Positions 1 to 64,000 of a stretch of DNA of 64,000 nucleotides are shown here, piece by piece. Source of the stretch: a virus (lineage: Duplodnaviria; Caudoviricetes). Every line of letters begins with the position of its first letter. The first letter of the stretch is position 1. The position numbers and the translations under genes are program-made. The stretch covers positions 1 to 64,000 of IMG/VR virus record IMGVR_UViG_3300025084_000011, one strand, 5' to 3'. The notes under the pieces were generated by a model. It made no database searches, was not told the origin of the DNA, and worked only from the letters and a program-made list of their open reading frames with translations.

Positions 1-15
1 ACAGTTTGCGGAGAG

Positions 16-393
16 TTTTCCACATTTCTGTGAATTATTTAAATACTTAAATAAACATGGTTACGTTCAGAATACCTCTCCTGATAGATGTCTAAATACT
101 CTGTTTTGTCTCTATTTGTAGTTACCTTGGAGCGTAACATATCAACCGAGAGACTGTCAACAACACAGGGACGATTTTCTGAGTTCCACACAGTGATTTG
201 ACAAATCCTCTGAGATGCTACATAATAGCAATGTTACTCGTTAACACTTCCACATTACACAATCATGGGACGCACTTACAAACGAAACGACCTGCATAAC
301 AGCAGACGCCCCAAGTCTATCCGAGAAAAGAGACAGTATTCCACAGGGAAACCCTCTCTCTACAATGATACTGACTCCACAGAGTTTTCCACA
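16..393 (+). other. Cluster of DnaA-box-like 9-mers (candidate replication-origin region)
   Basis: Exact TTTTCCACA at 16-24 and 385-393, TATTCCACA at 337-345, and degenerate copies at 182-190, 246-254 and 373-381, all in the same orientation. Confidence 0.45.
198..226 (+). promoter_or_regulatory. sigma70-type (early) promoter
   Basis: TTGACA (198-203), a 17-nt spacer, then CATAAT (221-226), upstream of the small-ORF cluster starting at 265. Confidence 0.75.
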
Positions 394-444
394 GGTAAGC
401 ATCAATCAAAGCAACAACGATTAGACTCCCACGATTATGAATGA
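265..444 (+). CDS. Small basic hypothetical protein (59 aa, MGRTYKRNDLHNSRRPKSIREK...)
   Basis: Read manually (not in the ORF track). It lies just downstream of the sigma70 promoter and overlaps the next ORF. Confidence 0.65.
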   Translation: MGRTYKRNDLHNSRRPKSIREKRQYSTGKPSLYNDTDSTEFSTGKHQSKQQRLDSHDYE

Positions 445-568
445 CACTCTACAATCAGACTGGATCGATGACATCCTAGATGATGAAACTACTGATGATA
501 TGTTAGACTTTGAGTGTGTACTTGATGAGTCTTTCGATGATCTATCAACGGAGGATTACTATGTCTAA
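437..568 (+). CDS. Small acidic hypothetical protein (43 aa, MNDTLQSDWIDDILDDE...)
   Basis: Read manually. It overlaps both neighbours by 8 nt, a coupled-operon geometry. Confidence 0.55.
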   Translation: MNDTLQSDWIDDILDDETTDDMLDFECVLDESFDDLSTEDYYV

Positions 569-728
569 ATCTATCCAGTTAGATACGAAACCCCCAGTAA
601 GTGTAAAGATCTGGGAGAAGCATAGGAAACACTTTTGGCGCTACGATTACGATGGTTGTCCTAAGTATGGTCCATTCACTGATTATCAACAAGCACTAGC
701 AGACTCTCTCTTCTATTCTACAAAATGA
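561..728 (+). CDS. Hypothetical protein (55 aa, MSKSIQLDTKPP...)
   Basis: Track ORF 510..728. The ATG at 561 has a GGAGG RBS upstream and is the more likely start. Confidence 0.7.
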   Translation: MSKSIQLDTKPPVSVKIWEKHRKHFWRYDYDGCPKYGPFTDYQQALADSLFYSTK

Positions 729-910
729 ATCTCCCCATTAAGTATGAAACACTGATGGATCTATATGATACTGGATCCCTCCCCCCTGATGAACAGATAG
801 AGTTAGCACAGTTCTTGATAGATACTGGACTATATGAACAACTCTCCCAGTATACACAGTGGTGTGACTATCTAATACTTGAAGGACTATGTTATGATGT
901 AGTTTGTTAA
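725..910 (+). CDS. Hypothetical protein (61 aa)
   Basis: ATGA overlap with the previous ORF; last gene of the small-ORF cluster. Confidence 0.7.
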   Translation: MNLPIKYETLMDLYDTGSLPPDEQIELAQFLIDTGLYEQLSQYTQWCDYLILEGLCYDVVC

Positions 911-915
911 CATGA

Positions 916-935
916 GGGACAGTTAATCCTGTCCC
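916..935. other. GC-rich stem-loop (GGGACAG-ttaatc-CTGTCCC)
   Basis: Perfect 7-bp inverted repeat immediately after the stop of 725..910, with no clear U-tract. Confidence 0.55.
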
Positions 936-1054
936 CTATATGACAGTAACCGTTGCCCCGTTATGTTATATCGCGGTAGCGGTATATTAATAAGTACCTT
1001 CTCTCTAACCTACAACAGTATCCCAGAGCGGTCGATATATTAAGTTAATGAATG

Positions 1055-1089
1055 TTTCCCCTGTATATGAAAAAATTTCCCCAGTATAT
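1055..1089 (+). repeat. 14-nt direct repeat pair TTTCCCC(T/A)GTATAT
   Basis: Copies at 1055-1068 and 1076-1089, one mismatch, 21-nt period, intergenic. Confidence 0.7.
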
Positions 1090-1127
1090 TCAGAGACCCT
1101 AGGGGATCAACTATCTTATGTAATGCT

Positions 1128-1688
1128 ATGTCTGAAAGAATCACTGAGGATACTCGGAGACCATACAACTACGAGGTTACGGAGAACTGGAAGGAATGGG
1201 TAGGACGCCCCTGGCCTGAGTCCCATAAGGACAGAGGACTGGGAGGTTGTTACCAGATCGTCCGAGACTTTTACAAAACGTATTATGGGAGGGATTTGTA
1301 TGATTACCCATCACAGAAAAAATATCTGTTTAAATCAGAGTATATCGAAGAGGAGCAGAGGAGGCAAGGAGGGTTCGACACAATCTATCAGGGTGGCATC
1401 TATGATGAGACACCATTAGATAACTTAGAGGTAGGGGACGTAATGATCATGAGACTGTTCTACGATCGCCTACAAGGGGGTTATTCATGGAAGGAGGGTA
1501 GAACATGCAATCACTGTGGTATATACCTCGGAGATGGATTCATGTTACACCACCCTGCATGGGAGACCAGTCGTATTGCAGACTTAGTAGCATTACAGTA
1601 TTGGGCAGATAATACAGAGGTAGTGTTGAGGTTGAAGGATCGCAAATTACTGAAACCCTATATAAAAACAAAAGGAGAAGTCTTATGA
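1128..1688 (+). CDS. NlpC/P60-family cysteine peptidase-like protein
   Basis: GCYQIVRDFY (catalytic Cys motif), LEVGDVMIM and NHCGIYLGDGFMLHH (catalytic His motif), as in lambda gpK-like NlpC/P60 domains. Confidence 0.8.
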   Translation: MSERITEDTRRPYNYEVTENWKEWVGRPWPESHKDRGLGGCYQIVRDFYKTYYGRDLYDYPSQKKYLFKSEYIEEEQRRQGGFDTIYQGGIYDETPLDNLEVGDVMIMRLFYDRLQGGYSWKEGRTCNHCGIYLGDGFMLHHPAWETSRIADLVALQYWADNTEVVLRLKDRKLLKPYIKTKGEVL

Positions 1689-1855
1689 GTAAACGATTTG
1701 TAGTGCCTGTGGAGGTAGATGAGAATGACGATTGTTTCATTACGTTTCCAGAGGAGGTAATGGAGGATTTGGGGTGGTATCCTGGGATGATGGTGGAGTG
1801 GAGTGAGGATATTGATGGTACTATTATTTTAAAAAAATCCGAAGAGCAAACCTAA
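1685..1855 (+). CDS. AbrB/MazE-like swapped-hairpin protein (56 aa)
   Basis: Read manually: MSKRFVVPVEVDENDDCFITFPEEVMEDLGWYPGMMVEWSEDIDGTIILKK, matching the ITxPxExxxxLGWxxG pattern. ATGA overlap with the previous gene. Confidence 0.7.
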   Translation: MSKRFVVPVEVDENDDCFITFPEEVMEDLGWYPGMMVEWSEDIDGTIILKKSEEQT

Positions 1856-1861
1856 GTTATT

Positions 1862-2113
1862 ATGGAAGATCAACAAGAGTTTCTAGATGTATACCGCGAG
1901 CATATGGAGATGATCGCGAAAGGTATGGAAAATCTAAGTGCTCGTTTAAATAATGTGGAAACGGCATTAGGACATATGCCAACACCTGGTGCTGATATGA
2001 TGAAGTATAAACCCGAAGGGTATGCGGATTACTTGAATATGAAAGAGATCTTTGATGATCTATATGTACGCCTAAATATGTTGGAAGACAGAATCAAAGT
2101 CATTGAACCCTAA
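1862..2113 (+). CDS. Hypothetical coiled-coil protein (83 aa)
   Basis: Intact ORF whose stop overlaps the next start (TAATG). Confidence 0.7.
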   Translation: MEDQQEFLDVYREHMEMIAKGMENLSARLNNVETALGHMPTPGADMMKYKPEGYADYLNMKEIFDDLYVRLNMLEDRIKVIEP

Positions 2114-5100
2114 TGTCCATTTTTATCCAGGAGACTGCTAGATCCTTTCCCAACATTGATGAGGGCGGTGTATATCAAAAGGAATGGGAAAGACCTGCAA
2201 GTGGTAATTATGAATCACATGCAAATCACTCTGGTCCTGGTACAGGGTATCGTATTACATTTAATGATGATGGACCTGGCACTACCGTATTTGGTAATGA
2301 TCGGGTCTATTATATTGGTGATAATGATGAGCAATGTTTTGGTGCAGCAGGTACACCATTAGAGGAGTGTGACTTTAATCGTCAACCTGTATATCGTTGG
2401 TATCGTAGTGGTGGTAATGATGATCATAAGTATACACCAAGGGGAGCATTGCGTTGGCCTACGGACTTCACTGGTGAGCAGGTAGGACAAGGTGAGGGTG
2501 GTGGTAAGGTTGCTCGTGCATATAACCGCGAACCCCGTAATGGTGAACCTGTATTCTTTTTATCAAGAGCAGGGAAACCAGGTAAGACTAAGGCAGTACA
2601 TATCTGGTATGAGAATAGTAAGAATGATACACAGTTAGTAGCAAACAATAGTACATACACAGCAGGAGCGGGTGGTGGACCTGGTGGTGGTTATGTTTAT
2701 ATTGAAGTCTTAGGGTATGTGTATAACACTCAGGCAGATGCTCAGATATATGCAGATACTGGTGAGACACCTGTACCGTTATATGAATATTACAAATCTA
2801 GTAGTACATCAGAGAAGGATCATTTCTATACTGTAAATGTACCAGGGGAAGTAAACTTAGAGCGCGTGAGTGGCGTACCTAATTGTAAGGAACCTCGTGA
2901 TGAGGAATATAGTTATGTTGGTATTGTAGGGTGGTGTTTCGCGAAGGATACTACAACAGGTAATCGTAAGGTATATGCAGATGTAGGATTGATTGGTCCG
3001 ATTGGTTATAGTACACCTGTGGACTATGCAACTCGTGCAGGTTGGTATGAATGGGAAGGACCTGATCTAGGTGGTCATCCTAGTATTGGTGGTAGTCCTG
3101 CTATCTACACTCATGAGAATTATGAGTATCAGTTTGATGCTGATGCAGGATATCTAAGACAATATGATCAAGATGGTCAGATGGTTGCCAATGGTGGTGG
3201 CATCTTTAATTATAATTATTTCAGAAGTAATCGTCTTAGCGGAGCATATTCTACAAATAGGCATCCTGCTGTGGGATGGGGTGATCCACAAATTTGTCCG
3301 ATTGATAATCGTGACGCATACTTTGAATGGGTGTATGGTAAGAATGGTGCGGTCAAAGCGGCAGTGCCCAAGTATCTTGAATTCCATGCAGCATTTGATT
3401 CGCAGTTCTTCTACTATGTGTACAACACAACGTATCCATGGAATGGACCGATCTTCTCTGTTCAGTATAGTATTAGTGATCGTAACCAATGTCCTAACAA
3501 AAATGTACCAGGCAGTGCAAACTCCACACCAGCAGATGATAGGTGTGTATGTGATGAAGCATTAGTTACCAAAGAGTATCATTCACACTTCTATGAGATT
3601 CGTCCTGACTCATGGAGAACTACTAATACCTCGTTGTCTCTTACAGACTTCCAGCATCATGGTATGAATGAATGTTTCAAGGTGTGTGATACTGAAAGTC
3701 ATACACTCTTGTTTAGATACGTTGATGGTGGTGTTGATAGATTTGCAGAAGGCGATACTATCAATGGATGGGAGATTGGTGAACACGCTTACTTTGGTAA
3801 CAAACTCCGTTGTGGTTATATGGAGTTGATTGGTGATGGCGATGTATTTACTGAGGGACAGATCTTTACACCCAATGGTAGAGACCCTGCTAACATCGAA
3901 GTGATTGCTGGATATGGTGTTGGTGATCGTGCAGCATTCTTTGGTGTGTATGAGTTCCCCAAGAAACTAAGTTACTACAAAGTAGAAATTGACCGCGATG
4001 CACTGATCCATAGTAAGACCTTAGATCAAGCAGAATTATCTGCAAAGGTGAGTAAGGACGGGCGCATCTCATCTATTATTATTGAAAATGCAGGGTTTGG
4101 ATATAAGAATCCATCGGTCGTAATTCAGGATCCTTTGATCTTGAATGAGTATGGTGCGATGGACTTAACTAGGGAAGTCACACAACAATTTAAGTTTGAA
4201 AATACTAAATTTAGAATCCCAGAAGATCATATCGAGAACTATGATGGTGAAGACTATGATTATAATCTAAAACGTATCAGTAAGAAAACTGTCAACGGTA
4301 TCAATCGTGACAGTGATAAGAGAATGCAGAAGAGGGAGAATGATTATCCCTATTCATCTAACTCCGATGTGAAGATTGAGGGTATGGATGAGGATGAGAA
4401 ACAAACCGTTCTCAAAGCAGTATCAATTCGTGATAAGAAGTTAAAGACAACTAGTAGTGAGGATCGTAGGCGTCGGAGGATGAAACCTGCTAAGATTGAA
4501 ATTAGTAGACTTGATGCTAATGGTGCTATTCGCGAGATTACGATTTTAGATCGTGGTGCAGGTTATGATCCTGATCCAGACAATCCTCCTAGAATCTTTG
4601 TGGCAGAGGTTGAGGAAGAAGAGTATAAGATGCGAGGTCCCAATACCAAGAAGGGGCAGAAAGCATTCAGGGAAACTGTCGCACCTGAGAAGAGAGCGGA
4701 GACTATAAGAAACTCAGATATCGATCCTAAGACTGGTCGATTCCGTTCGAGTGACATAAAATCCAAATCACTGAAAGAAGCAGTTGCAGAAAAGAGTGAC
4801 TTGAATACTAGTCAACTTGGTGTCTTGGATGATGGTACGTTGAAGAGTATGCAGACCATGATGAATGGTTTCAATGCTACGTACCCAACTGGTTATATTA
4901 AAATTGGTGAGGTTGATGAAACAGAGAAAACTGCATTATGTCAAGGCATTCCTAAGGAGTGCGTTAAGATCACTGTGCCTAGGTTAGCAACTGCTGCAAT
5001 ACCTAATGAAGGTGACTTTGAGTTTCTGATTAAGAACAGTACAGCATTTGCTCAGATGTATCAGACTACTTACTCTGATGCAACGATGGCAGCGAAGGCA

Positions 5101-6546
5101 GCAGATGGTGAGATGGATAAACTCAGTGACTTCTATGGATGGAACAATGGTCAGGAGTGTATTGTTATTCCACAACCTAAGTTCTACAATGTAACTAGGT
5201 TCAAGGATCTACCTTGCCCATATCTTGATGAGGAAACTGGTAAAGCATTTGGTTTCATTGTTTATAAGTATTGTGCATCCAAGGGTGACAATGGTGCTTT
5301 CAAAGTAACTCTTTCTACTCGTGGTAAAACCATTGGACCTGATGGTGAGAACTTCATGGCATGGATGCATAAACTTGATCAACCAGCAGTTACTAAACCA
5401 CGTCCTGTAACTAGTGGTGGAGTAGATAATAAGAATTGCTGGAAGTGTACTCGTAACATCACTGGGTCGATGGTTGGTGCAGGATCTGGTATTACTGGTT
5501 CCGTTGAAGGTAGATGCTACTGGGATCCTTCTGGTGGTAATGATGTGGTATTTGTTCCTATTGGTTTGGATGAGAATACGTATGACTGGCAACATGCGGA
5601 CTACTCAGAACTAACACAGTTATCTGTATGGTTAGGAGAGAACATCGAATCATATCGAACTCGATCATTAACATATACTACTCCTGATAGATTCAACACT
5701 GTAACCACTACTACAACAAATGAAGATGGATCGACATCTACAAGTACATCTCAGGTTCTTGCTGCTGCTGGTCAAACTAACAATAGTAATGTGTACTACA
5801 CAGCATCCATCAAACGACTGCAAAATGGTATGCCAGCAGAAGAGTGCTGGGACACCTATGTAAGGCGTTCTAGCGGCAATGGAAACCCTAATGGTGTCTT
5901 AGATGTCTATGGTTCCTATTGGCCTCAGGGAACAGGTAATAATCAAACACAAGGAAAAACACCTGGTCAAACTTTCTGGGAACAGAGAGGTGATGGGTCA
6001 GTAGGTGTCTATCAAGGATTCGGTGCTGGTGTCACATGTCTATACTCTGTCTTCTACTTGTATCTCCTTCTATATGGTAGTGGCAATGCTAACACACCAG
6101 CAGCAAATGAGTTTGCACTAGAATATGTGAATGACTTATCAATCTCTATTGACCCATATCAAATGAATCAACTTGGTATGATACTAGGACCATTCTCTGG
6201 TACTATGACTATTAAGAATTGGAGTGCAGGATCAACTATCACGTTTGGTCAAACTGCTAGAAATATGGGTAATCCATTCTTCGATGAATGTGGAGGTGGT
6301 GTCTTTAATGAAAGGAATGAAGTTGTGCAACCAAATCCACCAGCACCACTCAGGAAGATACATACATCATCTCATGATCCTGCTGATAAAGAGTTACTTA
6401 AAAAGAAATATAGTTCTTTGAGGGATGTTGAATTTGAAGATGATACTTACAAGGACTTCATTGATGAGGATTACAGTTTTGAGGATGACTTAAATACAAG
6501 GATATCAGATTTCTCTACGGACACAGACAATTTATTTAACGGTTAA
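2113..6546 (+). CDS. Large probable virion structural protein (1477 aa) with HFYT-type repeats
   Basis: Long ORF with PVYRWY..DHKYT and PLYEYY..DHFYT repeats, plus the baseplate-type motifs IENAGFGYKNP and ILDRGAGYDP; it precedes the PAAR-like gene and gp25. Confidence 0.75.
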   Translation: MSIFIQETARSFPNIDEGGVYQKEWERPASGNYESHANHSGPGTGYRITFNDDGPGTTVFGNDRVYYIGDNDEQCFGAAGTPLEECDFNRQPVYRWYRSGGNDDHKYTPRGALRWPTDFTGEQVGQGEGGGKVARAYNREPRNGEPVFFLSRAGKPGKTKAVHIWYENSKNDTQLVANNSTYTAGAGGGPGGGYVYIEVLGYVYNTQADAQIYADTGETPVPLYEYYKSSSTSEKDHFYTVNVPGEVNLERVSGVPNCKEPRDEEYSYVGIVGWCFAKDTTTGNRKVYADVGLIGPIGYSTPVDYATRAGWYEWEGPDLGGHPSIGGSPAIYTHENYEYQFDADAGYLRQYDQDGQMVANGGGIFNYNYFRSNRLSGAYSTNRHPAVGWGDPQICPIDNRDAYFEWVYGKNGAVKAAVPKYLEFHAAFDSQFFYYVYNTTYPWNGPIFSVQYSISDRNQCPNKNVPGSANSTPADDRCVCDEALVTKEYHSHFYEIRPDSWRTTNTSLSLTDFQHHGMNECFKVCDTESHTLLFRYVDGGVDRFAEGDTINGWEIGEHAYFGNKLRCGYMELIGDGDVFTEGQIFTPNGRDPANIEVIAGYGVGDRAAFFGVYEFPKKLSYYKVEIDRDALIHSKTLDQAELSAKVSKDGRISSIIIENAGFGYKNPSVVIQDPLILNEYGAMDLTREVTQQFKFENTKFRIPEDHIENYDGEDYDYNLKRISKKTVNGINRDSDKRMQKRENDYPYSSNSDVKIEGMDEDEKQTVLKAVSIRDKKLKTTSSEDRRRRRMKPAKIEISRLDANGAIREITILDRGAGYDPDPDNPPRIFVAEVEEEEYKMRGPNTKKGQKAFRETVAPEKRAETIRNSDIDPKTGRFRSSDIKSKSLKEAVAEKSDLNTSQLGVLDDGTLKSMQTMMNGFNATYPTGYIKIGEVDETEKTALCQGIPKECVKITVPRLATAAIPNEGDFEFLIKNSTAFAQMYQTTYSDATMAAKAADGEMDKLSDFYGWNNGQECIVIPQPKFYNVTRFKDLPCPYLDEETGKAFGFIVYKYCASKGDNGAFKVTLSTRGKTIGPDGENFMAWMHKLDQPAVTKPRPVTSGGVDNKNCWKCTRNITGSMVGAGSGITGSVEGRCYWDPSGGNDVVFVPIGLDENTYDWQHADYSELTQLSVWLGENIESYRTRSLTYTTPDRFNTVTTTTTNEDGSTSTSTSQVLAAAGQTNNSNVYYTASIKRLQNGMPAEECWDTYVRRSSGNGNPNGVLDVYGSYWPQGTGNNQTQGKTPGQTFWEQRGDGSVGVYQGFGAGVTCLYSVFYLYLLLYGSGNANTPAANEFALEYVNDLSISIDPYQMNQLGMILGPFSGTMTIKNWSAGSTITFGQTARNMGNPFFDECGGGVFNERNEVVQPNPPAPLRKIHTSSHDPADKELLKKKYSSLRDVEFEDDTYKDFIDEDYSFEDDLNTRISDFSTDTDNLFNG

Positions 6547-6548
6547 TC

Positions 6549-7091
6549 ATGGCATTCGGACTATTACTACCAGTTGCACCTATCACAGGGTTACCTGACT
6601 CAGGACATGGTATCTGTATACCGCCCACAGTCCACTCTGTGCAACCCTGTGGCACCCCTCCAATCCCTTACAGTATCGTTATTAAGGAATGGACATGTTG
6701 GTGGCCCCCTACTCCTCTAATTCCAATCAATCCACTGAGTGCTATCAAGGCAACTGTGCTCATCAACGGTCTTCCTTGCATGACTTTTGGTGATGTATTC
6801 ACACCACACATCTCAACTTGCACAAATATCATCATTTACATGTGTCCATGTGCCAAAGGATTGTGTCCTGTACCTACTCCTATCCCATGTTCACTCTTAA
6901 CGATCGAAGATAACGCTGGAATTGGTCATGTTCGATTCGCTTTCACATCAACACTGACTGTATTTTCTGCAAAACTACCAGTTGCTCGTGTTTTGGATCC
7001 ACTTGGCGTTGGAACACCTGGTTGGATGGGGTGGTCATATCCCTGTAACAGTGTGGTTGCGTATGGATCACCAAATGTGCTATCATCTTAG
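6549..7091 (+). CDS. PAAR-like baseplate spike-tip protein (T4 gp5.4-like)
   Basis: VLINGLPCMTFGD..PH, GH, TVF..KLPVARVLD and C..VVAYGSPNV motifs; lies just upstream of gp25. Confidence 0.75.
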   Translation: MAFGLLLPVAPITGLPDSGHGICIPPTVHSVQPCGTPPIPYSIVIKEWTCWWPPTPLIPINPLSAIKATVLINGLPCMTFGDVFTPHISTCTNIIIYMCPCAKGLCPVPTPIPCSLLTIEDNAGIGHVRFAFTSTLTVFSAKLPVARVLDPLGVGTPGWMGWSYPCNSVVAYGSPNVLSS

Positions 7092-7109
7092 GGTCCCCAT
7101 AGGAGCATA

Positions 7110-7259
7110 ATGGCAAAGAGATCAACGACAGGACTTGCTGGTGGTAACTTTATTCCATCACAACCTAAAACAACCCGTCAGGGAGCATCACAAAACACTA
7201 AACTTAGCGCAACATCACGAAATGGTAAGCAAAAGAGGTACAGAGGTCAAGGAAGGTAA
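7110..7259 (+). CDS. Small basic protein ending KRYRGQGR (49 aa)
   Basis: Read manually; AGGAG RBS at 7101-7105. The YRGQG C-terminus is typical of a small ORF between PAAR and gp25 in T4-like phages (from memory). Confidence 0.7.
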   Translation: MAKRSTTGLAGGNFIPSQPKTTRQGASQNTKLSATSRNGKQKRYRGQGR

Positions 7260-7437
7260 GGTAGTCACCACTCCTGAACTCGTCAAGGAATCAAATGTGG
7301 CACTGTATCGTGCCACAATGAACCTTCCACACGCTGCCAAACATTGTGGAATGACAGAACGGGAGATGAAAATGACATTTAGGGAGTTTTTGAAATATAA
7401 TCCTCCCGTTGAACCTATAAATAAACAAGAACACTGA
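7222..7437 (+). CDS. Hypothetical protein, possibly HTH-like (NLPHAAKHCGMTEREMK); start uncertain
   Basis: Same frame as track ORF 7135..7437, whose 5' part overlaps the 7110 gene. Confidence 0.6.
   Translation: MVSKRGTEVKEGKVVTTPELVKESNVALYRATMNLPHAAKHCGMTEREMKMTFREFLKYNPPVEPINKQEH
7416..7423 (+). promoter_or_regulatory. T4-type late promoter TATAAATA
   Basis: Exact consensus about 30 nt upstream of gp25. Confidence 0.75.
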
Positions 7438-7451
7438 TATAAATCAGAAAA

Positions 7452-7865
7452 TTGGCACGTTATCGGTTCCGATCTGAACAATTCCTGTCCCGAGGGTACA
7501 AAGATTTCTCTGTATCCTTCAATATGAATCCGAATACGGAAGATTTTGGGTCAGTTACGAATGAAAATGCTATTAAGCAGTCAGTTCGGAATCTTATCAT
7601 GACACAATTTGGAGAGAGACCCTTTCAAATGGAGATTGGGTCCCGCGTTACAGGTCTTTTGTTTGAACCGTTCGACGTTTTCTCAGCAGAAGACCTGAAA
7701 GACGAAATTAGAAATACCATTGAGAGACTGGAACCTCGTGTGACAGTCGAATCAGTGGATGTGATTCTCTCAGAAAGTGAAGATGCTCTTGATGTGAGCA
7801 TAGAGTATCGCATCGTTGGTGAAGAACTTGTTCAAACTATCGAATTTCTATTAGAACGCACCTAA
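7452..7865 (+). CDS. gp25: Baseplate wedge subunit gp25
   Basis: YKDFSVSF..NP, NENAIKQSVRNLI.T..GERPF and IERLEPRV motifs; TTG start; upstream of gp6. Confidence 0.92.
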   Translation: MARYRFRSEQFLSRGYKDFSVSFNMNPNTEDFGSVTNENAIKQSVRNLIMTQFGERPFQMEIGSRVTGLLFEPFDVFSAEDLKDEIRNTIERLEPRVTVESVDVILSESEDALDVSIEYRIVGEELVQTIEFLLERT

Positions 7866-7866
7866 A

Positions 7867-10209
7867 ATGGCAGCACTACCATCAGAATTAACGTCACTAG
7901 ACTTCTTTGAGATCAAAGAATCTATCAGATCGTACCTGAGAACAAGAAAAGAGTTCACAGATTATGATTTTGAGGGTTCTGCGTCTTCATATCTCATTGA
8001 TATTTTAGCATATAACACTTATTACGCTTCGTTTACGGCAAACATGTCGATGAACGAGGCATTTTTGGAATCTGCGACTGTTAGAGATAACATTGTTCGG
8101 ATTGCAAAGCAAATTGGTTACACTCCTAGGTCTAAAAAAGGATCAAGAGCGTGTATTGGGATGACAACAGCAGCAACTTTGCTCCCTGGTGACCAATCTT
8201 TCCCATCATCTGTAACAATTAAGAAAGGTGATGCATTTGTTGCCAAGGTTGATGGCGATTCTTACATATTTTCTTTACTTTCTGACGTAGAAGCGAGCGT
8301 TGATCAGTCTACTGGTCTGGCAACCTTCAACAAGATGCTGGTATATCAAGGAAATCTGCTTACATACAGTTTTACTGTTGATGATACAAGGAAAGCGGAG
8401 TATGTTATCCCATCAGAAGACGTAGATACGGAGAGAATGAAGGTTTTTGTTCGTCCAAACGAGCAATCTGTGGAAGTTGATGAATATTCTCTGGCAAATA
8501 ACGTAACTTCACTTGAATCAACGTCAAGAAATTACTTCTTAGAGGAAACTGAGGACCTTAGATTCAAAATTACCTTTGGTGATGGTGTACTTGGTCGTAA
8601 ATTGATCGATAATGAGTACATCACCGTACAATATCTTGATACTGACGGTGAACAAGCGAATGGTGCGAAGAAATTTGGGTTTATTGGGCGTGCAGCGGAC
8701 TCTGTGGGTCGTCCAATCCTTCCTCAGGCGATTGAACTGACAACTATTGAGACATCTGCGGATGGTCAGGCACGGGAAACTGCATTAACAGTCAAATATC
8801 GCGCTCCGAAGTCATTCTCAGTACAGAATAGAGCAGTTACCGAAGGTGACTACGCATATTTGGTGTCTGAACTGTATCCACAGGCAGCATCAGTGACTGC
8901 ATACGGTGGTGAGAAACTAAATCCACCACAATATGGCAAAGTTTACGTTGCTGTAAGAACAAAGAGTGGTGTTAACCTTAACAACACTACTAAGAAGAGG
9001 ATCAAGAACCAGTTACTTGATTACTCTATGGCATCGATCCAACCTGAGATCGTTGATCCAAGAATCTTCTACATATCACCTACTATTCATCTTGCCTACA
9101 ACGGCAACAATACATCTAGGTCATCTAATGAACTGGCTGCTCAGGTACTGAGGTCTGTCGATAGATTTAACGCTCAGGAGCGTGATAGTAGATTCTCTGG
9201 TCGTCTAGAACCATCAAAGTTCAACGCTATGGTGGACTCTTCCGATTCTGCTATCAGTGGTACTACAACCCAAATGACCATGGGTCAGAACCTTGATCAG
9301 TTCACCTTTGGAAATCAATTCTCACAGTGTTTAGACTTCAACAACCCAATCACTAACCCGAACGATTACGGTGGCAGTGGAGGCGATCCTGGTGGGTCTG
9401 GTGGGGGTATTCCATGTTCAACCACTGCTGATTGTCCTGCTGGTCAAATCTGTATCAATGGCACATGTCAAGATGATCCGAATGGTGGCACTCCATGCTC
9501 TACTACTGCTGATTGTCCAGAAGGTCAGATCTGTGTGAATGGCACATGTCAACCCGATCCTAATTATAGAGGTGGTGATGGCAATCCAGGTGGTGGCGAT
9601 GGTGGTTCTTGTAAACCCAAGTTCTCTGCTGTTAAGAGTGGAACATTCTATGCTACTGGATATACCGAAGAGGTTGCTGACCTGATTGGTGCTGGTGAAG
9701 CAGCAGGATCTCTTATTACTGGCACTACCGTTAGCAACCCAGTTGCTGGTGGTAATACTAATCTGGAAGAAGTTGTTGCAAACTCCCAGATTGCCCAAAC
9801 AGCAACTCTTGTTCCTGTGAACATCAGAGATGATGGTCTTGGTAACCTGATGATGGTCACCAACAGAAATGAGAAAGAAGTGGTTCTTAACGATTTAGTT
9901 GGAACTGTGGATTATGAAAATGGTATTGTTTGTGTTGGCCCTATCAATGTAGGCGATACACCTGATGGTACAAATAGAATTCCTGTTGTAGTTTTACCTT
10001 CTACTGGACCTATTACAATCCCACCTGGCGTTGACCCCACAATCTTCGACCCCAAAGTGTTCCCAAGGGATATCAACACTAATCCTGGTGCTGTTGATGC
10101 CTTCGATCCATTCAGTTTTGGCGGATGGAACTACGGTGGTAGCAACATAAATACAATCACGTACCCCACTGGAACGTTCTCGTATCCAGAACTGGACTCC
10201 TGTTTCTAA
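7867..10209 (+). CDS. gp6: Baseplate wedge subunit gp6
   Basis: LDFFEIKESIRSYL..FTDYDFEGS, NEAFLESATVRDNIV.IAK.IGYTP and RAVT.GDY motifs. Confidence 0.93.
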   Translation: MAALPSELTSLDFFEIKESIRSYLRTRKEFTDYDFEGSASSYLIDILAYNTYYASFTANMSMNEAFLESATVRDNIVRIAKQIGYTPRSKKGSRACIGMTTAATLLPGDQSFPSSVTIKKGDAFVAKVDGDSYIFSLLSDVEASVDQSTGLATFNKMLVYQGNLLTYSFTVDDTRKAEYVIPSEDVDTERMKVFVRPNEQSVEVDEYSLANNVTSLESTSRNYFLEETEDLRFKITFGDGVLGRKLIDNEYITVQYLDTDGEQANGAKKFGFIGRAADSVGRPILPQAIELTTIETSADGQARETALTVKYRAPKSFSVQNRAVTEGDYAYLVSELYPQAASVTAYGGEKLNPPQYGKVYVAVRTKSGVNLNNTTKKRIKNQLLDYSMASIQPEIVDPRIFYISPTIHLAYNGNNTSRSSNELAAQVLRSVDRFNAQERDSRFSGRLEPSKFNAMVDSSDSAISGTTTQMTMGQNLDQFTFGNQFSQCLDFNNPITNPNDYGGSGGDPGGSGGGIPCSTTADCPAGQICINGTCQDDPNGGTPCSTTADCPEGQICVNGTCQPDPNYRGGDGNPGGGDGGSCKPKFSAVKSGTFYATGYTEEVADLIGAGEAAGSLITGTTVSNPVAGGNTNLEEVVANSQIAQTATLVPVNIRDDGLGNLMMVTNRNEKEVVLNDLVGTVDYENGIVCVGPINVGDTPDGTNRIPVVVLPSTGPITIPPGVDPTIFDPKVFPRDINTNPGAVDAFDPFSFGGWNYGGSNINTITYPTGTFSYPELDSCF
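9412..9564 (+). repeat. Tandem 81-nt (27-aa) Cys-rich repeat inside gp6
   Basis: PCSTTADCPAGQICINGTCQDDPN followed by PCSTTADCPEGQICVNGTCQPDPN, flanked by Gly-rich linkers. Confidence 0.9.
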
Positions 10210-10216
10210 GAGATAA

Positions 10217-13200
10217 ATGTTCGCAAAAACGATCAACATTTCTGACAGAGTTGCTAATCAACTCCCAGAATTCATCCGAAACGAAGATGAGCAACTTGTC
10301 AATTTCCTGATTGAATACTATAAATCTCAGGAAAAGACAGGTCGCCCATATAACGTACTTAATAATCTTATTAAGTATCTCGACTTAGACGAGTATGATC
10401 AGAAGATTCTTACATCGTCAACATCCTTGATTAAGGAAGTTGGGATTTATGATGAGGTCATTGAAGTAGAACAAATTGATGGATTCTTGCCTAGCAAGGG
10501 TTCTGTGATGATTGATAACGAGATCATCTATTATGATGAGACCGTTCGTGGTCCAGATGCTATTCTGACACCTGGTATCTCTCTTGAAGAGTTCAATAAG
10601 AAAAGACAAGCACTAGAATCACCTTGGGAACTGTTTGACGGAGCAAGAACTACATTCCCGCTAAAATTCTTAGGTACTCCTGTATCTGCCGTATCTGCTG
10701 ATCACCTTGCGGTAACAATTTATGGTGATCTGCTAATTCCTCAGGTTGATTACACTGTTTCTGGTAGTGAGATCACTCTGACAGTCCCACCCCGCGCAAG
10801 AACGGGTAATGATCAGGTAGAACTTACACAAATTCTGTATTATGTTGGATTTGCGGATTCTGTAATCAAGGATCTGGTGATTCCTGATGTCAATGATCTA
10901 GTGGGTCTTGACTCCACAACAATGGAGTATGATAGTTTACCATATTCCCCTATTGCTGAGATCGGTCTGATCATCAATAGGAATGCTGTCCTTCAACGTC
11001 CTTATCTGGACTATGTGTTGACGGACAACAACACAAAAATTAAGTTCTTTGTAAATATTTCAAATCAGGATACATTCCATATCCGCTCTATTGAATATGT
11101 TTCCCCAACTGTGGGTAGTGGTGCTAGTGCAGTTACCAGAGTTGGTGCTAGTGGTGAAATTGATAAGATCATCATCAAGGATGGTGGTAAAGGTTATCAA
11201 CTCAATTTTGCACCCAAACTATCAATCTACTCATCGACTGGCGTTGGTGAAGCATCAGCAGGTAGAACCCTAGTTAACGGTATCAAAGATTCCCAGTTGA
11301 TTAGAGGTGGTCAGGGTTACACTTCATACAACCCACCTGTTCTGAAAATCACTCCACCATCGGATTTGATCAACGGATCACAAGCAACAGCAGAAATCAC
11401 TGTTGATGATGACACTGGTATGGTGTCCAGCATCGAAATCACTAACTCAGGTTCTGGTTATGATTTCATTCCTGCAATTACATTCTTAAATCCTGATGGT
11501 GCTGAAATCAGTAGTCCTGAGATTGATTCTGAGGGTCGTTTGGTTCCAGCATCTATCGCTGTGACTCAGGGTGGTATTGGTTATAGCAATCCTCCTGAAA
11601 TCTACATTGATGCTGCACCTGACGGTGGTATCAATGCTGCTGCTACCTGTACCGTTGCTCCTAATGGGCAGATTGTATCTGTAACTATCACTAATAGAGG
11701 TAGAGGGTACCTGACACCCCCAAGAGCGCGTGTGATCCAACCAGTGGGCGCACAGGTGCTTGATATCACCGTTGCGAACGGCAATGTAACTAACATCAAT
11801 TTGCTGACTGGCGGTAAAGGTTACTTAGATGCACCTTCTGTGTACATTGTGGACGATCGTAAGGGTCCATTGAATGAACCTATTGGTGGCACGGGTGCTG
11901 AGGCAGTAGCAACCATCTTCAACGGTGAGATTACTGATATCAACATCGTTAACTTTGGTACTGGGTATTCTGATACTGAACCACCTAAGGTTTACATCGC
12001 ATCTCCCGCTTCTGCACAAGCATCTTGTGATGTTGGTTTCGGTGAAGTGACTGGTTTCACTATTTTGTCTGCTGGACGTAAATATGAACCATCAGCACTG
12101 ACTGGATGTGCTCGTGGTGTATCTGATGTTGCAACTTTCGACAATTACGCTAACCAGATCTATGCAAAAGAGAGTCAACTGACTCAAAGCAGTCACCCTG
12201 CTGAATCTGTTGTCAATAACCTTGACAGCATGATCATTAAGCAAGTATTCGACAAGTTCCGTCGTCAATACATGCCCACAATCAATCTTGACTACTCTCA
12301 GGTTAATCCTGTACTGGTTATTAAGAAGATTAAGGACTTCTACCTGTCTAAGGGTACAAAAAAAGCAACGCAGTACCTATTTAAGATTCTCTTCGGTGAA
12401 GAGATCGATGTGTACTATCCTAGGGATGAGATGATCACCCCTTCTGCGGCATCTTGGGTTGTTGACACCATTTTGCGAGCAGAATTGATTTCTGGCGATC
12501 CAGCAAACCTGAAAGACTCTCAGTTGGTGCAGATTGCGGATGAAGTTGACCAGAATATCAAAGATGCGTCAGTTCTGATCGAAAACGTCATCTCCATCAT
12601 CGAAGGTACGGATATTATCTATGAATTGGCAATTTCAGAGGAAACACTGAACGGCGAATTCAAGATTCCATATAAAACAGTTCTTGTAGAACCATTAGAC
12701 ACTACTGGTGGTATTATTACGGTTGACTCCACTATTGGATGGCCAGAAAAGAACGGTACCATCATTATTGATGATAATGAGATTGTACAGTATAAAGATA
12801 AGTCACTAAACCAATTTATTGAGTGTACTCGCTCCAAAAACGGAGTTGTAGAGGATTGGGACCCTGGTACAATCATTCATTCTGATATTTTCGTATATGC
12901 CAACCGTGGACAAGAGACAGAAGTACAACTTCGCATTCTGGGTATTGCAGAAGCAGGAACTACTGTTCTCGAAGATAGTGGTTCCTATTATCTGCCTGGT
13001 GACAAACTAAATGTTGCTGCATTGGGTTCTACCGACCAAGATGAGCGTCTACAATCCTGGTTGTACAACGTTAAGAAACTTATTAAGGTTTCTCAGATCA
13101 TTCCTGGTGGTTTGAACAGAACTGCAACCGTAACTTGCGAAAACCCACATGGTTTGCTAGTTGAGGACACTGTTACCATCTATGGTGCAAACCCTGCTGT

Positions 13201-16200
13201 ATATAATGGTACATTTGAGGTTACTGCTCGTCTTGACGACTTTACATTCTCTTATCTGATTCCAGTACCAACAGCGATCGAACCACAAGGTAATATCCTC
13301 CTATCTGTTGACCTAAACAGAGGTAAGTCTACTCAGAGCACGATCAACGAAGTGATCTCTCTGTTTACCTCTAACGTACAGAACTCATTCTTCAATAATG
13401 ACTTTGTTTACGTTGCAGCATCAGGTCTGCCCAACTATAAGGTCGGTCCTTTCAGTGGATCTGCACTTATCCCTGGTAACCAGCGTAAACTGCTGAGATT
13501 CCCTAGAACTGTCAATACAGTTTCAACTAGAACTACGGTATTACCAAATACACCAATTGGTGCATGGGTTAACGGTGTATCTGCATGGGGTTACAAGGAT
13601 CAGGAGTTTGTAACTTTCGGTCCTCTTACTGGTATCGATATTACCAACACTGGCGAAGAGTATGATGCTGGTTCTACACCTACACTAGAAATTACTGGTG
13701 GTGGTGGTTCAGGTGCTGTTGCATCAGTCATTGTTAATGGTTCTTTGAGTACAGTTGATGTACTCACCCAAGGAACTGGATATACTACACAACCTTTGAT
13801 CTCAATTGTTGGTGGTGGTGGTTCAGGTGCTACTGCACAAGCAGTTGTGACAAACGGTCGTGTAACTCGTGTCTTGGTGGGTAACCCTGGTACAGGGTAT
13901 ACATCACAACCTACAATCTCCATCACTGGTGGTGGTGGTTCTGGTGCTACTGCAATTGCACAAGTTCGTGGTGCTATTTCTGGTGTTAACATCCTATCCA
14001 GAGGAACTGGATATACTTCCACACCAACACTGAAACTGAACTCTGGTGAAGGTGCTTTGGCACAACCCATTGTTATCAATGGTCGTATTGTATCTGTTGC
14101 TATCATTAACTCTGGTGATGGGTATACTACTGCTCCTACCGTATACATCAATGGTGATGGTTTCGGTGCTAAGGCAACTGCTGTTATCGGCACCCTTGGT
14201 GAAGACAAAGGTAAGGTTATCTCAGTCAGTATCACCAACAAAGGTGTTGGATATACTCAGGGTAATACTACTGTCCGTATGGAAGCAGTTGGACAACTTG
14301 CAACATTCAATGCAAATGTGTTCCAATGGAATAAGAACTTAGAGTATAACCTCAGCACTAAGTATGACATTGCTCGTGGTTATGTCTTTACTGGATTTAA
14401 CAACCAGTATGGTGGTGAGTATGCACACGTATCTGACCCCAAAGAACTCCGTTATGTGGTTGGCGACAACGTAATCCTTGATCCTGAAACCAATACCTTC
14501 AAAGAAGAAGGTACTGAGACTGGTGCTGCTATTTCTCACTCACCCATTCTGGGTTGGGCGTTTGATGGTAACCCAATCTATGGTCCTTATGGTTATATCG
14601 ATCCTACTGATCAGAACGGTGGTATCAGAAGAATGCGTTCTTCTTACAGACTGAAAACTAATGTAGTTTATGATGTTGATACAAACCCAGAACCTGCTCG
14701 TATTGATGGTCCTGTACTTGCTGACTATCCTGCTGGACAGTTTGTTGATGACTATGAGTATGCATTCCAAGAAGGAGATCTAGACCCATACAACGGTCGT
14801 TTCTGTAAGACACCTGATTATCCTGATGGTACATATTGCTACTTCATCACAATTGATGCATCAGAAGCAGGTCTTCCAGTATTCCCTTACATCATCGGTC
14901 CTGAGTTCAACTCAATTGTTGATACTTGGAACCTGAGTCAGAGTGCAGTACAAGAGAACATCCCTCAGGATGTGTCTCGTTTTAGAGATCCATATGAAGA
15001 AGTTGACATCGACATTGAGCGTCAACCCAACCAACAGTCAGATCAACTGGTTACAGAGAAGGAAGGAGACCTTATCCTTTTTGAAACTTCTGACATAGAT
15101 AATGATGGTATCATTTCTCCTGCTGAGATCGCCACTAATCTGGTGATGACAGAAGAAGCAGCACTTCAAATCTATGATTATTTCCCAAGAGTTTCGACAG
15201 AATCCAGAGTCGATATTGAAGTTGAGACAACAACGAAATTTGAGAATGCTCAGATCGATGGTTTTGTTATTGAAAATTCTGGTGTTTCCTATCAAGTTAA
15301 CGATACACTATTTTTCGACAACACTGGAACGGATGGTTTTGGTGCCTCTGCACAAGTCGAGTCTGTTCAGGGTGCTAGTATCGCAGCATATAGTAAGGAA
15401 GTCATCAACGACATCCCCTACGGCAAAATCACAACATCAACAGACCACGAACTAATTGGACAAGACGAGATCATCGTCAGTTCTAGGGTCATCACTGAGA
15501 ATACCAACAAGAGATTCTACATGTCTGTGGTTACAGGCATTGACTCCATTTTGGTATCACAAACTGGTATTGGTTATAATGAGGCAATTCCACCATCTTA
15601 TGAAATCATTACACCGTCTGGACAAGACGTTGAACTTGATATTGTACTAGATCTTACTACTGGTAAGGTTGATACTGTTAATATCGTCAACTCTGGTTTT
15701 AATTATGATACTGAGAATACTCCTCAGATCAGAGTTTCACACCCACAGAGATTCAAGAAGACTTATTACTGGTCCACTTCATTTGCTGAAAGTGCAGACT
15801 GTAAGTTTGAGATCACTGACTCTGTTGTATCGGCAGAGCGTAACCTGTATATCTGTGGTCAAATCACAAAACCTAATGGTGATTCAGCAGCATTCGTTGC
15901 TAAATTCAACGACCTAGGTAATGTTGTCTGGGATAGAACTTTACTTCCTAGTTCAGCAATCAAGGTGGCACGTTGGAAGAAGATGTATCTGGATGAGACC
16001 AGTGAAGAGAATGATCTCATTTATCTGATTGGTGAAACTGAATCTCAGGGAACTGCAAACCGTAATCCTGATATTTTAGTTGCCAAGTATGAATCTGGTC
16101 TTGATAATGCTAACAATCCAGAAGGCATCGTTAGATGGCAGAAAGAAATTGCTGGTGTATCTGGTTCTACTCGTCGTGACTATGCTGGTGACATCTATCT

Positions 16201-19200
16201 AGATGCAGACCAACGTGTGTACATCTGTGGTTGGACAGACACTAACTCACCTGATCCTGATGACATTTGGATCATTCAACTGAATAGTTTCGGTGATCTG
16301 ATCGAGAAACGTAAGTTTGCTTCGGATTCCGAAGGTGAGCAGATGTATCAACTGCATTTCATCGGTGACAACAAACTTGTCTTTGCTGGTATTGATAAAG
16401 ACAACAATGATCTGCTGTTTGGTGAAATGGAGTACGATGGTGCAAACATCGAATTCACATATGTCAAACGTCTTGCAATTTCTGGTGGTGATGTACAAAA
16501 TCCACAGTTTGTGCTTGATGAGTACGATGATCTGTTCTTTGTATGTGATATGTGGAATGGCACCAAGAATTATGGTGTTGCATTCTTCAAGATTGCAATG
16601 TCACAGATCAAACTGGTGGTTGCAAGTCCAGAATGGCAATTTGCCAAGATTATGGCACCAACAGTCCAATTTGAGTCTGTTAAACATGCTGGCATCACTC
16701 TTGACATCTTTGGCAACGTTAACGTGGTCACAGAGATCAAATATGAAGATAATAACCTGACTGCTAACATTGCAAGTTTCAAATATGATGGAACACTGCT
16801 AAATCAGTCTGATGTTTGGAAGACTGCTAATGATATTGGTTTTACAACACATACTCATGCTGTTGATAACTCTGGTGACATTATTCTGAGTTGCAATACT
16901 CAAAATGCTGATCAAACCATTGTTCATCGCTTTGAGAATGCTGATAACTTGGTTGAAGACTCAACTAAGCAAGAAATTCCTACAATCACAGTATTGAATG
17001 CTGCTAACGCTGCACATGATACTACCGACTATAAGTTTGGTTCTGGATCATTAGATTTCACTGCTCTTAACCGTATTCAGTGGGAAGATCTGAATATCAC
17101 TACTGACTGGACTGTTGGTATGTGGGTTCAGATGGATTCTGCCCATGACAGCAGTAATGCTACTGTTGAGATGATTACAGCAGTTGCTGATACTGGCGGA
17201 ACCGTTCGTTTCACGATTGAAGGTAATTCAGGTCTTGCTAACTACGGTAAGGTTGCATTGCAACTAACTCCTGCTGGTGCTGCCACTACCACAGTATGGT
17301 CTGTTGGTTCTACCTATTGGGCAGCATTATCTGACAACACTTGGCATCATATTGCATTTGTTAAGGAAGAACCTTCCTTGGGTTCATATGTATACTCATG
17401 CTACTTCGATGGCGTCATTGTTGCCACTACAACAACCACTGAGAACATCGTACTGAATGATTTGTATGTTGGTGCTGAGGTTGCATCTCCTGCTACTGCT
17501 AACTGCTTCATTGGTAATATCGATGATCTTATCGTTGATCCTAAGGCAGTATATACTACTGCATCGTTCACACTGCCTACCGAGAGATATAGAATCACTT
17601 CTGCTGACAGTAGCATTGAACTAATCAAGTTTGATAGACTGCATAGCAAGAGAGGTACATATACCCCCACCAGCGCCACCAGAAGCGGCGAGAACCTGCG
17701 TATTGAGGACATTGACTCTGGAACTGCGGGTATCAATGTAAATACGATTTCTAACCCTGTAATCACAATCTGGTCGGTTGGTTCTTCGGGTTTACAGATT
17801 CTTGACTACTCTGATGTAACATCTACACTAGCACCTGGCACTTTCAACTTTGTAACCGATAGATTCACTTACGAGACTAAGACATCTACTATTCCTACTC
17901 CTTTGGGTAGAAAACTGATCCTAGATCCGATTGTCCTTCCAAAATACTATATTAGGGATGCTGGTTATCAGAAGATCGATGCTGTTAAGGAATTTACATT
18001 CAACCAGGATATCAAGTTCGAGAAAGGTTCAATTATCCAACAAACCAATGCTCAGGGTGTTGTCCAAGCATTTGGTACCATTGTTGAGGTCCCAGTCGGC
18101 AGTATTGACGATCCTGGCGTTGGTACTACCTATAAAGTAGGTAAAATCTACGGCAACTTCAATAATACTGATCTGTTCCAAAATGACCTTGGTGAGACTA
18201 ATACTATTGAGGAAATTTCGTTTGAAGTCTCTCGTCCACAAACTGCATGGGAAGCAGGTAAGGCATATGCTGTAAATGACCAAGTTTGGTCAGATGACAA
18301 GATTTACTATGCAACTAACAATGCAACTTCTGGTGTAACCGAACCTACTCATACTATCGGTGCAGTAACCGATGGTGCTGTGGTTTGGCAATTTATTAGC
18401 GATGCTCCAAACATTGAAGTTAATCTTCTGGACTATCCATGGCCTGTGCCAACTGATGCTACCCCTTGGGCAGAAACCAGATCATATCAACTTGATGATA
18501 CTGTATACTTCGGTAGAAACAAATATACCTGTACAGTTGCTGGTACCACTGGTACAACCGCACCAACCCATACATCAGGAACAGCGACGGATAATTCCGT
18601 TACATGGACATACACTAGTACATATGATCCACTTTATAACTATGCTAGGTTCCGTCCTACTAATGTTCTCGATTATAGAGTAACTATTCTGAATACTTTC
18701 AGTGGTTCTGACTTTATTGTTGGAGACGTGGTTTCCCTTGGCAATAGCGTGAATGCTGGTCCTAAGGAAGACACTAATAACAAAATTGCAGAAGTAAGTG
18801 GTCTATCTAGTGTTAAGACTATTCGTGTTACTGTAAACCTGAATAAGGACATTGTTAGAACATCAGAAGCGAATACAGACCTTATCTATTGTTCTGCACT
18901 CTCTCCACACAACTTTAAGACTAATGACATCCTCTTTGTTGAAGGATTTACAACTGCTGAGTTTAACGGTTCATTCTTCGTAAAAGAGGTCTTCTCTTCC
19001 AGAGATTTCACTTACAGAATGAGAGCAATTGCTACTGGCGAACCTGCTTTCCAGCAAAACGCTATTGCAAGAGTTAAGATTGCTTCTAAGCACCCAACCT
19101 TGCTTCTGGTCAGAAATCACTCTTATATCTTTGATATGAGTGATATATCTAACTTTGGGTACTATCTGTCGTTTGCACAAGATAACCAGTTCAAACTGGA

Positions 19201-22200
19201 ATACTCTTTCAACGTAATCGAGCGTGAAGGCACTCCTGGTCTTTCTTCCGCTACTGAGACCCCTGTGGTCAAGTTTACGATCGGTGGTGAAGTTACTAAC
19301 ATCACTTACTACTTTGACCCATCTAGAACAACTGATACATCACCAGTTGGAGAAAACTCCTTCATTGACGTTATTAAGACACCATTTGATGGTAGATTCC
19401 AGATTAGCGAAGTTATCTCGGATACTGAGTTTAGATTCCCTCTTCTTACCGAACCTGAGTTCACTAATGCTGAAATCGGTCTGAATGATAGAGATGTTCC
19501 TAATACCATCTATTCAACGACTTCTACCAAAGCAATCGGTCCTATCAACTCGATTCGACTAATTTCACCTGGTGGATTCTATAAGAAACTCCCAATCATC
19601 TCTGATATTGCTTCTGATCGTAAGATCGAGAAACTGCGTATCACTGCTGCTGGTACTGAGTATGCACCTGGTGTATACACTCAGATCAGTATTGATGGTG
19701 ATGGTGAAGGTGCTTTGTGTAATATCACTGTTGAACTTGATGCTGAGACTGGATCTGGTGCTATCAGCGATGTTGCACTTACTGATCCTGGTAAAGGTTA
19801 TACCTTCGCTACTATTGACATCGATGGTATCCCTGGAATCCTTGGAGCAACATTGGCAGGTTCTGGTGGTGCCATCGAGGTTGTCATTCCTGATGAAGGT
19901 ACTGGTGCTGCTGTATTCTTAACAGGTACTCAGATTGGTAAGATCAAGACTCTGAAAAACAATGAGTTTGGTTATGGTTACTCCCATGACTATACTCTCC
20001 GTCCTGAGATTGCATTCCCAATCAACCTTCAACTGTTCAACACTTCTATTCTTTCACAGATCAAGATCACTAATCCTGGTGCTGGTTATACCTCTGCACC
20101 TGCTGTTCTGATCTCTGGTGGTGGTGGTGTTAATGCAGAAGCAGAGGCAGTTGTCAAGAACAACAGACTTTCTGAAATTCTGATCAAGAACCCTGGTTCT
20201 GGTTACTCTTCACAACCTATTGTTACCCTGAAATCAGAGTTCACATACGTTGTGAACCTTGACCTCAACTATTTGCAGTTCAACTTCCCACATGGTATTA
20301 CCACTGGTGCTGAGGTTCAGTTCCGTGCTGATAACATCGGTTCAACAGAAGGCATCCTGCCGAAACCCAGTAGCGTTGGTTTGACCAGTTTGTCTGCTAG
20401 TCAGACTTACTATGCTATTGCTGGTGATGCAAACGGTCTTGAATCCGATCAACTTAGATTCGGTCTGACCCCAGTTGATGCTGAGTCTGGTAACTTCATC
20501 ACATTCTTGACCCAAGGTGATGGTCGTCAGGTTCTTCTTACCGAGGTGTTCGGTGGACAAGCAGAAGCAGTGGTTGAAACTTCCAGATTCTTGGAAGGTG
20601 AGCAAGTGTTCCAAGGCGAAACCTTCGAGACTGCAACTGCATTTGGTATCGTTTCTGAAAACGATGGTTGGCAGATTCAACCTAAGATCCTTAAAGTTAC
20701 CAATCCTGACGGAGACTTCGTTGTTGGTGGTAAAGTTCAAGGTATCATTTCTCGCGCTTCTGGTGTCATCGACAACCTGAACATCGCTAAGGGTGTTCTG
20801 AACATTGATGCTATCACTAAGACTGCTGGTAGATTTACTGATGACGTTGGCAAACCTTCTGAAATTGTTCAGAAGATTCAAGACTCGTTCTTCTATCAGA
20901 ACTTCTCCTACGTTATTAAGTCTCAGATTCCTATCAACAAGTGGAAGAATCAGATTCTGGAAAACAACCACCCAGTTGGTTTCAGCATGTTCGGTCAGTT
21001 AGAACTGACTGGTGGTAAGGATATCTCTGGTCGTAAGGTTGCTGCTGACTTCACTAAGCAAGTTAACATCAATGAGTATACTAATGTCAATGAGATTACC
21101 TCATTCGGCGCTGCTCAACCAATCTATTCAACCTTCAATAACTCCGAAGTTCTCTTCCGTAAGAAGAGACTGACTAACTCTGAGGAAATTCTTACATCTA
21201 TCGTTAAGAAGATTGATAGTATTTCTTCTCAGTTCGATGGTGTCACTAAGGCATTCCCAATTACAGTTGAAGGCAATCAAGTAATTGTTAACGAGAATCA
21301 ACTTCTTGTTACTTTGAATGGTGTTATCCAATCACCAGGCAATGCATATAATGTGGTGGGTGGTTCTATTGTGTTCTCAGAAGCACCTAGACCTGACTCC
21401 AAAGTGGTTTATAGGAATATCTCTTTTGATATTATGCCTATCACCAGATTGAATCTGAATACTATTGCTGGTATCTTCCCATCAATTGGTGACACAGTTA
21501 ATGGATTCACAACTCAAACAACAGCAAGAGTTGTTGCAACTGGTGCAACTAGTATCGACGTTGTAGACATCGGTTCTGGAACTGGAACATTCGATCTGAA
21601 TGAGAGAGTTGACGTTGGTAGAACTGGGTTTAGTGCTCTTATCGGAAGTATCGATAAGTCATTCACTAAACTGTTCTTACAGAGTATTGGTGGTACATTC
21701 GGAACAATTTTAATCGGAGATATTGTAACAGGCCAAACAACTGGTGCAAGAGCAACTGTAACCTCTATTGATCTTACTGATCAGAGCATCCAAGTGACAG
21801 ACATGTCTAATGGATACTTCGACCGTGGTGAGGATATACAATTCTTTGCCGCTGGTTATGGCGCTAACATCTTGAATGTTGATAGTGTTAACTATAAGAC
21901 TATCTTTGAGTTTGGCGAATCTCTTACAGGTCTTGACAATGATACTGCTATTGTTGAAGAGACCAACCTTGACCTTGATGGTAACGTCTCTGATAAGTTG
22001 GTATTGTCCAAGACCTCAGGAACTGCTGAGTATGAGACTGGTGCATACAACCTTCTTCTCAATGATATCTTCTATTCTGCTTCATCTAACATTGCTGGTC
22101 GTATCACACAGATCTCACCTTATAGAGATCCCATCACGAGCATCAATATCGAACGTCCTTCTACCGTTACTGGCGAATGGGCATCCTTCCAAGAAGGTGA

Positions 22201-25200
22201 TCAATTCCTTGGTCTGACTTCTGGTGCAAGAGGTGAAGTTGTCAGAATTGACTATGAGGCATCACCACCTATCCTGTACTACCTCAGAAAGACTGAGCAG
22301 AACTTTAACTTAGATCCTAATACTATTGATCCTACTGATGGTGATCAGACAGCAGTTTCTGAAACTGTACAAAAGTATGAAAATGATGTTAATGGTAATG
22401 AAGTTTTAGATTCCTTAACTGAGACTCTTCTTGGAGAAGCAAGGATTGGTGATGTGGTTGACACTCTGGTCATTAACAGAGGTTCTACATTCTTCGGTAT
22501 GATCTTCGAGCGTTTGATCTCTCTGACTAATCAGAACCAAATCCTTGATGATGTTTCTAAGACTACTATCACCCCTGTTGAAATTCTTGACAGTTCTGAT
22601 CGTATTAACGCTGACTTCCTTGACTTTGAAGAAGTTCGTTCTACTGAAATCGAATATGAAGATCTCACTGGCGGCACATTAGCAGTTGGCGATAAACTTC
22701 GTTCTATCCAAGTAACATATGGCAACCCAGTAACAGATTCCCTCAACAGATGGAAAGATGCTGGTCGTATGATCGAGTTCAACAGACAGGAGATCGTTGA
22801 CTTTGCTAATGCTGAGATTTCTGTTGAGCACCCTGCGTTCTACTATCCTGGTGACAACCAGACAGATCAGTTCAGCAGATTTGCAGATTCTTATCGTCTG
22901 ATTGCTAAGAACAAAGAATACATCATCGCTAAGTCTTATGCAGACATGGTTGTTGAGTATCCTCTTCTGACCATACCTTCTTCTACCAAGTGTAAGAGAG
23001 ATATTGGTAAGTATATTGACGCACTATCCATGGACATGTTCCAAGGTGGTACTGTTTATACACGTAAACTTCTCCAATCCTATTTCAGTACAGATGGTCT
23101 GACCTTCCTGTATATTGACGGTGAAGAGCAAGCAACTGAATATGCGTTTGAGCAAGCACTCAACTATATGAAGGATGCTCTCACTAACATGCTCACAGGT
23201 AGTGAGGTTGTTGATGGTGTAACTTATGTCAAGTATGACGAGAGATCTAGTGGTGGATCTAGTGGCACTGGTATCACTGCTGACCCATCACCTGGTAATA
23301 ATTATGGTACTGCTGGTTCCAATGCTATAAACTATGGTGCTACAAATTGTTCTGATGTGCAGTCAGCACTCACAACTCTCTTTACTAACGTATCCGAAGT
23401 TCTGCTTGCAGGTTCACTATCTGATCTGATCGATCTGTCAGAACCCAATACATACAGTGCAAACGAGACTAAGTGTCGTCGTGACATCGGTCTGATGGTC
23501 GATGCTCTCGCTGCTGATATTGCAGGTGATGGTAACTATCAGATTGTCGAATTTACTAAGAAATACTTCGATAACGCTGGAACACCTATCAGCAATGGTC
23601 TGGTTGGTGAAGTTGCTGAATCTCTTACTGCATTCAGAAAAGCAGGCGAAATGTGCCGTAAGGCAATCAACAACCTTCTCTATGTTCAGGTCAATACCAG
23701 AACTGCTGAGACTGGTTATATGCTGAAAGATCCGACCACATATGCTGGTCCATATCTTGGTTCTTCGGGAACTGAACTGACTGAGTTTGATGTATCTAAT
23801 GCTGCCTATGTGTCTGGCAGTGGCATCATGACGTTGACGATCGGTTCACACTCACTGACAACCAGCGACAGCATTACGATCAGACCTTACTCTTTACGTT
23901 TCACATGTAGTTCTGATAGTAATGCAACCTTCCACGATTACCCACGTACTGGCGATCCTGCATTCAATACACCCCTGACTATCGATGCTGTAACTGCTAC
24001 AACCATTGAAGTTAACGTTGGTGCATCACCTGCTGGACAACAGTACGCTCACACCTTCATCAGTGCTATCGATAACGCTGTATTCCAAGGTGGCGGTGGT
24101 GCTGCTGCATACTACGATCCTAACTACTACTCTGGTAGAAACGAAAGTATCCAACATTGTGCTGACGTTCAGGCAGGTATCCATACTCTGGTCGAACTGG
24201 CAGCAACTGCTATCGGCGCTGGTAGTCTCACTAGCATCAACAGTCTGGCAGTTGTCAGTGATGGTTCTTATCAGATCAACGAAAACCTACGTGTTTACAA
24301 ACTATCCTACAAAGATCCTGGTGGAAATGGATTCTTCATCCCTGGTGATGTAATCAAAGGTGCAACATCTGGTGCAACATTCTTAGCGAAGGGTGCAAAC
24401 TCTGGTTTGAAGTGGTTGTATACCAATTCAGTTACTGGCACTTTCCAAGACAGAGAGATTCTTTCTAACACCAAATTGACTAGCAGCAATGCAGTCTTGA
24501 CTGGGTTGATTAAGAAGTCTGGTTCTAAGTCTTTGAGACTTGATGCTGGTGGTTATCTGTCACATGAACTGAGCGAAGTTCAGAAGTTTGGAACTGATGA
24601 TTTTACAATCGAGATGTGGATCAGACCTACAACTCTGTCTGGTTTGCAGTATCTCTGGGATACTCGCACCAGTGGTGCTGCTGAGGTTGGATCTCCTGTT
24701 CTATATCTGAATGGTAGTAACATCTCTTGGTACCTGAACGGTAGTGATCAAATCTCAGGTGCTCACAACTTAGGCACTGACGCTTGGCATCATATTGCTG
24801 TCAGCAGAACAACAAACATCACCAAACTTTGGGTGAATGGTACACAAGTTGGCGGCGACTTCACTGATAACACTAACTATCTGGAACGTGCATTCAAGAT
24901 CGGTGCTGACTTAACAAATGCTAATGGATTTGTCGGTTGGATTGACAACATCATTATTAAGAAGGGTGTTTCAGACTATACTGCAACCTTTACACCTGGT
25001 TCTACCTATCCTACTACTACTAATGACATCTCGTTCGGTATGAGTATGGAACTGCCTCTGATCATGAGTGATCAGGAAAGATATGGCGTGTATACTGGTC
25101 AAACTAACTCTTCTGCAACTGCTAAGAGTATTGACTTTGATAATAAGCAGTTCATCATTGAAGATATTAACCTCGCACGCGATGAGCATCGTAAGTGTGC

Positions 25201-28200
25201 AGATCTTATCGAACTTAACTACGACTGGATCGCACAGGTTGCTATCGGTTTGATGAAGGAGAAGTATTCCGACTTCCTCATCCCTGGCGATACTCTTGAT
25301 GGAGTTGGAACACAGCAAGGTACTAACAAGTGCTTGCGTGACACCAAAGAATACATCTTGAAAGCAATCGTAGAAGACATTAAGTATGGTGGTAACTATA
25401 ACAGCGTCATCGCTGGTAGAGGTTATCTGACTAAGGATGGTGGTCTAAATTATGTGGGTAATGAACTCCTACAATCTATCTACACTTGGACAGAACTTGC
25501 TAATGTTGTTAATTATGTAATTACTACTACTAGTGGTGATCTTGAAACCTATAACGGTACTAAGTATACTGAACTTCTTCGGATTCCTAACAACTTTACA
25601 TCACCTGCATCTACCGCTGTAACTGACGAGATCACTGCTCTTTCTAATACTATTGCAGATATCATCGGACCTACTGGTGATAGATTCCGTGATGCAGGCG
25701 ATATGATCTGGAAGAACCGTAGTTACATTGCAGAAGAAACTGTTGGTTACTTGCAGGCAAACTACATTAAGGAAATCAATGGCACTACTTACGATTTCCT
25801 GACAATGCCTGGTTATGGCGACTCCTACTGTGAGCGCGATATCAAGCAACACATTCTGCCTGCTGTTGTTACTGACTTGATCACTGGTGGCAACTCTGCT
25901 ACCCAGTATGTGATTGATCAGTACATCAATGTCAACGATCAGATCATTCACATTGAGAATGAACTTGGTCCAATGTTGGATGCCTTCACCTTCATTAAGA
26001 AGTTGGTACATCATGCAGTTAACAACACTCTTCTAAGCAAGGGTACGACTGCTGCTGAGTTCAGTGTTGATTTTGAATATCAAGATGATTACTATATTGC
26101 ACAATGGACCGATCTTCCTGCATACAAAGATAACACTCTAATCATTGATAGTAAGGGTTATGAAGGTGGTAACAGTTCTGATGTCAACAAGAATCTTGAT
26201 GTTGCTGATCTGATTGAAGCAAACAAGCATGTAATCGCAAGAGAAGCGGTTTACACGATGAACGATATGTCCAAGTATTTGGATCTTGCCGTTCCTGGTG
26301 GTGCTCAAAATTGTATTGATGATGTGATTGACGTTCTTGATGCTGTGATCCATGACATGAGATTCGGTGGCAACTCCAAGACTTGGGACGCTGCTGCACT
26401 CTACCTGAATGAAGAAGATGACAGTTTGAAGCACATCGAAGGTGAAGTTGACGCTTCGATCGATGTATATAAGATTGCTGCTGAGATCTGCATCCTAACG
26501 ATGCGTAATGGTTTCGGTCGCGACAACCTGTATATCTACCAAGAAGATGGTGGTGTGGATCCTGTCACTGGTCAACCAATCAGTGGCGGTTCTTCTCTCG
26601 ATTCTGTTGATGTCAGCACTTATGAAAGAAATGGTGCTGATGACCGTTTCGTTGATGCTGGAAATGTCATTGATAGAAACATCCGCTTGATTGCTGAGGA
26701 AGCAGTTGCACAGGGTCTTGCCCAATATCCTTCACTAACTATCAACGGATCTGGTGGCAGTGGTGGTGTCAAGAAAACTCCTACTTCTGCAACATATAAC
26801 CAGGCAAATGGTGATATGACACTGACAGTTGTTGGTCATGGACTTTCTACTTCTGATAGAGTAACCATCAAACCTGGTAGCATCGTCTTCACATGTACCA
26901 GTAATGCTAACGCTACTGAACATGCATACCCAAGACAAAGCGACCCCGCGTATAACACATCATTAGCCATTAGTGCTGCTACAACGGACACATTCACCGT
27001 GAACGTTGGCGCTGCTGCTGCTGAGTACCAATATGCACACACATTCGTTTCTGCTCAGCAAGACGCTGTGGTGACTAACGGTTACATTGACTGTGTTCAT
27101 GACGTGACTGACGTTCTGTCTGCCATGGTATGGAACTTGAAGTATGGTGGTAACAATAAGGTCTTCAAGTCTGCTGAACTGTATGTCTCTGGTAGTAACC
27201 TACAACATATCGTAGGTGTTTCTACTGAGTCTATCTGGATTCTGAACAAAGCAAGAGATCTTGCAATTCAGGCAATGAGAGATGAGACCATCACGATCAC
27301 TGCTGCTCATGGATTCTCTCAGAAGACATACACAGATCTAGATTACTTCCCTTACAGCGAGGGTGGTTATGCGATCACAGTCGATACTGACTCACCTAAG
27401 TGTGCAGACGTTGCTTCGGCAATCACCTCTATGATGTCGATTGTTACTGACACAATCACTACGCCTGCAAGTATCGAAGACGGTACAATCACTAAGACTC
27501 TGCCATTCATCTGGCCTGTCAAGTATTCACCCGAATATGTCCAACGTGACGTGTCGGTTACGTATGAAGATGGTTCAGATTGGAATCAAGTTTGTGCTAC
27601 TCAGGCAACAAATATTGAGACTTTGTTCGATATTGTTATCGATACAATCAGCACAGCAAATGCTGGTAATGCAAGTTACCTCAATGGTGTTACTCGTGAT
27701 ACAGGATACAATGCCAACACAGATTATCAGTATTACACATGCTACAACGTCACCTCAGCATCTGACACTCTCTTTGAGTTGATGGAAGAGACACTTGGTG
27801 GTGGTAGTAAGTCTGATAAGGCAGTTGCACGTCGCATCTTGTGGAACAAGCACGCAGTTTCCCTGAAAGCATTCTCCGAAGTTCAAACAGCATATCCAGC
27901 AACTCTTGCCGAACAGTCGTTTGGTGATGCATTGCTTGATGGTCTGCTTTATGACCTGAATACTGGTGGTAACATCGGTATCCTGAGAATCGTGAATACT
28001 TGGTTTGATGGTGAGGGCAACTTCATCGCATTCCCCGATGTCACTAAGCAACATCTTCTCTGGTATGTAACTCGCATCAGTGAGTATGCCAAGCGTATTC
28101 TGGATGACTACAATGACAACCTGGTTGGTGGTGAGTGGTATGGATATGACATCTACTTAGATGAGACTCATATCAACACTGGCGCTATCGAGCATAGATT

Positions 28201-31141
28201 TGAATATGAGCAAGAATCTACTCAGTTTAAGATTGATAGTTCTCTCAATGCTGCATACTTTGCTATCAGCAGAGGTACACCTCCTGCACAAAACAGTGTT
28301 CAGTGGACCAATAATGTTCATGCTAATAATGCACAGAATCTATATGACGAAGGTAATGATTGGAACACTGATCCTGATCTGATCATCAACACACCTACTG
28401 TTGAAGTTGGTTTTGAAAGAAGAGAGAACAGAATTATTATTCAACGTCCTAACTTCTACTCACGCGGTGATATTCTGCAATATGCAATTGCATCTGCTGA
28501 TGTTGAATCTGCTTTCGCTAATCAAGATTACTTCTATGTTCTCAATGCAACACCAACGCAATTTGAGATCACAAGAGAAATCAGACATGATGCAAGATTC
28601 TCTCGCTTCGCAGTTGACACAAGAACTTCTGGGCAGCAGCAACTGCAAAGTCCCGTAAGATCTGGTCTTGTACGTCAATCAACTACATACGGCACAAGAG
28701 ATATCGACAACCCTGTCAGTGGTGGTTTTAACCTCGCAGACGTGGTTGTGGGCACTACATCTACTGCAAGTTCTGAGATTGTTCGGAACAAGAATAACTC
28801 TGCTGACATCATCAAACTGTATTACAGGTACACCATCAGACTTGCCACTGGCAGGTTCACAGTTGGTGAGCAAGTACAAGTTCAAGGTGGTGGTGCCAAC
28901 AACGGTATCGTCATGCAGACCTCAGTCCTCACGGGCGATAATGAGGATGAAGGTTGGGTGTACATCGAGAATATCACGGGTACGCTTAGCAGCACTCAGG
29001 TGCTCGAAGGTGTGGACAGTGGAATCACAGCAGAACTCAGCAGTGACGGCACAACTCGCATGTTGATCAATACTGATCGTGGTGGGTTTACTAACGGTGA
29101 GATTATCTTCAACAAAGATAACGGCGCTGAGGCAACCATTGTTTCCTTCGAGAACTCTGCTGGTATCTTGACTGGTAACAGCGGTGGTCGTATCACGATC
29201 GATATCGAAACTCTGCAAGATGACTTCACTGACGGTGACATCATTTACGGTTCTATCACTGACAAGATTCTTGACATTGGTAAGATCAGCAAAGAAGGAT
29301 TCAGAGACATTGAACTTAATCAGTTCGTACACGCGGTTAAGACGATCGAGTGTGATGTCAACAGCGTCCTGAGAGATCAAGGTTTCGAGGGTGACTTCAA
29401 GAGAGGTGATATTGTTTATCTCCTTTCAGGTGGTGTACCTAAGGTTCCTGGTTGGACTGCTCTCGTTACAGATTATGTGTACGAGGAAGGCGTTCAGCAT
29501 AAGATCTGGATCGCGAACTTGACACCATTTGGCGCTGCTGCTGATGGCACTACAACCACAGATCCTCAGGAACTAATAGGCGGTGGATTAGGTAGATTTG
29601 AAAACCTCAATAACTTCCCAATCATCTCCTGTGATATTACTACGGTTACTGAGACCAACTACACGTCCTACGGTAAGGTTTCTGGCAAGTCAATTAGTGG
29701 CGATACAGGTCGCCTATGGTTGGAAGATGTTAATGGTGATTTCCCATCAAACTTGACAATCAGATCCGACTATGGATGGTCTGCTGGTGTTACCCAAGCG
29801 AAGAATCTCTTGGGTCGCTGCGATAGGTTCTTCCGTGGATTCGATGGCATTGCTGATACCTTCAAACTGACGGTTAGCAATGGTGAAGCATACTTCCCAG
29901 ATCCCGCTGGTCACCTACTCGTCTTTGTTAATGGTGTTATGCAACCTCCTGGTGCTAACTTCGCATACACTGCATTCTCTGACCAGATCACGTTCACTGA
30001 ACCACCTACCATTGGATCTGAATTCATTGGTTACTACGTGGGTAAACTGAGACAACTGGATGATATCTCGTTTGAGTTTGACTCCTTGCGCTCGTCCTTC
30101 AACCTGAAATATCAGGGTGGATTCTACTCACTGACGCTGACTGAGGGCGTTTCGTCTAACACGATTCTTCCAGAAAACAACATCATCGTCTCGCTCAATG
30201 GTGTTATTCAGGAAGCAGGTATTGGTTATGAACTGGTTGGTTCTAGAATCATCTTCGCTGAGATTCCTCGTGCAGGATCGACATTCGTTGCCTTCTCTTA
30301 CATCGGTTCCGACGCTGACGTTATCGCAGCAACTGTCGTGCCACCGATCGAAGCAGGCGATGTTCTACAAATCGAAGGTGAAGCAGACGAACGTGAAGTT
30401 GCTCTGATTGAGTCTTCCAACTCACTGATCACCTTCGAGTACACAGGCACAGTTAAGGGTCGTGGTGCTACCGCTCTTGCATCAATCAAGTCTGGTGAAA
30501 TCACTAAGGCAATTATCACCGCACCTGGTGATGGTTACTCCTCGCGCCCGAACGTGGATGTGGTTTCCTCCACTGGTTTTGACGGTCGTGTTCGTGCCCT
30601 AATGGGTCTATTGAGAATTGATGTCAAGACTCCTGGTATTGATTATCAGCAACCAATTGTTGATGTTCAGACTACCGTCGAAGATGATTTTGTTGCTCCT
30701 AGTGGACCTGCTGTTAACCAAGGTTTCGACACCTACGCTGGTGAGGGCACTGACGCTCAGGGCAACCCAATCGTCATCATCCCTGGTTATATCAACGTCG
30801 CATCACAACCTGTGAACGTGACAGTGAACCAAGGTCAGACTGCATCCTTCACCATTGTCGCTCAGTTCATCAACAGTTCTGACAATCAGATTGGATCTAC
30901 TGCTCTGAACTATCAGTGGCAGCGTAAGCAGTATGGCGAAACTAACTGGTCGAACATCACTGGTTCTACCAGTGCCACATACACATCATTGACTGCCGAA
31001 CAAGCAGATGATGGTGATGAGTTCCGTGTTGCAGTTACTGCTGCTGGTGCTACACCAATCTACTCCAACTCTGTGATCCTCACAGTACAGACTGGTGCAA
31101 CTGTTGTTAACAACTTCAACCCGACTCAGATTTTTCAATAA
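10217..31141 (+). CDS. gp7: Giant baseplate wedge initiator gp7 / multidomain virion protein (6974 aa)
   Basis: N-terminus ISDRVANQLPEFI and KIKDFYLSKGT motifs, and position between gp6 and gp8. Contains many GxGYxxxP repeats, a YHYH-like segment, a beta-propeller-like region, two LamG-like domains, two CBM5/12-like repeats, helical repeats and a C-terminal Ig-like domain. Confidence 0.88.
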   Translation: MFAKTINISDRVANQLPEFIRNEDEQLVNFLIEYYKSQEKTGRPYNVLNNLIKYLDLDEYDQKILTSSTSLIKEVGIYDEVIEVEQIDGFLPSKGSVMIDNEIIYYDETVRGPDAILTPGISLEEFNKKRQALESPWELFDGARTTFPLKFLGTPVSAVSADHLAVTIYGDLLIPQVDYTVSGSEITLTVPPRARTGNDQVELTQILYYVGFADSVIKDLVIPDVNDLVGLDSTTMEYDSLPYSPIAEIGLIINRNAVLQRPYLDYVLTDNNTKIKFFVNISNQDTFHIRSIEYVSPTVGSGASAVTRVGASGEIDKIIIKDGGKGYQLNFAPKLSIYSSTGVGEASAGRTLVNGIKDSQLIRGGQGYTSYNPPVLKITPPSDLINGSQATAEITVDDDTGMVSSIEITNSGSGYDFIPAITFLNPDGAEISSPEIDSEGRLVPASIAVTQGGIGYSNPPEIYIDAAPDGGINAAATCTVAPNGQIVSVTITNRGRGYLTPPRARVIQPVGAQVLDITVANGNVTNINLLTGGKGYLDAPSVYIVDDRKGPLNEPIGGTGAEAVATIFNGEITDINIVNFGTGYSDTEPPKVYIASPASAQASCDVGFGEVTGFTILSAGRKYEPSALTGCARGVSDVATFDNYANQIYAKESQLTQSSHPAESVVNNLDSMIIKQVFDKFRRQYMPTINLDYSQVNPVLVIKKIKDFYLSKGTKKATQYLFKILFGEEIDVYYPRDEMITPSAASWVVDTILRAELISGDPANLKDSQLVQIADEVDQNIKDASVLIENVISIIEGTDIIYELAISEETLNGEFKIPYKTVLVEPLDTTGGIITVDSTIGWPEKNGTIIIDDNEIVQYKDKSLNQFIECTRSKNGVVEDWDPGTIIHSDIFVYANRGQETEVQLRILGIAEAGTTVLEDSGSYYLPGDKLNVAALGSTDQDERLQSWLYNVKKLIKVSQIIPGGLNRTATVTCENPHGLLVEDTVTIYGANPAVYNGTFEVTARLDDFTFSYLIPVPTAIEPQGNILLSVDLNRGKSTQSTINEVISLFTSNVQNSFFNNDFVYVAASGLPNYKVGPFSGSALIPGNQRKLLRFPRTVNTVSTRTTVLPNTPIGAWVNGVSAWGYKDQEFVTFGPLTGIDITNTGEEYDAGSTPTLEITGGGGSGAVASVIVNGSLSTVDVLTQGTGYTTQPLISIVGGGGSGATAQAVVTNGRVTRVLVGNPGTGYTSQPTISITGGGGSGATAIAQVRGAISGVNILSRGTGYTSTPTLKLNSGEGALAQPIVINGRIVSVAIINSGDGYTTAPTVYINGDGFGAKATAVIGTLGEDKGKVISVSITNKGVGYTQGNTTVRMEAVGQLATFNANVFQWNKNLEYNLSTKYDIARGYVFTGFNNQYGGEYAHVSDPKELRYVVGDNVILDPETNTFKEEGTETGAAISHSPILGWAFDGNPIYGPYGYIDPTDQNGGIRRMRSSYRLKTNVVYDVDTNPEPARIDGPVLADYPAGQFVDDYEYAFQEGDLDPYNGRFCKTPDYPDGTYCYFITIDASEAGLPVFPYIIGPEFNSIVDTWNLSQSAVQENIPQDVSRFRDPYEEVDIDIERQPNQQSDQLVTEKEGDLILFETSDIDNDGIISPAEIATNLVMTEEAALQIYDYFPRVSTESRVDIEVETTTKFENAQIDGFVIENSGVSYQVNDTLFFDNTGTDGFGASAQVESVQGASIAAYSKEVINDIPYGKITTSTDHELIGQDEIIVSSRVITENTNKRFYMSVVTGIDSILVSQTGIGYNEAIPPSYEIITPSGQDVELDIVLDLTTGKVDTVNIVNSGFNYDTENTPQIRVSHPQRFKKTYYWSTSFAESADCKFEITDSVVSAERNLYICGQITKPNGDSAAFVAKFNDLGNVVWDRTLLPSSAIKVARWKKMYLDETSEENDLIYLIGETESQGTANRNPDILVAKYESGLDNANNPEGIVRWQKEIAGVSGSTRRDYAGDIYLDADQRVYICGWTDTNSPDPDDIWIIQLNSFGDLIEKRKFASDSEGEQMYQLHFIGDNKLVFAGIDKDNNDLLFGEMEYDGANIEFTYVKRLAISGGDVQNPQFVLDEYDDLFFVCDMWNGTKNYGVAFFKIAMSQIKLVVASPEWQFAKIMAPTVQFESVKHAGITLDIFGNVNVVTEIKYEDNNLTANIASFKYDGTLLNQSDVWKTANDIGFTTHTHAVDNSGDIILSCNTQNADQTIVHRFENADNLVEDSTKQEIPTITVLNAANAAHDTTDYKFGSGSLDFTALNRIQWEDLNITTDWTVGMWVQMDSAHDSSNATVEMITAVADTGGTVRFTIEGNSGLANYGKVALQLTPAGAATTTVWSVGSTYWAALSDNTWHHIAFVKEEPSLGSYVYSCYFDGVIVATTTTTENIVLNDLYVGAEVASPATANCFIGNIDDLIVDPKAVYTTASFTLPTERYRITSADSSIELIKFDRLHSKRGTYTPTSATRSGENLRIEDIDSGTAGINVNTISNPVITIWSVGSSGLQILDYSDVTSTLAPGTFNFVTDRFTYETKTSTIPTPLGRKLILDPIVLPKYYIRDAGYQKIDAVKEFTFNQDIKFEKGSIIQQTNAQGVVQAFGTIVEVPVGSIDDPGVGTTYKVGKIYGNFNNTDLFQNDLGETNTIEEISFEVSRPQTAWEAGKAYAVNDQVWSDDKIYYATNNATSGVTEPTHTIGAVTDGAVVWQFISDAPNIEVNLLDYPWPVPTDATPWAETRSYQLDDTVYFGRNKYTCTVAGTTGTTAPTHTSGTATDNSVTWTYTSTYDPLYNYARFRPTNVLDYRVTILNTFSGSDFIVGDVVSLGNSVNAGPKEDTNNKIAEVSGLSSVKTIRVTVNLNKDIVRTSEANTDLIYCSALSPHNFKTNDILFVEGFTTAEFNGSFFVKEVFSSRDFTYRMRAIATGEPAFQQNAIARVKIASKHPTLLLVRNHSYIFDMSDISNFGYYLSFAQDNQFKLEYSFNVIEREGTPGLSSATETPVVKFTIGGEVTNITYYFDPSRTTDTSPVGENSFIDVIKTPFDGRFQISEVISDTEFRFPLLTEPEFTNAEIGLNDRDVPNTIYSTTSTKAIGPINSIRLISPGGFYKKLPIISDIASDRKIEKLRITAAGTEYAPGVYTQISIDGDGEGALCNITVELDAETGSGAISDVALTDPGKGYTFATIDIDGIPGILGATLAGSGGAIEVVIPDEGTGAAVFLTGTQIGKIKTLKNNEFGYGYSHDYTLRPEIAFPINLQLFNTSILSQIKITNPGAGYTSAPAVLISGGGGVNAEAEAVVKNNRLSEILIKNPGSGYSSQPIVTLKSEFTYVVNLDLNYLQFNFPHGITTGAEVQFRADNIGSTEGILPKPSSVGLTSLSASQTYYAIAGDANGLESDQLRFGLTPVDAESGNFITFLTQGDGRQVLLTEVFGGQAEAVVETSRFLEGEQVFQGETFETATAFGIVSENDGWQIQPKILKVTNPDGDFVVGGKVQGIISRASGVIDNLNIAKGVLNIDAITKTAGRFTDDVGKPSEIVQKIQDSFFYQNFSYVIKSQIPINKWKNQILENNHPVGFSMFGQLELTGGKDISGRKVAADFTKQVNINEYTNVNEITSFGAAQPIYSTFNNSEVLFRKKRLTNSEEILTSIVKKIDSISSQFDGVTKAFPITVEGNQVIVNENQLLVTLNGVIQSPGNAYNVVGGSIVFSEAPRPDSKVVYRNISFDIMPITRLNLNTIAGIFPSIGDTVNGFTTQTTARVVATGATSIDVVDIGSGTGTFDLNERVDVGRTGFSALIGSIDKSFTKLFLQSIGGTFGTILIGDIVTGQTTGARATVTSIDLTDQSIQVTDMSNGYFDRGEDIQFFAAGYGANILNVDSVNYKTIFEFGESLTGLDNDTAIVEETNLDLDGNVSDKLVLSKTSGTAEYETGAYNLLLNDIFYSASSNIAGRITQISPYRDPITSINIERPSTVTGEWASFQEGDQFLGLTSGARGEVVRIDYEASPPILYYLRKTEQNFNLDPNTIDPTDGDQTAVSETVQKYENDVNGNEVLDSLTETLLGEARIGDVVDTLVINRGSTFFGMIFERLISLTNQNQILDDVSKTTITPVEILDSSDRINADFLDFEEVRSTEIEYEDLTGGTLAVGDKLRSIQVTYGNPVTDSLNRWKDAGRMIEFNRQEIVDFANAEISVEHPAFYYPGDNQTDQFSRFADSYRLIAKNKEYIIAKSYADMVVEYPLLTIPSSTKCKRDIGKYIDALSMDMFQGGTVYTRKLLQSYFSTDGLTFLYIDGEEQATEYAFEQALNYMKDALTNMLTGSEVVDGVTYVKYDERSSGGSSGTGITADPSPGNNYGTAGSNAINYGATNCSDVQSALTTLFTNVSEVLLAGSLSDLIDLSEPNTYSANETKCRRDIGLMVDALAADIAGDGNYQIVEFTKKYFDNAGTPISNGLVGEVAESLTAFRKAGEMCRKAINNLLYVQVNTRTAETGYMLKDPTTYAGPYLGSSGTELTEFDVSNAAYVSGSGIMTLTIGSHSLTTSDSITIRPYSLRFTCSSDSNATFHDYPRTGDPAFNTPLTIDAVTATTIEVNVGASPAGQQYAHTFISAIDNAVFQGGGGAAAYYDPNYYSGRNESIQHCADVQAGIHTLVELAATAIGAGSLTSINSLAVVSDGSYQINENLRVYKLSYKDPGGNGFFIPGDVIKGATSGATFLAKGANSGLKWLYTNSVTGTFQDREILSNTKLTSSNAVLTGLIKKSGSKSLRLDAGGYLSHELSEVQKFGTDDFTIEMWIRPTTLSGLQYLWDTRTSGAAEVGSPVLYLNGSNISWYLNGSDQISGAHNLGTDAWHHIAVSRTTNITKLWVNGTQVGGDFTDNTNYLERAFKIGADLTNANGFVGWIDNIIIKKGVSDYTATFTPGSTYPTTTNDISFGMSMELPLIMSDQERYGVYTGQTNSSATAKSIDFDNKQFIIEDINLARDEHRKCADLIELNYDWIAQVAIGLMKEKYSDFLIPGDTLDGVGTQQGTNKCLRDTKEYILKAIVEDIKYGGNYNSVIAGRGYLTKDGGLNYVGNELLQSIYTWTELANVVNYVITTTSGDLETYNGTKYTELLRIPNNFTSPASTAVTDEITALSNTIADIIGPTGDRFRDAGDMIWKNRSYIAEETVGYLQANYIKEINGTTYDFLTMPGYGDSYCERDIKQHILPAVVTDLITGGNSATQYVIDQYINVNDQIIHIENELGPMLDAFTFIKKLVHHAVNNTLLSKGTTAAEFSVDFEYQDDYYIAQWTDLPAYKDNTLIIDSKGYEGGNSSDVNKNLDVADLIEANKHVIAREAVYTMNDMSKYLDLAVPGGAQNCIDDVIDVLDAVIHDMRFGGNSKTWDAAALYLNEEDDSLKHIEGEVDASIDVYKIAAEICILTMRNGFGRDNLYIYQEDGGVDPVTGQPISGGSSLDSVDVSTYERNGADDRFVDAGNVIDRNIRLIAEEAVAQGLAQYPSLTINGSGGSGGVKKTPTSATYNQANGDMTLTVVGHGLSTSDRVTIKPGSIVFTCTSNANATEHAYPRQSDPAYNTSLAISAATTDTFTVNVGAAAAEYQYAHTFVSAQQDAVVTNGYIDCVHDVTDVLSAMVWNLKYGGNNKVFKSAELYVSGSNLQHIVGVSTESIWILNKARDLAIQAMRDETITITAAHGFSQKTYTDLDYFPYSEGGYAITVDTDSPKCADVASAITSMMSIVTDTITTPASIEDGTITKTLPFIWPVKYSPEYVQRDVSVTYEDGSDWNQVCATQATNIETLFDIVIDTISTANAGNASYLNGVTRDTGYNANTDYQYYTCYNVTSASDTLFELMEETLGGGSKSDKAVARRILWNKHAVSLKAFSEVQTAYPATLAEQSFGDALLDGLLYDLNTGGNIGILRIVNTWFDGEGNFIAFPDVTKQHLLWYVTRISEYAKRILDDYNDNLVGGEWYGYDIYLDETHINTGAIEHRFEYEQESTQFKIDSSLNAAYFAISRGTPPAQNSVQWTNNVHANNAQNLYDEGNDWNTDPDLIINTPTVEVGFERRENRIIIQRPNFYSRGDILQYAIASADVESAFANQDYFYVLNATPTQFEITREIRHDARFSRFAVDTRTSGQQQLQSPVRSGLVRQSTTYGTRDIDNPVSGGFNLADVVVGTTSTASSEIVRNKNNSADIIKLYYRYTIRLATGRFTVGEQVQVQGGGANNGIVMQTSVLTGDNEDEGWVYIENITGTLSSTQVLEGVDSGITAELSSDGTTRMLINTDRGGFTNGEIIFNKDNGAEATIVSFENSAGILTGNSGGRITIDIETLQDDFTDGDIIYGSITDKILDIGKISKEGFRDIELNQFVHAVKTIECDVNSVLRDQGFEGDFKRGDIVYLLSGGVPKVPGWTALVTDYVYEEGVQHKIWIANLTPFGAAADGTTTTDPQELIGGGLGRFENLNNFPIISCDITTVTETNYTSYGKVSGKSISGDTGRLWLEDVNGDFPSNLTIRSDYGWSAGVTQAKNLLGRCDRFFRGFDGIADTFKLTVSNGEAYFPDPAGHLLVFVNGVMQPPGANFAYTAFSDQITFTEPPTIGSEFIGYYVGKLRQLDDISFEFDSLRSSFNLKYQGGFYSLTLTEGVSSNTILPENNIIVSLNGVIQEAGIGYELVGSRIIFAEIPRAGSTFVAFSYIGSDADVIAATVVPPIEAGDVLQIEGEADEREVALIESSNSLITFEYTGTVKGRGATALASIKSGEITKAIITAPGDGYSSRPNVDVVSSTGFDGRVRALMGLLRIDVKTPGIDYQQPIVDVQTTVEDDFVAPSGPAVNQGFDTYAGEGTDAQGNPIVIIPGYINVASQPVNVTVNQGQTASFTIVAQFINSSDNQIGSTALNYQWQRKQYGETNWSNITGSTSATYTSLTAEQADDGDEFRVAVTAAGATPIYSNSVILTVQTGATVVNNFNPTQIFQ
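22748..28270 (+). repeat. About seven phycobiliprotein-like helical repeat units inside gp7
   Basis: Recurring R-F-x-D-A-x3-I-x2-N-x3-I-x3-A-x8-P, C-x-R/D/H-D-x14/15-GG and C-x2-V-x3-I/L-x2-L-F motifs. Confidence 0.7.
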
Positions 31142-31144
31142 ATA
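31137..31144 (+). promoter_or_regulatory. Late promoter AATAAATA
   Basis: Overlaps the gp7 stop, upstream of 31158. Confidence 0.65.
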
Positions 31145-31157
31145 GATAAAAAGCACA

Positions 31158-32762
31158 ATGACAGCAACCGCTGAATTTAACGCTGGCACTAGGATAATTA
31201 CCGTAGATGCGGATGGGTTACCAACCCCCGTAGAATACGGTACATTTCCTAATGTAAATAATCCGAATAGCGTCACTGAGCAAGCATTTGATCATGACTT
31301 CTATTATAGAGGTGGCACCTTTGGTGTAACTAGACAATTGGATTCCAATGTCTATGTACATGAAGGGTTTTTTATTAGTGTTGCATTGTCAGTTGCTGAT
31401 AACTCTTTATTGGGTAATCAGATTCAAGTTGGTGACAGAATTCTTTTTCTGTTTGATGAAGGCACACCAGAAGAAGAGAAGTTAGTATTTACATATAGAG
31501 GGACAGAACAAACTGCAATCCCTGGTGAATTTTGGAGAGAGACTGATCAGAATTTACAACTGGTCATGGAGTATACAGCGACTGGTCGTTCTGGTACATA
31601 TAGTTATTATGATCAAAGAAATGGCAGGGTCAATACACCCTTAGGTGCTATTGGTATTGCTGCTAATGGAGTAGTTTTCTTCAATCCTTCTGCTGGTGCT
31701 GGCGGAAACCCACCAGTTAATTTCAGTTGGAATGCACACTTCCCAAGTTCACCAGTAACATTTGGTGAAGACAGTTGTGGTGGTCATCCAGAAAACACTG
31801 GTCAGTATCACTATCATGATACTGAGTTTTTGGAGTGTTGGAAGAATGGTGCCGCCATGGCATCTTACAATGATTACTATGGTTCTTCTCAGTATAATGG
31901 TGACAATCTAAGACACCCAGATGGGCATTCTAAAATCTTAGGATATGCATTTGATGGATTTCCTATCTACGGTCCATACCTTTATAGTAATAGTTGGAAT
32001 GTTAATTCTAATGTCACAACTGCTACCAGTTCGTATCGTGTCAGATCAGAAGAGGTAGAAAACAGACCAATATATGGTGACTCTCAGCAGAACCCCCCTG
32101 CTGGATCCTTGATGGAAGATTGGGAATATGCAGAAGGTCTGGGTAATTTAGATAGACATAATGGTAGATTTTGCATCACTCCTGAATTTCAGAGTGGTAC
32201 ATATGCATATTTCTTATCTACTGAGGTAGATAGTGAGAACAATCTACAACCAGTATTCCCATATCTTATGGGTCTAACTTCTCGTGAACTTATAGATCAA
32301 CCACCAAACAATGGCGCTGCAACACCTCCTGCACCTCCTACTGGTGGTGGTGAGGAAGCACCTCCTGCTGTCATTCAAATTGCTTTGCAACCTGCAAATG
32401 CAACTTATAATGTCAATCAGACTGTCACATTCTCGATCACTGCTGCCATCAGTCCAGAAGATGGACCTAAGGCATATCAGTGGTTTAGATCTACTGATGG
32501 TGGATTCTCGTTTGCTGTGTTGACTGGTGCAACTAATTCAACATATACATTTACAGCATTGAACTACATGTCTGGATATAAATTCAGATGTGAAGTACGT
32601 GGTCCTTTGGGTCTAGGTGTGACCCCTGCACAAAACTCACCTCTAACGTCAGACGTTGCAACTCTGACTGTGACTGGTTTCGGTGATGGTCAAGGTGATG
32701 CCGACTTCTCATCTACGGATGCTAAGTTCAGCACTACCAGCATCTCCTTCGACGCAACATAA
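31158..32762 (+). CDS. YHYH-domain virion protein with a C-terminal Ig-like domain
   Basis: IGIAANGVVFFNP, GGHP..GQYHYH, GHSKILGYAFDGFPIYGPY and LDRHNGRF motifs; Ig-like segment LQPANAT...YQWFRS...YKFRCEV. Confidence 0.85.
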   Translation: MTATAEFNAGTRIITVDADGLPTPVEYGTFPNVNNPNSVTEQAFDHDFYYRGGTFGVTRQLDSNVYVHEGFFISVALSVADNSLLGNQIQVGDRILFLFDEGTPEEEKLVFTYRGTEQTAIPGEFWRETDQNLQLVMEYTATGRSGTYSYYDQRNGRVNTPLGAIGIAANGVVFFNPSAGAGGNPPVNFSWNAHFPSSPVTFGEDSCGGHPENTGQYHYHDTEFLECWKNGAAMASYNDYYGSSQYNGDNLRHPDGHSKILGYAFDGFPIYGPYLYSNSWNVNSNVTTATSSYRVRSEEVENRPIYGDSQQNPPAGSLMEDWEYAEGLGNLDRHNGRFCITPEFQSGTYAYFLSTEVDSENNLQPVFPYLMGLTSRELIDQPPNNGAATPPAPPTGGGEEAPPAVIQIALQPANATYNVNQTVTFSITAAISPEDGPKAYQWFRSTDGGFSFAVLTGATNSTYTFTALNYMSGYKFRCEVRGPLGLGVTPAQNSPLTSDVATLTVTGFGDGQGDADFSSTDAKFSTTSISFDAT

Positions 32763-32765
32763 ATA
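32758..32765 (+). promoter_or_regulatory. Late promoter CATAAATA
   Basis: Overlaps the stop of the YHYH gene, upstream of 32788. Confidence 0.65.
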
Positions 32766-32787
32766 GAATTGTAAAAAAAGAACGATC

Positions 32788-34269
32788 ATGGCAAAACAGC
32801 TAGTCGGTATTGGATCTTCGGCAAATGATGGTACAGGTGATACCCTAAGAGACGGTGCTATTAAATATAATGCCAACTTTGAAGAACTTTATGACAAACT
32901 TGGTAACGCTACGGATATCCAACTAGATATCGGTTCTGCTACTGATGGCCAAGTGCTTAAATGGAGTTCAACACCGAGTGGTGCATTCCGTGCTGGCAAC
33001 TTTGACACGTTAACTGGTAATCTAGATACCAACGGTTTCGATATTGTAACCGATGGTACTGATAATATTATTCTAAAACACACTGGAACAGGTGACATCC
33101 AGTTCTGGGGTGGCGGATCTGGATCCGCTTATACTTATATCGATGGTGACGATGGATACCTCAAATGGTACGCTCCTTACGCTACTCTGGGCGACCTTCC
33201 TGATGCGACTAACCATCATGGTATGTTTGCTCACGTTCACAGTTCTGGCAAGGGATACTTTGCCCATGCTGCTGCTTGGATTCCCCTTGTAGACGAGAAC
33301 CAAAGTATTACCGTCCTTGCCGACGTTGATACTACTGTTAATGGTGGTCCCTCTGATGGGCAAGTCCTGAAATGGAATGATGCTAACAGTGCCTGGGAAC
33401 CTGCTAACGATGAGCAGGGTACTGGTGGTTCTGGTGGTTCAACTCAGAACTTGTTTGAATCTGTTGATGCTGATACTGGATCTTCAACTGCTTCTGCTCC
33501 TAACGATACTCTCGTTATTGCAGGTGGTACTAACATTTCCACAACTATGGTTGGTGATACACTGACCATTGATATGACAGGCACCTTGGGTGACCTAAAC
33601 CAGAATGTGTTTACAACATTCGGTGCTGATAATGGAACTGTTAGTGCCACGGTAGTTACTGACTCACTGACATTTACAGGTGGTAGTGGAATTAGCACTA
33701 ATTTGAATGCTGGGGCAATTACATTCACTAACGACTCTCCTAACGTCGTCCAGGACGCTCTGAAAGGGGTTGCAGGTGACACTGGTACATATACTGCAAC
33801 TGCTGCTGATTCTTCTATCACCATTGCTGGTGGCACTGGAATCACTACTGCTGTATCTGGATCAACAGTAACGATCACCAACACGGTGGCATTGCCTAGT
33901 GCAAACGAAGGTCAGTCATTGATCTATGGCACATCTAACTATGAAGCAGTAGCATCTCCTACTCTTAACTTTGCATTTAGTGCTTCTGATAGTAACAACT
34001 ATACTGTCAATGGACCTGGTATCGATGGACTCACCGATGCCACCATTTATGTGTATCGTGGATTTACTTACAGATTTGACAACACAACTGGTGCTAGTCA
34101 CCCATTAGAACTCAGAGTATCTGATGGTGGTTCACAGATTGGTGGAACATCTGGATCTATCAATAGTGTCCAATATTGGACAGTTCCAATGGCTCTTGCT
34201 GCTGGTACAACTTATGTGTATCAGTGTAATATTCATGGCAATATGAAAGGTAACATCGTAGTCGTCTAA
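32788..34269 (+). CDS. Baseplate/tail-fibre connector-like protein (gp9/gp10-type N-terminus) with a C-terminal cupredoxin-like domain
   Basis: GIGSSANDGTGDTLRDGAIKYNANFEELY at the N-terminus; SHPLELR...YVYQCNIHGNMKGNIVV at the C-terminus. Confidence 0.8.
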   Translation: MAKQLVGIGSSANDGTGDTLRDGAIKYNANFEELYDKLGNATDIQLDIGSATDGQVLKWSSTPSGAFRAGNFDTLTGNLDTNGFDIVTDGTDNIILKHTGTGDIQFWGGGSGSAYTYIDGDDGYLKWYAPYATLGDLPDATNHHGMFAHVHSSGKGYFAHAAAWIPLVDENQSITVLADVDTTVNGGPSDGQVLKWNDANSAWEPANDEQGTGGSGGSTQNLFESVDADTGSSTASAPNDTLVIAGGTNISTTMVGDTLTIDMTGTLGDLNQNVFTTFGADNGTVSATVVTDSLTFTGGSGISTNLNAGAITFTNDSPNVVQDALKGVAGDTGTYTATAADSSITIAGGTGITTAVSGSTVTITNTVALPSANEGQSLIYGTSNYEAVASPTLNFAFSASDSNNYTVNGPGIDGLTDATIYVYRGFTYRFDNTTGASHPLELRVSDGGSQIGGTSGSINSVQYWTVPMALAAGTTYVYQCNIHGNMKGNIVVV

Positions 34270-36116
34270 TGACAAGAACAGTTCCAGGAAGTGGCGCAAC
34301 AATTGAACCCGTCTTTAACAGTGTATATGGTGTAAAAGACGTAATTGTAACCAATGTGGGTAGTGGGTATGATCCTGCTGACCCACCTAGGTTGGTAGTT
34401 GGGAACTGTGGTACTCCTATTAGGGATGCTGTTCTTAAAGCAAATATTGGCGATAACGGCGAATTGCTGTCAGTTGATGTATTAGATCCAGGTGAAGGGT
34501 ATGATCCTTTACGTTTAGATATTGTTAGTACAGATAGCGGCATCGTTGATGCAGATGCAAACATATTTTTGAACCCCGATGGATCGGTAAGTTTCTTACA
34601 AGTCAATCAACCTGGTGATGGTTACTTCTCTGCTGAGGCATACCTCAGAGGTGGTGGTGGATCTGGTGCAGAACTAGTTCCTGTGACTGGTGGTGTGACT
34701 GGTCTATCTGTTGAGAACAATGGTAGGAATTACACAGCACAAGATATTACTGTTGTTATTTCTGGTGGTGGTGGATCTGGTGCTAGTGGAGTTGCCGAAG
34801 TCAATCAATTTGGTGTTGTAGAAAGCGTCAATGTAACCACAGAAGGTGAGTTCTTTGAAACACCCCCTATCCTTCAATTGATCGGTGGTGGTGGATCTGG
34901 TGCAACAGCAGAAGCAGAAATCAATCTTGGTAGAATCTCTGCCATCAATCTACTGAATCCTGGTGGTGGTTATACATCAGCACCTCAGGTCATCTTTACT
35001 CGTGACACCAATTTAATCAGAAAGCAACGTAATAGAACGTCCCTGGTGTCGGACTTCTATAACATGACGGCATTGATTAGAGATTCTCAACCTGCTGACA
35101 GTACAATATATGTAGAGACTACTAACGCTTTCCCTGGTTCTGGTAAGTTCCAGATCGGTAGAGAGATCATTAGATATACAGGTAAGACCGCTATCTCTTT
35201 CACTGGTTGTGATAGAGGTATTAACTTCCGCTATGACCAGCGTGTAATTCTAGATAATCTAGCAACAGATCCAGCAACAGGACTCTCTGGATATAACTTT
35301 ACAGTTTCAGATAGAGTCCGAAGAGTTGAGGAAGATAAGACTAACAAAGTTGCTATTGTGTATGACTGGCTTCCTACTACTAGGGAGTTGTTCTTGACCT
35401 TCCAGGTCGATGAACTTGCGTTTATCGATGGTGGTAGATCCAATGAGAACACTGCTGTGATTCAGTTTATTGCTGGATCAGCAGCATCATCAGGAACTGG
35501 TCAAGAACCTCACGTTCTTTTAGACGATGAGGAAGGTTCTATTGTTACATTTACAGATCCTATCGGCACTCTGGAAGGATTTAGATTTGAAGACGATGAT
35601 GAAGTTGATGGTGCTGGTGACGGTATCATTGATCTGGTAAATACAGATACAGACTTTGAAGATGCTATCAGTCTAGATGGTGGTATTGCAGTATCTCTGT
35701 ATGGTATCGAAGAAACTGTGGGTGGACAGAACACAACTCTGTTCCAACAGGGTGATCAAATTTATGATTCAAGTCTTGTGCCTTTGACATCAACAGTTTC
35801 GATTGCTGGTGCTTTGGGTGATGGTGTAGATCATACATCTAGAAGTATATTAAAACTGAAAGATACCATCAATACCAATTTCTTAGTCGGTGAGATTGTC
35901 ACTGGTAGTGTTACTGGTATCACAGCAACTGTTGAATCATATGTCGGCGTTGCTGATGAGTTTGGTTATAAGTATTTGACAGTGACTAATATTGTCAATA
36001 ATGGCAATACTTATAAGTTCACAACGTCAGATACCATTGCTGGTGGCACCACTGGTGCTAATGGCGTATTTGTTTCACAAGAATACAACAACCTGGTCAG
36101 AACTGAACCAGAATAA
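34269..36116 (+). CDS. Virion structural (baseplate-associated) protein (615 aa)
   Basis: Repeated GGGGSGA...V..I.V.NPGxGYTxAP units like those in gp7; located in the baseplate cluster. Confidence 0.75.
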   Translation: MTRTVPGSGATIEPVFNSVYGVKDVIVTNVGSGYDPADPPRLVVGNCGTPIRDAVLKANIGDNGELLSVDVLDPGEGYDPLRLDIVSTDSGIVDADANIFLNPDGSVSFLQVNQPGDGYFSAEAYLRGGGGSGAELVPVTGGVTGLSVENNGRNYTAQDITVVISGGGGSGASGVAEVNQFGVVESVNVTTEGEFFETPPILQLIGGGGSGATAEAEINLGRISAINLLNPGGGYTSAPQVIFTRDTNLIRKQRNRTSLVSDFYNMTALIRDSQPADSTIYVETTNAFPGSGKFQIGREIIRYTGKTAISFTGCDRGINFRYDQRVILDNLATDPATGLSGYNFTVSDRVRRVEEDKTNKVAIVYDWLPTTRELFLTFQVDELAFIDGGRSNENTAVIQFIAGSAASSGTGQEPHVLLDDEEGSIVTFTDPIGTLEGFRFEDDDEVDGAGDGIIDLVNTDTDFEDAISLDGGIAVSLYGIEETVGGQNTTLFQQGDQIYDSSLVPLTSTVSIAGALGDGVDHTSRSILKLKDTINTNFLVGEIVTGSVTGITATVESYVGVADEFGYKYLTVTNIVNNGNTYKFTTSDTIAGGTTGANGVFVSQEYNNLVRTEPE

Positions 36117-36121
36117 GTCCC

Positions 36122-36128
36122 CTAAATA
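36122..36128 (+). promoter_or_regulatory. Late promoter CTAAATA
   Basis: Intergenic, upstream of gp8. Confidence 0.65.
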
Positions 36129-36150
36129 AAAGGAAGGTAACTGCTTAAAG

Positions 36151-37686
36151 ATGGCACTTCTAACAGATCAATTTAGAATTTTCACTGCGAAAAGATTTAT
36201 TAAATCTTTGGAGGGTGCTGATCCTACGCAGAGCGACCTGGTTGCAGGTACGTCGAGAGATCGACTGTATGTGTTTATCGGTCGCCCCCAAGAGTGGGAT
36301 AATGAAAATGCTGCTCCGACTCCTGTGGATTCGTTCCAAGAGTTCTCGGACACATTCTCAGATATGATTTCACTGAAACGTGTGCTTGCGAGCGACACAA
36401 TTCAGGTTGTACGTCGTATCGATTGGACTCCACCCGAACAAACCACTGGTGGTTTGGGTTACGTTTATGATATGTATCGCCATGACTACTCTTCAACGAA
36501 GACGGCATCTTCTGGTGCTACGAAACTATACGACGCAGATTTTTACGTCGTTAACTCGCAGTATCAGGTATATAAGTGCATCTATAACGGTACATCACCT
36601 AGTGATCCTAACGGTAAACCTTCTACTGTTGAACCTACTGGTACCTCCACTTCAATTATCACAACTAGTGATGGTTACCGTTGGAAGTATCTTTATACGA
36701 TCCCTGTGGGTCAGGTTCTGAAATTCTTCTCCAATGACTACATGCCTGTTCTCAGCGATGTTGCTGTGACTGGTGATGCTGTTGGTGGTGAAATTGACAG
36801 TGTTGTGATTCAGGCATCTGGTACTGGTTATAACAACGGTACCTATGAGAACGTTCCCATCAAAGGCGATGGCGTTGGTGGTCGTGTTTCTTTGGTGGTT
36901 GACGGTGGTAAGATCGTTTCTGCCACAGTGACTTCTGGTGGTTCTGGATACACCTTCGGTAAGGTTGTTATTGATGAAGTCAACGGTATTGGTGCTGGTA
37001 CAGGTACTGGTGCTGCTATTGACGTTATCATTCCTCCCGACACTGGTCATGGTTCAGATCCTGGTAAGGAACTGGGTGGTTACAGATGTATGATCAACAC
37101 GAAGTTCACCTATGATGAAGGATCAGGTGACTTCCCTACTGATAACGACTACCGTCGTATTGGTTTGGTGATTAATCCATATCAGTATGGAACAACCGAA
37201 CTTACATCAGCGATTACTTTGTCTGCAACAAAGGCAGTAATCTTCTCTCCCACATTCACTGGTCAGTTCCAAACTGACGAGATCATCACTCAGTCTAGAA
37301 CTATTGGTGGTCAGCAAGTGACTGCTCGTGGTCGAGTGATTTCTTGGAATAACACAACCAAAGTTCTGAAATATTATCAGAACAGAATTGATGGTGTGTT
37401 CCCTGAGATTACTGGTAACCTCACCGAGTTTGAAGGTGGTAACCCTGTGACGGGTTCTACCTCTGGTACAACCGCAGACCCTGACATCAACTTCCCTGTT
37501 GTGTCTGGTATCTCTACTCGTGTTATTAATAACACTGAGTATGACTTGGGTATGTCATTTACTAATGGTTATGCAAAATCTGAGATTCAACCCAACTCGG
37601 GTGAGATCATATATATTGATAACAGAGGCGCGATCTCTCGTGCTGGCGACCAAATCGAAGACATCAAAATCGTAATCGAGTTCTAA
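36151..37686 (+). CDS. gp8: Baseplate wedge subunit gp8
   Basis: LTDQFRIFTAKRF, LYVFIGRPQEW, YDMYRHDY, DGYRWKYLYTI and NDYRRIGLVINP motifs. Confidence 0.92.
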   Translation: MALLTDQFRIFTAKRFIKSLEGADPTQSDLVAGTSRDRLYVFIGRPQEWDNENAAPTPVDSFQEFSDTFSDMISLKRVLASDTIQVVRRIDWTPPEQTTGGLGYVYDMYRHDYSSTKTASSGATKLYDADFYVVNSQYQVYKCIYNGTSPSDPNGKPSTVEPTGTSTSIITTSDGYRWKYLYTIPVGQVLKFFSNDYMPVLSDVAVTGDAVGGEIDSVVIQASGTGYNNGTYENVPIKGDGVGGRVSLVVDGGKIVSATVTSGGSGYTFGKVVIDEVNGIGAGTGTGAAIDVIIPPDTGHGSDPGKELGGYRCMINTKFTYDEGSGDFPTDNDYRRIGLVINPYQYGTTELTSAITLSATKAVIFSPTFTGQFQTDEIITQSRTIGGQQVTARGRVISWNNTTKVLKYYQNRIDGVFPEITGNLTEFEGGNPVTGSTSGTTADPDINFPVVSGISTRVINNTEYDLGMSFTNGYAKSEIQPNSGEIIYIDNRGAISRAGDQIEDIKIVIEF

Positions 37687-37689
37687 GAA

Positions 37690-40600
37690 ATGCCCCAGAA
37701 TACTAACCTAAACATTTCTCCTTATTTCGATGACTTCGATAAGGATAAAAACTTTTACAGAGTTCTCTTCCGTCCTGGGTTCCCGATTCAGGCAAGAGAA
37801 CTTACTACAATGCAATCGATCCTGCAAAATCAGGTCGAGGCAATGGGGCAGCACCTATTTAAGGAAGGTGCGATGGTCATCCCTGGTCAGGTCGGTTATG
37901 ACTTGAACGTGGAATGTATCTTGATCCAGCAAGCGTTCCTGGGTGTAGATGTTGAGACATATAGAACACAACTACAAGGTAAGATCATTGAAGGTCTGAC
38001 CACTGGTATTAAAGCGAAGGTATTGTATTCCATTCCTGCCACTCAAAGTGAGCGTGGATACATTACATTCTATATTAAGTATATTGAATCAGGTGATACC
38101 ACATCTGATGTAACGACAAAGAAATTCCAGAACAACGAACAGTTAGTTGCTGAACAGGAGATTACTTTCGGTAACACCCTGATCGAAACTGGATCACCCT
38201 TTGCTCAGATGCTTCCAGTAGAGGCCGCCCTTGTCGGTTCTACTGCTTATATTAGCGAAGGTGTTTACTTCATCCGTGGACACTTCGTTGACATTCCCTC
38301 CGAATATATCATTCTTGACCAGTACACGAACAACCCATCATACAGAGTCGGCTTCGAGGTTAGCGAGTCAATTATTACACCAGAGGACGATCCGTCTCTT
38401 ACGGATAACGCCATTGGTGCGTCCAATTACTCTGCTCCTGGTGCTCACAGATTCAGAATCAAGACTCAACTTGTCAAGAAACCCATCAATGATGAGACGG
38501 ACAAGAACTTCATTGAACTTCTGCGAATCAGAAATTCAACCGTCGAGAACTTCGTTGATCGTACAGAATATAACGAGATTGAAAAATCGATTGCTCGTAG
38601 AACCTATGAAACGCACGGCGACTATGTTGTCGATACGTTCGATGTCCGTGCAAGAGAACACCTAAATGATAATTTCAACAACGGTGTATTCACACCTGGT
38701 CAAACTTCTCCTGATGGACAAGTAGCATCTGAGCAATATGCTGTTCTTGAAGTTGGTCCTGGTAGAGCATATGTAAAAGGTTATAGAACTCAGATTCTTG
38801 CACCTACCTATGTTGACACTCCAAAACCACGTACATTTGTAGGACGTAATAACCAGATTGTTCCTGTTGATCTCTCACAAAGAGTAGAAGTATATGATGT
38901 TTGGGGATGGCCACGTATCTCTGGCGAGAACGTAACAGAATGCTATCAAACTATTGACCTTAGAGATGACTGGACTGGCACTGGTCCTTCTAATAATGTT
39001 CAGGGTAACTTGATCGGTAAGGCAAGAGTCCTTCAACTTGAAAAAGATGGCAACAAGTATAACTTGTTTGTCTTTGACATTCAGATGTTTACTACTCTGA
39101 ACTTTGCATCTTCACAGACCATCATTGATGGTGAGATGCTGGTTGGTCGTTCTTCTGGTGCCAGAGGTTATGTATTCTCTGCTGCTGCTGACTACGCACT
39201 TGTTCACCAGGTGTCTGGACGTTTCCAGAATGGTGAAGTTATCGAGCGTGATGGTCGTGTGTTAGATGTATTGAATGCATCTTACTCTTATGATAGATCT
39301 GATGTTCGTCAGGTTGTTGGTTATGAGTCCAGCAGTAATGCTACTCCAATCTTCACAGCATCACTTGCTCTGACAGAATCACTGTCATTGCTTGGTAAGA
39401 CTATCACTGTTGACCAGGCATCTGGACAAGATATCCAAGGTTTCGATACTGAGTTCTCTTCTGACCTTCGTGCTGGTGATGTCATTTCACCAACTAACAC
39501 GGATTCAAAAGGTACAACCTCACTGCGTGTGAAGCGTATCGATCCTTCTAACGTTGCATTCACAACTAACAATAGAAAAAATTCTGGTTTGACACCAGTG
39601 TTTGACTTTGGTACACAGGAAGTAAAACTAGACACTAGTTTGACTAAGGGTAGTATTACTGATGCAGAATATCCTGCAACTCAGTTTACTCGTTTACGTC
39701 CTTACTTCTTTGAGAAAGATAACAGAGATGGCGAACTTGCTATCGATATGCCAAAGCGTGCTATCAAGTCGGTCTCTGATGAATCGTTCACTGTTATCAA
39801 AACGTTTGCAAACAAACCACTTTCCTCTGGTGATGTGACATTCACACTACCTGAGAACGAACAGTTTACTACTCTTGATGGTGAAAACTACAACCTCACA
39901 ATCACTCAGGGTGCTAATGACAACACTGGATATGGATGGGCAATTGGTACTAACCTAGACATTGAAGCAGAATATGAAAAACAGTCTCCTACTATTGGAG
40001 TATCGTTTGGTGCTAATAGACAGTCATTGCAGATCACTGGTCTGAATGATGGTTCTGGTGGTACTGTCAATAACATCTCTAATGTTACATTGACTGCTGC
40101 TGTATCTGTCAACACTGTATCTAAGAAGATTAAGACTGCTGCGAAGATGAGGACCATGAAGGTCATTCGCACCAGAAACCAAAATGATGTGACAAACTAC
40201 GGTTTGGCATATGGTAACCTATATGGAACACGTATTGAAGATGAAGAGGTTTCATTCGCACTGAATGATGTCTATGATCTCCATGCAGTATTTGAGTCAG
40301 AAGATGACGATGATGCAAAAGTTCCTTTTGTTACTCTGACTGAGAACGTCTTCTATGACAATGGTTCTGTGGTTGTTGGTAGAACCTCCAATGCCAGAGC
40401 AAGAGTTGTAGCATTCAACTCTAACAACAACAGACTATATGTTGTTCCTGTAAGTACAGAGTTCTTCCAGACTGGTGAAACCATTGATGGTTTTGATAAT
40501 GATCTGAATGCCTTAGTTGGTGTTATTGATGACAGCGAAGGTTCACTGGAAAGAGGATCTAAAAATATTACCAGTAACTTCTACTTAGATACAAACACCA

Positions 40601-43600
40601 CGTCATACTATTATAGTGTGTCGAAGATGGTGAGAAAGGCAGGTACATCAGAACCTAAGCGTAAGTTAGCAGTTGTATTTGACTACTTCATTCATGAAGC
40701 ATCAGGTGATTACTTCACTAACCAGTCATACACTGGTATCGGATTCTCTGAGATTCCTAGAATTCGTGGCGATCGTAATACACAGTATCTGACCGACACG
40801 CTAGACTTCCGTCCTGCTGTTGGTGAACTAGCATCAGGTAGTGGTACTGTTGAACAACCCTTCTTTGTGAACTGTAAGTCTCTGGACTTCCCATCTCGTG
40901 TGTTCACATCAGCAGGTGGTGCTGGTGGTTCGACCATCTTCAATATTCCTAAGGTAGAAGATCAGATTCGTTTGGATTACGAATACTATCTCCCACGTCA
41001 GGACAAACTGTTCATGGCACATGATGGTGATCTGAAACTTTCCAAGGGTGTTCCTTCCGAAGATCCAGCAGAAGCAGATGATCTTGACAATGCTATGTTG
41101 CTGGCGAAGATTAGATATGAACCCTATGTGTATGATGTAGAAGATGATATTGTCATCACCCTACACCAGCAACGTCGTTACACGATGGAAGACATCGGTA
41201 ACATGGATCGTAGATTGCAGTCTCTGGAATACTACACATCTCTGTCACTCCTAGAATCAGATGCTAGAAATGCAAAAGCATATGACTCTGATGGTTTTGA
41301 TAGATTGAAGAATGGTTTCTTGGTGGATGACTTCACCGACCACTCTACTTCCGACACTGAGAACCAAGATTATAAGTGTTCTCTTGACTTCACTGAGGGC
41401 ATTCTCCGTCCATCACACTACACTTCTAACGTTTCCTTACTGTATACTCAATCACTTTCCAGCAACTTGGTGTATTGGAGAGAGAACCCTGCACTGGGTG
41501 ATAGAAAGGGTGCCAACATCCTGACTCTTCCATATGAAGAGATTGCTATCATTGTTCAACCTTATGCATCTCGTTTGGAGAATGTGAACCCATTCAACGT
41601 GTTTACATTCATTGGTCGTATTGATCTCCTTCCTGCATCTGATGACTGGACCGACACTCGTCGTGTTCCTGCTCGTGTGACTACTATTGAAGGTAACTTC
41701 CGTGCCACTCGTGAAAGACTTGGTACAAACAATAGAGGTTTTGCTCCTGTTCAGTGGCGTTCTTGGAGAACGGCATGGACTGGAACACGTAGAAGTAATA
41801 CAAGAACATGGAGAGAGACATCATTCTCTCGTGGTGTTCCTAGACGTATTCTTAGAGGATCGACTGTAACCACGACCCGTCGTCAGGTTAGATCTGGTAC
41901 AAGAATTAGAGTTGTTCCTAGAATTGACCGTCGCTCTTTGGGTGATAGTGTCATCGATAGTACATTCATCCCATGGATCCGCTCTCGTAACGTTGGTTTC
42001 GACGTTGAGCGCGTAAAGCCAAAGACTAGAATGTATTCATTCTTCGATAACGATAACATCCAGAACTATGTTATTCCTAAGTTGATCGAAATCGTTAAGA
42101 ACTCTTCTGAGGATAGTAACACTAACGAGACTCCGTTTGTTATCGGTGAGACCATCTATGGTTTGAGATCTGGTTGTAGGTTCAGAGTTGCTGCACCTAA
42201 CAATGATATGGTAACCAACCCATACTCAGCAACTAATGATATTCTGCCTGATTCTTATGCATCACAGACTTCTGTGATTAACATTGATACTAACATTCTT
42301 GCTGCTACTGTTAACCCTAACTTCTATGGTAACTTCTCAGTTGGTGAAGTATTAGTTGGTAACACTTCTGGTGCTCGTGCAGTTGTTAAGGATCGTCGTC
42401 TAATCTCCGACTTGGTTGGTACTATTAAAGGTGCTTTCTTCATTCCTAACCCTGCAAACAACTCTAACCCACGTTGGGCAACAGGTTCGAGGGTGTTCAG
42501 ATTATCCTCCTCAGAGCAGGATAGCAGACTCCCTGGTGCCGTTGATTCTGCTGCTGAGGCAGAATATACCGCCAGAGGTACATTAAATACATTGCAAGAA
42601 AATATCCTTGCTGTTCGTAATGCCACAGTTGTTAGAGATACTGTCAACCAGAGAAGAACAGTTCGTTCTGTTCGTACTAACACTCGTCAAGTTGGTTGGT
42701 GGGATCCCCTGGCACAATCATTCTTGCTGGAAGAGCAAGGTGGTACATTTGTGACAGGTGTTGATATCTTCTTCGGTACAAAGGATACCAAGATTCCCAT
42801 CTCAATGCAGATCCGTCCTATGGAAAATGGATATCCTACTAAGGACATCCTACCTTTCTCCGACGTTACTTTGAAACCATCTCAGGTTGAGGTATCTGAT
42901 AACGCATCTATTTCAACTAGATTTACGTTCCCTGCACCTGTATACATTCCAGAATCAGAAGAGCATTGCTTCGTTCTGTTCTCTGACTCTAATGAATATA
43001 AGGTATGGATCTCACGTATGGGTGATATTGATATCACTGGTACACGAACGATCTCTGAACAACCATATGCTGGTGTTCTCTTCAAATCACAGAACGCATC
43101 CACATGGACTGCTGACCAGTATGAGGATTTGAAGTTCAACCTGTTCCGTGCATCATTCAATACCTCTGTCATTGGTACAGCAACGTTCACTAACTCTGAA
43201 CTTGGTGCTGGTAATGATGGTATTAGTTCACTGACTGTCAATCCTATGATTACAGTTGAACCTAAGCAAACGTTGCAACTACCAACAGGTAATAGTTACA
43301 ACTACACAATTGGTGCTCGTTTGATTCAGTCACCATCCAATGCTGAGGCAACTATTGAAGAGTTTGACTCTACATCTAACCCACAACTACTTACAGTTAA
43401 AGGTATTATTGGTACCTTTGAGCAAGGTTTCCTTGATGGTAATGGAAATCCATTCCAAGCATTGAAGTCTTCACAGTCTGTGGTTACATTTACACTGTCA
43501 TCAACACCTACAAATGGTACCCCTGAGTCAGGTGACACATTGGTTGGTGCTAACAGTGGTGCTACTGCAACTATCACATCATTCGATCCTGCTGGTAACG

Positions 43601-45120
43601 GAACTATCGTTGCTAAGTTTGTTGATAAGGCATTCGATTCAAATGGAGAACAGTTAAACATTGCTGGTGGTAGTGTACAAGCACAGTACGCTGCTGGTGA
43701 CGCTGTATATTCAGGTGACTCCTATACTGGTTATCCTGCAATCACACCTACTGTTCGTACAGAAGATAAGAAGGTTGTTATTATCCATCCTAACCACGGT
43801 ATGCACAACAGATCTAACAATGTTAAGATCACTGGTGTTGCATCCGAGATTCCAGGAACAGAACTAACACAGTCACTATCTACTGTTGCAACTAGCATCG
43901 GTGTCAGTAACGCTGGATCCTTCCATAAGATCGTCAACGGCAGACCAATCAGTACAACTAATCCTGGTTATGTGAAAGTCACTGGTGGGCAAATGTCTAT
44001 CCAACCTGTCGGCGCTATCCCTGGCACTGACGGTGGCACAGAAGCATGGAACGACATTAGCGAATTACTTCCTAGTGAAATTATTGCTTACTCTGCTATT
44101 AGTGATGACGGTCAGACAATCACCGTTGCTCCTTCTGGTAGAGGCGCTGGCGGCACTGCTGCTAGTGAGTGGCCAACAGGAAGTAAAGTTGAGTGTTACA
44201 ACTTGGATGGTATTCCACTGACCGAGATCAACAAAACTCACACTGCAATTCAAGATCCTACTCTGGACTCTTACACAATTGTAACTACATCTGTTGCTAG
44301 TATTGGTATCAGGACTGGTGGTTATAATGTTCAGGCAACTAAAAACATTCCGTTTGAACTTATCACACCTACCATTCAGATCATGCAATTCAAGGAAACA
44401 CCTATTGTTCCTTCAATGAATACCACAACTGGTACATCAATCGGTAATGGTTCTAGTATCGCTGACCAGGCATCGTTCGTTAACAACGGCGTCTATGATG
44501 AGATTCAATTGAATGAAGAGAACTACTATGAGACTCCTAGAATCATTGCTTCTCAGTTGAATGAGGACAACAAACTCGAAGGTAACAAGTCATTGACATT
44601 GAAAGTCAATATGAACAGCAGTCTTGACAACTTGTCACCTGTTGTTGACCTTGACCGCGTATCTGTGATCACAACATCTAACAGGATTAACACCTGGGAA
44701 GGTGGTGCTCAGGTGTTGGGTCTGCAATCTGAGATTAACCCACAAGGTGATGTATCCACACTACCTTACGGTGATCAGAATGATGCAGTTTACTTGACAA
44801 GAGTCGCAAGACTTGCTAACGTTTCAAGGTCTATTCGTTTGATGATCTCCATGCAAAGGTATGGTGATTCTAATATCGATGTCTACTATCGTATCCAGAA
44901 ACCTGGTTCCGAGAAGCAGATGAGTGATATTGGATTTATCAAGATCCCTGTACCAGAAATTGGTGCAACCAATGTGAGTGAGAATGAGTGGGAAGACTTT
45001 GAGTACACAGTCGAAGGCGAGGAGTTCCAAGCATTCCAAGTCAAGATTGTGATGAAGTCTAAGAACCAAGCGAAAGTGCCACTGATCAAAGACCTTAGAG
45101 CAATTGCATTCGCATCATGA
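37690..45120 (+). CDS. DUF4815 / VrlC-like large virion structural protein (2476 aa)
   Basis: TNLNISPYFDDFD..KNFYRVLFRPGFPIQARELTTMQSILQNQ, APGAHRF, RFKNGF-like RLKNGFLVD and DPLAQSF motifs. Confidence 0.88.
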   Translation: MPQNTNLNISPYFDDFDKDKNFYRVLFRPGFPIQARELTTMQSILQNQVEAMGQHLFKEGAMVIPGQVGYDLNVECILIQQAFLGVDVETYRTQLQGKIIEGLTTGIKAKVLYSIPATQSERGYITFYIKYIESGDTTSDVTTKKFQNNEQLVAEQEITFGNTLIETGSPFAQMLPVEAALVGSTAYISEGVYFIRGHFVDIPSEYIILDQYTNNPSYRVGFEVSESIITPEDDPSLTDNAIGASNYSAPGAHRFRIKTQLVKKPINDETDKNFIELLRIRNSTVENFVDRTEYNEIEKSIARRTYETHGDYVVDTFDVRAREHLNDNFNNGVFTPGQTSPDGQVASEQYAVLEVGPGRAYVKGYRTQILAPTYVDTPKPRTFVGRNNQIVPVDLSQRVEVYDVWGWPRISGENVTECYQTIDLRDDWTGTGPSNNVQGNLIGKARVLQLEKDGNKYNLFVFDIQMFTTLNFASSQTIIDGEMLVGRSSGARGYVFSAAADYALVHQVSGRFQNGEVIERDGRVLDVLNASYSYDRSDVRQVVGYESSSNATPIFTASLALTESLSLLGKTITVDQASGQDIQGFDTEFSSDLRAGDVISPTNTDSKGTTSLRVKRIDPSNVAFTTNNRKNSGLTPVFDFGTQEVKLDTSLTKGSITDAEYPATQFTRLRPYFFEKDNRDGELAIDMPKRAIKSVSDESFTVIKTFANKPLSSGDVTFTLPENEQFTTLDGENYNLTITQGANDNTGYGWAIGTNLDIEAEYEKQSPTIGVSFGANRQSLQITGLNDGSGGTVNNISNVTLTAAVSVNTVSKKIKTAAKMRTMKVIRTRNQNDVTNYGLAYGNLYGTRIEDEEVSFALNDVYDLHAVFESEDDDDAKVPFVTLTENVFYDNGSVVVGRTSNARARVVAFNSNNNRLYVVPVSTEFFQTGETIDGFDNDLNALVGVIDDSEGSLERGSKNITSNFYLDTNTTSYYYSVSKMVRKAGTSEPKRKLAVVFDYFIHEASGDYFTNQSYTGIGFSEIPRIRGDRNTQYLTDTLDFRPAVGELASGSGTVEQPFFVNCKSLDFPSRVFTSAGGAGGSTIFNIPKVEDQIRLDYEYYLPRQDKLFMAHDGDLKLSKGVPSEDPAEADDLDNAMLLAKIRYEPYVYDVEDDIVITLHQQRRYTMEDIGNMDRRLQSLEYYTSLSLLESDARNAKAYDSDGFDRLKNGFLVDDFTDHSTSDTENQDYKCSLDFTEGILRPSHYTSNVSLLYTQSLSSNLVYWRENPALGDRKGANILTLPYEEIAIIVQPYASRLENVNPFNVFTFIGRIDLLPASDDWTDTRRVPARVTTIEGNFRATRERLGTNNRGFAPVQWRSWRTAWTGTRRSNTRTWRETSFSRGVPRRILRGSTVTTTRRQVRSGTRIRVVPRIDRRSLGDSVIDSTFIPWIRSRNVGFDVERVKPKTRMYSFFDNDNIQNYVIPKLIEIVKNSSEDSNTNETPFVIGETIYGLRSGCRFRVAAPNNDMVTNPYSATNDILPDSYASQTSVINIDTNILAATVNPNFYGNFSVGEVLVGNTSGARAVVKDRRLISDLVGTIKGAFFIPNPANNSNPRWATGSRVFRLSSSEQDSRLPGAVDSAAEAEYTARGTLNTLQENILAVRNATVVRDTVNQRRTVRSVRTNTRQVGWWDPLAQSFLLEEQGGTFVTGVDIFFGTKDTKIPISMQIRPMENGYPTKDILPFSDVTLKPSQVEVSDNASISTRFTFPAPVYIPESEEHCFVLFSDSNEYKVWISRMGDIDITGTRTISEQPYAGVLFKSQNASTWTADQYEDLKFNLFRASFNTSVIGTATFTNSELGAGNDGISSLTVNPMITVEPKQTLQLPTGNSYNYTIGARLIQSPSNAEATIEEFDSTSNPQLLTVKGIIGTFEQGFLDGNGNPFQALKSSQSVVTFTLSSTPTNGTPESGDTLVGANSGATATITSFDPAGNGTIVAKFVDKAFDSNGEQLNIAGGSVQAQYAAGDAVYSGDSYTGYPAITPTVRTEDKKVVIIHPNHGMHNRSNNVKITGVASEIPGTELTQSLSTVATSIGVSNAGSFHKIVNGRPISTTNPGYVKVTGGQMSIQPVGAIPGTDGGTEAWNDISELLPSEIIAYSAISDDGQTITVAPSGRGAGGTAASEWPTGSKVECYNLDGIPLTEINKTHTAIQDPTLDSYTIVTTSVASIGIRTGGYNVQATKNIPFELITPTIQIMQFKETPIVPSMNTTTGTSIGNGSSIADQASFVNNGVYDEIQLNEENYYETPRIIASQLNEDNKLEGNKSLTLKVNMNSSLDNLSPVVDLDRVSVITTSNRINTWEGGAQVLGLQSEINPQGDVSTLPYGDQNDAVYLTRVARLANVSRSIRLMISMQRYGDSNIDVYYRIQKPGSEKQMSDIGFIKIPVPEIGATNVSENEWEDFEYTVEGEEFQAFQVKIVMKSKNQAKVPLIKDLRAIAFAS

Positions 45121-45365
45121 AGAGTGAGATTCCAAAATATATCCCTGTCGAGGGGGACGATAACAGAGGACTTTTTAGAGATAAAGATTCCAATGCTGTC
45201 CTCCTAAGGGACAAGGATATCTATGATAAATATATGCAGTCGTATTCGGAACGACAGCGTAAGAAGAATGAGTTTGCCACTTTACAAACAGAGGTAAATG
45301 AATTAAAATCTGATGTGTCCGACATTAAAAGTCTACTTATACAATTAATTAACAAAGGAGAGTAA
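45117..45365 (+). CDS. Hypothetical protein with a C-terminal coiled coil (82 aa)
   Basis: ATGA overlap with the previous gene; GLFRDKDSNAVL..D...Y pattern. Confidence 0.75.
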   Translation: MKSEIPKYIPVEGDDNRGLFRDKDSNAVLLRDKDIYDKYMQSYSERQRKKNEFATLQTEVNELKSDVSDIKSLLIQLINKGE

Positions 45366-45367
45366 CT

Positions 45368-45586
45368 ATGCCTGCTGATGTGCCCGAAGTTCAAGATGCT
45401 GCTGAACTGCTAGCAACATTCAAAGAACGCTACAATCGTCTTGCAAATGAAACGAAAGAGATGCAAGAGAAGATTCGACAGAATGAACAAACTGGTTTGA
45501 AACTTATGGGTGCTATTGAGACCCTTGAATATCTGAATCCTCCTGATGAAGACGAAGTAACAGAAACCGAAACAACCGAAGAATGA
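45368..45586 (+). CDS. Hypothetical acidic coiled-coil protein (72 aa)
   Basis: AAGGAG RBS; followed by a terminator. Confidence 0.75.
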   Translation: MPADVPEVQDAAELLATFKERYNRLANETKEMQEKIRQNEQTGLKLMGAIETLEYLNPPDEDEVTETETTEE

Positions 45587-45591
45587 CAAAC

Positions 45592-45620
45592 AAGAGGACC
45601 TTCGGGTCCTCTTTTGTTTT
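45592..45620 (+). terminator. Rho-independent terminator with a C(UUCG)G tetraloop
   Basis: AAGAGGACC-TTCG-GGTCCTCTT followed by TTGTTTT. Confidence 0.9.
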
Positions 45621-45623
45621 AGG

Positions 45624-45631
45624 TATAAATA
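45624..45631 (+). promoter_or_regulatory. T4-type late promoter TATAAATA
   Basis: Exact consensus directly after the terminator and upstream of the fibre gene. Confidence 0.85.
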
Positions 45632-45669
45632 AACAAGAGACATCCTGACCCTGCTAGCGTTCATAAGCA

Positions 45670-48600
45670 ATGGCAAATAGAATCCAATTAAGACGTGACG
45701 GCGCTCAGCAGTGGGCGAACGTCAATCCAATCCTTGCTCAGGGAGAACTGGGCATTGAACTTGATACATCTCGATTAAAGATCGGAGATGGCGTTACGCA
45801 ATGGAACTCCCTTAAATATGAGAGACCGCTAGAAGCGGATTCTAACATTGCCAACACTCTCGTGAAGAGAGATGCTGATGGTAACTTTGAAGCAGGTGCT
45901 ATTACTGGTACGCTGATTGGTAATGCTGCAACCTCAACTAGACTTGCTAACGCCAGAAACTTCACCTTGACAGGTGACATGTCTGGTTCTGCATCATTTG
46001 ATGGTTCTGCTAACATCAACATCACAGCAGAACTGAACTTCCAACCTGGTCTTCCACACTACGATCCTAACGATCTAGATGCTCAGGCAACATATACTAG
46101 ATTGACAATTGACTCTCGTGGTCGTGTTGTTACTGGTGACAATCCTACAACTCTGACAGAGTTTGGTATTGTTGACGCTCAGGCTTTGGATTCAAACCTG
46201 ACTGCTATCACTGCTATCAGCACCATCGGTATGCTGACAAGAACTGGTAGTGGTACATATGCTACCCGTTCAGTAACTGGTGCTCCTGGTCGTATCCTGA
46301 CCTCAAACGCTAATGGTCAGTCAGGCAACCCACTAGTTGATCTTGCTGATACTCCTGTTGTGGTTGGTTCCTATAACCCAACTTCATCTGTATCTCTTAA
46401 TCAACCAGAAACTTCTGTCGCTGAGTCGAATAGTATTCACCAGACAGTTAACACAACAGACTTTACTGTTGATAGATATGGTCGTCTTACCTATGCAGTA
46501 ACTGCTCCGATTTCTACTGCAAGAGAAGGTACGCTTCAACCCTTCTATGATAATGCTACTGCATATGTTAGATACGACAAAGTTAAAAATACGAATGATC
46601 GCCTGTATGAGGCTATCCTTGATATTAACGCTGGCGGCGGTGAACCGACACACACAGACACCTCCGATACAGGGTCTTGGAGATATCTCGGATCTGCTCT
46701 AATTCCTCAGAAAGGACTTGCTTCTTTCTCACAGGAAGATTTTGATGTTACTATCTGGGATGAGGCAAGTGATATCCAGGGTGGTTATGTTACCATCGCA
46801 GAACGTGGTGTTGACAACTTACAACTCCAAAACAATCGTATTGGTTTCGCTGACGGTAATACCGTAGAAAATTTTGAACTGGATCAAGAACTTACTGCAA
46901 CCACTGGATACAGAGGATTCAATTATCTTAACTATCTTAAAGTTAATGATACGAGCGGTAATCTACTGTTTGGCGCTAATAATACGGGGGACAGCGGAGC
47001 TGGCGAACTTGATGTTAATGTACGGTCGTACTTCTCTGACCCTGATATTACTCTTGACGGTGTTCTTGACCAGAAACTGGATAAAACTGCTGATGGTGAC
47101 TTAACCTTCCAGCACACTCAGAACACTGCTACCGATCGCACCCTGCTGATTAATGCTACCAATGCAGGTAGTGGTGATGCACTTATTAATATTACATCTG
47201 AAAATGATATTACAATCTCTGCTACTCATGTAGATAACAGAGTCAATGTAGAAGATTATCATTTCCAAGATAATGTTTTCTCTACAACCAACGCCACCAT
47301 GGTGTTGGATCCTAACGATGATGATGACGTTACAGGTCTAGTCCAGATCCGTGGTGATCTACAAGTTGACGGAACAACCACGACTGTCAACTCAGTTACT
47401 ACCACCATTCAAGACCCCATCCTGACCCTTGGTGGTGAGGATACTCTTACAATTGATGACAATAAGGATCGTGGTATTGAGTTTAGGTACTATGATTCAC
47501 AGGAACGATTCGGATTCTTTGGTTGGGATGAAGACTATGCAAACGCTAACATATGGACTGGCACTGGCGGGTATCGGTTCCTCTACAACGCGACTAACAC
47601 AAGCGAGGTTTATGCTGGTACAGACGCTCCTCTCATTGCTGGTAACCTCAGGCTCACAACAGACACAGGATCCACATCTACCACAACTGGCACCCTGGTA
47701 GTAACTGGTGGTGTCGGTATCTCCGAGAATGTATACATCGGTGGTACAGTTGACATTGCTAATGACTTAGATGTTAATGGTGGTGAGTTTGTTGTCACTG
47801 CTGCTAACGGAAACATCTACACTCAGGGTGATCTACAAGTTGATAGTAACGTTACTCTGGGTAACGCATCAACTGATACTGTCCTAGTTAACTCTGACAC
47901 TACGTTTAAAGATGACGTAAGGATTGTTGGTCCTAACACTATCTTCTCTATTACTGACGGCACTGCTGAGAAGTTTGTCATTGATAGTGATAACGGTAAC
48001 ATTCATAGTGACGGTACACTTGACATTGACAGTGGAGTAACATTCAACAGCACATTAGACGTTGATGCCGCTGTTACTTTCAATAGCACACTCGATGTGG
48101 ATGACGATTCAGTCTTCCATAATGACATTACTCTCGATACCACTGGTAAGTATTTCAAGATTACCAATGGCACCACCGATAAGTTTACTGTCCTGTCCAC
48201 AAATGGCAACACTGACATTCGTGGTACACTTGACGTAGGTGCTGCCGTACATCTTGAAACTACTCTACAAGTTGATGGAAACATTACCCTTGGTAATGCT
48301 GCTTCCGATACCATCACTGTTAATTCGGACGCTACTTTTACCGACAACCTCACAGTCAACGAGGCGGTTGATTTCGATTCAACACTTAATGTTGATGATG
48401 CCGTTGATTTCAATTCTACTCTGGTTGTCGATGGTCAAACAACAATTTTTGACTCTCTGATCTTACAGAGTAACAATGAAGTTCTGAACATCAACAATGG
48501 TGCTGCTATCACGCAGTTCTCTGTTGACTTCGACAATGGTAATACAATCATTGGACGTGACGGTGCTGGAACAGGTACTCTTACAGTCCATGGTGATTCG

Positions 48601-51600
48601 ACCTTCAATGACAATACCAGTTTTACAGATAACGTAACGATTGGTAATGCAAATACTGATACACTTACTGTTAATAGTGTGTCTCAGTTTACTGATGATG
48701 TAACTGTTGATGGTAGTCTGCTTGTTAATACAAATGCAACTATCGAAGGTAACTTGACTGTTAATGGTGTTACTACCACAGTCAACTCCACCGTTGTGAC
48801 ACTAGATGATCCTATCATCACCTTGGGTGGTGACACTGCTCCTACTAGCAATGATGCTAAGGACCGTGGTGTTGAGTTTAGATATTATGATTCCAGTGCC
48901 AGAATTGGATTCTTTGGTTGGGATGTTTCTGCTGCAAGATATGCACTGTATCATGCTGCAACCAATTCCTCAGAGGCATTCAGTGGTACTCGTTCGGGTA
49001 TGGACCTAGGCAGTATCAAGTGTTTCGATGTTACCAATGCAACTAACTCAGCAACAGGTGCTCTGATTGTTGGTGGTGGTGCTGGTATTGGACTTGACCT
49101 CTATGTTGGCGATGACTTAGTTGTTGCTGATGATGGATCATTCGGTGGTGACGTTGACATCACTGGCACTTTGGATGTCACCGATGACTTCGCAGTCTCC
49201 AACAAATTTACAGTTGATGCACAGACTGGTAATACATTTGCTGCTGGTACGTTTGCTGCCAATGGTAATTGCACCTTTGGTAACGCACCAACTGATAGTC
49301 ATACAATTAATGGTGTAGTCCAGTTCAATAATGAACTGACTTTCGTTAAGAGAGCAAACATCCGCAACCTGAAAGTTGCTACGGATGCTGCTAACTCGAT
49401 CAGCACATCCTCTGGTAATCTGATTCTTGATTCTACTGGTGGTACTGTCAACATTACAGACAATGCTGACATTGATGGCGACCTTAATGTTGATGGTGAT
49501 ACTCAGATCGATGGCAATCTAACAGTTGACGGTAGTGCAACTATCGGTGATGCTGCTGGTGATGCTCATACTATTACAGGCACTGTCACCGCAAATCAAC
49601 GGATTACTGCCAACGATGGTATCCACGTTAACGATCTCCGTCTCGGCACTACTAATGGAGACCGAGCAATTTTTGCAAATGGTGGATCGCTAGTCCTTGA
49701 CTCATCTGCTAACAACGTCGCTGTCACTGCTAGTCTTGATGTTAGCAATAACCTGACAGTTGATGGTAACTCCACTATTGGTAATTCAGACGTTGATACT
49801 CTGACTGTCAATGCAACGTCAACATACAACGCTTCCATAACTTCACAGCAGATCACTGCTAAGAACGTTAGGATTGGTGTTGATGGTAACGGTGAAGTTA
49901 GTACCACATCAGGTAATCTGACAATTGACTCTGCTAGTGGCGAAACTATTATTGATGATAATGCCAGTATCACTGGAACACTTGACGTTACTGGTGCTAC
50001 AACTATCACCGATAACCTGACCATCAATGCTGCTACTAGAACAGTTGCAATTCAAAATGGTGCAGGTGCTAACAAATTTACTATTGCAACTAGCACTGGT
50101 AATACACTGATTGAAGGTGATGTTGACATCAACGGTGCCACAGTTATTGATGACACCCTGAATGTAACTCAGGCAGTTGATTTTGATTCTACTGCAAATA
50201 TCGATGGCGTTACAACCATCACTAATACTACTAACGCATCTACTGGTAATACCTTCTCTGCTTCTGGTGCTCTGCAAGTTACTGGTGGTGCGACGGTTGC
50301 CAAAGATTTTACAGTCGGAGAAGACTTCAAGGTCTATGGTGACTTTGAGGTAGATGGTAACGTTGTCCAGAAAGGTAACCAGGAATTCCGTGGTCGTGTT
50401 GAGTTCTCCAAGAATGAGAATCCAGGCAGTCTGAGTGCAAATGCACCTATCATGATCCCCAATGGTGGTCTTACGGTTGCAGAAGATAGTTTCATGGGTC
50501 AGAGTTTGTTCCTTGGACCTAATGCAGGAACAACTATCACTCTGGATGGTGTAAATGGTAATGTTGATATTAATGGTACCTTAGACGTTGCTGGTTTAAC
50601 AACTCTTGGACAAGCAGCGATCAGTACGATTACAACAACTGGTGCTGTAACCATTGGTGGTACTACAACAGTTGGTGCTAACAAGTTTATCATCAACTCT
50701 GCAAGTGGTAACACTGATATTGCAGGTACTCTTGATGTTCTCGGAGCAACTATCATTGATGACATCTTCAATGTAACAGGTGCTGTGGATCTCGATAGCA
50801 CTCTGAATGTTGATGGTGAGACTACACTTAACGATGCACTGACTCAGAATAGCACCTCACTGTTTAAGGACAACGTGGTCCTTCGTGGTGCTTCTAAGAC
50901 TTTGAAGTTGCAGAATGGCAGCGGAACTGACAAGATTACACTTAACTCCACCACTGGTAATGCTGAGATCACTGGACTTTCAACTCTTGGAAGTCTTGAT
51001 GTTACTGGCAACTCCACCATTGGTGGTACGCTGGGTGTTACTGGACAGATCACTGGTGATGTAACTGGTGACCTGACTGGTACTGCTGACAAGTCAAATC
51101 TGGTTGACGTTACTGACACTACAACTTCTAACCTTACTTACTTCCCTGCATTCGTTTCTACTAACAACGGATTCACTGAGGTCCGCACAGACTCTACTAA
51201 CCTTACCTACAACCCAAGCACTAATACACTTACGGTTGATAACTTCAAATCAGTTACTGACTTTGAGATTCAAGGTAACTTGAATGTTACTGGTAACTTG
51301 ACATTCTTCCAGTCGGAAGTTGGTAGTATCGCTAATCACGATACCGATGCTCTGACAGAAGGAACCGCAAACCTCTACTTCACTGATGAGAGAGTTGATG
51401 ACAGAGTTAACGCTCTGATCACAGGTGGCACTGGTATCACTGCTACATATGATGATGCAGGTAATATCCTGACTCTGAGTGCAACTCAGGGTGACATCAA
51501 TACTGACAACATCACAGAAGGATCTACTGCCCTATTCACCACTGCTGCTCGCACAAGGTCACACTTCACGTATGGCACTGGCATCGAGCATGATGGATCT

Positions 51601-52587
51601 GGCACTCTTTCTGTTACCCAATCTGATATTAATACTGATAATGTCACAGAAGGATCAACAAACATATTCTTTACGAACACTCGCGCTAGGGGTGCATTTA
51701 GTGCTGGTGGCGATCTGTCTTATAACGCTAGCACTGGCGCGTTTAGTGTAACCACCTTTAAGACTTCTGATGCTCGTAGTGCTGTTAGTGCTGGTGGCGA
51801 TCTGTCTTACAATTCTGGTACTGGCGTCTTCTCTTATACCACACCTGACTCGGATGGTATTGTTGAGGGAAGTGCCAATCTTTACCACACTGCTGGTCGT
51901 GTTGATACTCGTATCGCACTTCAAGTTGGGGCAAACCTTGACCTGACTAATCAGGACACTGATGATCTGACAGAGGGCACTAACCTTTATTACACCAACG
52001 CTCGTGCTGATGCTCGCATTGCACTTCAAGTTGGTGCAAACCTTGATATTAGCAACCAGTCTACGAGTGACCTGGCAGAGGGTACTAACCTCTACTATAC
52101 AAATGCTCGTGCTGATGCTCGTGCCTCAGCAGCCATCACCGCTTTGGGTCTTGGTACTGCTGCTACAACAGCATCTACTGATTATGCAACTGCTGCACAA
52201 GGCGCACTCGCTGCTTCTGCTACTCAACCAGGAGATCTGGGCACTGCTGCTACTACTGCTGCAACTGATTATGCCACTGCCGCCCAAGGCACACTTGCTG
52301 CTTCTGCTACACAACCAGGAGATCTGGCAACCGTAGCAACCAGTGGTTCTTACAATGATCTTACTAACCTGCCTACGCTCTTCTCTGGTGCATATGCAGA
52401 TCTGACTGGCAAACCAACCCTTGGCACTGCCGCTGCAACAGCATCGACTGATTATGCAACTGCTGCACAAGGTGCAACTGCTGACTCTGCACTTCAAGCA
52501 GAGACGATTGATCTTACTACCCTGAAAGCAGAAGTTGCTGCTGCAACTGACTTTGCTGACTTCCAGACCCGTATCGCCGCTCTCTGA
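45670..52587 (+). CDS. Long tail-fibre-like protein (2305 aa)
   Basis: N-terminus RIQLRRD...NPILAQGELGIELDT.RLKIGDG (Mtd_N/hyaluronidase-N-like), extensive G-x-L-x-V-x-G beta-repeats and C-terminal TEGxxNLY repeats. Confidence 0.85.
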   Translation: MANRIQLRRDGAQQWANVNPILAQGELGIELDTSRLKIGDGVTQWNSLKYERPLEADSNIANTLVKRDADGNFEAGAITGTLIGNAATSTRLANARNFTLTGDMSGSASFDGSANINITAELNFQPGLPHYDPNDLDAQATYTRLTIDSRGRVVTGDNPTTLTEFGIVDAQALDSNLTAITAISTIGMLTRTGSGTYATRSVTGAPGRILTSNANGQSGNPLVDLADTPVVVGSYNPTSSVSLNQPETSVAESNSIHQTVNTTDFTVDRYGRLTYAVTAPISTAREGTLQPFYDNATAYVRYDKVKNTNDRLYEAILDINAGGGEPTHTDTSDTGSWRYLGSALIPQKGLASFSQEDFDVTIWDEASDIQGGYVTIAERGVDNLQLQNNRIGFADGNTVENFELDQELTATTGYRGFNYLNYLKVNDTSGNLLFGANNTGDSGAGELDVNVRSYFSDPDITLDGVLDQKLDKTADGDLTFQHTQNTATDRTLLINATNAGSGDALINITSENDITISATHVDNRVNVEDYHFQDNVFSTTNATMVLDPNDDDDVTGLVQIRGDLQVDGTTTTVNSVTTTIQDPILTLGGEDTLTIDDNKDRGIEFRYYDSQERFGFFGWDEDYANANIWTGTGGYRFLYNATNTSEVYAGTDAPLIAGNLRLTTDTGSTSTTTGTLVVTGGVGISENVYIGGTVDIANDLDVNGGEFVVTAANGNIYTQGDLQVDSNVTLGNASTDTVLVNSDTTFKDDVRIVGPNTIFSITDGTAEKFVIDSDNGNIHSDGTLDIDSGVTFNSTLDVDAAVTFNSTLDVDDDSVFHNDITLDTTGKYFKITNGTTDKFTVLSTNGNTDIRGTLDVGAAVHLETTLQVDGNITLGNAASDTITVNSDATFTDNLTVNEAVDFDSTLNVDDAVDFNSTLVVDGQTTIFDSLILQSNNEVLNINNGAAITQFSVDFDNGNTIIGRDGAGTGTLTVHGDSTFNDNTSFTDNVTIGNANTDTLTVNSVSQFTDDVTVDGSLLVNTNATIEGNLTVNGVTTTVNSTVVTLDDPIITLGGDTAPTSNDAKDRGVEFRYYDSSARIGFFGWDVSAARYALYHAATNSSEAFSGTRSGMDLGSIKCFDVTNATNSATGALIVGGGAGIGLDLYVGDDLVVADDGSFGGDVDITGTLDVTDDFAVSNKFTVDAQTGNTFAAGTFAANGNCTFGNAPTDSHTINGVVQFNNELTFVKRANIRNLKVATDAANSISTSSGNLILDSTGGTVNITDNADIDGDLNVDGDTQIDGNLTVDGSATIGDAAGDAHTITGTVTANQRITANDGIHVNDLRLGTTNGDRAIFANGGSLVLDSSANNVAVTASLDVSNNLTVDGNSTIGNSDVDTLTVNATSTYNASITSQQITAKNVRIGVDGNGEVSTTSGNLTIDSASGETIIDDNASITGTLDVTGATTITDNLTINAATRTVAIQNGAGANKFTIATSTGNTLIEGDVDINGATVIDDTLNVTQAVDFDSTANIDGVTTITNTTNASTGNTFSASGALQVTGGATVAKDFTVGEDFKVYGDFEVDGNVVQKGNQEFRGRVEFSKNENPGSLSANAPIMIPNGGLTVAEDSFMGQSLFLGPNAGTTITLDGVNGNVDINGTLDVAGLTTLGQAAISTITTTGAVTIGGTTTVGANKFIINSASGNTDIAGTLDVLGATIIDDIFNVTGAVDLDSTLNVDGETTLNDALTQNSTSLFKDNVVLRGASKTLKLQNGSGTDKITLNSTTGNAEITGLSTLGSLDVTGNSTIGGTLGVTGQITGDVTGDLTGTADKSNLVDVTDTTTSNLTYFPAFVSTNNGFTEVRTDSTNLTYNPSTNTLTVDNFKSVTDFEIQGNLNVTGNLTFFQSEVGSIANHDTDALTEGTANLYFTDERVDDRVNALITGGTGITATYDDAGNILTLSATQGDINTDNITEGSTALFTTAARTRSHFTYGTGIEHDGSGTLSVTQSDINTDNVTEGSTNIFFTNTRARGAFSAGGDLSYNASTGAFSVTTFKTSDARSAVSAGGDLSYNSGTGVFSYTTPDSDGIVEGSANLYHTAGRVDTRIALQVGANLDLTNQDTDDLTEGTNLYYTNARADARIALQVGANLDISNQSTSDLAEGTNLYYTNARADARASAAITALGLGTAATTASTDYATAAQGALAASATQPGDLGTAATTAATDYATAAQGTLAASATQPGDLATVATSGSYNDLTNLPTLFSGAYADLTGKPTLGTAAATASTDYATAAQGATADSALQAETIDLTTLKAEVAAATDFADFQTRIAAL
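51340..52490 (+). repeat. C-terminal tandem repeats of the fibre gene
   Basis: Six TDxxxEGxxNLY/F-like units, two AGGDLSYNxxTGxFS units, two RIALQVGANLD units and three LGTAAxTAxTDYATAAQG units. Confidence 0.85.
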
Positions 52588-52593
52588 TAACCA

Positions 52594-53394
52594 ATGGCCA
52601 TTCCAACTTCTAAGGCAGAATTAAAAGAATACTGCCTCCGTAGACTGGGTAAACCAGTCTTGGAGGTGAATGTATCTGATGATCAGATTGATGATGCCAT
52701 CGATTATGCTATTCAAAAGTTTCAAACATATCACTATGAAGGTGCTGAGAGAGTTTATCTAAAACATCTCTTTACTTCTGCTGAAATTGCTGCTGGTCGT
52801 ACTAATACAGATACTACTGGTGCTGATGGTACTACTACTTGGTCTGAGCAAAATACATATCTAACAGTCCCAGATCATATTCTGGCAATTGAAGGTATGT
52901 TTGCTTTTACTGATAAAGGCACTCGTAGTATGTTTGATATTCGTTATCAGATGAGACTGAATGATCTGTATGACTTTACGTCTACACAGTTCTATCACTA
53001 CTACATGATTCAGCAACACCTGTCTAGTATTGACTTCATGTTGGAAGGTCTGAAACCTATCAGATATAATAATGTTCAAGACAGAGTATACATTGATTTT
53101 GACTGGACTGAGGATGCACTCTCAGATCAGTATGTGATCCTTAAATGTTGGCGTGCTTTGGATCCAAACACTTGGACAGAAATCTACAACCAAATGTGGA
53201 TGAAAGATTATGTTACTGCTAAAATTAAAAAGCAGTGGGGTCAGAATCTTACTAAGTTCACGAATGTCCAAATGCCAGGTGGTGTCACTCTGAACGGTGA
53301 GATGATTTATAACGATGCTGTTGAGGAATTAAAGATCCTTGACGAACAACTTCGTACTACCTGGGAAACACCTCCCCTAGACATGATAGGATGA
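52594..53394 (+). CDS. gp13: Neck protein gp13
   Basis: ELKEYCLRRLGKPVLEVNV.DDQIDD and KKQWGQNLTKF..VQMPGGVTLNG motifs. Confidence 0.93.
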   Translation: MAIPTSKAELKEYCLRRLGKPVLEVNVSDDQIDDAIDYAIQKFQTYHYEGAERVYLKHLFTSAEIAAGRTNTDTTGADGTTTWSEQNTYLTVPDHILAIEGMFAFTDKGTRSMFDIRYQMRLNDLYDFTSTQFYHYYMIQQHLSSIDFMLEGLKPIRYNNVQDRVYIDFDWTEDALSDQYVILKCWRALDPNTWTEIYNQMWMKDYVTAKIKKQWGQNLTKFTNVQMPGGVTLNGEMIYNDAVEELKILDEQLRTTWETPPLDMIG

Positions 53395-53395
53395 T

Positions 53396-54271
53396 ATGGC
53401 ACTTAACAGTTTCTTCACCCAAGGTACAACAGGAGAGCAGGGTCTCGTACAAGATCTCGTCGATGAGCAGATTAAAATGTTCGGCAAGAACGTGTACTAT
53501 ATCCCAAGAACGCTCGTCAAAGAAGATAGTGTCTTCGGAGAAGATACACTATCCAAGTATACAGGAGCATTTGAAGTCGAAGTATATTTGGAAGATGCTG
53601 GTGGTTTTCGTGGTGATGGCGATATCTTCGCTAAGTTTGGTGTCAGAATTCAAGACCAAGTTACCTTCATCTTATCTAAGCGACGGTTTACAGCAGCAGT
53701 AGATAATAACGCTACTCTGATTGTAGAGGGTCGTCCTAATGAAGGAGATCTGATTCACTTCCCTATGGTGGGTAAGACATTCCAGATCCAGTATGTAGAG
53801 CATGAACAACCTTTCTTCCAGTTAGGTAAGGTATACACATGGGGTTTACGTTGTGAACTCTTTGAATACAGTGATGAGGATATTGATACTGGTGTTGCAG
53901 AGATTGATGCTATTGAAGTCAATCATGCTAATGCTGTTGGTATGGTAATGGCCGAAGGCGGCACAGGTGATTATGCAGTTGGTGAGACTGTGACTGGTGC
54001 TGTTACTAATACAACCGCCGAAGTGAAGTCTTGGGATAATGCTACTAGAACTCTTATTGTTATCAATAGGAGTGGTAGATTCTCATCTGGTGAAACTATG
54101 ACAGGAGACACGAGTTCTGCTGTCTGGTCTACATATACCTATAACACTATAAATAATGTGAACTCTGAATATGACCAAAACGTCGCCATCGAAACCGATG
54201 CTGATGCCATTATAGATTTCACACAAACCAATCCATTCGGTGAGTTTGGTAATAAAGGAGGCACAATCTAA
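53396..54271 (+). CDS. gp14: Neck protein gp14
   Basis: EQIKMFGKNVYYIPR, RPNEGDLIHFP and EHEQPFFQLGK.Y.W.LRCELFEYS motifs. Confidence 0.93.
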   Translation: MALNSFFTQGTTGEQGLVQDLVDEQIKMFGKNVYYIPRTLVKEDSVFGEDTLSKYTGAFEVEVYLEDAGGFRGDGDIFAKFGVRIQDQVTFILSKRRFTAAVDNNATLIVEGRPNEGDLIHFPMVGKTFQIQYVEHEQPFFQLGKVYTWGLRCELFEYSDEDIDTGVAEIDAIEVNHANAVGMVMAEGGTGDYAVGETVTGAVTNTTAEVKSWDNATRTLIVINRSGRFSSGETMTGDTSSAVWSTYTYNTINNVNSEYDQNVAIETDADAIIDFTQTNPFGEFGNKGGTI

Positions 54272-55314
54272 TGCTAGGAACTTATTCATATCACGGTATA
54301 ATTAAAAAAACCGTGGTTGCCTTTGGCACGCTATTTAATAACATTGAGATCAGAAGATCCCAAGGATCCAAAACTGAGGTCATGAAAGTGCCTTTGGCAT
54401 ATGGACCCAAGGATAAGTTCTTAGCGCGTCTGCGTCAACTTGGTGATCTTACTACCAAGGATCAGGTACAGATTACTCTGCCTAGGATTGCATTTGAGAT
54501 TCAAGCAATCACATACGATCCAACAAGAAAGTTATCACCCACACAGTACATCAGAAATACTACTGCCGCTGGTGCTAACAACAAGGGGTTCATGCCAATC
54601 CCATATAATATTAATTTTGAATTAGCAATCCTTAGTAAGAATCAGGATGATGCTCTTCAAATCATTGAGCAAATTCTACCATTCTTTCAACCAAGTTTCA
54701 ACATCACAATGAACTTGGTACCAGAACTTGGTGAGAAGAGAGACTACCCAATTACACTGACAAGTATTGATTATGATGATCAGTATGAAGGAGACTATGA
54801 TACTCGCAGAACTCTAATTTATACCTTACAGTTTGTTGCTAAGACATTCTTGTATGGTCCTGTACAGGATAACAGTGGTGAGATTATCACAAAGGCAATT
54901 GTGGATTACGCTACCGATTCTGTCAGAACAGCACCCAGAGAGGTGCGTTACACCGCTACTCCTGCATCCACAGTTGATAGAAACTCGGACGCAACAACTA
55001 CGTTGTCGTTCGCGTGTGACGATAATGATGGAATCATCAAAGTAACGGATTCATCTGGTCTTGCTATTCATACGAATATTCAGATCGATGATGAAGTTAT
55101 GCGTATCGCTAAGATCGATGGAGAACAGGTATTCGTTACTCGTGCTTGGTTGAACTCAACGAATGCAGCACACACTAACGGATCAGCGATTCATAGGATC
55201 ACTGAGGCAGATCATGCCTTAGTTGATTCTGATGACAACTTCGGATTTAATGAACTATTCAGTGAATTTACAGATGGACTCTCACGAAACCCAACCACAG
55301 GCGCAGACGAGTAA
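54271..55314 (+). CDS. gp15: Tail completion / sheath stabiliser gp15 with an inserted C-terminal domain
   Basis: IIKKTVVAFGTLFNNI, KVPLAYGPKDKFLARL, LPRIAFE and LQIIEQILPFFQP motifs. Confidence 0.93.
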   Translation: MLGTYSYHGIIKKTVVAFGTLFNNIEIRRSQGSKTEVMKVPLAYGPKDKFLARLRQLGDLTTKDQVQITLPRIAFEIQAITYDPTRKLSPTQYIRNTTAAGANNKGFMPIPYNINFELAILSKNQDDALQIIEQILPFFQPSFNITMNLVPELGEKRDYPITLTSIDYDDQYEGDYDTRRTLIYTLQFVAKTFLYGPVQDNSGEIITKAIVDYATDSVRTAPREVRYTATPASTVDRNSDATTTLSFACDDNDGIIKVTDSSGLAIHTNIQIDDEVMRIAKIDGEQVFVTRAWLNSTNAAHTNGSAIHRITEADHALVDSDDNFGFNELFSEFTDGLSRNPTTGADE

Positions 55315-55723
55315 GTATGATGGCATTGAGGATGCTCTCGATGTCAAAACTGAAATCGTCAAAGATGCAACACCAACACCTGTTGCTGAGGTAGAAGTAA
55401 CTACTTCCACCAAAGAACAATTAAAGAAAGACTATGAGTATACTCGTGGGAATCTTTACTCTCTGATCGAGAAAGGTCAAGAGGCAGTTGATGGCATCCT
55501 TGAACTAGCACAAGAGTCAGATCAACCAAGAGCATTTGAAGTTGCTGGACAGTTGATCAAACATGTGGGTGATGTTGCTGACAAACTAATTGATCTACAA
55601 AAGAAGGTCAATGATATTGAAGCACCAACTAAAACCAAAGAGGTTACTACAACAAACAATACTATGTTTGTAGGTAGTACGGCAGATCTTGCTAAGTTTC
55701 TAAAAGCGCAGCAAGATAAATAA
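55274..55723 (+). CDS. gp16: Terminase small subunit gp16
   Basis: KDYEYTRGNLYSLIEKGQEAVDGILELAQESDQPRAFEVAGQLIK. The ATG at 55274 is preferred over the track start at 55223. Confidence 0.9.
   Translation: MDSHETQPQAQTSKYDGIEDALDVKTEIVKDATPTPVAEVEVTTSTKEQLKKDYEYTRGNLYSLIEKGQEAVDGILELAQESDQPRAFEVAGQLIKHVGDVADKLIDLQKKVNDIEAPTKTKEVTTTNNTMFVGSTADLAKFLKAQQDK
55715..55722 (+). promoter_or_regulatory. Late promoter GATAAATA
   Basis: Overlaps the gp16 stop, upstream of 55748. Confidence 0.6.
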
Positions 55724-55747
55724 TAAAAACAACCAAGTAGTATAACC

Positions 55748-56029
55748 ATGGATAGAGTTCGTGTACTGGCTACTGAGGTAACCCTCAGTGCAGCAACCAA
55801 TCTAGGTAAGGCGACCGCTGTTCGTGTTGTCAATGACACCGCCGCCACCATCGTCTTAGTTATTGATGATGGTCCTGTTGTAACTGAGCGTGGAGATGGC
55901 ACTAAGTATGTCGCTCTCGGATCTCGCAATGCCAGTATCGAGGCGGGTGGTGTTGTCTACTTGGAAAAAGATCCACTCGAAACCATCGATGGCGCTGGTC
56001 TGAAATGTACAAAAGTAGCACGTCAGTAA
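55748..56029 (+). CDS. Hypothetical beta-rich protein (93 aa)
   Basis: Intact ORF directly after a late promoter. Confidence 0.75.
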   Translation: MDRVRVLATEVTLSAATNLGKATAVRVVNDTAATIVLVIDDGPVVTERGDGTKYVALGSRNASIEAGGVVYLEKDPLETIDGAGLKCTKVARQ

Positions 56030-56030
56030 C

Positions 56031-57320
56031 ATGAATTTTTTCAAAGAAGAAGAATCAGATCGTCTCAAAGATAGACGCATGGAGCGCGGTGGTGTTGGTG
56101 GCAACCAACGTTACAACAAACCAATTAGTAACACACCAAATACCTTTGGTAAGAAAAAACCAAAGTATGATGGTATGTCTGCACTTGAAAAAGTGAAAGC
56201 AGATATCCGTGCTAAGCATGGTAAAGGTGCTATCAAAGAAGACGCCAAGATGGGTAAGCAGTCAGATGAGAAACTGGCAGCGTTGCACAAGCAAGTTAGT
56301 AGTGCAGATCAGAGTCTCCCCTCTAATCAGTTCATGTTGAAGAGAGTCACTAAGGAAATGAATCGTAGAAAGAAAGCAACTAAGACTGAGGGTTATGCCC
56401 CTGGTGATGTTGATCAGAAAGTCGGTGCTGTAACTCCTATCCCCAAGAAGGATCAGGATGATGCTCGTGCAAGAATCCTTGCTAAGGCAAAGGCTAAGCG
56501 TGCTGCACGCTTGAAGAGTGAAGGAGTGATCGTTGAAGGTAAGAAGAAGTGCGGTTCATGTAAGGGTAAAGGATGTTCTAAGTGTAAGGACAAAGGTTAC
56601 CTGGTAACCCATGATTGTTCACAAAAGATCGAACATGCTGAGTGGGGTATTGGTGAGTGTATCTCTGAGATGCATACACTAGATGAGCAGGGTAACATTA
56701 CTCACTATGATATTCTCTTTGAGCATGGTGTAGAACAGAACGTTCCTGTTGAGTTTCTAGTCACACTAGAATCTGCAATGCACGAACATGCTATCAACGA
56801 TGAGAAGAATGAGATTGTAGAGAAGAAAGGTCTGTGGGCAAACATCCACGCCAAGCGTAAGCGTGGTGAGAAACCTGCTAAGAAGGGTGATAAGGATTAT
56901 CCTGAAACTCTGAAAGTAGAAAGTGCTTTGGATGAGCGTGCTGACATGTGGCATCCAGATCCTGAGAAGGATAAGAAACTGGGTGGACCTGGTGCTAATG
57001 CTCGTGCTCGTGAAGATAGTGCTGCTAAATCTAAACCTAAGGCAGATCCTAAGAAACTGAAAGATGGTGAGTCCTACATGGACTACTCCAAGCGTCAGAA
57101 GGCAAGCAACGGTGGCAAAACTGTCAGCACTAGACACAACACCGCTGTTGGTAGATTAGCAGCGAAAGGTGCTAAGACTGGATCTGGTGCAAAACCAAAA
57201 GAGCGTAAGCGCGACAAGATTGGTAGAGCACTCGGCAATGCACTAGATCGTGTTGCTGGTATCAAGAAAGAGGGTAAGACCTACAAACAGTTCTGTATTG
57301 AGGCTAGTGATCATGGCTGA
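56031..57320 (+). CDS. Lys-rich modular protein (429 aa), candidate prohead internal/core polyprotein
   Basis: Short modules separated by [ILVM]-x-E motifs, a CGSCKGKGCSKC zinc-finger-like motif and C-terminal KTYKQFCIE. Confidence 0.7.
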   Translation: MNFFKEEESDRLKDRRMERGGVGGNQRYNKPISNTPNTFGKKKPKYDGMSALEKVKADIRAKHGKGAIKEDAKMGKQSDEKLAALHKQVSSADQSLPSNQFMLKRVTKEMNRRKKATKTEGYAPGDVDQKVGAVTPIPKKDQDDARARILAKAKAKRAARLKSEGVIVEGKKKCGSCKGKGCSKCKDKGYLVTHDCSQKIEHAEWGIGECISEMHTLDEQGNITHYDILFEHGVEQNVPVEFLVTLESAMHEHAINDEKNEIVEKKGLWANIHAKRKRGEKPAKKGDKDYPETLKVESALDERADMWHPDPEKDKKLGGPGANARAREDSAAKSKPKADPKKLKDGESYMDYSKRQKASNGGKTVSTRHNTAVGRLAAKGAKTGSGAKPKERKRDKIGRALGNALDRVAGIKKEGKTYKQFCIEASDHG

Positions 57321-57438
57321 AAAATTAGATAATGGCACATACAAGTGCCCTTATTGTGGATTGACATCCCCAAGAAACCATCAACGTCCTAAGACTTGGA
57401 TGGAAAAGCATGAAGCAAACTGCCCTAAAAGACCATGA
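57313..57438 (+). CDS. Small zinc-finger protein (41 aa; CPYC...H...C)
   Basis: ATG at 57313 is in frame with track ORF 57250..57438; YKCPYCG...HEANCP. Confidence 0.65.
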   Translation: MAEKLDNGTYKCPYCGLTSPRNHQRPKTWMEKHEANCPKRP

Positions 57439-58007
57439 TCAGTTTTAAACAATACATTTTTGAGGCAAAGAATTGCCCCGAAGGAACTAGTTACTGTAAC
57501 AAGTGTGGGTCTTGTGTTCAGAAGACCTGCGATCAAAAGAAAGCCGAGAAGGTGGTGAAAGAAGATGCTGTTGCTAATAAGAAGCAGCAACTTCAAAAGA
57601 AGCAACTGATGATTAATCGTCAGAAACTGCAACTTCAAATGAAGGCCATCACTAAGAAGGATGCTTCTCAGGACATGAGCATGAAAGAGAGTAAAGAGAA
57701 GAAGGAGAAGAAGATCCCAAAGGGATACCATCGTATGCCTGATGGATCCCTAATGAAAAACTCTGACATGAAAGAAAGTGCATGGCAGCGTAAGGAAGGT
57801 AAGAACAAAGAAGGTGGTTTGAACGAGAAAGGACGTAAGTCTTATGAACGTGAGAATCCTGGTTCTGATCTGAAAGCACCTCAACCTGGTGGTGGTCCAC
57901 GCAAGAGATCATTTTGCGCTAGGATGGGTGGGAACAAAGGTCCTATGAAAGATGAAAAAGGTCGTCCAACTCGCAAAGCATTGGCGCTAAGAAAGTGGAA
58001 ATGTTAG
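57435..58007 (+). CDS. Lys-rich modular protein (190 aa) with a DUF6321-like C-terminal module
   Basis: Starts MISFKQYIFE; ends AWQRKEGKN.EGGLNEKGRKSY...RSFCARM...RKWKC. Confidence 0.72.
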   Translation: MISFKQYIFEAKNCPEGTSYCNKCGSCVQKTCDQKKAEKVVKEDAVANKKQQLQKKQLMINRQKLQLQMKAITKKDASQDMSMKESKEKKEKKIPKGYHRMPDGSLMKNSDMKESAWQRKEGKNKEGGLNEKGRKSYERENPGSDLKAPQPGGGPRKRSFCARMGGNKGPMKDEKGRPTRKALALRKWKC

Positions 58008-58222
58008 GATTCTATATTATATTCGGTGTCATACTTTGTCTCATATGTTATGCTGGCACCGAAGAAACCATGCGTCTCTTTGCTTTTATTGATATTCATA
58101 TTAGATACAGTTTTGTTAAATTAAAATTATATTTCTTAAAGCAAAAGATAAAGCGTCAGTTAAGTAAAGATCTTGGGGACTACTCAAAACTAATTAAGGA
58201 AATTAAAGATGACCAACGATAA
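57995..58222 (+). CDS. Hypothetical membrane-anchored protein (75 aa)
   Basis: N-terminal hydrophobic helix; overlaps both neighbours. Confidence 0.6.
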   Translation: MEMLGFYIIFGVILCLICYAGTEETMRLFAFIDIHIRYSFVKLKLYFLKQKIKRQLSKDLGDYSKLIKEIKDDQR

Positions 58223-58478
58223 GGAACTGTCGGATCTCAAAATTGAGAGAAAAGAATGTCCTAAATGTGGTGCTACATGGATCAACGGTCAACACCGTTG
58301 GTCAACAGGTGCTATGGGTAGCGAACTAGACCTGGCAGGTTTGGTATGCAATAACCTAGGGGATCAAACTTGCATCAATCCCATACAAGGTATAGAGGGT
58401 GGTGATACGTGGGAAGATAGATTTGCGACTATACATAAGTTAGATAGAGAGAAGCGTGATGAATTCGAGGCTGAATAA
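58209..58478 (+). CDS. Cys-containing hypothetical protein (89 aa; ECPKCGATW...VCN...CINP)
   Basis: Intact ORF with a possible metal-binding Cys pattern. Confidence 0.72.
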   Translation: MTNDKELSDLKIERKECPKCGATWINGQHRWSTGAMGSELDLAGLVCNNLGDQTCINPIQGIEGGDTWEDRFATIHKLDREKRDEFEAE

Positions 58479-58578
58479 ACGTGTTGGTCCTCTGACACAG
58501 AAGGAGCGCGAAGAACATCAGATGCTTATGTTATCTCTTCGTGCTAGAATTCAAGAACTTCGCGAGCAAGATCAATGA
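58459..58578 (+). CDS. Small hypothetical protein (39 aa, MNSRLNKRVGPLTQKEREEH...)
   Basis: Read manually; ATGA-coupled to the next ORF. Confidence 0.5.
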   Translation: MNSRLNKRVGPLTQKEREEHQMLMLSLRARIQELREQDQ

Positions 58579-58736
58579 TGTTGCAGTTTGCTAGGTTCTG
58601 TGGAACAGTATTAAATAACCCATGGGGATGTGGACTATTGGCATGGTGCCTGGTCTTCGTTCCCATTATTGGTATGTGGGCAGTACATACTTATGGGTGG
58701 CAACATTGGGAACCATTTCATAGGAGTCACAAGTGA
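58575..58736 (+). CDS. Small Trp-rich membrane protein (53 aa, ...NNPWGCGLLAWCLVFVPIIGMWAVHTYGWQHWEPF...)
   Basis: Read manually; one TM helix; GTGA-coupled to the gnd-like ORF. Confidence 0.7.
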   Translation: MMLQFARFCGTVLNNPWGCGLLAWCLVFVPIIGMWAVHTYGWQHWEPFHRSHK

Positions 58737-59191
58737 GAGTTGGATTAGTAGGTTTGGGTAAGTTGGGTCAGAATATATGTAAGCAACTAATTGATAATGA
58801 TGTTGAAGTTTATAGTTATCACACAGACCGTCCTACACAAGATGAAGTGTATGAACAAGGCAATCTAACTGGTTACGTTACGTCATTAAAACTACTAAGA
58901 AATAAAATCAAATTTGACACAAATATACATATTAGTGTAGGTGAAAAACCAGGTCTTTATATATTAACAGATAACTCATTCGATGAGTTAGTATTACATT
59001 GCGATCCCAGTGATGTAATTATTGATTACACAGACCATAATGATGGTGTAGATAGAAAAACATACGCTGAAAAACTAGGAGTAAGTTATATCCATGGTGG
59101 TCTTTACGGTCACAAATATGCAATCCTTTCTTGTCAAAATGTCCTTAGCATTCTCTCATTAAATGGATCACGAAGAGGAACACGATTATGA
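58733..59191 (+). CDS. Truncated, degenerate 6-phosphogluconate dehydrogenase-like protein (NAD(P)-binding domain only)
   Basis: MRVGLVGLGKLG Rossmann motif, then KPGLYIL, DVIIDY and KLGVSYIHGG segments colinear with the Gnd N-domain; only 152 aa. Confidence 0.65.
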   Translation: MRVGLVGLGKLGQNICKQLIDNDVEVYSYHTDRPTQDEVYEQGNLTGYVTSLKLLRNKIKFDTNIHISVGEKPGLYILTDNSFDELVLHCDPSDVIIDYTDHNDGVDRKTYAEKLGVSYIHGGLYGHKYAILSCQNVLSILSLNGSRRGTRL

Positions 59192-59357
59192 CTATCAAGT
59201 ATCACTCAGAATAGCAGATGTATATGCCCTGCATGACTGTGTTTGCGAACGTCTTAGGATGTGGGCAGGCGGTGAAGCAATGCAGCAAGAACACTTATAT
59301 TATTTGAGAGATTCTCTCTATCGTATTATTCTAGAAGACAGGTTTGAAAATTTATGA
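59163..59357 (+). CDS. Hypothetical protein (64 aa)
   Basis: Intact ORF coupled to both neighbours. Confidence 0.7.
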   Translation: MDHEEEHDYDYQVSLRIADVYALHDCVCERLRMWAGGEAMQQEHLYYLRDSLYRIILEDRFENL

Positions 59358-59527
59358 AATTTGAATTAGATATGGATGACTACTCTATCATCCTCAATGC
59401 GCTACACTATTATAAGAAAGTAGAGAAGCGTGGCAACTTCAAACAATACAATGAAGATCGTGTCAATAAGTTGAGAGACAAGATGGCATATCAATTAATA
59501 CCCAGTGAATATTGCGAACCTGAATAA
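59354..59527 (+). CDS. Hypothetical protein (57 aa, MKFELDMDDYSIILNALHYYKK...)
   Basis: Read manually; ATGA and TAATG overlaps with its neighbours. Confidence 0.7.
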   Translation: MKFELDMDDYSIILNALHYYKKVEKRGNFKQYNEDRVNKLRDKMAYQLIPSEYCEPE

Positions 59528-59736
59528 TGAATTTATTACTACGTCCTCTTGATAATGCTAACGACCCTGTGTGGTCTGTAATCATATGTGTAATGCTTGC
59601 TGTTGCAGGTGCGTTGTTCGTAGTCATATACATACTAAGAGAAGCATTTGCGGAGTTAGAAGATGGCAGCAATGGTGCCCCCAAGCAGGAAGAGTTGTTA
59701 CAACTTCCGAGTGACGGAGATCAATCGTGTTCTTGA
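59527..59736 (+). CDS. Small membrane protein (69 aa)
   Basis: TM helix VWSVIICVMLAVAGALFVVIYIL; the 3' end overlaps the nuclease gene by 74 nt. Confidence 0.65.
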   Translation: MNLLLRPLDNANDPVWSVIICVMLAVAGALFVVIYILREAFAELEDGSNGAPKQEELLQLPSDGDQSCS

Positions 59737-60124
59737 TGGCGATACTATCGATGTCACTATTGACCTCGGGTTTGATTTATACAAGAAAGAAAGAGTTAGA
59801 GTTGCAGGCGTTGATACACCAGAGAAAAGAACGAGAAACTTAGAGGAGAAGGCTCTTGGGATCGACGCAACCAACTGGCTCAAAGCGAAACTCGAAAGCA
59901 CTTTGGCTGGTGACGATGAGTTGTCTGTTAGGACTGAACTTGTTGGTGGGACTGGGAAATATGGCCGTCTTCTGGGTTGGCTTTACATCGGGGATGCAGA
60001 TGTGTCCCTCAACGAACAAATGATTGAAGAAGGATATGCTCACGCCTATGATGGTGGCACTAAGGATATGAATCTAGAAAAACTGAAAGAGATTCGTAGA
60101 GCACACGGTACGTTGGTGGAATGA
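59663..60124 (+). CDS. Staphylococcal nuclease (SNase/thermonuclease)-like protein
   Basis: RVLDGDTIDV, RVRVAGVDTPE, GKYGRLLGWLY and NEQMIEEGYA motifs. Confidence 0.88.
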   Translation: MAAMVPPSRKSCYNFRVTEINRVLDGDTIDVTIDLGFDLYKKERVRVAGVDTPEKRTRNLEEKALGIDATNWLKAKLESTLAGDDELSVRTELVGGTGKYGRLLGWLYIGDADVSLNEQMIEEGYAHAYDGGTKDMNLEKLKEIRRAHGTLVE

Positions 60125-60125
60125 A

Positions 60126-61772
60126 ATGAGCGATCAGATCTATCTTGGCAATCCTAATCTAAAAAAAGCAAATGTCTCTCAGGCATTTACACCAGATCAG
60201 GTTGAAGAGTATGTAAAGTGTAGTAAAGATCCTGTATATTTTATCAAAGAATATATCAAGATCATCTCACTTGACAAAGGTCTGATCCCCTTTACCATGT
60301 ATGACTTCCAGGAGGACATGACCAGGAAGTTCCATGCTGAACGATTTAATATTGCAAAACTACCACGGCAGTCAGGTAAGTCTACCATCGTTACCTCATA
60401 CCTGCTGTGGTATGTGCTGTTTAATGATAATGTGAATGTGGCGATCCTTGCTAACAAAGCAGCGACTGCTCGTGAGATGCTACAACGATTACAACTAAGT
60501 TATGAAAACCTCCCCAAATGGATGCAGCAAGGTATCTCCCAGTGGAATAGGGGGAGTCTGGAATTGGAGAACGGATCTAAAATTATGGCTGCTTCTACTT
60601 CGGCTAGCGCCGTTAGGGGCATGTCTTTTAATGTCATTTTTCTGGACGAATTCGCGTTTATTCCGAACCACATTGCTGATCAGTTCTTTTCATCTGTCTA
60701 TCCTACTATATCTTCTGGTAAAAGCACAAAGGTAATTATCATCTCTACCCCACACGGGATGAATATGTTCTACAAACTCTGGCATGATGCTGAGAGGGGT
60801 AAGAATGAATACACAACCACAGAAGTTCACTGGTCAGAAGTTCCAGGAAGAGATGATCACTGGAAAGAACAAACGATTAAGAACACATCGGAAGAACAGT
60901 TCCGAGTTGAGTTTGAATGTGAGTTCCTAGGATCTGTTGATACACTTATCTCTGCTTCTAAACTTCGTACCATGGTGTACGATGAACCTATCCAGAGAAA
61001 CAAAGGTTTAGATATATTTGAAGCAGCGCAAGAAGAACATCAATATGTAATTACAGTTGACGTAGCGCGTGGAGTAAGTAAAGATTACTCAGCATTTACG
61101 ATCATCGATACTACCACAATACCATATAAGATGGTAGGTAAGTATAGAAATAATACTATTAAACCTTTATTGTTCCCAAACATCATACATCAGGTTGCGA
61201 CAGCATACAACCACGCCTACGTGCTCTGTGAGGTGAATGATATTGGTGGGCAGGTAGCAGACATTTTACAGTTTGATTTAGAGTATGATAACTTACTGAT
61301 GTGTGCCATGAGAGGTAGAGCAGGTCAGGTAGTTGGTCAGGGATTCTCTGGGAACAAGACACAGATGGGTGTCAAGATGTCTACCACAGTTAAGAAGACA
61401 GGATGCTCTAACCTCAAAGCACTGATTGAAGATGATAAACTATTACTATCAGATTATGATGTCATTGCTGAGTTGACTACTTTCATTCAGAAAGGTCAAG
61501 CATGGGAAGCAGAAGATGGATGTAATGATGACCTCGCTATGTGCCTGGTGATGTTCTCATGGTTAGCAACATCAGACTATTTCAGAGAGTTGCATGACAA
61601 TGACGTGCGTCATAGAATGTACATGGAGCAGAAGGAAGCGATCGAAGCAGACATGGCACCATTCGGATTCATTGATGATGGGACTGAACCAGAATCATTT
61701 GTAGACAACCAAGGTGATAGGTGGCATGTTGATGAGTATGGTGATATGGCATACATGTGGGATTATAGATGA
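60126..61772 (+). CDS. gp17: Terminase large subunit gp17
   Basis: Walker A PRQSGKST, Walker B IFLDEFAF, and nuclease motifs TVDVARG and NDDLAM. Confidence 0.96.
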   Translation: MSDQIYLGNPNLKKANVSQAFTPDQVEEYVKCSKDPVYFIKEYIKIISLDKGLIPFTMYDFQEDMTRKFHAERFNIAKLPRQSGKSTIVTSYLLWYVLFNDNVNVAILANKAATAREMLQRLQLSYENLPKWMQQGISQWNRGSLELENGSKIMAASTSASAVRGMSFNVIFLDEFAFIPNHIADQFFSSVYPTISSGKSTKVIIISTPHGMNMFYKLWHDAERGKNEYTTTEVHWSEVPGRDDHWKEQTIKNTSEEQFRVEFECEFLGSVDTLISASKLRTMVYDEPIQRNKGLDIFEAAQEEHQYVITVDVARGVSKDYSAFTIIDTTTIPYKMVGKYRNNTIKPLLFPNIIHQVATAYNHAYVLCEVNDIGGQVADILQFDLEYDNLLMCAMRGRAGQVVGQGFSGNKTQMGVKMSTTVKKTGCSNLKALIEDDKLLLSDYDVIAELTTFIQKGQAWEAEDGCNDDLAMCLVMFSWLATSDYFRELHDNDVRHRMYMEQKEAIEADMAPFGFIDDGTEPESFVDNQGDRWHVDEYGDMAYMWDYR

Positions 61773-61993
61773 ACCTAGAAGATGAGTTTGAACTAGAACA
61801 TCTATTACTAACTCAAAGACGTTGTAGAGTATGTGGCAAGACGAAAGATCTTCTTGATGGTTTTTATCTAACACGAAAGGATAGAGGTAACATTCCTAGT
61901 GCGTATGCATATGAATGTAAGGAGTGTACTATAAGAAGAGTATCTAAATCAAGAATTACAGATAGTACAAAGTACGAATACCCTGACTGGTAG
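61769..61993 (+). CDS. Zinc-finger protein (74 aa; RCRVCG...YECKEC)
   Basis: Two CxxC pairs; ATGA-coupled to gp17. Confidence 0.75.
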   Translation: MNLEDEFELEHLLLTQRRCRVCGKTKDLLDGFYLTRKDRGNIPSAYAYECKECTIRRVSKSRITDSTKYEYPDW

Positions 61994-62034
61994 TAGGTTC
62001 ACGTCCGAGTTCCCCAGTGAAAAGGTGCATTATT

Positions 62035-62041
62035 CTAAATA
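62035..62041 (+). promoter_or_regulatory. Late promoter CTAAATA
   Basis: Upstream of gp18, whose CAGGAG RBS follows. Confidence 0.7.
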
Positions 62042-62081
62042 ATAATAGCATCCATTGAACTTCACAGGAGAACCAAGCAAG

Positions 62082-64000
62082 ATGGCCAACACACAGATTT
62101 CACCAGGTGTATTGGTTCAGGAAAGAGATCTTACTAACACTATTAACGCAACGATCGATAACGTTGGCGCTATTGTTGGTACTTTTTCCCAAGGACCCGT
62201 TGAAGAGATCGTAAGCATCTCTTCCGAAAGAGAACTCATTCAAGTATTTGGTGAGCCAAACGAGCAAAACTACGAATATTGGTTTAGTGTCGCACAGTTT
62301 ATGCTGTATGGCGGTACCTGTAAGGTAGTCCGTGCAGACAACTCTGCATTGAAGAACGCGATTGACACTGCAATCTTTACGCAGACAATCTTCTCAGCAG
62401 TTGACGTTACGTTGTCTGTTCAGAACGCTACTGGATTTGATGTCAACGATTTGCTGCTGATTGACGCAGAACTTCTGTCAGTCACTGCTATCACAGGTAA
62501 CGATCTAGATGTTCTCCGTGGTCAGAACGCTACCGCCAACACGTCACACGCTGGTGGTTCACAGATCACCCAGATCAAGACAGTCTCTGGTGCAACTTCA
62601 CCCCTTAACCAAGGTGGTACGCTTGCTGCTAGTGCTACTACACTCACCGTTACTTCTAACGCTGCACTCACCGCTGTAACGAACTCATACATCCAAGTGG
62701 GTGATGAGATCCTGCAAGTTACTGGTATTTCTGGTAACGATCTTACCGTTAGTCGCGCACAACTTGGTTCAACTGCAACTGCTCATACTGATGCAACTGC
62801 TGTTAACCTGTTAGTTGTTAACGTCAACCAGACCAGAATTAACGAGCAAACCAGCACTGGTGTTACTCCTCCTAAGATCAATAACATTGATACTTACGAA
62901 GCAACCACCGAGTATGCTGCCAACAACTGGAAGTTTGCTGCACGTACTCCTGGTACTTATGGTAACAGCATTCGCGTCGTAATGACTGATGCTGGTCCTG
63001 ATCAAGTTCTGTTCCTTTCCGAGCCTGGTCCTTCTGCTGCTGAGTGGCAGATGCTTCCTGGTAAGCACATCTCTTTCTCTGCCTCTTCGATGCAGGGTCA
63101 GATTTTCAGTTACTCCTTGGTTCTTGAACTCAAAGCAGGCGCTGACCTGGTTGGTAAGTTCAAAGCAGATAACTTCTTTACTGCTGACAGTGGTAACGTC
63201 ACTGGACGTATCCTCGCATACGAACCCAAGACTCGTACACTCGAACTGACTGTTGATTCTTCTGCTTCTGGTCACATCGATGTCGATATGGTTCTCACCG
63301 AACTTGCCGATAACGGTGGTTCACCTGGTTCTGCAACTGGTAACACCGCTAAGCCTACTTTGGTTCAGCGTCGTCTTACTGTTGTTAACGATGAAGGCGC
63401 AACTGCTTTCAGCAAGAACATCGTAATCAAAGATTCCAGCACACTCAACGGTGTCATCAACGATGGCGACAATGTTACTATTCTTTCTACCGAAAGTGAG
63501 TACATTTCCAGAGTGTATGGAAACAATCAGAAGTGGTCAAGTCTAGCACCACGTCCTGGTACTAGTGTATGGGCAACTGAGCGTGGTGGTTTCCGCGACT
63601 TGTTCCATATCTTGGTTCTGGATGGCGACGGTGGTATCACTGGTACCCCTGGTGCAATTCTTGAAAAGTTCACTGATGTGTCCAAAGCAGCAGATGCTAA
63701 GACACCCCAAGGTTCTACCCTGTATTACAAGGATGTCATTAAGGCACAGTCCGAGTACATCTTCTGGGGTTCCCACGAAAATACACGCATCTTCGACATT
63801 AATCCTTCACTGACAGGTGACATGGGAGATAACGTGTTGAACAAGAAGTTTGACTTGTTCAAGAATGACTACTCCATCCTTTCCTTGGATGATCCTACTG
63901 GCACAAGTCTGCTGGCACAACCTCTGGTTAACACCAAGAACACCTCTACCTTGAAGTATCAACTTCGCGGTGGTGCTGATGGTTATAGTGCTGAGCGTGA
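62082..64000 (+). CDS. gp18: Tail sheath protein gp18 (runs off the window end)
   Basis: Read manually (absent from the track because it has no stop in the window): MANTQISPGVLVQERDLT...GPVEEI...FGEP...YWF...AARTPGTYGNSIRV. Confidence 0.94.
   Translation, partial: MANTQISPGVLVQERDLTNTINATIDNVGAIVGTFSQGPVEEIVSISSERELIQVFGEPNEQNYEYWFSVAQFMLYGGTCKVVRADNSALKNAIDTAIFTQTIFSAVDVTLSVQNATGFDVNDLLLIDAELLSVTAITGNDLDVLRGQNATANTSHAGGSQITQIKTVSGATSPLNQGGTLAASATTLTVTSNAALTAVTNSYIQVGDEILQVTGISGNDLTVSRAQLGSTATAHTDATAVNLLVVNVNQTRINEQTSTGVTPPKINNIDTYEATTEYAANNWKFAARTPGTYGNSIRVVMTDAGPDQVLFLSEPGPSAAEWQMLPGKHISFSASSMQGQIFSYSLVLELKAGADLVGKFKADNFFTADSGNVTGRILAYEPKTRTLELTVDSSASGHIDVDMVLTELADNGGSPGSATGNTAKPTLVQRRLTVVNDEGATAFSKNIVIKDSSTLNGVINDGDNVTILSTESEYISRVYGNNQKWSSLAPRPGTSVWATERGGFRDLFHILVLDGDGGITGTPGAILEKFTDVSKAADAKTPQGSTLYYKDVIKAQSEYIFWGSHENTRIFDINPSLTGDMGDNVLNKKFDLFKNDYSILSLDDPTGTSLLAQPLVNTKNTSTLKYQLRGGADGYSAER

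Follow-up and report, generated by a model that had tools for sequence, protein, structure and literature searches.

Tandem phycobiliprotein-like globin domains with conserved putative bilin-site residues in a giant gp7-like baseplate protein of a T4-like cyanophage

Phycobiliprotein subunits (PF00502: CpcA/B, CpeA/B, and ApcA/B) have a globin-type fold with helices A/B, E, F, G, and H, in which a Cys-x-Arg-Asp motif on helix E is followed 18-19 residues on by Gly-Gly. They are free subunits of 160-175 residues that assemble into (alpha-beta)3 discs and rods, and their beta chains carry a second bilin at a Cys before helix H. In ApcE, a protein of the host phycobilisome core, a single phycobiliprotein-like domain is part of a large multidomain protein, and its bilin is attached without a lyase to a Cys at a different position. 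Globin-like domains also serve for sensing in cellular signalling proteins, namely globin-coupled sensors and photocobilins, of which the latter bind bilin. Among phages, T4 gp7 and the giant gp7 fusions of cyanomyoviruses (P-SSM2 orf113 and P-SSM4 orf080) follow gp6 and have a wedge-like N-terminal part; the fusions are very large, presumed baseplate-attached fibres, for which phycobiliprotein-like domains are not mentioned (PMC1079782). Here, we describe such domains, seven to one protein, in a gp7-like giant of comparable gene position, size, and presumed architecture.

The window analysed is a stretch of 64,000 nucleotides from a viral record, and the structural genes and the additional domain that concern us are as follows.

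7867..10209, plus strand: gp6 baseplate wedge gene (Pfam Gp6-like_1st, E 5.2e-17, plus Gp6_C-III and Gp6_C-I)
10217..31141, plus strand: giant ORF of 6,974 residues, a gp7-like "baseplate wedge initiator" fused to fibre-like domains
24569..24952, plus strand: Laminin_G_3 (concanavalin-like) domain between units 2 and 3 (PF13385, E 2.2e-13)

The giant ORF begins at 10217, directly after gp6, with gp9/10-like and gp8 genes downstream, and its homologues in S-WAM1 and S-SZBM1 are annotated as the baseplate wedge initiator; by this position and annotation, it is the gp7-like baseplate protein of a T4-like cyanophage. Pfam Baseplate_wedge (PF23786) matched residues 700-739 weakly, with 19.8 bits (E 5.8e-4; cut-off 27 bits). 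The S-SZBM1 orthologue (6,619 residues) has been detected in the virion proteome by mass spectrometry, with 71 peptides (PMC9146016). Sixteen of the 36 cysteines of the giant ORF fall within a 1,860-residue repeat region, at a density of 0.86%, compared with 0.39% elsewhere in the protein. Laminin_G, YHYH, and beta inserts are the other structural modules around the repeats.

The repeat region (residues 4177-6036) is made up of seven units with a globin fold plus a partial one. A unit profile run against all six frames of the window returned seven full matches and one partial match, all in the giant ORF, and no unit match outside it.

22745..22858, plus strand: unit 0, partial, A/B helix pair only, residues 4177-4213 (profile positions 2-39 only, E 0.016)
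22862..23422, plus strand: unit 1, complete globin domain, residues 4216-4402 (profile E 1.6e-45)
23423..24232, plus strand: unit 2, residues 4403-4672 (motif positions and profile match)
25178..25675, plus strand: unit 3, residues 4988-5153, E-site Cys5039 in C-L-R-D (profile E 1.1e-46); its N-terminal start reads K-C-A-D
25676..26182, plus strand: unit 4, residues 5154-5322, E-site Cys5205 in C-E-R-D (profile E 2.6e-51)
26183..26641, plus strand: unit 5, residues 5323-5475, E-site Cys5366 in C-I-D-D (profile E 1.1e-46)
26642..27499, plus strand: unit 6, split (two profile matches, E 1.4e-7 and 4e-24)
27593..27805, plus strand: two lone helices starting with Cys (Cys5793 and Cys5842), between units 6 and 7
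27809..28327, plus strand: unit 7, degenerate, residues 5865-6036 (profile E 3e-43)

A preliminary description, made from the sequence, had proposed about seven helical units repeated within one protein, and the profile bears this count out: all 18 of the motif coordinates that it quoted lie in frame 1 of the single ORF 10217-31141. The region that it delimited (22748-28270) is real, but ends too early, with unit 7 extending to about 28327. The units share 15-31% pairwise identity over ~110 residues and contain helices A/B, E, F, G, and H. Two further corrections are that unit 2 lacks its own A/B helices and that unit 6 is broken by a ~105-residue beta-domain insert in the B-E loop (about 26750-27067), which separates its A/B helices (26642-26749) from helices E to H (27068-27499). 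The counterpart of unit 6 is uninterrupted in the relatives L010, L014, and L017. Unit 2 bears a beta-domain insert in its G-H loop (23774-24082), which is found in 330 cyanophage records. At the E site, unit 1 has Cys4259 (22991-22993) in C-K-R-D, unit 2 has Cys4420 in C-R-R-D, and unit 6 has Cys5626 in C-V-H-D; in the same three units, helix H is capped by Cys4378 (23348-23350), Cys4648 (24158-24160), and Cys5729, respectively. These are three of the five "H" motifs initially listed, whereas the other two, Cys5793 and Cys5842, belong to lone helices outside recognisable units, with no match of their own to the unit profile. In unit 7, the Cys/Arg/Asp triad is replaced by Ala/Gln/Ser. The same unit-by-unit residue pattern occurs in P-TIM40.

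The C-terminal half of the giant ORF matched PF00502 with 27.4 bits (E 3.8e-6; cut-off 22.2 bits), a score that is the sum over several units; single units all fell below the cut-off (best 20.2 bits), with PF00502 matched by 16 of 48 single units and the next most frequent family by 5. Single-sequence searches of solved structures gave no match for units 3-5 and, for unit 1, only three weak matches to C-phycocyanin alpha (E 0.6-0.8), so that profiles were needed to detect the homology. With a profile built from units only, the best 60 matches among solved-structure sequences were phycobiliproteins and their engineered derivatives exclusively (best E 2.6e-5); the best E-values were 1.1e-6 for a profile with orthologues added and 1.4e-5 for a third phage-unit profile. 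All three profiles were free of composition bias (zero), their match lists consisted almost exclusively of phycobiliproteins, and they matched no heme globin among these sequences. The Pfam relationship proposed from the motifs is therefore supported by a summed score above the cut-off and by the retrieval of phycobiliproteins with the phage units. Moreover, unit positions 5-63 align to phycobiliprotein residues 36-104 with Cys, Arg, Asp, and Gly-Gly in register; about 58 columns are collinear, identity to phycobiliproteins is only about 15%, and the closest relatives by sequence are the phycocyanin and phycoerythrin alpha chains.

Fold models gave a concordant picture. For the AlphaFold model of unit 1 (pLDDT 83.3, pTM 0.83), the best VIA match among 48,161 representative chains was phycoerythrin beta (5aqd_M; Z 15.6, rmsd 2.4 Å, 145 residues), with model residues 1-182 corresponding to 5aqd_M residues 29-184, helix H included. 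The top eight matches were all phycobiliproteins or ApcE, the latter with Z 13.9 and an rmsd of 2.0 Å over 117 residues; like the giant ORF, ApcE places such a domain in a large protein, and it has a B-E loop insertion as in unit 6, but it holds one domain in the phycobilisome core rather than seven in a phage baseplate protein. The unit 3 model (pLDDT 73.5) reached Z 11.5 to allophycocyanin and phycoerythrin. Other globins scored Z 10-11 or lower, and the next-best matches of unit 1 were globin-coupled sensors, RsbR-type domains, and photocobilins (Z 9.9-10.8; photocobilins 9.9-10.0), in a measure in which helical folds often yield middling scores. With Foldseek, the matches of unit 1 listed to rank 49 were all phycobiliprotein beta chains (probability 1.00); E-values for the unit models were never below 1e-3, and weight was therefore put on the uniform match lists and the VIA Z scores. 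Both unit models thus match phycobiliproteins best, as the comparison suggested in the preliminary description had anticipated, and by structure, helix H included, beta chains are closest.

The structural alignments also identify what the units have lost and kept. Alignments by sequence and by structure begin at phycobiliprotein residues 29-38, so that the N-terminal X-Y hairpin, which builds the alpha-beta monomer in phycobiliproteins, is absent; regular unit arrays repeat every ~161 residues, without an extra helix pair. Further departures from phycobiliproteins are the beta-domain inserts in loops and the tandem arrangement within a predicted virion protein of 6,974 residues. The last helix of the unit 1 model (residues 164-183) aligns with phycobiliprotein helix H, with Cys4378 directly before it, which bears out at the helix level the earlier reading of the "H" motif; the beta-153/158 bilin Cys presumably sits just before helix H in the same way. 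Two other assignments were discarded: that the long fifth helix of a unit is helix H (insignificant HMMER scores of -1.6 to 4.1 bits), since the structural alignment makes it helix G, and that the "H" motif is a Cys-bearing variant of the A helix, an idea from the start of unit 3 that was dropped after the second model.

An unrelated helical repeat that shares short motifs with phycobiliproteins by chance or convergence is extremely improbable. The subthreshold scores of single units, the Foldseek E-values, and the middling Z scores common to helical folds would be compatible with such a coincidence, but (i) three independent, unbiased profiles retrieve phycobiliproteins almost exclusively at E 1e-5 to 1e-6, (ii) the collinear columns hold the functional residues in register, and (iii) the best fold matches span the whole domain, 3-5 Z units above other globins. 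Together, these data show that the C-terminal third of the gp7-like protein is a tandem globin-fold array homologous to phycobiliproteins.

In this giant ORF, six of the seven units contain both the E-helix Cys and the Asp, and four contain the Arg, from which we infer that six units are putative bilin-binding sites. Across 83 units that share 20% identity on average, the equivalents of Cys84 and Asp87 are each kept in 76 (92%) and that of Arg86 in 57 (69%); the three columns rank among the five best conserved, and additional conserved residues are Asn17, Asp58, Asn64, and Tyr74 (unit 1 numbering). The triad is lost jointly, in that, among the seven units without the Cys, five also lack the Asp and none has the Arg. 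The E-site Cys is the only cysteine in 22 of the 83 units, including unit 4 (Cys5205), so that an intra-unit disulfide does not explain its conservation. A Cys at the helix-H cap is present in 22 of the 83 units only. One could suppose that the conserved Cys ligates a heme or metal or acts as a redox switch, in the manner of globin-coupled and stressosome sensors, whose folds rank next after the phycobiliproteins. We regard this as improbable: the sequence profiles retrieved phycobiliproteins but no heme globin, the triad that is conserved is the one known from bilin sites, and no His is among the best-conserved columns. Globin-coupled sensors and photocobilins have no detectable sequence relationship to the units.

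A more substantial alternative, tentative but well worth weighing, is that the units descend from phycobiliproteins and are now pigment-free, rigid helical blocks that lengthen or stiffen a baseplate fibre, with Cys-x-Arg-Asp kept for folding or inter-unit contacts. This would suit units that sit among purely structural modules of a virion protein, that vary in number from 3 to 34 per related protein, as fibre repeats do, that have lost the X-Y hairpin, and that, in unit 7, do without the triad. However, a vestigial site should decay at such low identity, whereas Cys and Asp are highly conserved and are lost together, and 22 units would each hold a single free Cys, which is unusual for an extracellular protein.

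Genome comparisons bear on the same question. The units, in a family of 1,332 representative proteins, were found only in cyanomyoviruses, and the E-site Cys is conserved, Prochlorococcus phages included, a positive outcome of the survey proposed at the outset. A search with the whole region also matched other phages (Pseudomonas, Vibrio, and others), but these matches were gone with units-only or beta-insert-only queries, and they therefore probably stem from the Laminin_G part. Among 22 complete genomes, the units and the bilin lyase gene cpeT were present together in 18 of 18 and both absent in 4 of 4. A portal tree groups the three marine phages without units into a single clade (support 98/97) and places S-CRM01 as a long outlier, so that one or two events suffice; the co-occurrence thus carries little statistical weight, and a Fisher test on 18/18 versus 0/4 (1 in 7,315) was set aside as evidence. 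Shared descent can account for this co-occurrence if the units are pigment-free, but would leave without explanation the repeated adjacency of the genes. In S-PM2, Syn1, S-RSM4, and the contigs L044 and L045, a second fibre gene with units is preceded at 0.4-1.5 kb by cpeT on the same strand, and L049 has a heme oxygenase gene and cpeT 4.3 kb upstream of a 22-unit protein; these examples of synteny may come from few lineages. No cpeT was found in the record from which the window derives, which is uninformative since that record is an 83.5-kb fragment, 45% complete. P-SSM2 has ho1 and pebA (pebS) while lacking both the units and cpeT, so that bilin synthesis by phages is not coupled to the units; moreover, the unit profile found none in its whole genome, giant gp7-like gene included, which makes the units an optional module.

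The conclusion that a cyanophage has co-opted the host antenna globin fold into a virion protein is thus supported by profiles, fold models, and survey alike. Most likely, cyanomyoviruses acquired a host antenna gene early in their evolution, and duplications followed. We propose that, as virions assemble inside infected cells, a host- or phage-made bilin would form a thioether bond with the E-helix Cys, where the neighbouring Asp and Arg would hold the pigment, as in phycocyanin. Assistance may come from CpeT, the phage T-type lyase, chiefly at the helix-H-cap Cys of units 1, 2, and 6. T-type lyases act on the beta-153-type site (PMC10452541), at which a minority of units have a Cys, so that attachment at the E site would have to be autocatalytic or rely on host lyases. 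Each copy of the baseplate protein in the virion would then bear several pigments, and these could, speculatively, form a light sensor controlling the deployment of the baseplate or fibres. For this explanation as a whole, namely a phycobiliprotein-homologous array with bilin attached at the putative sites and speculative light sensing, we estimate a probability of about 0.5. The fuller version, in which bilins occupy both baseplate and fibre arrays, CpeT would be a virion-maturation lyase rather than a booster of host light harvesting, and the array would be the adsorption photoreceptor, we consider rather unlikely. We know of no report of coloured cyanophage particles.

Pigments acting as a light sensor would account for the strictly light-dependent adsorption of some cyanomyoviruses. 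P-HM1, P-HM2, and S-PM2 adsorb in this way, without a need for host photosynthesis, whereas P-SSM2 also adsorbs in darkness; the candidates proposed are light-sensitive host receptors or tail fibres of the phage, with no sensor known (PMC6628666). Consistent with light sensing, the unit profile matched 6 times in P-HM1, 6 times in P-HM2, 10 times in S-PM2, and not at all in P-SSM2, a correlation that comprises three lineages.

The preliminary description had also held that such domains were previously undescribed; no paper on phycobiliprotein-like domains in a phage baseplate protein was found in the searchable literature, but automatic Pfam annotation already marks PF00502, as a precomputed match, on most homologues of the giant ORF. 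Many cyanomyoviruses carry cpeT, and some also bilin-synthesis genes, even where their Prochlorococcus hosts lack phycobilisomes, and reviews have called the benefit unclear (PMC2984593, PMC3037559). The array clearly exemplifies the reuse of an antenna fold from the host in building a virion, and its many conserved putative bilin sites in a structural protein provide both a candidate lyase substrate and a candidate light sensor, which makes two questions directly testable, namely the reason for phage cpeT and the basis of light-dependent adsorption. With pigment-attachment residues in six units, the presence of pigment on the virus particle and its sensing of light become testable; if both are borne out, this would be the first light-sensing organ to be described from a virion.

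The giant open reading frame (ORF) that contains the whole finding directly follows gp6 and is followed by genes for a YHYH protein, a gp9/10-like product, and gp8. This gene set is a T4-type baseplate module, with the giant ORF in the gp7 position. Among isolates, S-WAM1 and S-SZBM1 come closest, and their homologues bear the annotation baseplate wedge initiator. Giant gp7 fusions have been known in cyanomyoviruses since 2005 (PMC1079782), and the S-SZBM1 orthologue, of 6,619 residues, is represented by 71 peptides in purified particles (PMC9146016).

Features of the giant ORF and its surroundings
7867-10209, gp6
10217-31141, + strand, giant ORF, 6,974 residues
14405-14860, YHYH domain inside the giant ORF (aa 1397-1548)
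23774-24082, beta-rich insert of unit 2, in the G-H loop
about 26750-27067, beta-rich insert of unit 6, in the B-E loop
27593-27805, two lone helices between units 6 and 7, each with a Cys at its start (Cys5793, Cys5842)
31158-32762, separate 534-residue protein with a second YHYH domain, just downstream of the giant ORF
37690-45120, further giant structural gene, 2,476 aa, DUF4815
45670-52587, further giant structural gene, 2,305 aa, Mtd_N domain

In the N-terminal part of the giant ORF (window ~10217-14500; aa 300-1400), short repeats with G-G-x-G-Y or N-x-G-x-G-Y, each about 40-45 residues long, are numerous; they matched no Pfam family. The preliminary description had placed about seven phycobiliprotein-like units further along; all of its motif coordinates lie in frame, and a profile of the units recovered seven full units (units 1-7) and one partial one. 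In six frames of the window, this profile found no match outside the giant ORF, and the units are absent from both further giant structural genes.

Pairwise alignment, with 15-31% identity among the seven units, confirms the repeats. The proposed relationship to phycobiliproteins was borne out by Pfam, where the C-terminal half of the giant ORF matched PF00502 with 27.4 bits (E 3.8e-6), a score summed over units, against a cut-off of 22.2 bits. Among 48 single units, 16 matched PF00502, and five matched the runner-up family. Searched against all solved-structure sequences, a profile of the seven window units alone gave a best E of 2.6e-5, its best 60 matches all being phycobiliproteins or engineered derivatives, and a profile of 48 units from close relatives gave a best E of 1.1e-6. 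With distant arrays included (83 units), all 31 matches at E <=0.01 were phycocyanin or phycoerythrin alpha chains. The aligned core pairs unit positions 5-63 with phycobiliprotein residues 36-104, keeping Cys, Arg, Asp, and Gly-Gly in register.

The fold was examined by comparing AlphaFold models of unit 3 (pLDDT 73.5) and the better-predicted unit 1 (pLDDT 83.3, pTM 0.83) with 48,161 representative chains, without a prefilter. Phycobiliproteins were the top structural matches of both models and the only top-ranked Foldseek matches. The unit 3 model reached a best Z of 11.5, and the unit 1 model matched phycoerythrin beta with Z 15.6 (rmsd 2.4 Å over 145 residues), followed by ApcE, allophycocyanin, and ApcB (Z 12.3-13.9); other globin-like sensors scored Z <=10.8. 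Model residues 1-182 align with chain residues 29-184, a span that identifies the third, "H" motif of the preliminary description as helix H; because the alignment starts at chain residue 29, the X-Y hairpin is absent from the unit. We therefore consider it very probable (about 95%) that the units are homologous to phycobiliproteins and adopt the globin fold.

Unit boundaries are fixed by a distant relative, P0110, whose 17 regular units (period about 161 residues) each contain five conserved helical segments, which, read after the unit 1 model, probably correspond to A/B, E, F, G, and H. A beta-domain of about 105 residues separates the two parts of unit 6, and unit 2 carries an insert of the same kind in another loop. 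Since unit 6 is uninterrupted in three relatives (L010, L014, and L017), the insert behaves as an independent mobile module; inserts of this type (about 100 residues) are present in 330 cyanophage records, among them the gp7 of S-SSM7, a phage in which phycobiliprotein-like units are absent. Insertions in these two loops are also a feature of phycobiliprotein beta chains and ApcE. The two lone helices resemble helix H and lie outside any recognisable unit.

Conservation of the putative E-helix bilin-attachment residues was assessed over the 83 units (mean identity 20%), in which orthologous copies inflate the counts. The equivalents of Cys84 and Asp87 are each kept in 76 units, and that of Arg86 in 57; the Cys and Asp columns rank within the top five for conservation. 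In 22 units, including window unit 4, this is the sole Cys. The three residues are lost together, as none of the seven Cys-less units has the Arg and five lack the Asp. Prochlorococcus phages keep the site (6/8 units in P-TIM40, 2/3 in P-RSM4). A Cys immediately precedes helix H in 22 of the 83 units, among them window units 1, 2, and 6. Judged from these alignments, the putative pigment site is under selection.

Our literature search found no description of phycobiliprotein-like domains in these phage proteins. Precomputed Pfam annotation places PF00502 on most homologues, including those of S-WAM1 and S-SZBM1, so the match is present but unremarked in databases. A tblastn search with units 3-5 returned 363 phage records, all from cyanophages except one named only "Marine", and a library of 1.84 billion representative proteins gave 1,332 matches at E <=0.001, the largest array comprising 34 units in one protein. 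Certain phages spread their units over two or three giant genes. Units occur in 18 of 22 complete cyanomyovirus genomes and were not found in P-SSM2, S-SM2, S-SSM7, and S-CRM01.

The T-type bilin lyase gene cpeT follows this distribution. Of the 18 genomes with units, 15 gave a match to the Pfam CpeT profile at the initial threshold, and the other three passed once two stretches of a 145-149-residue ORF were summed; the first search yielded no candidate in the four unit-free genomes, nor did a second search of P-SSM2 and S-SM2 at E 10. On a portal-protein tree, the three marine unit-negative phages group together in a single clade (support 98/97), with S-CRM01 as a long outlier, so one or two changes are enough to produce the pattern, which makes it statistically weak. 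The short divergent CpeT form is common to many cyanomyoviruses at a conserved position (about 13-20 kb); P-SSM4 (AY940168.2), said in a 2010 review to be without cpeT, has a matching 148-residue ORF at 16642-17064 (E 2.4e-10).

Gene order adds some support to the link. In S-PM2, Syn1, and S-RSM4, a second unit-bearing giant gene, itself followed by gp12, has cpeT 1.0-1.5 kb upstream in the same orientation; these phages form one portal clade, so independent cases are few. Two metagenome contigs share the arrangement with a spacing of 0.4-0.5 kb, and in a further contig a 22-unit protein is preceded, at a distance of 4.3 kb, by heme oxygenase and cpeT. A neighbouring 2OG-Fe(II) oxygenase might modify the same unit-bearing protein.

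2OG-Fe(II) oxygenase genes beside cpeT
L039 (S-PM2) 4808-5389, between cpeT and the second unit-bearing giant gene
L040 (Syn1) 4573-5145, in the same position
L045 (a contig) 1105-1752, just upstream of cpeT

In S-PM2 (AJ630128.1, 8057-12884 of L039), 16 tRNA features are annotated within the S-PM2p218 coding sequence, whose frame is open; this looks like an annotation coordinate error.

Several observations speak against a bilin joined to the conserved Cys in the virion: P-SSM2 encodes ho1 and pebA (pebS) but lacks both the units and cpeT; T-type lyases serve a beta-153-type site (PMC10452541), which is missing from most units; and the Arg is conserved only in part. We give putative covalent bilin binding by the units even odds. 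Adsorption in the dark is not seen for P-HM1 and P-HM2 but is seen for P-SSM2, and S-PM2 adsorption needs light but not host photosynthesis. Proposed mechanisms for such light dependence are light-sensitive receptors or tail fibres (PMC6628666; PMC2984593). Unit profile matches number 6, 6, 10, and 0 in P-HM1, P-HM2, S-PM2, and P-SSM2, respectively. This pattern, spanning three lineages only, fits a virion photoreceptor, and putative light-gated adsorption is conceivable, if rather unlikely.

Follow-up and report, generated by a model that had tools for sequence, protein, structure and literature searches.

In phycobiliproteins (PBPs), the arginine of the bilin site is the propionate partner. 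The only site that T-type lyases are known to serve in these proteins is beta-153/155, and ApcE, a component of the phycobilisome core, binds its bilin covalently without a lyase. CpeT (PF06206), which phages encode, belongs to this T-type family, whose target is the beta-153/155 cysteine, and we know of no established physiological substrate for the phage enzyme. In T4, the baseplate protein gp7 is ~1030 aa long and present in six copies per particle. Adsorption requires light in phages P-HM1, P-HM2 and S-PM2 but not in P-SSM2 or the podovirus P-SSP7, which can adsorb in darkness (PMC6628666).

The DNA analyzed here, a window of 64,000 nucleotides, comes from an S-WAM1-like T4-type cyanophage with a marine cyanobacterial host. 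It encodes a gp7-type protein whose helical units are almost certainly true PBP homologues, both in sequence and in predicted fold. A literature search found no paper on this PBP-like module in cyanophage virion proteins.

A gp7-type protein with seven helical units

The gp7-type baseplate wedge protein (10217..31141, + strand; 6974 aa) carries all of the PBP-like units. Its gene is preceded by gp6 (7867-10209; PF21379, PF21871, PF21387), and gp8 (36151-37686; PF09215) lies downstream, beyond another three ORFs. The N-terminus matches the PHROG baseplate wedge families phrog_2885, phrog_708 and phrog_719, and the S-WAM1 orthologue is annotated as 'baseplate wedge initiator'; the Pfam Baseplate_wedge match is weak (20.5 bits against a cut-off of 27). 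Both the gp6–gp7 gene order and the similarity to wedge subunits are present.

The first-pass annotation placed YHYH metal-motif proteins and a fibre with an intact cupredoxin ligand set in the same cluster. The YHYH domain was recovered twice, in a virion structural protein (31158..32762, + strand; PF14240, E 9.4e-37; phrog_25852) and within gp7 itself at aa 1397-1548 (PF14240, E 2e-29). The fibre is a gp9/gp10-like baseplate-fibre connector (32788..34269, + strand; PF07880, E 8e-8; phrog_677), and the ligand letters are there: H...C-x2-H-x2-M falls within the C-terminal ~110 aa, with SHP and CNIHGNM in the last 60 residues. However, no cupredoxin match was obtained for this ORF in Pfam (E<=1), PDB sequences (E<=10) or the ESM Atlas, which leaves the cupredoxin reading without search support.

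Seven paralogous helical units of ~110 aa each were delimited in gp7 by an iterated HMM (E 1e-18 to 1e-33), and all features described below lie on the + strand. An extra A/B-like helix pair (aa 4175-4204; 22739..22828) stands before unit 1, where it matches unit positions 1-40 of the HMM in part and corresponds to helices 11-24 and 26-40 of the AF2 model. The core of unit 1 (aa 4220-4327; 22874..23197; HMM E 1.7e-33) comprises helices A, B, E, F and G and holds Cys4259 in KCKRDIG (codon 22991). A helix N-capped by Cys4378 (NCSDV; 23348..23410) superposes as helix H of unit 1, although sequence HMMs assign it to unit 2 as its first helix. The E to G helices of unit 2 (aa 4415-4490; 23459..23686; HMM E 5.6e-28; model helices 251-273, 277-284 and 302-320) contain Cys4420 in KCRRDIG (codon 23474). 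Ahead of the closing helix of this unit, a beta-sandwich domain is inserted (aa 4521-4625; 23777..24091; AF2 strands 357-461), which bears Cys4564 in FTC and resembles the E1 FCCH domain and the phi92 endosialidase barrel at VIA Z ~7. The helix N-capped by Cys4648 (HCADV; 24158..24220; model helix 485-504) is, from the model, the likely equivalent of helix H in unit 2.

A Laminin-G/ConA-like domain (24569..24952; PF13385, E 1.7e-13) separates units 2 and 3. Unit 3 (aa 4989-5105; 25181..25531; HMM E 1.9e-30) has Cys5039 in CLRD (codon 25331), unit 4 (aa 5155-5274; 25679..26038; E 1.4e-33) has Cys5205 in CERD (codon 25829), and unit 5 (aa 5325-5431; 26189..26509; E 2.6e-33) has Cys5366 in CIDD (codon 26312). 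Unit 6 (26642..27295) is split by a second beta-sandwich insert at ~aa 5520-5610 into A/B helices (aa 5476-5512; E 9e-7) and an E-G core (aa 5611-5693; E 1.6e-22) with Cys5626 in CVHD (codon 27092). Three more Cys-capped helices, with Cys5729 (KCADV), Cys5793 and Cys5842 (27401..27796), supply the remaining H-type cysteines recognized from sequence. Unit 7 (aa 5867-5964; 27815..28108; E 2.6e-18) belongs to the same fold family, with the bilin-site motif lost and E-Q-S-F in place of C-x-R-D.

Homology to phycobiliproteins

Pfam PF00502 matched gp7 aa 4201-6974 with 26.8 bits (cut-off 22.2), and unit 1 alone scored 20.7 bits (E 4.4e-4), slightly below the cut-off; the other units, searched singly, gave no match to PF00502. 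The same family is precomputed on many orthologues, including gp7 of S-WAM1 and S-SZBM1. A profile built from 71 diverse units returned 114 matches at E<=1 among PDB sequences, and every one of the best 60 was a PBP, the lowest E being 5.9e-5. The alignment pairs profile positions 2-66 with PBP residues 35-104 and places the unit cysteine on Cys84, with KC.RDIG common to both. In the phage collection, units occurred in cyanophage records only.

Structure prediction gave a concordant picture. The AF2 model of unit 1 as a single unit has a pLDDT of 92.6, and the Foldseek matches listed for it (ranks 1-47) were all PBPs or PBP-type engineered or designed fluorescent proteins, with a probability of 0.99-1.00. 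Alignment with VIA against 48,161 chains likewise put PBPs at the top (Z 10.6-12.6), the value of 12.6 belonging to an allophycocyanin-type chain. When the following helix was included (model residues 50-233), the alignment to phycoerythrin beta residues 26-184 rose to Z 15.3 over 147 aligned residues, and helix 215-234 superposed within it. The predicted fold of the units is the globin type seen in PBPs, built from helices A, B, E, F/F', G and H. Judged by helix order and motif, with the HMM alignment covering the B-E region, the cysteine at the start of helix H may correspond to the beta-153/155 cysteine. The X-Y hairpin that would precede the units is absent, and all sequence and structure alignments begin at PBP residue 26-50. 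Because this dimerization hairpin is missing, the units are PBP-derived domains and not antenna subunits.

Conservation of the bilin-site residues

The attachment-site cysteines reported by the first-pass annotation were all located. The pattern C-x-[RDH]-D has exactly six matches in gp7, four of them C-x-R-D, one C-x-D-D and one C-x-H-D, and five H-type cysteines (aa 4378, 4648, 5729, 5793 and 5842) each open an amphipathic helix. Conservation of these 11 site cysteines across ~100 homologues lies at 68-100% and is at least 98% for nine of them; the exceptions are E6 (82%) and H6 (68%). Among the E-type cysteines, Cys4420 is kept in 86/87 homologues, Cys5039 in 76/77, Cys5205 in 82/82, Cys5366 in 82/83 (with Arg replaced by Asp, as C-x-D-D, in orthologues too) and Cys5626 in 63/77, mainly as CVHD. 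Among the H-type cysteines, the counts are 85/86 for Cys4378, 72/73 for Cys4648, 34/50 for Cys5729, 70/71 for Cys5793 and 69/70 for Cys5842. Cysteines 4480 and 5425, which lie outside the sites, are retained by only 9-20% of homologues. Among 71 units sharing no more than 60% identity, the columns reaching 90% invariance or more are C41, D44, G60, N61, Y71 and N106, and in a set of 829 units the occupied positions hold Cys in 91% and Asp in 94% of cases. The equivalents of Cys84, Arg86 and Asp87 are near-invariant, as is the second Cys, which opens the putative helix H. By these alignments, the residues of the canonical bilin site, Lys-Cys-x-Arg-Asp-Ile-Gly, are the best-conserved feature of the units.

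We tentatively propose that the PBP-derived domains of gp7 carry bilin, so that the baseplate and some fibres would be biliproteins; the proposal is a serious one, held at slightly less than even confidence. Whether bilin is really bound in virions appears finely balanced, with at most a slight lean against it. A different origin for the conservation is a substantial possibility, although not a probable one: a captured host PBP gene may have been multiplied as a rigid helical block in long baseplate and fibre proteins, with no pigment in the virion and with the conserved Cys, Asp and Arg used in folding, inter-domain contacts, post-lysis disulfides or metal binding. The units do stand among other structural modules (LamG, YHYH and beta-sandwich inserts) in giant proteins of 3000-7900 aa that each have up to 35 unit matches, the X-Y hairpin and the context of phycobilisome assembly are missing, unit 7 retains the fold without the motif, and the literature searched held no report of colored or fluorescent cyanophage particles. 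Moreover, the beta-insert cysteines, which have no PBP counterpart, are equally conserved (Cys4564 is kept in 60/62 homologues), so the conserved cysteines of gp7 may have another cause. Conversely, purely structural use would not lead one to expect the strongest conservation to fall precisely on the PBP bilin contacts K-C-x-R-D-I-G in a domain that has otherwise diverged to ~15-20% identity. In addition, each E helix has essentially a single conserved Cys, and the region has 13 conserved cysteines in all, an odd number. Independent loss of the cysteines E6 and H6 in 17/50 homologues argues against an obligate Cys pair.

Association of the units with CpeT

A further point that pigment-free modules leave unexplained is the co-occurrence and synteny of the units with cpeT and with a heme oxygenase (HO)-cpeT pair. 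Among 23 cyanomyovirus genomes, 18 have both units and CpeT, three have neither (P-SSM2, S-SM2 and S-SSM7), two have units only and none has CpeT only. A one-sided Fisher test gives p 0.006 for the 23 genomes and p 0.015 for 17 isolates not picked for units, but cpeT and units are each nearly universal in this phage family, and the three genomes with neither may be one clade, in which case as few as one or two evolutionary events could underlie the association. Units without CpeT above threshold were found in the myoviruses S-ShM2 and P-SSM7 and in the siphovirus S-SKS1. In S-PM2, S-RSM4, Syn1 and three uncultured genomes (G001-G003), a giant fibre gene with units has cpeT 1-4 kb upstream on the same strand. 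In another uncultured lineage, the order is HO and cpeT as overlapping genes, three small ORFs and the gene for a 22-unit protein.

The first-pass annotation had suggested that the phage bilin pathway (ho1, pebS, pcyA) could load gp7, and had listed as a check whether cpeT and pebS co-occur with the repeats across genomes. In the genomes compared, cpeT tracks the units; in isolates, heme oxygenase and bilin reductase do not. P-SSM2 has heme oxygenase and bilin reductase and lacks units, whereas S-PM2, S-RSM4, Syn9 and S-WAM1 have units and neither enzyme. As a general source of pigment for the units, the phage pathway is therefore not supported, the HO-cpeT pair near the 22-unit gene being the exception. 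The observation that no bilin genes lie nearby extends beyond the window: cpeT, heme oxygenase and bilin reductase are all absent from the record as a whole (83.5 kb, with a completeness of only 45%).

In the pigmented-baseplate proposal, gp7 units would receive bilin (PEB or PCB) from the host pool late in infection, or bilin made by the phage itself where the phage has the genes, and the bilin would be joined to the site cysteines by thioether. Phage CpeT would load the helix-H cysteines. The Cys84-type sites would need another lyase; they could be loaded by host S-type lyases or autocatalytically as in ApcE. With the units loaded, the assembled baseplate and some tail fibres would be biliproteins.

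The bilin-site conservation and the cpeT linkage would fit equally well with a sink inside the infected cell, in which the domains bind bilin freed when phage NblA and stress dismantle phycobilisomes, or rival the host antenna proteins as lyase substrates, and any particle pigment is a by-product. The many sites per protein (up to 35 units among the matches listed) fit such a role, as does the report that many cyanophages encode the antenna-degrading NblA (10.1101/2024.11.10.622831). We nevertheless consider a sink improbable. Every unit found sits in a virion tail or baseplate protein, and such late, low-copy products would make a poor stoichiometric sink; among the best 150 matches there is no free-standing soluble form, all being at least 730 aa. 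Very improbable is a metal-binding or redox-sensing role, instead of bilin, for Cys-x-(Arg/Asp/His)-Asp together with the YHYH domains and the fibre H...C-x2-H-x2-M: the YHYH domains are genuine, the swap of Arg for Asp or His in units 5 and 6 is kept among orthologues and ORF 32788-34269 has the ligand-like motif, but Cys and Asp on successive helical turns form no known metal site, most units retain Arg, the fibre C-terminus matches no cupredoxin or other metal domain, and the lyase linkage is left unexplained.

Light-dependent adsorption

More speculatively, the most likely use of a bilin bound to the units would be to bias the conformation of the baseplate or fibres in response to light, and this would account for the light-dependent adsorption of many cyanomyoviruses. 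Across five phages, the unit profile correlates with light dependence: it matched five times in P-HM1, five times in P-HM2 and 12 times in S-PM2, and gave no match in P-SSM2 or P-SSP7. Even so, light-gated adsorption through bound bilin is unlikely, if far from negligible. The same doubt attaches to the fullest form of the proposal, in which the particles of most T4-like cyanophages would be biliproteins through the PBP-derived domains of gp7 and giant tail fibres, acquire their bilins through their own CpeT and use them as a virion photoreceptor gating adsorption or baseplate triggering. If true, it would describe the first light-sensing virus particle and supply both a substrate for phage CpeT and a mechanism for light-dependent cyanophage adsorption. 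The tracking of units and cpeT across genomes makes virion pigment and light sensing testable now.

Comparison with known systems

The closest relatives of the units are the PBP alpha and beta subunits (PF00502: CpcA/B, CpeA/B, ApcA/B), with which they share the globin-type fold from A to H (Z 10.6-15.3), the motif K-C-x-R-D-I-G and probably, as in beta subunits, a second Cys opening helix H. They differ in their ~15-20% identity, in the splitting of some units by inserted beta-sandwich domains and in their setting, as cores of ~110-130 aa inside virion proteins of ~700-7900 aa (up to 35 per protein among the matches listed). Without the X-Y hairpin, no assembly into alpha-beta monomers, trimers or rods is expected. 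The bilin domain of ApcE (PDB 4xxi), the second-best structural match (Z 13.0, rmsd 2.0, 117 aligned), is likewise a PBP domain within a large multidomain protein, broken by an inserted loop, and its lyase-free attachment is a precedent for autocatalytic loading of embedded PBP domains. ApcE, however, belongs to the phycobilisome core and has a single PBP domain with its Cys at another position, whereas the phage units occur in tandem, end up outside the cell in the finished product and retain Cys84 at its classical place. Photocobilins (B12 and biliverdin photoreceptors; PDB 8j2w, 8j2y) also have a PBP-like globin domain outside the antenna that binds bilin and senses light (Z 9.5-10.6), but they come from non-photosynthetic bacteria, are joined to a B12 domain and are not the nearest relatives of the phage units by sequence. 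CpeT is a proposed partner of the units and not a relative. The cyanophage gp7, like that of T4, follows gp6 in a wedge block that also holds gp8, and has N-terminal similarity to wedge subunits; it is ~7x longer than T4 gp7, which has no counterpart of its PBP-like units or of its LamG, YHYH and beta-insert modules.

Gp7 and Its Neighboring Genes

The baseplate and tail-fiber block of a T4-like cyanomyovirus is encoded in the window, which covers the initial 64 kb of a virus fragment in IMG/VR (83.5 kb in all; estimated completeness 45%). Its genes include gp6 (7867–10209), gp7 (10217–31141; 6974 aa), a YHYH-domain virion protein (31158–32762; PF14240), a gp9/10-like connector (32788–34269), and gp8 (36151–37686). 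The nearest isolate is Synechococcus phage S-WAM1, which shares 64–73% amino-acid identity across the baseplate region and in which the collinear gene (6737 aa) bears the annotation "baseplate wedge initiator," a name for gp7. In gp6, a small Cys-rich insert (aa 516–562; window 9412–9552) matches DUF7107, EB, and Dickkopf-like modules. After gp8 lie two further giant ORFs, 37690–45120 (2476 aa) and 45670–52587 (2305 aa), which correspond in S-WAM1 to genes labeled baseplate wedge tail fiber connector and YadA-domain structural protein.

Gp7 itself carries at least two LamG-like domains (aa 2288–2438 and 4785–4912) and a YHYH domain (PF14240; aa 1397–1548, window 14405–14860). PF14240 is present twice over, within gp7 and in the next gene, in agreement with the first-pass annotation, which had placed YHYH proteins in this cluster. 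A cupredoxin ligand set had also been noted in a fiber of the cluster. The ligand motif is present in the ORF at 32788–34269, but searches lent a cupredoxin zero support, with no cupredoxin match for this ORF in Pfam, PDB phmmer, or ESM Atlas.

Repeat Units and Cysteine Motifs

Gp7 contains six copies of the motif C-x-[RDH]-D, whose Cys (E1–E6) are aa 4259, 4420, 5039, 5205, 5366, and 5626 (codons at window 22991, 23474, 25331, 25829, 26312, and 27092). They comprise four C-x-R-D, a single CIDD, and a single CVHD, an exact match to the six E-helix Cys reported at first pass. All fall within paralogous units of ~110 aa. The five H-helix Cys reported with them are located at aa 4378, 4648, 5729, 5793, and 5842, and each opens an amphipathic helix. 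An iterated HMM search of gp7 recovered seven full units (E 1e-18 to 1e-33) and two detached N-terminal helix pairs; in unit 7 (aa 5867–5964) the bilin-site motif has been lost. Two beta-sandwich inserts of ~100 aa are found inside units 2 and 6 (window 23777–24091 and about 26774–27046); in VIA-align, their fold scores Z about 7 against two similar structures, the E1 first-catalytic-cysteine half-domain and the phi92 endosialidase barrel.

Homology to Phycobiliproteins

On the C-terminal 2774 aa of gp7, PF00502 scores 26.8 bits against a curated cut-off of 22.2, and unit 1 alone matches it at E 4.4e-4 over profile positions 33–136. The search for homologues yielded 103 giant proteins, and for the majority of these the same family is precomputed. 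A profile of the seven paralogues had 47 matches among all PDB sequences, 44 of them phycobiliproteins (PBPs). A larger profile, built from 71 units drawn from the window and IMG/VR loci and clustered at 60% identity, had 114 PDB matches at E<=1, of which the best 60 are all phycobiliproteins (top E 5.9e-5). Its register is constant: profile positions 2–66 align with PBP residues 35–104, the unit Cys falls on Cys84, and K-C-x-R-D-I-G is common to both. With a profile of the unit 1–unit 2 module, the PDB alignment is confined to the B–E region, and the comparison of the helix-H Cys with beta-155 falls outside it.

The predicted fold points to the same family. An AlphaFold model of a single unit (pLDDT 92.6, pTM 0.85) retrieved only phycobiliproteins or PBP-type engineered or designed fluorescent proteins at the listed Foldseek ranks 1–47, with probabilities of 0.99–1.00 and query TM-scores of 0.51–0.77 but E-values of merely 0.03–0.1. 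VIA-align, which is independent of Foldseek and was run on 48,161 chains, ranked chains of allophycocyanin, ApcE, phycoerythrin, and phycocyanin highest (Z 10.6–12.6, rmsd 2.2–2.7, 96–107 of 114 residues), followed by the bilin-binding photocobilins (Z 9.5–10.6) and, lower still, by ordinary globins and globin-coupled sensor domains (Z 8 or below). A 526-aa model of units 1–2, made from 72 orthologues (pLDDT 75.9, pTM 0.77), aligns through residues 50–233 with phycoerythrin beta (Z 15.3, 147 residues) and also matches the ApcE bilin domain (Z 13.0). Foldseek with this whole model found no PBP and nothing below E 1e-3, a result that we regard as a multi-domain artifact because PBPs did emerge with the single-unit model and with VIA-align.

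The modeled range 50–233 contains the helix initiated by Cys4378, which suggests that this helix serves as helix H of unit 1. The first-pass label "H-helix" is thus structurally reasonable for Cys4378, whereas sequence HMMs assign the same helix to unit 2 as its first.

Conservation of the Putative Bilin Sites

The 71 units are 18–45% identical to unit 1, and six of their columns are invariant (>=90%): C41, D44, G60, N61, Y71, and N106. The 103 giant proteins yielded 829 units, in which Cys accounts for 91% of the occupied positions and Asp for 94%; at the middle motif position, Arg makes up 52%, Asp 15%, and His 8% of all 829 rows. Replacement of this Arg is inherited and unit-specific, with C-x-D-D for unit 5 and C-V-H-D for unit 6. 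In about 100 homologues, E1–E5 and Cys4378, 4648, 5793, and 5842 are kept in 98–100%; the figures are lower for E6 (82%) and for Cys5729 (68%). Other Cys of the units are much less kept (4480 in 9%, 5425 in 20%, and 4994 in 51%). Two findings stand firmly: the units are homologous to PBPs, and their bilin-site residues have been selectively retained.

The main rival to pigment binding is that the units form an apo structural module whose Cys are retained for other reasons. The pattern of retention singles out the putative bilin-site Cys among the Cys of the units, with the caveat that the single "FTC" Cys of the beta-insert, which has no PBP counterpart, is conserved too (aa 4564 in 60/62 and aa 5560 in 64/70 homologues). 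In 17 of 50 homologues, E6 and Cys5729 have been lost independently of each other, which weakens the case for an obligate disulfide between E-helix and H-helix Cys.

Distribution of the Units

A tblastn search with units 3–5 matched 351 phage records, every one of which bears the name of a Synechococcus, Prochlorococcus, cyano-, or marine phage, including gp7 of P-HM2 and a tail-fiber protein of siphovirus S-SKS1; megablast of the gp7 unit region against the phage collection had given no match. The family is large: among 1.84 billion proteins, the unit profile hits 1540 clusters (50% identity), and 1111 of these reach E<=1e-10. The best 150 of these 1540 are all giant repeat proteins, and some proteins have up to 35 stretches that match the profile. 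Three proteins of 6200–6650 aa (P0100, P0103, and P0105) consist almost wholly of tandem PBP-like units, with 34–36 each (36 in P0100).

Two unit-bearing fragments (P0173 and P0274) come from contigs of 2–5.5 kb deposited as a "Candidatus Nanopelagicaceae bacterium" MAG. Either phage DNA was mis-binned here, or the module extends beyond cyanophages; against the latter, all 351 matches in the phage collection are cyanophages or marine phages, and a lineage with 22 units carries psbA.

Association with cpeT and Bilin-Synthesis Genes

The absence of bilin-synthesis and cpeT genes, noted earlier for the window, extends to the entire 83.5-kb record, itself a fragment, in which no CpeT, bilin reductase, or heme oxygenase gene was found. 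Whole genomes of 23 cyanomyoviruses were therefore searched: 17 were isolates chosen regardless of units (early isolates and the NC_015279–NC_015290 series) and 6 were picked through unit-bearing matches. Units and CpeT (PF06206) are both present in 18 of the 23, and neither is present in 3 (P-SSM2, S-SM2, and S-SSM7). Units occur without CpeT in two genomes (S-ShM2 and P-SSM7), each with sub-threshold CpeT candidates, and CpeT occurs without units in none of the 23. One-sided Fisher tests, with phylogeny not corrected for, give p = 190/33649 = 0.006 for all 23 genomes and p = 91/6188 = 0.015 for the 17 unselected isolates. Because the double-negatives may be a single clade and phylogeny is uncorrected, the co-occurrence amounts to suggestive, not strong, evidence.

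Heme oxygenase and ferredoxin-dependent bilin reductase show no such correspondence with the units. P-SSM2 has both genes and no units; conversely, both genes are absent from the unit-bearing S-PM2, S-RSM4, Syn9, S-WAM1, and S-SZBM1. The idea that phage bilin-synthesis genes serve the units thus fails as a general rule.

Gene order also links cpeT to the units. Canonical full-length CpeT (E about 1e-35 to 1e-43) is always encoded a short way upstream of a giant gene that has the same orientation, bears units, and is annotated "short tail fiber protein." This is the case in S-PM2 (cpeT 163952–164479, giant gene 165928–177267), S-RSM4 (176523–177047 and 162121–175569, both on the minus strand), Syn1 (CpeT 19950–20462, units from 21720), and the uncultured genome G003. 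Two other uncultured genomes, G001 and G002, have divergent CpeT-like genes (E 1e-5 to 1e-15) in the equivalent position, and in these two and S-PM2 a 2OG-Fe(II) oxygenase gene (PF13640) lies between cpeT and the giant gene. The conserved cluster, seen in S-PM2 (L182; 163952–177267) and at the G001–G003 loci (L184, L185, and L187), reads gp5-like gene, small ORFs, cpeT, 2OG-Fe(II) oxygenase, giant PBP-repeat "short tail fiber" gene, and gp12. In S-WAM1-like phages, including that of the window, the CpeT-like gene is distant from gp7. The S-PM2 RefSeq record (NC_006820) places 15 tRNA features with one locus tag at 168556–173383, inside the 11-kb "short tail fiber" CDS, which looks like an annotation coordinate error rather than biology.

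Another arrangement is found in the 22-unit lineage, where a heme oxygenase–CpeT gene pair lies inside the tail-fiber cluster, upstream of the 22-unit protein. In its contig L199, heme oxygenase (19–720) overlaps CpeT (713–1231) by 8 nt, and three small ORFs (one LtfC-like, two unknown) separate CpeT from a giant protein of 2925 aa with 22 PBP-like units (3001–11778; PF00502 42.9 bits). Contigs of this lineage carry heme oxygenase and CpeT in 6/6, bilin reductase in 5/6, and psbA in 1/6.

Light-Dependent Adsorption

Many cyanomyoviruses adsorb only in the light, without a need for host photosynthesis (PMC6628666). For instance, P-HM1 and P-HM2 do not adsorb in darkness, and adsorption of S-PM2 is light-dependent and photosynthesis-independent, whereas P-SSM2 and the podovirus P-SSP7 adsorb in darkness (PMC6628666). 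The unit profile has 5, 5, and 12 matches in the light-dependent P-HM1, P-HM2, and S-PM2, respectively, and zero in the dark adsorbers P-SSM2 and P-SSP7. With five phages, this association is no more than a lead.

Interpretation and Significance

The most economical reading of the sequence evidence would be that the sites are used: the units would bind bilin, CpeT would be at least one of their lyases, and baseplate and fibers would be biliproteins. The most attractive use of such pigment would be an adsorption role responsive to light. No report of pigmented cyanophage particles and no paper describing PBP-like phage domains were found among the papers searched.

Why so many cyanomyoviruses carry a phycobiliprotein lyase (cpeT), whose substrate is to our knowledge not established, has been a question for more than a decade. 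Why many of them adsorb solely in light has been a second question for as long. PBP-derived domains that have intact bilin sites, lie within the adsorption machinery, are genetically linked to cpeT, and are absent from the tested dark adsorbers therefore offer one concrete answer to both. If pigment is bound, the units would put the phycobiliprotein fold to a new use and add a novel kind of function to the virion, and the modeling of diel infection rhythms in the ocean's main phototrophs would be affected. If it is not, they are still a clear case in which an antenna protein of the host was captured and multiplied to build the virion.

Antenna subunits have an X-Y hairpin, whereas the gp7 units lack it, and units 2 and 6 are each broken by a beta-sandwich insert. 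As modeled, the units are PBP-derived domains rather than antenna subunits.
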